Virus record (IMG/VR): IMGVR_UViG_3300037067_008364
Span: 62,001 to 94,377 of that record
Length of the DNA stretch: 32,377 bases
Reading direction: 5' to 3' (one strand)
Origin: an uncultured virus (IMG/VR IMGVR_UViG_3300037067_008364)
Taxonomy: Duplodnaviria; Heunggongvirae; Uroviricota; Caudoviricetes
A program made the position numbers and the translations under genes. Positions 1 to 32,377 of the stretch are shown one piece after another. The notes beneath the pieces were generated by a model that made no database searches, was not told where the DNA came from, and was given only the letters and a program-made list of their open reading frames with translations. Every line of letters begins with the position of its first letter. The first letter of the stretch is position 1.

Positions 1-1920
1 CAAACCGTGCTCAAGTATGGTACTCTCGGGGATATAGCAGATTATATTACGGAGAATGCTACCAATATAGGCGGTACTAACGTCAGCGATATCGACCCTG
101 TTGTTGATCCTACGGCAACTGGTACTCCGACTGGCCTTACTCTTACAACTAGTGGTGTGTATTTCTCTCCAGCTACATCTGGTGGATGGACTGCATATGC
201 GCGTCTTGAATGGGATGCTAATACTGAAGATAATTTTGGTCATTATATCGTTAGGTACAAAAGAAGTTCTGATTCTTTATATTCATACGTAACAGCTTAT
301 AATAGTGCAAGACAGATAGATGGTCTCATACCCGGGCAAGAATATAATTTCGGCGTGTGCAGCGTTAACAAAGCAGGATTCGCATCAGATTACTGTTTAA
401 GCATTACAGAAACATTGACCGCTGATGCTGTAGCTCCCAATGCCCCAAGCAATGTCAGTGCTGCCGGTGGGCCGGGATATGCTGTTATAGATTGGGATGC
501 CAATACCGAAACAGATTTAAGTTATTATAATATATACAGGAATACAGTAAGTGATTTTGTATCGTCAGTATTGGTAGGTAATTCCAGCACTGAATACTTT
601 ATAGATTCAAACGATGGCAGTGGATATCTCGCTAAGGCTACATGGTATTATTTTGTCACAGCTGTTGATACATCAGGAAATGAATCTTCTGCATCCACTG
701 TTGCATCTGCTACGGTTGTAAAAGTATCAGATACTCATGTTGAATATCTATCAGCAAGCAAGATTCTCATAGACGGCGTTGTGTATTTGTCTAATTGGAG
801 ACACGGTTCTGATGCCACAAAAATAGATGGTGGAGATATTTACACTGGAAGTGTAACGGCTGACAAAATAACTACAACATATTTGTCATCTATTCAGGCT
901 AACATGGGGTCTATCACTGCCGGGTCTATCGTAATCACAACCGGTTCAGACAAGATATGGTTAAATGACGGTGGTGACGGAGGATTAAATATTGGTGGAG
1001 GAACAAAGGCTAGTGCTCCATTCAGAGTAAGCGCAGCGGGAGCATTGGTTGCGACGAGTGCCACTATTTCTGGTACAGTTACATCTGGAACAGCAGGTGC
1101 ACAGAGAATTTATCTTGATGGTTCAACTGGAAAACTTGAACTATATGATTCTAGTAATAATTTAAAAGTACAAATAGATGATGATTCAACAAATGGGTAT
1201 ATAACAGTTGGAGATGTGGTTGGCGGATATACAAAAAATAAAGTAGCTTTATATACTAATACTATTTATGTTATGAATACAACATCTACAGATGAAACAT
1301 TTTATAGTTATTATACTGGTACAAGTCCTATTGTAAAAACATTTAGTATTACAGCTGGTGGTGTTCTTACTGCATATAGTAATATATTTTCATCTACTGG
1401 ATACGTTGATTCTGCTGCTGGATATTATGAAAGCGGAACTGAAATTATTACAACAACCAAAGCAATCCAAAATATTACCACAATAACAAACTCAGGACTT
1501 ATTGATTGTGGAAATTATGTAGACGCTGCCAGTGGATTCAAGGTGAATGGCACAGAGATAATAAATAGTTCACGAGTAATGTCAAACGTAACACTTCCAA
1601 ATCATTCAGCAGCTCTTGTGACATCTGGATACATGGATTGTGCAAGAGTACACAGTGCGTCAACCAATAAGATAGCTTATTTCGATTCAAGTACCGGTAT
1701 ACTTTCAGCATCAGGAGTTACTAATACAACACTTGGTTACCTTGATATATCATCATCACTTACAACGCTATTAGCTGGCAAGGCATCCACATCGCATTCA
1801 CATTCAATCAGCGACATTACAGGACTGTATGCAAACGAAATGGTGACAAATAACGATAGTGGTACTCCTTCACTTGGACAACGACCTGTATGGAGTACTG
1901 GGTATTGGGCATATTCATAA
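1..1920 (+). CDS. Tail fibre/host-specificity protein with two fibronectin type III domains (5' end probably outside window)
   Basis: Frame is open from base 1. Two FN3-like repeats (PTGLTL..LEWDAN..YIVRYK..GLIPGQEYNFGVCSVN; PSNVSA..DWDANTE..YNIYR..YFVTAVDTSGNES) are followed by a G/S/T-rich fibre-like region (IDGGDIYTGSVTADKI, APFRVSAAG). Confidence 0.75.
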   Translation, partial: QTVLKYGTLGDIADYITENATNIGGTNVSDIDPVVDPTATGTPTGLTLTTSGVYFSPATSGGWTAYARLEWDANTEDNFGHYIVRYKRSSDSLYSYVTAYNSARQIDGLIPGQEYNFGVCSVNKAGFASDYCLSITETLTADAVAPNAPSNVSAAGGPGYAVIDWDANTETDLSYYNIYRNTVSDFVSSVLVGNSSTEYFIDSNDGSGYLAKATWYYFVTAVDTSGNESSASTVASATVVKVSDTHVEYLSASKILIDGVVYLSNWRHGSDATKIDGGDIYTGSVTADKITTTYLSSIQANMGSITAGSIVITTGSDKIWLNDGGDGGLNIGGGTKASAPFRVSAAGALVATSATISGTVTSGTAGAQRIYLDGSTGKLELYDSSNNLKVQIDDDSTNGYITVGDVVGGYTKNKVALYTNTIYVMNTTSTDETFYSYYTGTSPIVKTFSITAGGVLTAYSNIFSSTGYVDSAAGYYESGTEIITTTKAIQNITTITNSGLIDCGNYVDAASGFKVNGTEIINSSRVMSNVTLPNHSAALVTSGYMDCARVHSASTNKIAYFDSSTGILSASGVTNTTLGYLDISSSLTTLLAGKASTSHSHSISDITGLYANEMVTNNDSGTPSLGQRPVWSTGYWAYS

Positions 1921-1932
1921 CATGGAGATTAT

Positions 1933-2271
1933 ATGCAAACAATAACGTATAAAGTTAATTTGAATGTTCCTGAACGTATTTACCTTGATGATGTTCTTTC
2001 ATCGTTACATGGTACATATATTATGATGAAAGGCATACGACAATTACAGGAAGAATTATCATTCACTTCAGAAGAAAAAGTTGCATATGGATTAATCAGT
2101 TCAAATAACGTTATAACATGGACAAATAATCAGGAAAGAGAATTTATTATTGTTGAGGATGTAAACAAAGAGATTCAAGATGTTCTTAAGAAACTTGATA
2201 CATCTGGTATTTTAGAACATAAACATATTAGTCTTTATGAGAAATTTATTATTAACCAAATAGGTGAGTAA
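1933..2271 (+). CDS. Hypothetical protein (possible tail fibre chaperone)
   Basis: 112 aa ORF with GGAG SD, directly after the tail protein; function inferred from position only. Confidence 0.55.
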   Translation: MQTITYKVNLNVPERIYLDDVLSSLHGTYIMMKGIRQLQEELSFTSEEKVAYGLISSNNVITWTNNQEREFIIVEDVNKEIQDVLKKLDTSGILEHKHISLYEKFIINQIGE

Positions 2272-2273
2272 AC

Positions 2274-2747
2274 ATGCCATTATACCAAGATTACACAAGA
2301 GCTTTATCTGACATATCGGCTATGCCGAATTCAATGATGGCAGTAAAGCAACCGGCTGCACAGCAAGCGTTGAATACTTACGTGTCCGGTGAAGCTTCTA
2401 CTCTTGGGTCTACCATCAGGCTTGATACCGCTGCCAAGCAGAGCGCTTTTGAGAATGCCATGGGTCGCCGTGGATTGGAGCGCGGTATACGTGAATCAAA
2501 TCTTGGTACTGGTTTAGCGATAGGCGGTATAGGAGTAGAAGCATATACATCAAAGCTTGCTCTGATGAAAGACCTTCAGCGACAGAAAGATAATGAAGAG
2601 CTTATGAATAGATGGGAGACTTTGTTTACGCTCATACGTGATGACAATAAAGCGATGCGTAACATATACAATGAATTCGCCAGAAACGCAAGTGGGCTTT
2701 ACCCTTCGCCTTCAGGTGAATTTGTTCCGCAAGGTGGGATTAAGTAA
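2274..2747 (+). CDS. Putative internal virion/ejection protein (small)
   Basis: 157 aa, Ala/Gln-rich with a Gly-rich hydrophobic patch (LGTGLAIGGIGV); first of four tightly packed genes of increasing size. Confidence 0.5.
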   Translation: MPLYQDYTRALSDISAMPNSMMAVKQPAAQQALNTYVSGEASTLGSTIRLDTAAKQSAFENAMGRRGLERGIRESNLGTGLAIGGIGVEAYTSKLALMKDLQRQKDNEELMNRWETLFTLIRDDNKAMRNIYNEFARNASGLYPSPSGEFVPQGGIK

Positions 2748-3820
2748 TGGCTACTTATCAATATGCAATTAATCCTCTTTTGTTTGACAGGACATCACAG
2801 CAGAAATATGCATTCTCACAGATGCAGCCTTCACGTTCAGAGATGGTTCGTGCAGCCGCGAGTTTCTATCCCGAGATAAAAGCTAATATATACAATCAGC
2901 AGCAGGCTGAAGAAGCCATGGCTCTTGAACGCAGGCTGGCAAGACAGCAGGCAAGACAGAGTAATATAGCAACTGGCATTCAGGCTGCGAAAGTTGGACT
3001 GGTAGATACCGGAGCATACAAACCGATTTACGAACACGGTATCAAACCATTGTATCAAGGAATGACAGGATTAACATCAGTACCCAATACAACACAATCT
3101 TCAATACCAACCATTCCATCTCGTTTCAATGATGTCATGCTCAACACAGGTGCTCCTCCAGTACAGTCATCATCATTACCCATTGGAAGTGAACTTGGCA
3201 CAGGTGTTACAAACGCCACGGTGCCAGCAACACAAACAGGAACCGGAGTATTCGGTACAGGGTTGACACCATTAGGAGTAGGAAGCGCAGCATTTTCAGG
3301 TTACGGCATGGGTCAGATGGCGCAGAACTATAACTGGGGAAATAAACTGTTCGGTGATATTGCAGGAAAACGTGAACGCAATATGGCTACCGGAGCCCTG
3401 TCTGGGTTTCTTACCGGATTCGTTGGCACAGGATTCAACCCAATCGGCGGTGCAATAGGCGCGGCAGGTGGAGCAGCTGGAGCATGTATTATAGTAACGG
3501 TATGCACATCACCGGACTCGTATGAAGTCAATGTTACACGCGAATATAGAAAACGTTTCATGGACGCTGAAAGCATACGAGGATACTACATGCTCGCAGA
3601 CCAGTTAGTTCCGCTGTTGAAAAAACACACCAATCTCAGAGAACTGTTCAAGATTCATCTTGTTGACAGACTCGTTGACTATGGTGAATTCAAACTGGGC
3701 AATAAAACTGAAATGATTTACAGCGAATCGCGCGACGTGGCGAAAAGCTTTTTAAGGTTATGTAAACAGATAGGCGCAACAATACCAAGGTACATTCGCA
3801 GTAACGGAGAGGTGGTGTAA
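2747..3820 (+). CDS. Putative DNA ejection/pilot protein with Gly-zipper and a CFI-box-CTERM-like C-terminal domain
   Basis: TAATG overlap with previous gene; Gln-rich coil, glycine-zipper segments (GALSGFLTGFVG..IGGAIGAAGGAAG), then CIIVT..EV..REYR..RGYY. Confidence 0.55.
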   Translation: MATYQYAINPLLFDRTSQQKYAFSQMQPSRSEMVRAAASFYPEIKANIYNQQQAEEAMALERRLARQQARQSNIATGIQAAKVGLVDTGAYKPIYEHGIKPLYQGMTGLTSVPNTTQSSIPTIPSRFNDVMLNTGAPPVQSSSLPIGSELGTGVTNATVPATQTGTGVFGTGLTPLGVGSAAFSGYGMGQMAQNYNWGNKLFGDIAGKRERNMATGALSGFLTGFVGTGFNPIGGAIGAAGGAAGACIIVTVCTSPDSYEVNVTREYRKRFMDAESIRGYYMLADQLVPLLKKHTNLRELFKIHLVDRLVDYGEFKLGNKTEMIYSESRDVAKSFLRLCKQIGATIPRYIRSNGEVV

Positions 3821-3822
3821 CT

Positions 3823-5517
3823 ATGCCAGCATACGATAATTACTACAGAGCAGCATCATCTACTCCTGTTATCAGTGCTATTCAAGGAATTCAAGAATCA
3901 TTGCAGAGACATACCGACAGGTTCCTTGAGGAGAAACAGCGCGAACGTGACTATGCTCTCAAACTACAGGATGTCGAACGCCAGCGTGAAGAAGCTATCC
4001 AACGCGGACTGACCGAACGTGCAGCTGTCGAAGCAGACCAGATGTTCAAGATGGCTCAGGAACGTGGGCGTTCTCAGGAATTCCAACAGAGCATAGGTGA
4101 AGAAGCAAAGCATAACCGTGCGCTTGAAACATATAATGCAGGGATACTTTCCAATCAGCAGAAAGAGACAGCACATAATATCTGGAGAACATCACCGACT
4201 ATTCTGCGCGATATCGTAGATAAGGTTATTACCGATGATAATCCAATAGTACGTGATGCTGTGAAGCGGTTTGGAAGCAAAGATGCTTTCTATGAATACA
4301 TGGATTATGCATTTAATGGTACTGGTGATGGAACAATTATAGATACTCTCATGATAACACCAGATAAATTCTTTGATGAGTATAGTAACGCTCTTCAAAA
4401 TTCGGATGCAATCAAACAATTCCAGATTAATAGGCAGGCATACGATCAAGCCAATACATATTTGAAAGATACTTTATACTTAAATTCTGTTACCGATAAA
4501 AATCCAAATGATATTGTGGGGACAGACCCGGCTACTGGTAAACCCACATTAACAGCATATCAAGAAATGCAGAATGTTTTGACAAATACCGGGCTAGATC
4601 AATATGTTGATCTTGTTGTCTACGCCACAAAACCGCCATCTAAAGATGCACAATATGCACAACTTGCTGCATTACAAGGCAATACAAGCGGACGTGTAGA
4701 AAGGCTTAAAGATGAAATTGTAGGCAAGTATACACCATCTGAAATAGAAGGTGGGAAAATAGATTTAGATTCTCTCGCTGCAACTGGTCAAACAATTGCT
4801 GAGCGCAAAGCCAATGAAGAAAAAATTAAGAAGGCAAAAGACAAGCAAGAATCATTTGGTTTTTTATATATGGTAGAACCAAAGAAAGTTACAAATACTA
4901 CCTCTCAGGGACAAAGAAATAGTATTCCTTGGAGCGTGTGGGCTGATCAGGAACAGGATCGTATTGATAGAGAAATTGCTGCACAAGAATACACGCAACT
5001 CAGCAATGCACTTACAAACGTCGGTGTCTTCCCTGAAATGCTGAACAAGGTTATCGGTTATGCAGATCAACTTGGAATCAAACAGGAAGATTATAAAGAC
5101 CCGGATAGTTTGGCTAAGGCAATGGTAAGTGCGTATTATAAACAGCAGAAAACACAATCTGTTCCCAATAAACCACAAGCTTTACCAGCTGGTGCAAAGG
5201 CTACGGCTCCTGTTGAAACAGGTATAAAAGAAACACAGACAACAGATGTCAATCAAGGTATATTGAAAAATGCACCGTTGTCTGTAAAGGCTATTGCATA
5301 TGGCATAAAAGCAGGTGCAAAACTAAATAGGTTTGATAAGAAACTTCATGACCTTGGATGGAAAACTTATAACGACGCATATTTTGGTGCTCAAAAAATG
5401 ACGCAAGATGCATATAACGCATTGTATTATGGCGTTGTAGATAACACCAAACTCCCAACACCCGAAGAAGTACAAGCATTACGTAAAATTATGGAGCAGG
5501 AAAGGTTAAAGAAATAA
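3823..5517 (+). CDS. Putative internal virion/ejection protein
   Basis: 564 aa, N-terminal Q/E/R coiled coil, helical composition, located between the pilot-like and the giant protein as in podovirus ejectosome loci. Confidence 0.5.
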   Translation: MPAYDNYYRAASSTPVISAIQGIQESLQRHTDRFLEEKQRERDYALKLQDVERQREEAIQRGLTERAAVEADQMFKMAQERGRSQEFQQSIGEEAKHNRALETYNAGILSNQQKETAHNIWRTSPTILRDIVDKVITDDNPIVRDAVKRFGSKDAFYEYMDYAFNGTGDGTIIDTLMITPDKFFDEYSNALQNSDAIKQFQINRQAYDQANTYLKDTLYLNSVTDKNPNDIVGTDPATGKPTLTAYQEMQNVLTNTGLDQYVDLVVYATKPPSKDAQYAQLAALQGNTSGRVERLKDEIVGKYTPSEIEGGKIDLDSLAATGQTIAERKANEEKIKKAKDKQESFGFLYMVEPKKVTNTTSQGQRNSIPWSVWADQEQDRIDREIAAQEYTQLSNALTNVGVFPEMLNKVIGYADQLGIKQEDYKDPDSLAKAMVSAYYKQQKTQSVPNKPQALPAGAKATAPVETGIKETQTTDVNQGILKNAPLSVKAIAYGIKAGAKLNRFDKKLHDLGWKTYNDAYFGAQKMTQDAYNALYYGVVDNTKLPTPEEVQALRKIMEQERLKK

Positions 5518-5518
5518 T

Positions 5519-8500
5519 ATGCCTGTCTTTAAAACCGATCTATCAAGACTCGCACAGATAGCGCGTGACCGTGAAGCAGAACTTCAACAGCAACAGCAGG
5601 CTGATGAACAGATTATAGGCGTACAGCCGCAGGACATGCTTAATGTTCCATCGACAAACCAAATCTATGAGCCGTTCACATATGGCGAATTAGGCAGGGA
5701 TGTAGCAAGTTCAATCGGTGCTCAGGTCAAGTCTATAGGTTATCGTGCAATAATGCCTTCTATTGATGAAGATTTCACGCAAACTTCTCCGATGGAACGC
5801 AAGGTTATGAAACTTGACCGCACAACTGAAGAGTTTGTAAAACGGTATTCGCAACCTGATGTTCCCCGCGCAATTCAGATACTTGCAAATGAGGTAGTCC
5901 CTAACCTTGGATACTCTCTCGGTATGATGGGCGCTACTGCTCCCGGTGCTGTAGCTGGCGGAGTAGCTGGAAGTGTGCTTGGTGGAGTACTTGGTGGGCC
6001 TGCCGGTGCTGTTGCAGGTAAAATCGTAGGAAGCACTATTGGTGGTCTTGCTACCGGTGTCCCCGGAGGATTGAAGGTAGTAGGTCGTCAGAAAATGGAC
6101 GAGATTGTTGATAGCATCAAACAGCGCGTTGAACCTCAGATAGGACGCAAACTTAACGATACAGAACTCAAGAACATCATTGCATACGGTGATTACGTAA
6201 ACGCTGCAAAAGGCACTGCAAATTGGGAAGTTTACCCTGAGGTTGCCGGAGACCTGCTTGCATTCGGTATAGGTAGTTTTGTCTTCAGCAGTAAAATAGC
6301 CCAGAGTCTTGTAGGGAAAGTTGCATCGAAAGGCGTTGGGAAGGTTCTGACAACAGGTGCCCCGGGAGTTGCCACCAAAGGCGCTCTTACAATGCTCGGC
6401 ACACAGCTTACAGAACAGGGTACAGAGCTTCCCACTAACTACAATCAGTCAAAGATAGATTACGAAATAGGACTGCGCGATACTCCTCCTACATGGACTG
6501 GTACCTTCAAGGAACAGTTCCGTCCTGTTGCTCTTACCACTATGATTATGGGCGGTACTATCGGTGGTGCAGGTGCACTGCATGGAGCTCTGACGAAGAA
6601 GCAGGACAACCAGACGAACATGCTTGAGGACGAGAAGGCTGTTGACGTTGCCAAACAAACTGTTACAAAAGAGATGGAAACAAAACTCAAGGTTGAAAAT
6701 ATATATTCAAAGACAGTTGATACGCTTCTTGATACACGCGACCTTGCTGCTGTCGAAGATATTCTCAAGCACACTACAGATACTGAACATAAGGTTGGTA
6801 TTCAACGAGCTATCGACGAGTACAAAGCTCTTGTCGAATCAGGCAGACTGTTCCCAGATGAAATAGCCATGGCTGAACAGCGCGGTATTGCGCCTCAGGA
6901 GAAGCGTATCGAACGCGCGTACCTGTATGATTACCTTACTGAAGACGAACTCAAATCAATCCCGCAGGAAGAAGTTAACAAGCTTTACGAACAGCGTCGC
7001 ACTCAGGATGAGATAGATCGTAACGATGCAGTCAAGAAGAATGTCGCGGATTATGATTTGCTGAAGCAGGATTTGCAGGTTCGTGAACAGGAATCTAAAG
7101 CACAGTCTCATAAATTTGAGAACGATTATAAGAAACTCGGGAAAGGGCATCGCAAGGCAATAAAACTGTTTGATGCGATGATTAAAGACGGCACCATGCT
7201 TCCGGTTCACCGTGAGATCTTCATGGAACTTACGAAGGATATGAGCGACAAGCATCTTGAGTCTCTCGATATCCAGAGCAATGCCAATCTTGATGTACCG
7301 GGCTCCGGGAAAACTACACTCGGAAGATTCACAATGGTAGAAAACAAAGAGACCGGAGAAGTTACGCCTACCATATTCATACGCAAGGCGCTTGCAAAGG
7401 AATACGCGAACCGTCTCATAGAAAAAATCCCGTTGCTGAAAGATGACGTTGACAAAACATCTGCGACAGCCGAAGCCATGTCTACATTCGCGCATGAACT
7501 TGGGCACTTCGGACGCATAGTTATTCTTCCTGAAGTTGATGCTGTTAACATATCCAATATCTATGACAGCATAGGTAAAGAGAATCTTAAGACATATCTG
7601 CTTGAACGGTTCAAGAATCTTGGATTCGATCCAAAACAATTGGACAGTGTGGCAGATCATTTCTCCAAGAACTTTGACGAGATGTTTTCGTTCCAATTCG
7701 CAGATTATACTCTCAATAATATCGTATCCGATCAGCGCATGGTTCCGTTCTTTGAACGCATTCTATTAAAACTCAAAGAGTGGCTTACTATTGCCAAACG
7801 TGACAAGACACCGATATCCTCAGAACTCAAACAGCTTGAACCGTACTTCAACCAGATTCTTTCCGAAGGCGCGATGGATGCTGTTGAAGCGATGAAGCAA
7901 AAGTATCTTGGTGGAGATGTTGGGACAGTACTTGGAAAGATACATGCGTTCTCTCCGTCGGTTACTATCGGGAATATTATCAATGAATACGTTGCCAGCG
8001 GTAAAACATCCGAGCTGTTGGGTCAGCTTGACGCGAAAGAGCGTTCAGAACTCAACCGCCGTCTAGGTAAGGCTGTTGTTCGTGATGCAAAGAATATCAA
8101 AGAAGGCGGTACACGCGAAGAATTCCCGAACCAGCAGATATCGCGCAAGAACAATGGTGCAGGATTCACGTATACCATCAAGACTCCTTGGGGTACTGTT
8201 ACATACAGAACTCGAAGTGGAAGATTTAATATCGAACCTGACACCGGGCTCGAAACCAAAGAAGAAGTTCAGGTTAAAGTTGAGGCCGAAGAGAAGGCTA
8301 AGGCAGAGGCAGAAGCTGCAAAACAACAGGCTGAAAAAGCCAAACAGGAAGAGGAAGCCAAGGCTAAGAAAGCCGAGGAAAAAGCGAAAGCTGTTGAGAA
8401 GACCAAGCCTGCGCCTAAGAAAAAACTGGAACCGATTAAAAAGGCTGAATCTAAACCTGTCAAGAAGATAGAGAAGAAGGTTGCGAAACAGCCAGAGTCG

Positions 8501-11500
8501 AAAACTAAACAGCCAGAGTCACAGCCAGAGTCAAAGAAAAAGATTGAGCCAAAAACCAAGCCCGTTAAGACCGAACCCAAAGTCGAACCTGTTAAAACAG
8601 AACCGGTAAAGCCCAAGGTACAACCTGTCGCCAAGTCAGAACGCGAAAAGATTATTAAAGAACTCAGGGATAATCCTATATCTGTTGCCAACACGCTTAT
8701 CGAAGGCCCTGTCGCATCCATGCTTGACATATACGGCGGAGCACCTGAAAAGTATGGAGGCACTATACAGAAATCATGGCTCAATACATTCAGGGTCGGG
8801 CTCAGTAAATGGGTTGACAAGAACGGTGGTACGCGAATCGGAAGCCCGAAGACGGGTTACCAGTACACGCTCACGCGTCCTTACGGTACACTGCATTACA
8901 ACGACAAGACTGGTGTGTGGAGCATTGACTTCCTCCCGGGGTTGATCAAGAAACAGAGCAAGGATAATGTGGTCAATGTTGTACATGATGGTATAGACAA
9001 TAATATGTCAATGGAGACAATTGAGTCTAATAATAAATTTGATGATGTTGGCAACCCTATCGCTCCTGTCGCCAATGCATCCCCTACCATGGATCAGCAT
9101 ACCGCATTCGACGCGCTTGAAAAACTTCGTCAACTCGCTCTCGGTGAAATGGAAAAGCCCAAAGCTGAGCAAGACCCTGTCATCATGGACGAATACGATA
9201 CCATTAACGAGTACGAATCAGCATACAAAGATGTCATGGACGAGGTTGCTGACTGGGCAAAGAGTTTCTTCAACCGTTCTGATTACGTTGATGACAACCG
9301 TCCTCAGGAAACATGGAAGGCTGCATGGTTCGGCTCTCCTGAAATAACCTACCGTGACGAAGCATCGAGGTATATGTATCTTGCTGCCCAGAGATACCCA
9401 GAAGACAAGACTGAAATATACAATTATATCATAGGTAAGGAATCAGGTTCCAAAACCGGCGAGCAACATCCAGATACCCTTACGCTTATGCGCAAGTTCA
9501 AGAAGAACAATGGCAAGTTGTATCAAAGGCTGAACCAGTTGCTTATCAATGCTGATGTCAATGGTTTGAATATAGGTTATTCATATCAACTGCTCGATGA
9601 AAACGGTAAGGTTGTCGGTCAAGCTGAAACTCGCGCAGAGGCAAAGGAAGCCGTTGCAAGCGCAAAGAACAAAGCAGTAGACTACGAACGTTATGTTGAT
9701 GAAGACAAACTGAAAAAGAACGGTCTCGCCACAAAGGAAGAACGCGATCTGTGGGAAAAAATCCGCACAATGGCTGACATGGATTTGCAGAGGAAGATAA
9801 TGACGCTCCAGCAGATTATCGACAGCAATGAAAACCGTGGGAAAAAAACACCGAAGTATACTGTCGTAGATGCAAAGGGGCGCGTCGTTGAAATCGACCT
9901 GCACAAACTTGTCAATATGATGGGTGACCTTAAGGAATGGTATTTTCCAAGACAGCGCAAGTTCAGCAAATATATGGTTATTGCGAAGAATGTTGACAAG
10001 GACGGTAATAATCTTACGCAGCCGTTCATGCAGTTCTACCGTTCAAAGATTGAAGCGCAGAAAGCTGTCAATACAATAAAGCGTAAAGGCGCGTCAATCA
10101 ACGGCAAGCGGATAAAGTATAAAGATGTACACTGGGAACGTTCGCGTCAGAATCCTGAGAACATGATTGGTGTATACGGCAAGATAAGTTCAATCGAAGC
10201 TGCGATAAGCAGTGCCGTAGAACACATGAGCAAAGCAATAGACAGACCGATGTACAAGAAACTGTCTGAAGTACCTGATATCAAATTCATATCAGACTAT
10301 GAATATACATTCAAGAAGGACTGGAAGGAACAAGGCAAGAAAGCTGGAGACAAAGAGAAACATTTTGTAATTTATACTCATGGCAATCCTTGGTATGGTG
10401 CGCTGATGTCGATGCCGGTTAAAGAGTTTTCAAAACGTTATTACGATGCCGACGAAGAAGCAATCCATTTTGTTAATCCTACCGGTAAGTTTGAAGATGC
10501 TGTCGTTGATATGATGAACAATGACCAGACACATATTGAAGACGTGCGCGACGAATTTGTAGCGTCTCTCGCAATTCATGTTGCTGATATGATTAAGTCA
10601 AGCAGTGGTCTCCGTTCGTCAATGATACGTCGTAAGGATGAGATAGGCAATAACGTCTGGGCTGGGTACGAGGAAGATCTTGTCAAATCATTCACTGAAA
10701 TGGCTCAGAAAACATCTTCAGGCGTTGCCAAGAGTCAGATGGCGCGCGACATGATGGATGCGCTTAATGGTACATATAATATCAGCCTACAAAACTTTGA
10801 AACAAATAAGGAACGGCGTGAGTGGATTCAGAAACACCGCATAGATCCATCTACGCAGACTGAAATGTATAATCATCGTCTTACGTACATAAAGCATATG
10901 CTTAAACCTCAGGATTTCGTAGATTCAATGGTTGGCACTGTAAAAATCATAGGTGCAATACGGTATCTAGGCGGATTCGTTTTTAATATAGGCGCGCCGT
11001 TTGTCAACCTTACATCGTTTATCACAACAGTACCACCTTCGATGAGTCACTTGCTCAACATGCCTTTGTCTTCCGTCCCAACATACGTTGCTCGTGGTAT
11101 AGACGCATATCGCGCATACAAGTTCAGTAAGAACCCAGACCTATCTCCCGGTGTCAAGCGTCTTATAGATTTTATCATACTTAAGGGGCAGCACGAACCT
11201 CAATTTCAGCGCGAATCGTTATCTCCTCTTAAAGGAAAACTTGGGCGAGGCACAGATAAATTCATGGAATACATGATGCTTGGATTCGGTACAAGTGAAA
11301 GTGTATTGCGTGTATCAACTATCGTCGGTTCATATATGTATCTTGAAGAACAGGCTCAGCAAGGTAAACTTACAGCCGATGTATTTGATGATATAATTAA
11401 AAAGAGTAACCTGTATCCCGGAGGAAAGTTTGATGAAGTATTAAACATTAATAATCCAAGACATATGTCAACATTATTTGAAATAGCCAAGAACGTTTCT

Positions 11501-12448
11501 GATAGGGCGCACGGCGTATATACAAAAGCATCAAAACCTCTAATAGTCCAGAAATTCAGACCTGCCGATATCATGCTCATGTATACTAAATTTCCGCATA
11601 CTGTTTTAATGAACATGTACGAATACGGATTCAAGGAAAAAGACGCGAAGAACTTTCTGTATCTCATGTTTGCTCCAATGCTTGTCGCAGGAATGGCAGC
11701 TAATCCTTTATATGTCGGTATCAAAGCAGTATTGAATCCTGTACTAAAGAAATTATTTGATTCCGATAACCCCGAAGAAGATTTTTATGAGTGGCTTGAA
11801 CAGGTTTCACCGCTTATGTCTACAGGATTCAGGCAGGGAACCATGGGTATGGCTGGCGTTGATATATCTGGTTCACTTGGTATAGAGATACCGTCTCTTC
11901 AGAACTCTGTACCTGTTGCTTTTGCCAAAGATTTCGCATTTATAGCAGAAGCAATGATGGAAGGTCAATGGGGACTTGTAGCAGAGAAGGCTCCTATCAT
12001 GCCTAGATTCGCATCACAGGTAATGAAGGCATTACGTGAACATGAACAGGGCATTGTAAATCCGCGCGGTACTCCTGTATTCTATGAGGATGAGCAGATT
12101 CGTCCTACTGACGCTGAAGCAATAACTCAGAGTCTTGGGTTGCGTCCGGCAAGGATAGCGCGTCTGCGCGAAAAAGAATATGAAGCCCGCAGGCTCGAAG
12201 CAGAGTACACAAAGCGCAGAAGCCGTGTATCGTCCATGTTCAAACGGTTCTTTGAACTTCCGCCAGAAAAACAGAGCCGTGAAAAGCTTGAACGCATATT
12301 GGCAGATGTTGCAGATTACAATGACGACGTTATCAGGCGTAACGTTCGTGTTCCGCTTATAACAGGCGATTCATTACGCAAGAATGTCATACGCGCATTC
12401 ACTCCTCCGAAACGGGAACGATTGCGCAAGCAGGCTAATGAAAAATAA
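5519..12448 (+). CDS. Giant ejection/polyvalent protein with HExxH zincin-like metallopeptidase and PLxRFG-like region
   Basis: 2309 aa; N-terminal Gly-rich hydrophobic hairpins; AHELGHF at 7490-7510 with downstream DEMFS; K/E/P linker; WYFPRQRKFSKY near 9940; hydrophobic C-terminal helices. Confidence 0.65.
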   Translation: MPVFKTDLSRLAQIARDREAELQQQQQADEQIIGVQPQDMLNVPSTNQIYEPFTYGELGRDVASSIGAQVKSIGYRAIMPSIDEDFTQTSPMERKVMKLDRTTEEFVKRYSQPDVPRAIQILANEVVPNLGYSLGMMGATAPGAVAGGVAGSVLGGVLGGPAGAVAGKIVGSTIGGLATGVPGGLKVVGRQKMDEIVDSIKQRVEPQIGRKLNDTELKNIIAYGDYVNAAKGTANWEVYPEVAGDLLAFGIGSFVFSSKIAQSLVGKVASKGVGKVLTTGAPGVATKGALTMLGTQLTEQGTELPTNYNQSKIDYEIGLRDTPPTWTGTFKEQFRPVALTTMIMGGTIGGAGALHGALTKKQDNQTNMLEDEKAVDVAKQTVTKEMETKLKVENIYSKTVDTLLDTRDLAAVEDILKHTTDTEHKVGIQRAIDEYKALVESGRLFPDEIAMAEQRGIAPQEKRIERAYLYDYLTEDELKSIPQEEVNKLYEQRRTQDEIDRNDAVKKNVADYDLLKQDLQVREQESKAQSHKFENDYKKLGKGHRKAIKLFDAMIKDGTMLPVHREIFMELTKDMSDKHLESLDIQSNANLDVPGSGKTTLGRFTMVENKETGEVTPTIFIRKALAKEYANRLIEKIPLLKDDVDKTSATAEAMSTFAHELGHFGRIVILPEVDAVNISNIYDSIGKENLKTYLLERFKNLGFDPKQLDSVADHFSKNFDEMFSFQFADYTLNNIVSDQRMVPFFERILLKLKEWLTIAKRDKTPISSELKQLEPYFNQILSEGAMDAVEAMKQKYLGGDVGTVLGKIHAFSPSVTIGNIINEYVASGKTSELLGQLDAKERSELNRRLGKAVVRDAKNIKEGGTREEFPNQQISRKNNGAGFTYTIKTPWGTVTYRTRSGRFNIEPDTGLETKEEVQVKVEAEEKAKAEAEAAKQQAEKAKQEEEAKAKKAEEKAKAVEKTKPAPKKKLEPIKKAESKPVKKIEKKVAKQPESKTKQPESQPESKKKIEPKTKPVKTEPKVEPVKTEPVKPKVQPVAKSEREKIIKELRDNPISVANTLIEGPVASMLDIYGGAPEKYGGTIQKSWLNTFRVGLSKWVDKNGGTRIGSPKTGYQYTLTRPYGTLHYNDKTGVWSIDFLPGLIKKQSKDNVVNVVHDGIDNNMSMETIESNNKFDDVGNPIAPVANASPTMDQHTAFDALEKLRQLALGEMEKPKAEQDPVIMDEYDTINEYESAYKDVMDEVADWAKSFFNRSDYVDDNRPQETWKAAWFGSPEITYRDEASRYMYLAAQRYPEDKTEIYNYIIGKESGSKTGEQHPDTLTLMRKFKKNNGKLYQRLNQLLINADVNGLNIGYSYQLLDENGKVVGQAETRAEAKEAVASAKNKAVDYERYVDEDKLKKNGLATKEERDLWEKIRTMADMDLQRKIMTLQQIIDSNENRGKKTPKYTVVDAKGRVVEIDLHKLVNMMGDLKEWYFPRQRKFSKYMVIAKNVDKDGNNLTQPFMQFYRSKIEAQKAVNTIKRKGASINGKRIKYKDVHWERSRQNPENMIGVYGKISSIEAAISSAVEHMSKAIDRPMYKKLSEVPDIKFISDYEYTFKKDWKEQGKKAGDKEKHFVIYTHGNPWYGALMSMPVKEFSKRYYDADEEAIHFVNPTGKFEDAVVDMMNNDQTHIEDVRDEFVASLAIHVADMIKSSSGLRSSMIRRKDEIGNNVWAGYEEDLVKSFTEMAQKTSSGVAKSQMARDMMDALNGTYNISLQNFETNKERREWIQKHRIDPSTQTEMYNHRLTYIKHMLKPQDFVDSMVGTVKIIGAIRYLGGFVFNIGAPFVNLTSFITTVPPSMSHLLNMPLSSVPTYVARGIDAYRAYKFSKNPDLSPGVKRLIDFIILKGQHEPQFQRESLSPLKGKLGRGTDKFMEYMMLGFGTSESVLRVSTIVGSYMYLEEQAQQGKLTADVFDDIIKKSNLYPGGKFDEVLNINNPRHMSTLFEIAKNVSDRAHGVYTKASKPLIVQKFRPADIMLMYTKFPHTVLMNMYEYGFKEKDAKNFLYLMFAPMLVAGMAANPLYVGIKAVLNPVLKKLFDSDNPEEDFYEWLEQVSPLMSTGFRQGTMGMAGVDISGSLGIEIPSLQNSVPVAFAKDFAFIAEAMMEGQWGLVAEKAPIMPRFASQVMKALREHEQGIVNPRGTPVFYEDEQIRPTDAEAITQSLGLRPARIARLREKEYEARRLEAEYTKRRSRVSSMFKRFFELPPEKQSREKLERILADVADYNDDVIRRNVRVPLITGDSLRKNVIRAFTPPKRERLRKQANEK
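8280..8640 (+). repeat. Low-complexity K/E/A/P coding linker with three copies of CAGCCAGAGTC (QPES)
   Basis: EEKAKAEAE.., QPES x3 and PVKTEP x2 are visible in both DNA and protein. Confidence 0.8.
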
Positions 12449-12470
12449 TGCACTAATATTAACTTGTGTA

Positions 12471-12499
12471 TTGACTATATGTGTATTATTTTATATATT
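12471..12499 (+). promoter_or_regulatory. sigma70-type promoter TTGACT-N17-TATATT
   Basis: -35 at 12471-12476, 17-nt spacer, -10 at 12494-12499, in the AT-rich gap upstream of the AAGGAG SD of the 12543 gene. Confidence 0.7.
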
Positions 12500-12542
12500 A
12501 TTTGGAAAGAGTACATATTTTACATACAGTAAGGAGCATTAC

Positions 12543-13001
12543 ATGAAAAAAATTATTGCTTTTGTTTTGTTTATATTGGTTCCTGTAATAGTATACGGGG
12601 CGAGCACTATGACTGAAACTACTGGTACAACTGCCGGAGGAACACTATATTACAACACATATGTTGTTACGGCAGATACAGGTGCAACCTATTCTCATAC
12701 CACGACTCAGAAGTTCCGAGGATATATTTATCAAGTAGAAACAGTTCCTGATTCATCCGCAAGTGGAAACTATCCCGCTGATAACTATGACATTACCCTT
12801 ACCAATGATAATGGGATAGATATCATGGGTGGAGCACTCGCAAACCGCGATACCGTTAATGCTGAAATAGCATTCCCATTGTCATCCAATAGTGTAGAGA
12901 TACCAACAGCTGTCAATAGCGTATTGACATTTAATTTTACAAACCAGTCTACTGACAGTGCAAGTGTTACTATACGTCTGTGGTGGATTAAGAAAGATTA
13001 A
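12543..13001 (+). CDS. Secreted beta-rich protein with Sec signal peptide (152 aa)
   Basis: AAGGAG SD then MKKIIAFVLFILVPVIVYGA; this start is preferred over the ORF-track start 12384, which overlaps the giant gene and the promoter. Confidence 0.7.
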   Translation: MKKIIAFVLFILVPVIVYGASTMTETTGTTAGGTLYYNTYVVTADTGATYSHTTTQKFRGYIYQVETVPDSSASGNYPADNYDITLTNDNGIDIMGGALANRDTVNAEIAFPLSSNSVEIPTAVNSVLTFNFTNQSTDSASVTIRLWWIKKD

Positions 13002-13002
13002 T

Positions 13003-13089
13003 ATGGAATTTTTACAATATTATTTAATACTTGGAATATTTGGATGTATTGTTATGATATTTATTGTTTGGGTGATGCCACATGACTAA
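13003..13089 (+). CDS. Small single-TM peptide (28 aa, MEFLQYYLILGIFGCIVMIFIVWVMPHD)
   Basis: Translated by hand; fills the gap between two genes and overlaps the next start; below the ORF-track cutoff. Confidence 0.5.
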   Translation: MEFLQYYLILGIFGCIVMIFIVWVMPHD

Positions 13090-16000
13090 ACATATATTCT
13101 GTACAATAATAATACTGTTATTGCTGTGCGTTCCGGCATACGCGGCTGACCACTACGTATCTGTCGGTGGCTTAGGAAGTAAAGACGGTTCAGACCTTGA
13201 AAACTGTTTCGACCAGTTACCGGCAACGCTCGTACGTGGCGATACCTATTATCTCGTCGGGCATGGCGATGACAGTACGTATGTCGATTATACGTTCGAT
13301 GATGCGGAATCGGGTGCCAACTATATCTATATCAAAAAGGTTACATCCGCGCAGTCCGGCGTGACCGGTTATGCCGCATGGATGGCAACAGAACAAGCGG
13401 TATTTGATAATAACGAAAGCACATCAAGCAGCACATCATGGACAACGATTAGTTTTAGAACCGGTTATTGGGTATTCGACGGTGTTGCCGCAAGCGATAA
13501 GGCAGATAGCTCAACATATGGATTTAAGGTTATAAATAATGCCGGCGGAACCCGCTGGATGGCGGTTGGAATACCTAAACTGGGTGATGACTACCAGCTT
13601 GACCATATACAAATATCATACACGGCTATGCCGGGTCCGGGTGAAGCCAAAACATTGGCGCATCCATACACGGGTAATGTTGTGGCGCTGTACGGTAATG
13701 CATACGATGGACACGAGGCTACAAATATAACGGCTACAAACTGTTATTTAAGCGGTTGTTCATCCAATATACTCATACGCAGATGGCAGGAATCTGTTAT
13801 TGAAAATTGTTATCTCGACGGTAATTTTTCACTCACTCTTGCCGAAGACGGCATTGATATGCACGGGCAGCAAATAAGTCCCGGCACGGAATGTATCGAT
13901 GATACGTTAAGAAATAATACATTTATTGATACTGAAATATATGTCATAGGACATCATAACATAGGATATGACTCCTTAAATGCGGGAAGACGCTGGCAGA
14001 TTTACAATAATCAAATTATCGGCTGTTCCGGCAGTATCGGCGGCTGGATTCAGGCGGATACTCAGGAAAGTAATAACTGGTTTGATAATTGTTTTCATCA
14101 TAATACATTTGTCGATGTAAATTTTTCCGGTGTTGGCGTGGCTTATGTACACGACATCGATGTACTCGGCGCAAATTTTACATCGTATTCGTACAATAAT
14201 TTATACGTTGACTGTACAAATATATCTTGGCAGTATGGCGCGACAAGCGGCGGAATACTGCATGACCACGATTATTTTTATAATTGCACATTCGCCGGCG
14301 CATATAACGATTCTATCGGTGATAATTCAGTTATCTTTGGTTCAAACCCTATCGCGTCCTCCGGGACACCATATAATCTACATTTAAACACTGACCTGCC
14401 CTGTTCCAATATTGTTGCCATATCAACGGATGCTGATGATAGTACTCGTTCCAATCCCCCTGACGCCGGATCGCTTGAATTTGTAACCGGAGGCGGCGGC
14501 GGTGTCTCATATATATACGTGTCGGGTGACGGCAACGATACCACGGGCGATGGTTCTATTAGTACTCCATACCTCACCATTGCAAAGGCAACATCAGAAG
14601 CGGATTCGGGTGATGTTATTCTTTTTAAAAAAGGCGGTGTATGGCGGGAATCAATTACTTTCCCTGACAGCCATATAACCGTATCGTCATACGGTGCTGG
14701 TGCTTTGCCGGTCATAAATGGACATAAGCAACTTAACAACTGGACTATACCTGCGGTAGCGGATACTGTTGATACCACAATAACAGCATCACTTAACGGT
14801 GGTTACTTGTATGGGGCGGCAAATGCTGATTTTGATGTTGCCCGTGACGCAACCACGGGTGTTACGCTTTATAATAATGAACTCGGTGTAGGTATGTCGA
14901 TACCCGGTACAACGTACCAAGTAAATAAGACGTTTTTGAAATTCGTGCTGCCTATTCCGTTAAATACAATCATACTTGCCGATACGTTAAAACTCTTCGG
15001 TTACACAGATTATTCAACAGAGGATTTTAATATTTATATCCTTTCAGCAAGTCAGGCAAAACCCACATTCACTACTGCCGATTTGCAGAATTTCGATGGA
15101 TGGAATACAGGGGCGTTCACGGGAGTAAAGCTGAATAACACATGGCGTACGAACACGGATTATTCAGCAACAGGTTATAATAATTTCATTCTCAATGCCG
15201 CCGGACTCGATACAACAAATACTTGCGTGGGTGATAGTGTGGCGTATGTCTTTGTATCGGAACAGGATTACGAAGATTCCGCTGCTGCTGCATCGGCAAG
15301 AGTGCGATTCAGAGGGTTGACGGTCGGCGCTGATTCGCTTCCAAAGATGTCAATCAAATATACTACTCCGGGCGGAAGCGGAACACTTGCTCATCGCGTC
15401 CTTACCGGCGAAGAAATCAATGTTATATCGGTATTTATAAATGGCGCGCTGGGGACATCGGTTGCATATGGCAATCTTGATACCAGTGGCGAGTATACAA
15501 TAAGCGGCGATAGTCTATATGTCATTAAAGCAGATACAACAGACGTATGGATTTCGGCATTGGACTTCGGTATCAACACGAATGGTCAGCCCGGAAGTAT
15601 AGTATCGGATATTACCATTCGCGGCTTCAGCCGTGGCGGTGTGCTGTTTGACGATATCGGGTTCACCATGTCAAATGTGCTCATGGACTCGCTCAGGATG
15701 TTTATTAATGTGGACGGCACAGGTGCAACGTTCGACCATATTACCATGATTGGTGGTCTTTTTGCCGCTGATAGTTTGGCAATACTTGAATCCCCCATAA
15801 CAAACAGCATCATAGACTCCGTTGCGGTAACCGATACTACAAATGGTTATGCCGGAAGTTATAATAACTGGCATGACTCAGGAGATCAGCCGGAAGGCAC
15901 AGGCGATACAACGCTTGATTTGCAACTTGGAGCGGACGGTATACCAGATTTGGCATATTGGGCTGGCAATAATGATTATTTCGGTTATGCCTATTACGCA

Positions 16001-16636
16001 AACGGAACACTTACCATTACCTCACAAGCTGAAAGTGATACGTCTTATGTTTCCGCATCAGACAGTATAACGGTGGCATGGACGGCAACAGGAAATCTAA
16101 CTAACCTCATTGTCTATTTTCTTGATGGTGCTTATGCCGCTATTCTTGATACAGTACCAGTTTCAGACAGCACATACACGTTCTTATGTCCTGCTGATTC
16201 AACATTATTCGGAAATGTTCGTATTACAAATCTTGAAAACGCACTTGTTACCGATGACGGGGATTCCACCTTCGAAATAGTGAGACCAGTTATTTTAATA
16301 ACTTACCCCAATGGTGAAGAAACTCTTAGACCCATGCAAACATATACAATTACATACGAATATCATGACGTAATAAATGTAAAAATCGAATACAGTATAG
16401 ACAATGGAGCAAACTGGATTGTTATAATAGCTACTGAGACAGCTGATGGAACTCACTCATGGGTTGTCCCAATTTCAGTAACAATACAAGCGCTTATTAA
16501 AGTTACCTATGCAGACTATACAAGTTTTTATGACGTAAGTGACGCTGCCTTTACAATCAAACCATATGGTGGCATCGCAAAGAGAGAAATGATAATCAAT
16601 ATATTGGAATTATTTGGGGATATTAAAGATGAGTAA
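13082..16636 (+). CDS. Large secreted protein with pectin-lyase-like parallel beta-helix regions and C-terminal Ig-like domain
   Basis: Signal peptide MTKHIFCTIIILLLLCVPAYA; beta-helix start motifs (HYVSVGG; YIYVSGDGNDTTGDGSISTPYLTIAKA); Asn ladders (IENCY, IYNNQI, HHNTF); C-terminal ITYPNGEE..IEYSIDNGANW..SWVVP. Confidence 0.7.
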   Translation: MTKHIFCTIIILLLLCVPAYAADHYVSVGGLGSKDGSDLENCFDQLPATLVRGDTYYLVGHGDDSTYVDYTFDDAESGANYIYIKKVTSAQSGVTGYAAWMATEQAVFDNNESTSSSTSWTTISFRTGYWVFDGVAASDKADSSTYGFKVINNAGGTRWMAVGIPKLGDDYQLDHIQISYTAMPGPGEAKTLAHPYTGNVVALYGNAYDGHEATNITATNCYLSGCSSNILIRRWQESVIENCYLDGNFSLTLAEDGIDMHGQQISPGTECIDDTLRNNTFIDTEIYVIGHHNIGYDSLNAGRRWQIYNNQIIGCSGSIGGWIQADTQESNNWFDNCFHHNTFVDVNFSGVGVAYVHDIDVLGANFTSYSYNNLYVDCTNISWQYGATSGGILHDHDYFYNCTFAGAYNDSIGDNSVIFGSNPIASSGTPYNLHLNTDLPCSNIVAISTDADDSTRSNPPDAGSLEFVTGGGGGVSYIYVSGDGNDTTGDGSISTPYLTIAKATSEADSGDVILFKKGGVWRESITFPDSHITVSSYGAGALPVINGHKQLNNWTIPAVADTVDTTITASLNGGYLYGAANADFDVARDATTGVTLYNNELGVGMSIPGTTYQVNKTFLKFVLPIPLNTIILADTLKLFGYTDYSTEDFNIYILSASQAKPTFTTADLQNFDGWNTGAFTGVKLNNTWRTNTDYSATGYNNFILNAAGLDTTNTCVGDSVAYVFVSEQDYEDSAAAASARVRFRGLTVGADSLPKMSIKYTTPGGSGTLAHRVLTGEEINVISVFINGALGTSVAYGNLDTSGEYTISGDSLYVIKADTTDVWISALDFGINTNGQPGSIVSDITIRGFSRGGVLFDDIGFTMSNVLMDSLRMFINVDGTGATFDHITMIGGLFAADSLAILESPITNSIIDSVAVTDTTNGYAGSYNNWHDSGDQPEGTGDTTLDLQLGADGIPDLAYWAGNNDYFGYAYYANGTLTITSQAESDTSYVSASDSITVAWTATGNLTNLIVYFLDGAYAAILDTVPVSDSTYTFLCPADSTLFGNVRITNLENALVTDDGDSTFEIVRPVILITYPNGEETLRPMQTYTITYEYHDVINVKIEYSIDNGANWIVIIATETADGTHSWVVPISVTIQALIKVTYADYTSFYDVSDAAFTIKPYGGIAKREMIINILELFGDIKDE

Positions 16637-17030
16637 ATATGTTTATTCACAATATTCGGTTGATAGATTAATAACATGCCATCAAGATATACAAAAAGTA
16701 GCATATCAAATTATTAATGCGATAGACGCGCGTGTATTGTGGGGATTCAGAGATGAAGAAGCACAGAATGAAGCGTATGAACAAGGCAATTCAGAAAAGC
16801 AATGGCCATACAGCAAGCATAATACTTTTCCTTCACTTGCCATAGACATAGTACCATATCCACTTGACTGGAAAGATACAAAATCATTCTATTATCTGGC
16901 TGGACATATGCTTATGGCTGCCGATGTTCTTGGAATCAACCTGCGGTGGGGTGGCGACTGGAATATGAATGATAATTTAAACGACCAGAGATTTTTTGAC
17001 TTGGCACATTATGAATTGGTTGGTGCATAA
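16629..17030 (+). CDS. Endolysin, peptidase M15 family (L-Ala-D-Glu peptidase-like)
   Basis: Motifs GFR..EAQ, SKHN, AIDI, RWGGDW, FFDLAHYEL; ATG at 16629 overlaps the previous gene end. Confidence 0.85.
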   Translation: MSKYVYSQYSVDRLITCHQDIQKVAYQIINAIDARVLWGFRDEEAQNEAYEQGNSEKQWPYSKHNTFPSLAIDIVPYPLDWKDTKSFYYLAGHMLMAADVLGINLRWGGDWNMNDNLNDQRFFDLAHYELVGA

Positions 17031-17031
17031 T

Positions 17032-17184
17032 ATGAGTAATCATTTGAAACGGTTAATAGAGATGACAGATCTTCTGCCAGCTTGTCCTTGGGAAAACGGA
17101 AAACCTCTGTATTACCTACAGGATTATTTAGACACATTATCAAAGAACAAATGTATATTCGAGCTGGATGTGATAACAAAATGA
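17032..17184 (+). CDS. Small hypothetical protein (50 aa) whose N-terminus resembles that of the following cupin
   Basis: MSNHLKRLIEMTDLLP vs MSEHLDKLKTLTGQLP; ATGA overlap with the cupin gene. Confidence 0.5.
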   Translation: MSNHLKRLIEMTDLLPACPWENGKPLYYLQDYLDTLSKNKCIFELDVITK

Positions 17185-17594
17185 GTGAACATCTTGACAA
17201 GCTGAAAACACTAACCGGTCAGTTGCCAGTACTTGCCGACTTTATAAAGGCACGTCCAAAGTCTAATATTACGGTCTTTGGACTTCCAACTGGCTCTATC
17301 GAACAGGTTGGTTTTTATAAGACGAACGATGTAGCAATCAGTAAATCGTTTGCGTGGAGCGGTATAGAATTTCCAGTTCATACGCATCATGAAAAAGAAT
17401 GGCTTGGTGTTATTTCTGGGAAGATTATTGTAACATTATATCCTGATACCGAACGCGAAGAGAAAATATATGTCAATAAACATGAAGTATATTATATTCC
17501 TGCCCATACTCCACACTCAATACATTATATAGAAGATACTGAATTATGGGCTATAACAATGCCAGCGAACGATGCATACCCAGAAGGAGAATAA
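17181..17594 (+). CDS. Cupin-domain protein
   Basis: Cupin motif 1 FPVHTHHEKEWLGVISG and motif 2 YYIPAHTPHS. Confidence 0.8.
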   Translation: MSEHLDKLKTLTGQLPVLADFIKARPKSNITVFGLPTGSIEQVGFYKTNDVAISKSFAWSGIEFPVHTHHEKEWLGVISGKIIVTLYPDTEREEKIYVNKHEVYYIPAHTPHSIHYIEDTELWAITMPANDAYPEGE

Positions 17595-17598
17595 CGAG

Positions 17599-17946
17599 AT
17601 GGGCGATGTGCAGGCAAATGGGTGGAACGAATGGTCTCGTCACGTGCTCGCTGAGCTGGTGCGTTTGAATAACGAGATAATAAGATTGAACGAATCGCTT
17701 GATTCTGCGTCAAAAGACATAAGTAAATCTGTCGAAAACATCAGGGCAGAACATAAAGACGCATGCGACTGTTTGCGTAAAGACAGAGAAAAAGCGTTAA
17801 GCGAAATGAAAAAAGAGCAAATGGTAATGGAAAAAGAAATAGCATCATTGCGAACAAGTACAAGATACTGGAGTGCTGCCATAGGAGCAATCATACCAAC
17901 GCTTTTTGGTTTACTCGCGTGGATAGCAAACTCTTATCTGCACTAA
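17599..17946 (+). CDS. Coiled-coil protein with C-terminal TM helix (holin/XhlA-like lysis accessory)
   Basis: GGAG SD; heptad coil then WSAAIGAIIPTLFGLLAWIA; lies in the lysis cassette. Confidence 0.5.
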   Translation: MGDVQANGWNEWSRHVLAELVRLNNEIIRLNESLDSASKDISKSVENIRAEHKDACDCLRKDREKALSEMKKEQMVMEKEIASLRTSTRYWSAAIGAIIPTLFGLLAWIANSYLH

Positions 17947-18000
17947 TACAATCATAATAACATTGTTATGCTATTAACAATGAAGAATCAGGAGGAACAT

Positions 18001-18297
18001 ATGAATATTCTAGGTTTGTTTTCTGTCGAGTCTTTACTGATACCGCTCGGGATAGTCGTACTCGGATACCTTGCAAAAAAGATTCCGAACGATATTCTCA
18101 AGGGAACAGTAACCAAAGTCTTCAAGGGACTAGGTACAACTGTCACTCTTGGACTGGCGAAGTGGAAATTCACAGCACCGTTCTGGAACAAAGTAATTGA
18201 ACCTTGGGTAATAGATTTTGTTGATAATACAATAGGCGGTGCAGTAGAAGGCTTTATAGCAGGATTGAGATCAGATAATCCAAATGGCAACGGCTGA
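18001..18297 (+). CDS. Membrane protein, putative holin
   Basis: AGGAGG SD; N-terminal hydrophobic helix; lysis-cassette context. Confidence 0.45.
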   Translation: MNILGLFSVESLLIPLGIVVLGYLAKKIPNDILKGTVTKVFKGLGTTVTLGLAKWKFTAPFWNKVIEPWVIDFVDNTIGGAVEGFIAGLRSDNPNGNG

Positions 18298-18472
18298 TGA
18301 TATAATTAAAGTGGCGGATACTATCAACAAGTTTTCTCTGCCTATACTTATAGCACTATGGCCTTTAGCTAAGATAGCGAAGCGCACCAAAACAAAAGTT
18401 GATGACAAGATTATCAAGTTTGCCAAAGGTGCGCTTACTATTATCCGAACTGGTGAGTGGCCTAAGGATTAA
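18284..18472 (+). CDS. Small membrane-associated protein (62 aa, TKTKVDD motif), holin-like
   Basis: Hydrophobic FSLPILIALWPLA followed by a basic T.T..DD motif; last gene of the + arm. Confidence 0.45.
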   Translation: MATADDIIKVADTINKFSLPILIALWPLAKIAKRTKTKVDDKIIKFAKGALTIIRTGEWPKD

Positions 18473-18475
18473 ATA

Positions 18476-19252
18476 CTAAATATTGCTATGATATATATTA
18501 TAAAATTCATACCATTGTTCTTTAGTATTCTTGCCATGCCCGTAAGCTTTATGAAATTTCTTATGACATTTGGTACACATGGTTACACCATTATTTACAT
18601 CAAATCTTTTGTTTTCATGTTTATCCCATCCATCAAGATGGTGTGCATTTAAGTACGACCCTCTTTTATTACATATTTGACATGTGAAATCGTTGTTATT
18701 GAATATATCTAATCTCCATTTTTCTTTAATTGTTGTTGTATATTGATGTCTTGAATCTTGTTGCCTATCCTCATCAGTAAGTTCAGCTTTATATCTTGGA
18801 TGATTCTTGCCTTTTTGACTTTTGTGTAATGTTAACATTAGCTCTTTGCTTTTTGCTATGCTTATACATCCACATGATTGCGTATGACCACTTCTAAGAT
18901 TTGATCCATGTATAATACTTAATTGCCCACAGTCACAACGACAAAGCCATTTAATAATCCCGCCCTTTCCTATCCCTGCCTACTTAATCACAGTTATTTT
19001 ACCATATCTGTTTCCTGTTTCGTCTTTAAATGCAACAGCTCTTTTATGTTTTCTGCAACCACATGATTTGGTTTTCCCATTAATTAAATCTGACCCTCTT
19101 ACAATTGTATATTGCCCACAGTCACATAAACATGTCCAATAATATTCATGACCTATTTTATAAGCAATTTCTATAACTGTAAGTTGATAGCATTTTATCC
19201 CAGTTCTATCAATAAATGCATTGCCAGTTTTATGATTATTAAACGTTTTCAA
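18476..19252 (-). pseudogene. HNH homing endonuclease with two CxCDCG..SCGC repeats, interrupted by in-frame TAG at 18980-18982
   Basis: ORFs 18980-19327 and 18476-18838 share one frame. The gap translates without stops as AGIGKGGIIKWLCRCDCGQ..TQSCGC, completing repeat 2. C-terminal CQIC..HHLDGW..NNGVTMCTKCHKKFH. The TTG start is approximate. Confidence 0.8.
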
Positions 19253-20069
19253 ATTCAAGTCTCTTTTCTGAATCTTTACAAAATGGACGCAGAACCATAG
19301 TAATTCTGCCCATTGCGCATGGAGCATATCCTTTTATCTCTCCATAATTAACAGTACCTTTTTCATATGTTTTTAAATATGACCCTGTTATAGCTCCACG
19401 TCTTATCTTTGATCGTATTTTACTGCCTTCAACCACAAGAGAATCTACTCTAGTTATAATCTTATGATGAGAATGGCCAACAACAACAGCTAAAACATCA
19501 GGAAATTGATTCATAGCTCTTTCTAAATTATTTATTTTCCCACCGTTTAATCTTCCAGCAAACCATCCATGTGACAACAACAGTTGCACTACGCGTGTAT
19601 CGTGACTGTTCTTGCGTTTGAAACTTAATATATAAAAGCATGCAGGGAAACCGCCCGGGATACCGAGCTTGGCAAGCACCTGTGCAAAGCAGTCTTCTAC
19701 GTCAAGTATCTGGTTATGTTTCCCATCCCCCGACAGCACTACAAGCCCTTGTTCTTTTATCGGACTGAACAATTCATAGAACCTGTCCCATTCAGCACCT
19801 ATCAACCGGTTGTCCATGTACCCGATCTTCGCCCAGTCAGCAAGGTTCTTTTTGTAGAATGAATTCCACCGTTTGTCATGTGGCAGAATACCGTCTACAA
19901 CATCACCGAGATGCATCCAGTGCCTTCCAGTGTCACGCGTTTCATAGATATCCTTCTGCAACTGTTTCTCCGCCACGCTCTTTGAACCGAGATGCGTGTC
20001 CCCGTATATATCTATCTTATATTCTTGGTTTATACTGTCAAGTTCAATTTTCTTTCGTAAAATCTCCAT
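19239..20069 (-). CDS. Calcineurin-like metallophosphoesterase
   Basis: Motifs GDTHLG, LGDVVD, GKHN, SHG and GHSH. Confidence 0.85.
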   Translation of the reverse strand: MEILRKKIELDSINQEYKIDIYGDTHLGSKSVAEKQLQKDIYETRDTGRHWMHLGDVVDGILPHDKRWNSFYKKNLADWAKIGYMDNRLIGAEWDRFYELFSPIKEQGLVVLSGDGKHNQILDVEDCFAQVLAKLGIPGGFPACFYILSFKRKNSHDTRVVQLLLSHGWFAGRLNGGKINNLERAMNQFPDVLAVVVGHSHHKIITRVDSLVVEGSKIRSKIRRGAITGSYLKTYEKGTVNYGEIKGYAPCAMGRITMVLRPFCKDSEKRLEFENV

Positions 20070-20081
20070 GTTATTCTCCGA

Positions 20082-21758
20082 TTAAAATGTTAAACAGTCA
20101 AGAAAGTATCTTGAAAACAGATTCCTGTGTTTCAGTATAAGTGCTTTAGTCGTTGAATCAAGCAGATATATCGTACAATAATCATCCGCATGCCGTGTCG
20201 CTCTACCGCACTGCTGTTCCAGCTTGCGTATGGCTTCCTCCTTATACCACATGTCACCGATACCTCCGGCACTGTACAGCCTGTTGCTTACCTGTTTATT
20301 CCCAAGATTCAGGAACGGTGTCTTGGCGACAACTATAAACCGTGCGAGTTCATCATTAAGACTTATGCCTCTATCCATGGACGGAGATACAAGTATCATT
20401 GGTTTGTCTGAGTTCTTGAACTCTTCAAGTACCAGCAGTCTATCGTCTGTATTGTGCACCATAATACGTTCAGGGTCTATCTCCTTGATCATGTTGGCAA
20501 GCTGATAATTACTGGTATGTATAAGCCCCTTGTCATTTTCATGTATCTTGAATATCCTTTTCAGCTCCTGTTTTATTAACGGGAAGTTGTCTATCATGTA
20601 TTTTGAACTCATGTCAGCTGTGTCGCGGATGTAAATCGGGCGGTTAGCAGGATTAAAGATGGACGGAACTTCCATGTAATCTATTTCTGACATGGGAATC
20701 CCTAGGGTTTGTGACAGCATGTTCAATGACGGGAGTGTAGCTGACATGAGTACAATTTTACCATGGTCATCGGCGTTTGCTCCGATGTGATTACGGAAAT
20801 ACATGTCGGTCATCTCTGGCGTAATCCATGTGGGGCGGAACACCCAATGCGAACCGAATACACTTTCCTCTTTTGTCTGTGTCCATGTATTGTCTACAAG
20901 TTTGTTGAACATATGAAACTTTGCGGCAAGGTTGTTTATGCGCTCCTTGTCTGGTTTATGTTCATCGTCGGTTATCTTCTCTGAGCGTTTTTCAAGGATA
21001 TCCTGACATTGCTTCGACCACGTTATCCAGTCCTGTATGCCTTTATCTGTCGGTGTCTTATAGGTAAACGACGGAAGATTGAACTTCATCATTAGGTTTT
21101 CGCTGATAATTAGTTGGATAAAACTAAGCAGTTCATTCTCAAGAGTATCAGCTTCATCACATACAACTATATCACAGTTCCTGAATCCTCCGACATAGTT
21201 TGTTTCGGTAAGAAAGTAAGTATAATTGAATACTACCAGCTTAGACATCATGGCTTCGCGCTTGATGACTTCATATGGGCACGGTACTCCACACCGAGGA
21301 TTATAAACATCACAGTCTGAATTGAGTCCTTCACACATAAAGTTCTTCGGCATCTTGTCTGAACTACAATGTAAATTTATACACTCTATGCACAATTTTG
21401 GGTTGATGAACGGACACGATGCGCATGTATCATGAGGGAATTTCGCGCATGTATAATTCTGCCTTCCTTTTAATACCAAGAACTCCGGGAAATCATATTC
21501 GATCTGATGCTGTAACGATTTGGAGTGTACAAGATACGCAGCTTTCTTATGTGCAGATGCGCATGCTATAGCCCCTATCAAACTTTTACCGCCACCGGTA
21601 GGAAGTTCAAGCGCAACTATAGATTTATCTGATTCAAGAATAAACTTGACGGCCTCTTCCTGATACTTACGGAATGGTCTATCTTTGAATTTAGAAAAAC
21701 CGTTTTTGAATCCATGTATGTGTTCGGATGAATATTCCATATTATTCTTTATTCTCAT
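20082..21758 (-). CDS. DinG/Rad3-family SF2 helicase with Cys-rich (Fe-S-like) insert
   Basis: Q motif (FRKYQ), Walker A PTGGGKS, KGRQNY..C, DEAD, MSATL, motif VI QQCGRATRHADD. Confidence 0.85.
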   Translation of the reverse strand: MRIKNNMEYSSEHIHGFKNGFSKFKDRPFRKYQEEAVKFILESDKSIVALELPTGGGKSLIGAIACASAHKKAAYLVHSKSLQHQIEYDFPEFLVLKGRQNYTCAKFPHDTCASCPFINPKLCIECINLHCSSDKMPKNFMCEGLNSDCDVYNPRCGVPCPYEVIKREAMMSKLVVFNYTYFLTETNYVGGFRNCDIVVCDEADTLENELLSFIQLIISENLMMKFNLPSFTYKTPTDKGIQDWITWSKQCQDILEKRSEKITDDEHKPDKERINNLAAKFHMFNKLVDNTWTQTKEESVFGSHWVFRPTWITPEMTDMYFRNHIGANADDHGKIVLMSATLPSLNMLSQTLGIPMSEIDYMEVPSIFNPANRPIYIRDTADMSSKYMIDNFPLIKQELKRIFKIHENDKGLIHTSNYQLANMIKEIDPERIMVHNTDDRLLVLEEFKNSDKPMILVSPSMDRGISLNDELARFIVVAKTPFLNLGNKQVSNRLYSAGGIGDMWYKEEAIRKLEQQCGRATRHADDYCTIYLLDSTTKALILKHRNLFSRYFLDCLTF

Positions 21759-21972
21759 TTAATATGCACAGCATTATACTTGATCCGTCGCGCTCCAGCG
21801 TTATAGTCCCTGCTTCACGAACAAGGTCTATGAACTCTTCAATTTTCTCAATATTTATTTCCCAGTGATAAGTATAATGAACAACATCGTACACAATATG
21901 TGCGCGACGGCACGGCTTCGTCTTTGACGCAAACTCTTCGCCTTTGCTGTAAACCAGAAAATCCATGCTCAC
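21742..21972 (-). CDS. Hypothetical protein
   Basis: 76 aa; GAGGAG SD; overlaps both neighbours. Confidence 0.55.
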   Translation of the reverse strand: MSMDFLVYSKGEEFASKTKPCRRAHIVYDVVHYTYHWEINIEKIEEFIDLVREAGTITLERDGSSIMLCILNENKE

Positions 21973-22460
21973 TCCTCGTTGTCATCTTGTTTGTCTGAAT
22001 TTCTGTGGTATATGCTTCTCAACACATCTCTAGACCACCCATCAACTGAACGTCTTGGTTCTATTCCACGTTTTTTAAGTTCATCACGTATCTTACTGTA
22101 ACTCATCCCCTGTTGTTTGAGTTCAATAATTAATTTGATTGTCATCTGTTCGTCGTACAGTTTGATAAGTTCATCCCTTCCACGCATACGAGCCCACCCG
22201 TACGGTGCCAAATATTCTTCAAGTTCACCGTATCCTTCCGACGTACATACGTCAATAATCTTGCTGTCAACATATTCATCTATGGCTTTGCTAAGGATTG
22301 ATATATTGGCAGATGTTTCTTCTTCATTCTTTCCGATAAGTTTATTCGATATAACATGCGGTATACCATACTTCACAGAAAATAAATGAATATCTGTCTT
22401 ATCCGCGAATCTGTTATTATCGTCATCGTATATGTCATCAACCACGTAATCATTTTTCAC
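21969..22460 (-). CDS. Protein with C-terminal recombinase-type HTH DNA-binding region
   Basis: LKQQGMSYSKIRDELKKRGIEPRR..GWSRDVLRSI resembles the HTH of serine-recombinase DNA-binding domains; no catalytic domain seen; GTG start. Confidence 0.55.
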   Translation of the reverse strand: MKNDYVVDDIYDDDNNRFADKTDIHLFSVKYGIPHVISNKLIGKNEEETSANISILSKAIDEYVDSKIIDVCTSEGYGELEEYLAPYGWARMRGRDELIKLYDEQMTIKLIIELKQQGMSYSKIRDELKKRGIEPRRSVDGWSRDVLRSIYHRNSDKQDDNEE

Positions 22461-22762
22461 GAACGCTTACCTCTCTGCATAAGTGCCATTCCAATACGAC
22501 AGAACGCATGCGCCAAGTCGTCTTCTTCAGTTGATAAACCGAGCCTGTATTTGTCAAGGTGGTTAAGAGCACGTTGGATATGATGTTCAAACGTCTCGCG
22601 CTTCCATTCATCAGTGTATCCGTGACGGTATCCTTCAATGAATACGTCTTCAAGAGCTTGAACCATATCAGTAGGCGTTCTGGCTGTTTGTATGGGGAGA
22701 TCATGATCGTCTAATATACATTGTATTTCAATATATCTGTTCCCTCTTTGATATTTTCCCAT
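22457..22762 (-). CDS. Putative dATP/dGTP diphosphohydrolase-like protein
   Basis: G..HGY.DEWK..HIQRALNHLDKY..EDDLAHAFCR pattern. Confidence 0.5.
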   Translation of the reverse strand: MGKYQRGNRYIEIQCILDDHDLPIQTARTPTDMVQALEDVFIEGYRHGYTDEWKRETFEHHIQRALNHLDKYRLGLSTEEDDLAHAFCRIGMALMQRGKRS

Positions 22763-22763
22763 A

Positions 22764-23342
22764 TCAATTATCCTTATTCTCGCGTATCATATTATATGCC
22801 TTCACCAAATGATCAACTACAAATCTTTCCAAGTCAGCTCTGTCTCTTGAAATGTATACATGAATCCCGTACTTCACCCTGAAGCTTACCAGTCTCCCCC
22901 TCACGTGTTCTTTCGTTAATGTGGTCGGAATGCTTGGATAATACAAGTCGTCTTCATCTGCTTCAATAACAATAGCCTTGAATTTCATTGCTTTCAATTT
23001 GTCAAGCTTAGCAAGTGTCTTGTCTGCATCCTTGCCGATGTACGTAAAGAAGTCAGAAACGCCCTTCCTTTCAATCGCAACCAGTTCCTCCATACCATGT
23101 ACAGTATAATCACCGACAGGCACTGTATCACGTATTATTGCAAGTCCTGTGGGGTTTGTACGTACGTTCCCGAACAGCGGATACTGTTCACGCGAATCTA
23201 TCTTCAGGATAAATCCTTCAGGTATCTCTGTTGGTTTAAAATCATACGAGCGTTTCGGTGCTTTGCGCTTTGCTCCTCCGCTTTTGCTTCTTGATTTATT
23301 TGTCTTCTCGTGTCCTGTAACATATGAACTAAGCCGAGCCAT
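22764..23342 (-). CDS. ERCC4/XPF-family structure-specific nuclease
   Basis: IDSREQ, GDY, AIERKGVSDF and IVIE motifs. Confidence 0.85.
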   Translation of the reverse strand: MARLSSYVTGHEKTNKSRSKSGGAKRKAPKRSYDFKPTEIPEGFILKIDSREQYPLFGNVRTNPTGLAIIRDTVPVGDYTVHGMEELVAIERKGVSDFFTYIGKDADKTLAKLDKLKAMKFKAIVIEADEDDLYYPSIPTTLTKEHVRGRLVSFRVKYGIHVYISRDRADLERFVVDHLVKAYNMIRENKDN

Positions 23343-23360
23343 CTTTATCTCCTGTGTTAA

Positions 23361-23390
23361 ATATAAGGGGAGATTTCTCTCCCCCTATAT
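23361..23390 (-). terminator. Putative intrinsic terminator hairpin
   Basis: GGGGAGA-GAAA-TCTCCCC stem-loop with flanking ATATA/TATAT pairing and a T-rich tail on the - strand, just after the SSB-like gene. Confidence 0.6.
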
Positions 23391-23409
23391 ATTGAACTAG
23401 CTGTATCTA

Positions 23410-24042
23410 TCAGTCAAACGCCATTACAGGAGTTTTCGCAGGAGATACTTTGGCTTTTGTTGCAGGAGAAGCGTCAGCCTGTATACTACCGACAGGGCCG
23501 AGCTTGACCATTGTGACATTGGGAACCGTACGTGTTTCTGTCACGGTTTTACCGTTCTCATCAAGAACAACTTTGCCATCGTCATCACGAACGACTGCCT
23601 CATATTCACGGTGACTTACTTCGAGCACTGCATCGAACGCATTGCCCGGAAGAGTCATGTTAAGATTCTCCACAACCTTTTTGAGAAGCGTGGAATCTGT
23701 AGGAATAGGCTGTTCAACGTTGCCACCGTTATTGGCATACCATTTTTCATATGTCTCAACAATTCCGCCAACCATGAGCAGATTAGCGAACATGCGCTCG
23801 TTGCCGTCTGCGTATTCAGGTGTTGTGAAAATCTGAACATTCCAACGTGCTCCACCGCACTCCTGATCTTTCTCTGCAATTGAAAGAGGGAAAGAAATAC
23901 GGGGATATTTCTGAGGATCGGTGGATTCAATAACAGAAATACCCTCATCAAATACAACTGTGCGAAGTCCCGGTTTTACTGCCCGACGCAGGGTGATTAC
24001 ACCATTCTCGTCCGCATTTACGCGTGTGCTAAGACGTGCCAT
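23410..24042 (-). CDS. Putative single-stranded DNA-binding protein
   Basis: Follows the Sak4-like ATPase; beta-rich core with flexible tail ending ..AFD; strong GGAG SD and downstream hairpin. Function inferred from context. Confidence 0.45.
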   Translation of the reverse strand: MARLSTRVNADENGVITLRRAVKPGLRTVVFDEGISVIESTDPQKYPRISFPLSIAEKDQECGGARWNVQIFTTPEYADGNERMFANLLMVGGIVETYEKWYANNGGNVEQPIPTDSTLLKKVVENLNMTLPGNAFDAVLEVSHREYEAVVRDDDGKVVLDENGKTVTETRTVPNVTMVKLGPVGSIQADASPATKAKVSPAKTPVMAFD

Positions 24043-24057
24043 AAAATACTCCTTGTG

Positions 24058-24972
24058 TTATTTTTTGATACGGTTTGTTCCGGTGGGTTCACCGGATGTT
24101 CCTTTGTTCAACTTCAGAATCTTTACAAAATCAAGAGGGCATTGAATAAGTTCTACCTCCTCACCTTTTACAGTAGGTCTCCTTCCTGCCCACTTGCACA
24201 TAAACTGTTCCTTATTCCCCTTGGAATCATATCCGTTTTCAAACTTTACCGTGGGTGGAAAAGAAAGTTTATGTTTGATAGTCGTGATACCTGTTACTGG
24301 ATCTTCTACTTCTATGTCTTCATATCTCCTTTCTACAAAACCAATTAAGTCACACATTCCGGGGAGCTTTGATGAAAACAAATTCCCCATTAACGAAGGA
24401 ACCAATCTTTGCGTACTGTTCCATGCTTGTTCTTCAGCTTCCGCAAGCGCGTTCATTACAACTATCTTACCTCTCTGAGAAAGCGCGACAAGCGGTGTCA
24501 TTAGCCTCAACATATGGTTTCCTAATGCTCCATATCCCTCCTTGGTTAGTTTAACGTCAAGAATCAATGCCTTATCTGCCTTATCTCTTGCTTCAGCAGC
24601 AACATCCTGAATTTCCGCACTGAGATTCTGCATTAGCTGTGTAACTCCGTCGAGTACTACAGATTTGATATCCTTGAATTCAATACCATAATCTTCTTTG
24701 GTAATCTTCTTGTCTATATCCACTATGAAGTCCATAAGACTAAGAAAATCAGTGTACTCTGCTATAATCCAATTGATATTACCGTGCTCATCAAATTCTG
24801 GTACATTCGCTGCCTCGGCAGAAGTCTCTGCATTACGCTGTTCAGCACACAATACAAGTATAGGCTTCGGCAGGCTCTGAAAACACGATGTCGTTTTACC
24901 AGCAGCTGTTTCACTGTACAGAAGTATAAACCTTCCGGGATTCTGCGGTGCTCCTTTTGGACGTAATTTCAT
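24058..24972 (-). CDS. AAA_24/Sak4-like recombination ATPase
   Basis: LLYSETAAGKTT Walker A variant, SVVLDGVT Walker B, GYG, LPGMCDLIGF. Confidence 0.75.
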   Translation of the reverse strand: MKLRPKGAPQNPGRFILLYSETAAGKTTSCFQSLPKPILVLCAEQRNAETSAEAANVPEFDEHGNINWIIAEYTDFLSLMDFIVDIDKKITKEDYGIEFKDIKSVVLDGVTQLMQNLSAEIQDVAAEARDKADKALILDVKLTKEGYGALGNHMLRLMTPLVALSQRGKIVVMNALAEAEEQAWNSTQRLVPSLMGNLFSSKLPGMCDLIGFVERRYEDIEVEDPVTGITTIKHKLSFPPTVKFENGYDSKGNKEQFMCKWAGRRPTVKGEEVELIQCPLDFVKILKLNKGTSGEPTGTNRIKK

Positions 24973-25169
24973 ATCATCTCCTCATAATCTTCTGTTTCAA
25001 CTATTGATACAATAAAATCTTCTGCATATTCTTTTGCTTTCGTATACGATTTAAACACTGGTATTACACCAATCATACCATCTGCCCATGATAATTTTAA
25101 AGGTACTTTACTCCCATACACATCAACATTACGTTCTTTTTCAACACCCATAACAATAAATAATTTCAT
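24969..25169 (-). CDS. Hypothetical protein
   Basis: 66 aa with GAGGAG SD and ATGA overlap with the next gene. Confidence 0.6.
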   Translation of the reverse strand: MKLFIVMGVEKERNVDVYGSKVPLKLSWADGMIGVIPVFKSYTKAKEYAEDFIVSIVETEDYEEMI

Positions 25170-25205
25170 TTTAATATCTCCTCATAACTATGCAGTACGT
25201 TACGT

Positions 25206-25694
25206 TTATCTCTGAAGAACATATTCGTTGCCGTATCTGTCTCCCTCTTTCTTTAATTGTTCATCATAATAATACGTCACTCTGTTGTATTTCATTGCAA
25301 GCATGTCGCGCATCTGGTCTATGATACTGCTTTCCGGCAACTGTATCGTTACTCCATCAATTTCCTGTACTATATCACCGTTACCAAGGTCTGCTGTGTT
25401 TGCCATCTGTGCATCCTGCATCCACGCTACCATAATATATGTCGCCCCATAGAACGACAGCCCTGCCTGCATAAGCTTGCTTACTCCAACTACAAACATC
25501 ACGTCAACAAACTTGTACCTTACTACACGCTTGTCTTCGGGGTCGGGCAGGCCAAGGTGCAGTCCGTTATCGCACCATCTCTTTACCCATGTACGCATGG
25601 TAGCCCATCGAACCTTGGCAACTTTTGCAAGTTCAGTCTGATTTATCCAGAAGCTTTTACGCGTACTGGCAGACAGACTTTTATTACTCTTCAT
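25206..25694 (-). CDS. Putative MerR/excisionase-like HTH DNA-binding protein
   Basis: INQTELAKVAKVRWATMRTWVKRW..G..RYKFVDV; start at MKSNK is preferred because it overlaps the upstream gene end. Confidence 0.5.
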   Translation of the reverse strand: MKSNKSLSASTRKSFWINQTELAKVAKVRWATMRTWVKRWCDNGLHLGLPDPEDKRVVRYKFVDVMFVVGVSKLMQAGLSFYGATYIMVAWMQDAQMANTADLGNGDIVQEIDGVTIQLPESSIIDQMRDMLAMKYNRVTYYYDEQLKKEGDRYGNEYVLQR

Positions 25695-26802
25695 TCGTCT
25701 TGGGTTTGGCTGGTTTTTCTCTGAGTTCATATCTTTCCTCATTCATATATCCGTCTGTTGAGCATATATCGTAATATTCACATGTTGAATTATACATCAT
25801 GCAGCCTGTTTCTTCTTTATACCATGAATCATTTTCCATACGCTGTTTGATTTCAAGGCCTATCTCATTGTACCTGTCTTTCAGTTCATCGAGAAGCCCT
25901 GCGCTTTCAAATTCAGTCCTGTAAAATTTTACACCATATGATTTTGTTGTCCTGTCATATCCGATGAAATACTTTGACGGCGACTTCATGATGTCATGAC
26001 GTATGCGCTCGTTATATTCTTCAGGTGATTCATCAAGCGGCCTTGATTTACCTGATGTTAACGGACGCTGCCCCGGGGGAACTGTAAGTTCCATGATGAC
26101 ATATTCAAGTGCAGGATTTACGAGAAAATATGTTCCTACCTGAGATGTAATTTTGAACTTTGTTTCGTATGCGTCGGGCTGGCTGGTATACTTATTCTCT
26201 ACAAAATAGTTCTCATACAGTCTGTCATAGAACCCTGTAACAATTATGTTGTCGAGTTCGTACGTAAAGCTTACCTCTGTTCCAATGAATCTGTCAATGT
26301 TTGGTTCGATAAGATCTTTAAATGCCTTGAAGCTTGCGCTTACTTTCATGATATCGAACTGTGTCATACCAGCAGAACGGCCATACTCATTGATACGTGC
26401 AACTGATGCTCTATGCAAATCAACAGGAAGTACAGGTATATTTCCTTTGTACCATGAAGGAACTATATTGTGAACTTCGAGTGCAAGATCGTCATAGAAC
26501 ATCTGCATGCACATAGACCAGAGTTTCCCGTTACATATGGCAGAAGACAGGAACTGAGGACGCAGTTGCGCTCCGACAATATTTGAATACCAGAACCTGC
26601 GCTTACACCTCATGTAACTCTGAAGTGACGAATGAGATATAACAGGCTTGCTATCTTTAATATCATCTATGCATACGAAATACTGTGGAAGACTGCACAT
26701 GCCGGGAGCCCCATGTGTCTTTGGCTCTATTCGATGGTAGCATCCGCTTACCTCTGGTTTGGTTACCCTTTTGGGACAAATTGTATCATGGATTATATTC
26801 AT
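25684..26802 (-). CDS. PD-(D/E)XK exonuclease, Cas4/AddB-like
   Basis: ISHSSLQSYMRCKRRFWY, TGFYD..ENK, Q..Y and C-terminal GC..CEYYDIC (1+3 Cys arrangement). Confidence 0.8.
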   Translation of the reverse strand: MNIIHDTICPKRVTKPEVSGCYHRIEPKTHGAPGMCSLPQYFVCIDDIKDSKPVISHSSLQSYMRCKRRFWYSNIVGAQLRPQFLSSAICNGKLWSMCMQMFYDDLALEVHNIVPSWYKGNIPVLPVDLHRASVARINEYGRSAGMTQFDIMKVSASFKAFKDLIEPNIDRFIGTEVSFTYELDNIIVTGFYDRLYENYFVENKYTSQPDAYETKFKITSQVGTYFLVNPALEYVIMELTVPPGQRPLTSGKSRPLDESPEEYNERIRHDIMKSPSKYFIGYDRTTKSYGVKFYRTEFESAGLLDELKDRYNEIGLEIKQRMENDSWYKEETGCMMYNSTCEYYDICSTDGYMNEERYELREKPAKPKTNEE

Positions 26803-26838
26803 AGTTGATCTCCTGTGTGTGAGAGAACTGTAATATTA

Positions 26839-27186
26839 TTAATCGTTATAGTCGTAGTATGTTATTTCGATAGAATCATTAGGTGATTCACAACCATAAT
26901 AAGAACCGTAAAATGTTATATTGTATACAGCACTGTCTCTTGTCATCGTATCTAATGAATCAATTGATATATAGTATGCTACATTTAAGTATCCTCCATC
27001 ATCACTTATCTGTTCCTGACTACCAATCTGACCACTTATCTGCTCCTGACTTGTATTCCTTTCTACCTTAACAGTTTCATTCTCTATCTGTTTATGTTCC
27101 CATCTTCCATACATAACTAAGATATTATATACGAACAGAACAAGTAGAAAGTATATCATTGTAAATTTCTTGAAGGTCATTATCAC
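26839..27186 (-). CDS. Membrane-anchored hypothetical protein with SQEQIS duplication
   Basis: N-terminal TM helix; 19-nt direct repeat with one mismatch (27003-27021, 27033-27051). Confidence 0.6.
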   Translation of the reverse strand: MIMTFKKFTMIYFLLVLFVYNILVMYGRWEHKQIENETVKVERNTSQEQISGQIGSQEQISDDGGYLNVAYYISIDSLDTMTRDSAVYNITFYGSYYGCESPNDSIEITYYDYND

Positions 27187-27839
27187 GTCCCCGTAATATC
27201 AAGTGGAAGTTCAAGTTGATCATCATCAAAGTAAACATCGGAATCATAGTCAGGAGCAAAGTGTTCAAGCATTTTATGTTCCGACTTCTCAAGCTGTTGG
27301 ATATTCTCGAACGATGGGTTCTTTCTATCCCTTGCGATCTTCTTCCTCTGTTCGAACTCTTCCTTGATGGTGAGCCTGTTTTCCTCGAACATTATGTTCT
27401 GTACCTCGACTATCTCATTGATAAGATCATCTATCTCTTCTATATCTATACCATCCGTCAGTGTATAGTGCGGGTCTCCCTTCTCAGCCTTGCACTTTGT
27501 TATGATTGCATACATGAAGTATCCGCAGTCAAGTGCTCCCCTGTCCAGTTCAGACTTTACCGAGAATATCTTCGGAGTAGCTTCATGCGCCTTTTCATAG
27601 AACAGTCTCTTGTTATCGGCTATACGCAGGGACAGTATACTGTTAACCTTTGTCTTACTGTTCTTTGTGCTTGTACTTAACTGCTTGGAATGAGACTTGA
27701 ATATGTCCCATGCTTTCTTGAACACTCTACGATACTTGTCAAGCTGATTTTGTAATATATTATTTTCATTTCTAAGTTTTTCATTCTCCTGTAATAGTTC
27801 AGCAACGGTCAGGTTACTGGTAAACCCCTTGCCAGACAT
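27183..27839 (-). CDS. Hypothetical coiled-coil protein, first gene after the 27896-27924 promoter
   Basis: 218 aa; AAGGA SD; N-terminal heptad coil and acidic tail. Confidence 0.6.
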   Translation of the reverse strand: MSGKGFTSNLTVAELLQENEKLRNENNILQNQLDKYRRVFKKAWDIFKSHSKQLSTSTKNSKTKVNSILSLRIADNKRLFYEKAHEATPKIFSVKSELDRGALDCGYFMYAIITKCKAEKGDPHYTLTDGIDIEEIDDLINEIVEVQNIMFEENRLTIKEEFEQRKKIARDRKNPSFENIQQLEKSEHKMLEHFAPDYDSDVYFDDDQLELPLDITGT

Positions 27840-27895
27840 ATAGTTCCTTTCGGCGATTCATAGTAAACAAATTTGCACATCAAATTCATGCAAAT

Positions 27896-27924
27896 AATAT
27901 AAACAATTCAAAAACAAAAGTCAA
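27896..27924 (-). promoter_or_regulatory. sigma70-type promoter TTGACT-N17-TATATT
   Basis: -35 at 27924-27919, -10 at 27901-27896; same hexamers as the 12471 promoter. Confidence 0.7.
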
Positions 27925-27986
27925 GTGATTTTTTAAAATATTTTTTCGTAACTTCATACGCGGTAATATTTTATAATAGTGTACGC

Positions 27987-28044
27987 GCACAATATGTAGT
28001 GGTTTTGCAAGGGGGTTTAACGCGCAGTATACCACATGTTGCGA
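27987..28044. promoter_or_regulatory. Tandem NrdR-box-like operators
   Basis: GCACAATATGTAGTGG (27987-28002) and ATACCACATGTTGCGA (28029-28044) compared with consensus acaCwAtATaTwGtgt; starts are 42 bp apart. Confidence 0.55.
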
Positions 28045-28075
28045 AAGTTATAAAAATGTTTTTATATTACTGATT

Positions 28076-28336
28076 TTAATAATCAGATTCGGTAGTATTA
28101 AACTTCCCCTTAAAAATCAATTTACCAATGATATACCCAATAGTAATAACAAAGTATATAATCATACACACTGCTATCAACATACTAATAACATTATACT
28201 GTATACCACTAAGTGAGGATATTAATATGAATACTATTAAACTTCCGATGATTGTTCTTGTAATAATACCCATTAAGTTATAATTACATATATCACTACC
28301 AATTATCTTGTCAAGGCTAATTAAAAAATTAAGCAT
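28076..28336 (-). CDS. Small AT-rich two-TM membrane protein
   Basis: GAGG SD; two hydrophobic helices. Confidence 0.6.
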   Translation of the reverse strand: MLNFLISLDKIIGSDICNYNLMGIITRTIIGSLIVFILISSLSGIQYNVISMLIAVCMIIYFVITIGYIIGKLIFKGKFNTTESDY

Positions 28337-28365
28337 AGTTTATCCTCTCAATATATATAGTACTA

Positions 28366-28698
28366 TTATCGTTCATCGTTCGGTTTACTTTCATCATAAT
28401 CAAGGTAATCATACTTGTCATACCCCTCGAGAGGTTTGCCAGATCGCTTCACCCATCGCAAAAACTCACTGTTTGGTTCCCCAAGAATATATATCATATC
28501 AGATGTTTCAGCTATCTGACTTGCTATGTCAAGTTTGCGTACCGGGGTTGTAAGTATGTCATGTTCACCATCTGTATACCGTATCTTTGGAAGACTATCG
28601 AGCAACTCATCATTGTACATCACTGTATTGTCATGCACTAATGACCAGTTATCAATTATTTTTCTTTCCTTTTCGTGTTTAATTTTGTGAATAATCAT
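28366..28698 (-). CDS. Hypothetical protein (110 aa)
   Basis: Start MIIHKIK after AAGGGA SD, overlapping the upstream gene end. Confidence 0.55.
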   Translation of the reverse strand: MIIHKIKHEKERKIIDNWSLVHDNTVMYNDELLDSLPKIRYTDGEHDILTTPVRKLDIASQIAETSDMIYILGEPNSEFLRWVKRSGKPLEGYDKYDYLDYDESKPNDER

Positions 28699-28879
28699 GT
28701 GACATCCCTTCTCTTTCAATTGGTTTCTGTTTGCTTTCTGTATCCTTGATGTATATCCTGATTGCCGAGATGCACTCACTTACCTGTGGCATCGCTGATC
28801 TAGGGAATACAAGATAGCACAGACGTTCGAGTTCGTCTATGTATGCATCTACCTTAGGAGTTTTCTGATCGGTTATCAT
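28679..28879 (-). CDS. Hypothetical protein (66 aa)
   Basis: ATGA-coupled to the upstream gene. Confidence 0.5.
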   Translation of the reverse strand: MITDQKTPKVDAYIDELERLCYLVFPRSAMPQVSECISAIRIYIKDTESKQKPIEREGMSHDYSQN

Positions 28880-29277
28880 ATCTTTCCCATTTTTATACAG
28901 TGATTTATTCTATCAGTTAACTTACGATATGGTTCGCTTGTTACCTCTTTTTCATATCCAACATAAATACCATGCTCTTTCCACATGTATCTATAATCCA
29001 AATTACTTTCCAGTTTATGAAACCACACTAAATATCCATTATAATTACTATCTTCTTCATGATTAAGATCAAGTGAACGATCATGAATACGTAATGTGAT
29101 GTGTTGATTATCTTTACGTTTGATTGCTATGCCAAGAGCTCCCTGTTTCATCAGTCTATACAGTATATCGTCTATATCCATTGCTGTCGATATTGTTATA
29201 TCCTTTTCATATAGTGTTCTGGTATCTTTATTGACACCGAAGATGGTTATATTGTACGTGATAGTTTCAATAATCAT
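28876..29277 (-). CDS. Hypothetical protein, tandem paralog 3 of 3
   Basis: Shares TY.ITI, KQG..G, GY..W and W..H motifs with the two upstream genes. Confidence 0.7.
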   Translation of the reverse strand: MIIETITYNITIFGVNKDTRTLYEKDITISTAMDIDDILYRLMKQGALGIAIKRKDNQHITLRIHDRSLDLNHEEDSNYNGYLVWFHKLESNLDYRYMWKEHGIYVGYEKEVTSEPYRKLTDRINHCIKMGKI

Positions 29278-29675
29278 ATCGTCTTCTTTTGCTTTTTTAT
29301 GTATGATTTAATAAGAGATATTATTTCTTCTTCTCTATGAACATCGTTTACTCCTCCACCACCGACAAATATATAATGCTCTTTCCATCTCCAACAGTAT
29401 TGTAGATCATCTTTCAACATACTGTGCCATAAAGCATATCCATTCTCGTTAAATGTCCTTACTTCTCCATCGTTAGGATCATGTACTGTAACCGCAAATG
29501 CTCCATTATCTATACGATTGATTAATATCCCAACCGATCCTTGTTTGAACAATCTATCAAGCAATATATCTATATCCATACCAGCAGATAGAGTAATAGT
29601 TTTACTATTAACATGTTGGTATTGTTTGTTTATAGTAAGAATGGTTATATTGTATGTCACAATCTCTTTCTTCAT
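29274..29675 (-). CDS. Hypothetical protein, tandem paralog 2 of 3
   Basis: Same motifs; ATGA overlaps on both sides. Confidence 0.7.
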   Translation of the reverse strand: MKKEIVTYNITILTINKQYQHVNSKTITLSAGMDIDILLDRLFKQGSVGILINRIDNGAFAVTVHDPNDGEVRTFNENGYALWHSMLKDDLQYCWRWKEHYIFVGGGGVNDVHREEEIISLIKSYIKKQKKTI

Positions 29676-30043
29676 TTAACAGTCCCATCCTTTATACATT
29701 CACGGATACACTTTATCAATTTTCCGTAAGGATCAATATACCCACATTCTGCTTTATACCCAATATACAATCCATGACAACGCCACATGTTGCAGAACCC
29801 AAGATTATCATGTAACTTCTCAGACCATACCAGATATCCGCCTCTGTTAAAACCATCAACCATAAATGCCTTTTTGTCTTCTCTATTAATTGCAACTCCA
29901 AGTGCGCCCTGCTTCAAGCATCTGTCAATGATATCATCAACAGACATACTTGTTGTTAGTTTGATATCTTTCTCGGATACATCGTTGGTGATTCTGTCTA
30001 TCCCGAATATTGTTATATCGTATGTTACTTTTTCTGGATTCAT
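29672..30043 (-). CDS. Hypothetical protein, tandem paralog 1 of 3
   Basis: Same motifs; AAGGAG SD. Confidence 0.7.
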   Translation of the reverse strand: MNPEKVTYDITIFGIDRITNDVSEKDIKLTTSMSVDDIIDRCLKQGALGVAINREDKKAFMVDGFNRGGYLVWSEKLHDNLGFCNMWRCHGLYIGYKAECGYIDPYGKLIKCIRECIKDGTVK

Positions 30044-30052
30044 ATGTGATGA

Positions 30053-30382
30053 TTACTCCTTTGTGAAGTCGTCAATAGCTTCAAGTATTGTATCACGTAT
30101 GGTTTCTATATCATCAAGTTCGAGGATAGCATCCCATACTACTTTTCTCAACTTCTCCGCCACGTTCGGGTGCATCGTGGTTTCACGGAGATGTTTCATG
30201 GCATCGTTATGTTTAAATATCTTTATTCTGTCAATAGCCTTTACATCTCGGCTTAAACACCTGCACCCACCATTTGTTCTTTGTCCGTGTTTGTTTAATG
30301 CAAATCTACATAACGAATCACCGCAATCCATCAATTCACCTTTGTATTTTGTCATCTTACTCACCTCATTATAAAAATCCAT
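30053..30382 (-). CDS. Hypothetical protein with CGDSLC..TNGGCRC Cys motif
   Basis: 109 aa ORF; an alternative start at 30355 has a better SD (GAGGTG). Confidence 0.6.
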   Translation of the reverse strand: MDFYNEVSKMTKYKGELMDCGDSLCRFALNKHGQRTNGGCRCLSRDVKAIDRIKIFKHNDAMKHLRETTMHPNVAEKLRKVVWDAILELDDIETIRDTILEAIDDFTKE

Positions 30383-30493
30383 TTATACATATAACTTTCG
30401 TATGAATACCCAATATATAAGCAACATAAAGGCCGCAATCGTGATAATCTCAAGTAGACCATCTACCAATATCTGCGCGACTTCCGGTGTCAT
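30383..30493 (-). CDS. Small single-TM peptide (36 aa, MTPEVAQILV..RKLYV)
   Basis: Translated by hand; TGATG overlap and GAGG SD within the junction element. Confidence 0.55.
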   Translation of the reverse strand: MTPEVAQILVDGLLEIITIAAFMLLIYWVFIRKLYV

Positions 30494-30654
30494 CACTTCC
30501 TCGCTTTCGGATACGCCAGCCAAAATAGTTCACCGACAATTACATTCAATGTTTCCCTCTCGGCAACTCCCATGACTGGGAACCAAGAGAAGAATATCCA
30601 ATGGGTAACAGAGTGTAATCGCCGAAATATCCATAGTGTCAGGTAGCGTCTCAT
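30493..30654 (-). CDS. Small Trp/Phe-rich protein (53 aa) ending ..WLAYPKARK
   Basis: ATGA-coupled start at 30654; ends in a degenerate junction element read in frame. Confidence 0.5.
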   Translation of the reverse strand: MRRYLTLWIFRRLHSVTHWIFFSWFPVMGVAERETLNVIVGELFWLAYPKARK

Positions 30655-30875
30655 GATTTTACTTTCGGATATGGTAAATTGTTTTTTGCACGGCAATTAG
30701 GGCAGACATTATCGCCTATTCTACCAATAACATTAAATCTATTTGATGTGCCTTCATCGTAATAACCGTATACCCATCCGCCCTTGCTGTATTCAGCCCC
30801 ACAATTTTGACACCTTACGGTTCCTCTATATCTCGGATAAAGAATCTTATCAGGTTCAACATATGCCATTGTCAT
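30651..30875 (-). CDS. Small zinc-ribbon protein (CQNC..CPNC) ending ..NNLPYPKVKS
   Basis: Two CxxC pairs; preceded and followed by junction elements. Confidence 0.65.
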   Translation of the reverse strand: MTMAYVEPDKILYPRYRGTVRCQNCGAEYSKGGWVYGYYDEGTSNRFNVIGRIGDNVCPNCRAKNNLPYPKVKS

Positions 30876-30907
30876 CTTACTTTCCTTTCTCTTTCGGATA
30901 CGGCACG

Positions 30908-31105
30908 TTACATCGGCTCGTTGTTAGCATGACTTTCCGGGTTTGTAGAAAACCATCTAACATTGCCCGTTAGGGGGATAGTTCTGTTCTGTCCATTTGT
31001 AAGACGCATCCAAAGTATATGACCACCTTGTCTAACTTGACTGCATTCAAATATTTCAAGATAGCCATCCCACCATCTTACGTTTACAATAATAGATTCT
31101 TTCAT
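30908..31105 (-). CDS. Small hypothetical protein (65 aa)
   Basis: AAAGGA SD; its stop codon is the TAA of a junction element. Confidence 0.65.
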   Translation of the reverse strand: MKESIIVNVRWWDGYLEIFECSQVRQGGHILWMRLTNGQNRTIPLTGNVRWFSTNPESHANNEPM

Positions 31106-31134
31106 TTCTTTATCCTTTCACCGAATACGGCACG

Positions 31135-31290
31135 TTACAAGTCTCTTGTCATAAGTACAATTTGTATCAATGAAGCACTTACCATAAGCCACACACCAAC
31201 CATATTTGATTGCACCCAATAAACAACAATGTTTACAGTAAGCATCATCAGTACCCACCAATTAGCCATAAACAGAAGCATCCTCATCAT
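31135..31290 (-). CDS. Small hydrophobic two-TM protein (51 aa, MMRMLLF..MTRDL)
   Basis: Translated by hand; AAAGGA SD; its stop codon is the TAA of a junction element. Confidence 0.6.
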   Translation of the reverse strand: MMRMLLFMANWWVLMMLTVNIVVYWVQSNMVGVWLMVSASLIQIVLMTRDL

Positions 31291-31334
31291 CTTTATCCTT
31301 TCCGTGGGTAAGGCACGTTACCGTCATAAACAAA

Positions 31335-31421
31335 TTATTTCATGTCTTTTCCCAAAACGAACATACATGTTATGAGTATACCAAATCCAAAACCTGATAT
31401 AAATACGATTAAATACCACAT
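31335..31421 (-). CDS. Small single-TM peptide (28 aa, MWYLIVFISGFGFGILITCMFVLGKDMK)
   Basis: Translated by hand; AAAGGTGA SD. Confidence 0.55.
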   Translation of the reverse strand: MWYLIVFISGFGFGILITCMFVLGKDMK

Positions 31422-31453
31422 CTCACTCACCTTTTTCGGATACGGCACGTTAT

Positions 31454-31600
31454 TTACCTTGTTGCATTCCACGGTCTTGACCATTCACCATAAGCAATAA
31501 GTATAAACAAACAGAACAAAATTCTTGAAACCATTACTGGTAATATCCAAATCAAACGCCATAAAATAACATACCATGGTGCCAAATACTTTGTATCCAT
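31454..31600 (-). CDS. Small hydrophobic protein (48 aa, MDTKYLAPW..WNATR)
   Basis: Translated by hand; AAAGGTGA SD; stop lies 1 nt before a perfect junction element. Confidence 0.6.
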   Translation of the reverse strand: MDTKYLAPWYVILWRLIWILPVMVSRILFCLFILIAYGEWSRPWNATR

Positions 31601-31629
31601 CTCACTCACCTTTCCTCGGATACTGTGGT

Positions 31630-31926
31630 TCATTCCACTGTGTCTAAAAGCACATGAATAGCATTTATCGCAGCAACCTTGTCTTGCTCAGGAGCTTCGG
31701 CTATCCTTAACAAAAATTCCATCTGCTCCAATTCTTCCCTTGCGCCTGCACCCACAAGACCAACCAACGCACTACGCAATTTTTTTATTGTTTCTTCCGC
31801 TTTCCGCATAGGATGTTTTTCACAAACCTTAATGTGTTCGGTAAGTATATCATTGTCCCATGCCGGGGTATCTTGCGGATATTCTTTACCACAATACACG
31901 CAAGTAAGTACGCGATTTTCTGACAT
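31630..31926 (-). CDS. C2HC zinc-finger plus coiled-coil protein (98 aa)
   Basis: CVYC..EHIKVCEKHP followed by a heptad coil. Confidence 0.7.
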   Translation of the reverse strand: MSENRVLTCVYCGKEYPQDTPAWDNDILTEHIKVCEKHPMRKAEETIKKLRSALVGLVGAGAREELEQMEFLLRIAEAPEQDKVAAINAIHVLLDTVE

Positions 31927-32087
31927 TATTTTTCATCCTTTCTGTTTAACGTGCCACAAATTTGGCACTCATAAAAAGAGGTATACGGGAATCGAACGTG
32001 TGATGTCTTTGCATCACACTTTTTACAGTACATGGTTATGCGCTTCATACCCGCACCAAACACTGTTTTAGATTGTACTATCTTCAT
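31926..32087 (-). CDS. Small zinc-ribbon protein (53 aa, CKKC..H..CQICG)
   Basis: Translated by hand; GGAGG SD; TAATG overlap with the next gene. Confidence 0.65.
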   Translation of the reverse strand: MKIVQSKTVFGAGMKRITMYCKKCDAKTSHVRFPYTSFYECQICGTLNRKDEK

Positions 32088-32089
32088 TA

Positions 32090-32377
32090 TTATTTCCTCC
32101 CCGGATACGGCACGTTACCGTCAGGCCAGAGTGCTTTGACCCATAACTGAGGGATAACTTTATTTTTCATGTGCCGGTTTATAAAGTCTAAAACTACTAT
32201 ATGACTGACTTCATTTTTAAATATTTTGTCATTGTTTATGCCATACCCACTATTATCATTCCTTAACTTAATGCCATTGTTTGTTTTATATGCGATAAAT
32301 GGAATGCTATCAACCTCAACCGTGAAGTATTTAAGCACTTCATCGGCAGAGGCTTTGGTAAATACTCTGATATGACC
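32090..32377 (-). CDS. Hypothetical protein (5' end probably outside window) ending ..PDGNVPYPGRK
   Basis: Frame is open to the window edge; C-terminus is encoded by a perfect junction element. Confidence 0.6.
   Translation of the reverse strand, partial: GHIRVFTKASADEVLKYFTVEVDSIPFIAYKTNNGIKLRNDNSGYGINNDKIFKNEVSHIVVLDFINRHMKNKVIPQLWVKALWPDGNVPYPGRK

Follow-up and report, generated by a model that had tools for sequence, protein, structure and literature searches.

A 16-nt core upstream of start codons within the repeated gene junctions of a small-gene array in an uncultured Caudoviricetes phage

How single genes can enter or leave a phage genome while their expression is kept is, to our knowledge, understood in only a few model groups, namely through the PeSL cassettes of T4-type phages and, so far without explanation, the start-associated sequences (SAS) of Cluster K mycobacteriophages. 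Host-takeover and counter-defence functions of phages are kept in arrays of tiny early genes, which are subject to fast turnover. The uncultured Caudoviricetes phage IMGVR_UViG_3300037067_008364 (94,377 bp) carries such a small-gene array, which is confined to approximately 1.7 kb and is proposed to be a polycistronic run of small early accessory genes. The window analysed here, that is, the whole stretch of 32,377 nt corresponding to positions 62,001 to 94,377 of the record, contains this array, and the question raised by the locus is whether the sequence repeated between its genes acts as a regulatory signal, as a site of recombination or as both.

All genes in the array stretch are located on the minus strand, among them ten small open reading frames, g1 to g10 (Table 1). 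A 16-nt core, TAACGTGCCGTATCCG, or a variant of it is present at eight of nine consecutive junctions between 32117 and 30508 (-); the first-pass annotation had reported this number, and match counts confirm it, with J2 as the only junction without a forward copy. Three of the copies are exact, one matches at 15/16 and one at 13/16 positions, and the remaining three match at 10-11/16. All eight share one orientation (-) and lie at junctions, and none is found in structural genes or elsewhere in the genome. The copies are irregularly spaced (130-665 nt), and the distance between the first base of the core and the A of the next ATG was measured as 27-35 nt, the same range as given before; the core therefore ends 11-19 nt upstream of the ATG, and the SD tract directly abuts it. 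The SD core is absent from the 16 nt themselves, which sit 5' of it.

Table 1. Genes (g) and junctions (J) of the array in window coordinates. For core copies, the higher coordinate is the first base on the minus strand, and matches were counted against TAACGTGCCGTATCCG.
Feature	Position	Strand	Description
g1	32090..32377	-	5' end open at contig end; at least 95 aa
J1	32102..32117	-	exact core, 16/16; g1 reads through (tail ...GNVPYPGRK*); g2 ATG 30 nt from first base
g2	31926..32087	-	53 aa; two CxxC pairs, zinc-ribbon-like by eye
J2 (g2/g3)	31947..31955	+	no forward core; 9-mer TAACGTGCC inverted inside g2 3' end
g3	31630..31926	-	98 aa; very large phage protein family
J3	31617..31632	-	TGAACCACAGTATCCG, 10/16, 3' half 7/7; TGA is g3 stop
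g4	31454..31600	-	48 aa, hydrophobic
J4	31437..31452	-	exact core, 16/16
g5	31335..31421	-	28 aa, hydrophobic
J5	31305..31320	-	TAACGTGCCTTACCCA, 13/16, 5' half 9/9, 3' half changed
g6	31135..31290	-	51 aa, hydrophobic
J6	31122..31137	-	TAACGTGCCGTATTCG, 15/16; TAA is g6 stop
g7	30908..31105	-	65 aa; flanked by J6 and J7; member of a small phage protein family that is widespread and highly conserved
J7	30895..30910	-	exact core, 16/16; TAA is g7 stop
g8	30651..30875	-	74 aa; zinc-ribbon Pfam matches, sub-threshold
J8	30666..30681	-	CAATTTACCATATCCG, 11/16, 3' half 6/7; inside g8 3' end (tail ...NLPYPKVKS*)
g9	30493..30654	-	53 aa; start overlaps g8 stop (ATGA)
J9	30508..30523	-	TTGGCTGGCGTATCCG, 11/16, 3' half 7/7; inside g9 3' end (tail ...LAYPKARK*)
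g10	30383..30493	-	36 aa, hydrophobic; start overlaps g9 stop (TGATG)
J10	30353..30385	-	no core; leader GAGGTGAGTAAGATG of J3/J4 type, precedes probable g11 start (30355)
g11	30053..30382	-	100-109 aa (start 30355 or 30382); first gene past array

The earlier claim that the element supplies each gene with a stop codon and a ribosome-binding site holds in part: the SD lies 3' of the core, and the upstream stop is formed by the first triplet of the core in only three copies, those at 31632 (TGA), 31137 and 30910 (TAA), which had been named correctly. Relative to the upstream gene, the core is found in frames 0, 1 and 2, again as annotated, and it is translated as the 3' end of g1, g8 and g9. 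A conserved C-terminal peptide, suggested by the PYP tails of these three proteins, was rejected as the reason for conservation on account of the three frames and of the stop codon that begins three copies. Replication-origin iterons, pac, Chi-like and restriction sites were likewise set aside in view of the irregular spacing, the SD-tied position and the local copies. The 16 nt first described stand as a core, but not as the extent of the repeat; the alignments show that the true repeat unit is the whole intergenic junction of approximately 35-45 nt, in which the 16-nt core, preceded in some copies by or beginning with a stop codon, is followed by an SD leader rich in purines and then by the ATG.

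The core is specific to the array. Five matches with three or fewer mismatches were found in the window, where 0.22 are expected, and none of 100 shuffles reached five; a scan of the genome, which the first-pass annotation had called for, confined matches of at least 13/16 to five sites in the array. The 9-mer TAACGTGCC occurs five times on the minus and once on the plus strand of the 94,377-bp genome, always within the array, and the core is the sole non-AT-rich 12-mer source with three or more copies in the genome. Two leader subtypes, GGTGAGTRAGATG (J3, J4 and J10) and AAAGGATAAAGA (J5 and J6), are also restricted to the array. Loose matches of at least 10/16 number 129 on the minus strand of the genome, and the three weak variants at J3, J8 and J9 are non-significant by match count alone; they gain their significance from the fixed register next to the SD and the intact 3' half.

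Local alignments between junctions extend from the core through the ATG (J4/J7, z 13.6; J5/J6, z 9.3; J3/J4, z 9.1; J7/J9, z 6.9), and that between J1 and J5 (z 7.9) includes six additional nucleotides upstream, where the two have TGACGG in common. The leader of J5 is shared with J6, to whose type the leader of J2 is also similar; at J2, the inverted 9-mer lies 20 nt before the g3 ATG. The leader of J3, AGGAAAGGTGAGTGAGATG, hardly differs from the J4 leader. The '5' half' of J3 finds its better match in the bases preceding J4 rather than in the core, which gives J3 the look of a J4 copy lacking 14 nt. Leader subtypes are shared by adjacent junctions, with the result that the two junctions on either side of g4 are of one subtype, as are the two around g6. 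Indels occur in the leaders, and J1 and J4 can be aligned over the core only; within the core, J1, J4, J5, J6 and J7 differ from the consensus at 4 of 80 positions. As judged from these alignments, the junction units form one family by descent, in which the core is far better kept than the leader. However, no part of the core is retained in all copies: J5 lacks the 3' half, J3, J8 and J9 lack the 5' half, and J2 and J10 have no core, which indicates that a strict binding site is not needed for every gene.

This pattern could also be produced by a pure recombination linker or scar, in which the junctions are function-free remnants of insertion or duplication that are kept alike by recent spread or gene conversion. 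Descent of whole junctions with pair-specific extensions and indels, common leader subtypes on both sides of g4 and g6, the loss of either core half and the limitation to 1.7 kb are all in line with such scars, and the last of these points would equally agree with a purely local duplication history within the 94-kb genome. Junction repeats furthermore bound an exchanged block in two other phages (see below), and SSAP recombinases are described as recombining short, divergent sequences (PMC5499656, PMC8093625). However, uniform neutral decay does not fit three cores at 16/16 and one at 15/16 beside leaders with indels and many substitutions, and a gene-conversion tract of exactly 16 nt is difficult to envisage beside a leader that diverges. 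If direct repeats recombined readily, they would moreover be expected to delete genes, whereas the array is identical in four metagenome runs from 2018 to 2025. We consider a function-free scar unlikely, although of some weight; in our view, a per-gene operator or processing site, the alternative named in the first-pass annotation, is the better account of a core that is kept far better than its leader.

No promoter, terminator or conserved RNA fold was found at the junctions. Promoter-like sites were found 21 times against 20.9 expected, none of them coinciding with the core, and the core contains no -35/-10 pattern; terminator-like sites (3 against 1.9 expected) do not occur at any junction. 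Rfam gave no match, RNAalifold predicted no pair over the eight copies, and single folds had nothing in common. Pairing of GTATCC with GGATAC or GGATAT just 3' of the ATG is possible at J3 and J8 only and was taken as chance.

A layout in which approximately 16 conserved nucleotides precede G/A-rich sequence and an SD is reminiscent of T7-type promoters, and the core might accordingly be read as a promoter for a phage-specific transcription system that yields one transcript per small gene. Repeated early-promoter arrays do exist, as in L105, a comparison locus with four copies of a TTGACA-17-TATAAT junction, and in the PeSLs (PMC2839356). Against a promoter stand the chance level of sigma-70-like sites, the missing -35/-10 and the translation of the core within three upstream genes. 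In addition, searches for domains of sigma-70 regions 2 and 4 gave none, no RNA polymerase match was obtained among 105 open reading frames searched with PHROGs or 44 searched with Pfam, the DxDGD motif is absent from the six large proteins checked, and a 2309-aa open reading frame has no Pfam, PHROG or PDB match; the search for T7-type RNA polymerase (PF00940) also returned 0 matches, a weak negative since the control genomes gave none either. We consider a role of the core as a phage-specific promoter very improbable.

Stoperators, known from Cluster A mycobacteriophages such as L5, are distributed genome-wide and bound by the lysogenic repressor. A DNA operator of this type would be an asymmetric 16-bp site at which a phage or host protein blocks or modulates transcription of the early array. 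Like stoperators, which are asymmetric sites of 13-16 bp, the core copies lie in short intergenic spaces and are oriented with transcription; on DNA, though not on RNA, the inverted 9-mer at J2 would also count as a site. In PMC3203893, stoperators are named as a contrast case. However, a DNA operator does not need a fixed distance to the SD, and the sites found here are SD-tied and restricted to 1.7 kb rather than genome-wide. No repressor-like gene or lysogeny module was recognised with PHROGs and Pfam, in which a 178-aa open reading frame gave only a sub-threshold MarR match, and the lack of an integrase in the phage genome means that there is no sign of lysogeny. A stoperator-type operator therefore seems improbable.

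The array also brings to mind integron cassettes, which are promoterless single genes in one orientation that are bounded by attC, an imperfect palindrome or hairpin, and mobilised by a tyrosine recombinase. An integron-like platform for gene capture, in which a dedicated recombinase crosses over in the 16-nt core and inserts single-gene circles, would agree with the unrelated promoterless single genes in one orientation and their recurring boundary element. It would also agree with the sharp 5' edge at TAAC, with a perfectly kept core between unrelated genes next to leaders that differ as though each belonged to its cassette, with the stop codon inside three copies and with g7 and g3 as imported single genes. 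The boundary, however, is not the integron core sequence and forms no palindrome or hairpin; inverted repeats are absent from the junctions, which supports the first-pass annotation in its statement that there is no attC-like palindrome. Its second negative, that the window encodes no integrase, can be extended to six frames of the whole 94-kb genome, in which tyrosine integrase (PF00589) gave 0 matches, with positive controls in 14 of 14 genomes, and no resolvase domain was found. Only one 163-aa open reading frame came near, with a phrog_95 match and a 'Recombinase' domain that scored 20.8 bits and so stayed below the threshold of 21.1. The recombination genes of the phage are those for a Sak4-like/AAA_24 protein and a PD-(D/E)XK nuclease, located a few kilobases downstream of the array. 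Homology around the core reaches a variable distance beyond it, which points to homologous or short-homology recombination rather than to an integron-like site-specific system, and no other pool of elements with the core was found (0 of 56 g7 loci). Taken together, an integron-like platform is very improbable.

Family matches are absent for nine of the eleven array proteins, and none of the eleven exceeds the curated threshold in PHROGs or Pfam. The families of g3 and g7 are unrelated, consistent with the previous description of the flanking genes. For g7, 67 homologous clusters and 56 viral loci were retrieved. When 31 minus-strand proteins of the window were compared with these loci by tblastn, only g7 matched, together with the helicase in one locus, and DNA similarity among the loci is mostly limited to the open reading frame itself; g7 thus travels alone among very different phages. 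None of the 56 loci carries the core at either flank of the g7 homologue. The g3 family comprises 1647 representative clusters at E<=0.001, and 72 of its loci contain no core match with two or fewer mismatches and two scattered ones with three. These comparisons show g3 and g7 to be of foreign origin, imported as single genes.

No diverged relative of the phage was detected in the collections searched. A blastn search with 4.4 kb against GenBank phages gave no match, tblastn reached at best 27% identity for the helicase and nothing for a 133-aa paralog, a homologue search with the same paralog returned only itself, and a search for related loci with 372-aa and 109-aa proteins found none. The exact 16-mer has three single-copy matches in IMG/VR, in unrelated contexts; followed by RRRR, it has five single-copy matches in metagenome contigs of 56-64% GC and three single matches in unrelated MAGs among GTDB genomes. 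These outside matches are at chance level. Three other independent metagenomes hold pieces of the phage that, at the contig level, are colinear with it and free of differences over J3-J6 and J8-J10, and their contigs contain no rearranged variant of the array; those of the runs that are labelled RNA-Seq are probably DNA, and uncovered parts in X2-X4 carry no meaning. Two joints were disregarded because they probably stem from cross-matching DNA of other organisms: 27004>31703, which includes 34 foreign letters (X1, depth 3.7), and 27765>28990 (side 21).

Unrelated phages that were reached via g7 carry junction repeats of their own: GAGCCGCCGAAGGAGG occurs three to four times in L056, L059 and L061, GCTCTCGAAGGAGGT four times in L107 and GAGGAAATCAC three times in L098. 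L056 and L061 share a 540-bp block of two genes with 96% identity between flanks that are 22-46% identical; the first base of the block coincides with that of one junction copy, and its end lies within a second one. A crude screen for junction repeats flagged 16 of 128 comparison loci, a number that is not a frequency of true junction repeats, as several are paralogous N-termini or tandem repeats (L042, L049). The L056/L061 exchange, by analogy, and with it the descent of the junctions, the leader subtypes shared by neighbours and the lone spread of g7 provide indirect support for recombination.

Two known systems come closest to the array. The SAS of Cluster K mycobacteriophages is described as a 13-bp sequence, GGGATAGGAGCCC, which contains the SD core AGGAG, lies 3-7 bp from the start and is present in 11-19 copies over half a genome and across many related phages; its function is unproven, and a role in translation initiation or as a binding site was proposed (PMC3203893, PMC12699233). 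This conservation across relatives is the strongest argument for an SAS function. As with the SAS, the repeat described here is short, asymmetric and in one orientation just upstream of the starts of non-structural genes of different families, it sometimes includes the upstream stop, and it is absent elsewhere in the genome (the SAS is also absent from the host). The core differs in that it has 16 nt and another sequence, is placed 5' of the SD and leaves 11-19 nt to the start, with eight copies in 1.7 kb of one orphan phage and no ESAS-like inverted repeat. The PeSL of T4-type phages combines a strong sigma-70 promoter with a stem-loop terminator, and PeSL-mediated exchange and mini-circles are reported from experiments and the comparison of sister phages (PMC2839356, PMC4122927). 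Both PeSLs and the junctions of the array are conserved intergenic cassettes of a plastic early region, which extend from the upstream stop and take in the SD and the start codon of a small ORFan, and in both, recombination between copies is the proposed or demonstrated route by which genes are inserted, deleted or replaced. The array, in contrast, has neither a sigma-70 promoter nor a stem-loop terminator at its cores and is known from a single phage; the PeSL feature that exchanges end in repeats is seen in the analogous L056/L061 pair. Signals on early polycistronic mRNA that act gene by gene on translation or processing are familiar from T4, with RegA and RegB targets at ribosome-binding sites, and from T7, with RNase III sites between early genes. 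The T7 sites are hairpins, RegB cuts within GGAG and RegA sites overlap the start codon; none of them is a conserved 16-nt block 5' of the SD.

We tentatively favour, with slightly less than even confidence, a regulatory junction cassette that is start-associated and at the same time offers homology for recombination; it would follow the logic of PeSLs and take the position of an SAS but belong to neither. The core would be a linear, unstructured cis-signal, read in a single orientation immediately 5' of every ribosome-binding site, to which a trans-acting factor most likely binds on the mRNA and thereby sets or shuts off the translation of each small gene; alternatively, an endonuclease might cut at the core. 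Read in this way, the core would be a start-associated sequence in the Cluster K mycobacteriophage sense. We infer this action at the RNA level and the trans factor, for which the zinc-ribbon-like g2 and g8 are no more than guesses. The direct repeats of approximately 16-45 nt would at the same time serve the Sak4-like annealing protein and the PD-(D/E)XK nuclease of the phage as short homologies, and recombination at them, which would likewise have to be inferred for this phage, could lead to the insertion, loss or exchange of single genes in the manner of the PeSL cassettes of T4-type phages.

It is tempting to go one step further and to regard the core as the working site of a dedicated system by which virulent phages build and regulate arrays of accessory genes, but we judge this to be distinctly unlikely. 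Two versions can be envisaged. In one, the core would be a crossover or annealing site that slots in foreign single genes together with a stop, a ribosome-binding site and a control handle, without an integrase and with a Sak4-type or unknown enzyme; in the other, one small phage protein would read the core on the mRNA and switch the array gene by gene. Under this reading, L056/L061, L107 and L098 would use their own 'dialects' of the same strategy in their junction repeats.

The array adds a third design to PeSLs and SAS, with neither promoter nor terminator but with a conserved block beside the ribosome-binding site. A practical limit is that the phage is without a known host or relative. 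Several unrelated environmental phages have junction repeats of their own, and in one case a block of two genes that was exchanged recently has such a repeat at either end; this suggests that junction repeats may be common as recombination handles. If the core is a regulatory operator, it would at the same time serve as a compact control element for single genes.

The core, the 16-nt element TAACGTGCCGTATCCG, is present at eight of the nine junctions J1 to J9 between successive genes of the array, as claimed by the first-pass annotation and borne out by the coordinates of the copies (table); J2 has no forward copy. The distance from the first base of the core to the A of the next ATG, previously put at 27-35 nt, was confirmed; 11-19 nt lie between the end of the core and the ATG, and a purine-rich SD tract directly abuts the core. 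The upstream stop codon is the first triplet of the core in three copies, the upstream gene stops before the core at J4 and J5, and the core is read through at J1, J8 and J9, yielding tails that end in PYPGRK, PYPKVKS and AYPKARK. All three frames are thus used; both this and the three stop-codon copies had been noted before and hold. With up to three mismatches, five matches were observed against 0.22 expected, and matches of at least 13/16 are found in the whole genome only at these five array sites. TAACGTGCC occurs six times in the genome, always within the array, and among the genomic 12-mers present at least three times, only those of the core are not AT-rich scatter. The weak variants are not significant by match count alone, since 129 matches of at least 10/16 are found on the minus strand genome-wide; they were counted because of their register beside the SD. 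At J2, the 5' half of the core is found inverted within the 3' end of g2, some 20 nt ahead of the following ATG. In the mRNA, this 9-mer could pair over 9 bp with any forward copy; it may be due to chance, to coding (CGTLN) or to a function.

Coordinates of the core copies, array genes, junction repeats and other features (positions in the window unless a genome or locus is named)
Feature	Position	Strand	Description
Core, exact copies	32117, 31452, 30910	minus	TAACGTGCCGTATCCG
Core variant	31137	minus	15/16
Core variant	31320	minus	13/16
Core, weak variants	31632, 30681, 30523	minus	10-11/16 overall; 3' half (G)TATCCG retained
Inverted 5' half of core at J2	31947-31955		plus strand reads TAACGTGCC
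g1 to g10		minus	ten small ORFs, 28-98 aa; g1 cut by contig end; followed by g11 and three tandem paralogs
g3	31630-31926	minus	98 aa; CxxC...C..H, zinc-binding look
g7	30908-31105	minus	65 aa; conserved small phage protein family
Three tandem paralogs	28876-30043	minus	133, 133 and 123 aa; directly downstream of the array; N-termini M..E..TYNITIFG-like
Joint in g1	32144/32310		contigs in runs X1 and X2 omit 165 nt, in frame for g1
163-aa ORF	21969-22460		
2309-aa ORF	5519-12448	plus	tail region
1086-aa ORF	genome 41371-44631 (L015:1371-4631)		first half matches portal or head-tail adaptor profiles, second half terminase large subunit
220-aa ORF	genome 51950-53417 (L015:11950-13417)		similarity to major head protein profiles limited to their first half
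L056, L059, L061 repeat			GAGCCGCCGAAGGAGGAAA; before 3-4 consecutive small genes; upstream genes read it as EPPKEE tail
L056/L061 common block	L056:4647-5186, L061:4647-5186		540 bp, two genes
L107 repeat	122-1745		GCTCTCGAAGGAGGTnAAGATG (GCTCTCGAAGGAGGT); 4 copies, one before its g7 homologue
L098 repeat	3978-4660		GAGGAAATCAC; 3 copies before consecutive small genes
L105 repeat	3100-5950		4-copy junction of ~70 nt; consensus TTGACA-17-TATAAT promoter, the classical kind

When the sequences preceding the ten starts were aligned locally, similarity between junctions proved to span the core through the ATG: J4/J7 align over 34-38 nt (z, the score of pairwise junction alignments, 13.6) and J1/J5 over 44-47 nt, including six extra nucleotides (TGACGG) 5' of the core (z 7.9), with z scores of 9.3 for J5/J6, 9.1 for J3/J4, 7.8 for J6/J7 and 6.9 for J7/J9. 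Judged from these alignments, the repeat unit is the whole junction and its copies are related by descent. The leader, the stretch between core and ATG, occurs as subtype GGTGAGTRAGATG at J3, J4 and J10 and as subtype AAAGGATAAAGA at J5 and J6, with a similar leader at J2, and none of the three types occurs elsewhere in the genome. Neighbouring junctions share leader subtypes; thus, g4 lies between two junctions of one subtype and g6 between two of another. The hydrophobic g6 is clearly not related to the next gene, g7, a member of a conserved soluble family. Upstream of J3 and J4, another 21 nt are 76% alike and are read in different frames by g3 and g4; with these included in the alignment, J3 corresponds to J4 lacking the 14 nt between two GTA triplets. 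Chance two-copy families in the same output often show matches this good, and the present one was counted solely for its colinearity with the leader homology.

Conservation is far stronger in the core than in the leader. Over J1, J4, J5, J6 and J7, it differs at four of 80 positions, whereas the leaders vary by indels and J1 and J4 can be aligned over the core only. No part of it is universal, as the 3' half is missing at J5 and the 5' half at J3, J8 and J9. Uniform decay of duplicated DNA does not account for leaders that have diverged next to a perfect 16-nt block. Either selection acts on the core sequence, or the core is a recombination joint between units with leaders of different sources, or both. 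A functionless linker could equally be passed on by descent, as the junction copies have been; beside a core kept so much better than its leader, this explanation is unlikely.

Searches for known signals gave no match to Rfam at the array, no common structure in the folds of single junctions and zero pairs predicted by RNAalifold over the eight copies. Inverted repeats were likewise not found at the junctions, which agrees with the earlier observation that an attC-like palindrome is missing. Sigma-70-like promoters and intrinsic terminators occur at chance level and none falls on the core. In all six frames of the whole genome, neither a tyrosine integrase or resolvase domain, in line with the lack of an integrase stated before for the window, nor a sigma-70 region 2 or 4 was detected; a 163-aa ORF has sub-threshold matches only, to the 'Recombinase' domain of serine integrases. 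The six-frame search for a T7-type RNA polymerase also gave no match, a weak negative as the controls could not give a signal, and the DxDGD motif is absent from the six large proteins checked, including those of 2309, 1319 and 1184 aa, three proteins without a function-assigning match. A promoter for an unrecognised polymerase, which would provide every small gene with a separate transcript, we consider barely credible. An integron-like core for site-specific recombination would also recur between unrelated genes; however, the defining features of integron attC sites are not those of the core, and this reading is very doubtful. The core might further be an operator acting on DNA, for which its asymmetry and its single orientation within short spacers would speak. 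Such an operator has no need of a constant distance to the SD, and this reading is improbable.

The array forms the upstream end of a minus-strand replication and recombination block. Besides a helicase and a Sak4-like/AAA_24 annealing protein, this block encodes two nucleases, one of the PD-(D/E)XK type and one metallophosphoesterase-like. Within a 94,377-bp IMG/VR virus record with a G+C content of 39%, the window makes up the right-hand third (62001-94377). PHROG and Pfam scans assign the record to a tailed phage (terminase, head protein, tail proteins, endolysin) and also find in it an anaerobic ribonucleotide reductase, two HNH and one LAGLIDADG endonuclease. Minus-strand ORFs approach both record ends (window 32377 and the record start), and another 2.5 kb past the end of the window are covered by a contig from sequencing run X1. 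It follows that the record is probably circular and was opened within g1, maybe with a base or a few missing. The ORF at the record start, beginning MILDIICTHGFCADCM, runs into the record end and is one base out of frame with g1, which suggests a circular or permuted genome lacking a base or more at this point. The joint within g1, whose shorter side comprises only 30 letters, could reflect either a deletion or the replacement of a segment. For the three tandem paralogs, no PHROG or Pfam match was obtained, and a search of 5.8 billion proteins returned only the window's own protein. An intron or intein-like insert seems to split the capsid gene, since the gene after the half-length head protein match encodes a LAGLIDADG homing endonuclease. 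The 1086-aa ORF is either a fusion or the result of a missed stop or frameshift. The 2309-aa ORF has no match in PHROGs, Pfam or PDB sequences, the 1319-aa ORF none in PHROGs or Pfam, and the 1184-aa ORF only a weak match to a tail protein PHROG over about 60 residues.

DNA and protein searches found no diverged relative of the phage, the closest protein match being the helicase with 27% identity, and the exact core, alone or followed by four purines, gave single chance hits only in IMG/VR, metagenome contigs and GTDB genomes. Pieces of the array were recovered from four sequencing runs (X1-X4) of groundwater, landfill and wastewater metagenomes from four studies dated 2018-2025; one of the runs probably represents the source sample. 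Contigs from these runs match the window with 100% identity and in colinear order across J3, J4, J5, J6, J8, J9 and J10; the array is thus stable on that scale, which does not cover older events.

Two array genes have homologues in many other phages. The strongly conserved g7 family, of about 65 aa with 18 invariant columns (e.g. VRW..DGY.E.F and VRW...PESH), comprises 67 clusters of homologues that reach identities of up to 86% and are labelled viral hypothetical proteins in the Atlas. Its homologues lie at 56 viral loci (L017-L072) on very different contigs of 5-237 kb, and in most pairs of loci the ORF itself is the sole similar DNA. When 31 proteins of the minus-strand block were compared with these loci by tblastn, only g7 matched, plus the helicase once, and the core was found before or after the g7 homologue at none of the 56. 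The very large g3 family counts 1647 representative clusters at E<=0.001, of which 330 reach E<=1e-10, and frequently makes up the C-terminal portion of 140-400-aa proteins. Among 72 viral g3 loci (L073-L144), the core does not occur with up to two mismatches, and matches with three mismatches are scattered in two loci; only one g3 locus, L107, also has a g7 homologue. By their distribution, g3 and g7 are widely travelled, imported genes, and since their homologues lie in loci without the core, the core belongs to the array of this phage rather than to the imported genes.

Analogous repeats of other sequence were found among the loci fetched through g7 and g3 (table). L059 and L061 are 99.99% identical, and L056 and L061 are unrelated over 10 kb except for one common two-gene block with 96% identity, outside of which identity is 22-46%. 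Both ends of this block lie in copies of the junction motif GAGCCGCCGAAGGAGG, the start coinciding with the first base of one copy and the end falling within another. Breakpoints of this pattern are what the first-pass annotation had sought, here in a different lineage. A crude screen flagged junction repeats in 16 of 128 comparison loci; as some of these are paralogous N-termini or tandem repeats, the figure is no more than a hint that such repeats are not rare.

Taken together, we tentatively favour, at somewhat less than even confidence, a regulatory junction cassette that at the same time offers a handle for recombination, a reading in which we infer the function, the factor and the recombination in this phage. 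The core would be a linear cis-signal read together with the translation initiation region, most simply on mRNA, as a translational operator, enhancer or cleavage site; the strict orientation, the SD-abutting position, the lack of fold and promoter and the precedent of the Start-Associated Sequences (SAS) of Cluster K mycobacteriophages fit this. The junction copies would in addition serve homologous or short-homology recombination via the Sak4-type annealing protein and a nuclease of the phage, which fits the copying of junctions by descent, homology whose extent differs from pair to pair, the imported genes and the block exchanged between L056 and L061. SSAPs are reported to recombine short, divergent sequences (PMC5499656, PMC8093625). 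Two more far-reaching readings, a platform for gene capture and an operator for the whole array, are distinctly unlikely.

Literature searches on cores of this kind yielded only two lines. The closest described elements found in this way are SAS (PMC3203893), still termed unverified in 2025 (PMC12699233), and the PeSLs of T4-type phages, which are mobile regulatory cassettes (PMC2839356, PMC4122927). Compared with these descriptions, the core does not contain the SD core of SAS and differs from them in sequence and spacing, and it has neither the promoter nor the stem-loop of PeSLs. The feature is real and well defined: it would work like SAS and PeSLs, is a member of neither, and represents a further variant of the start-associated or junction repeats already known from accessory regions of phages.
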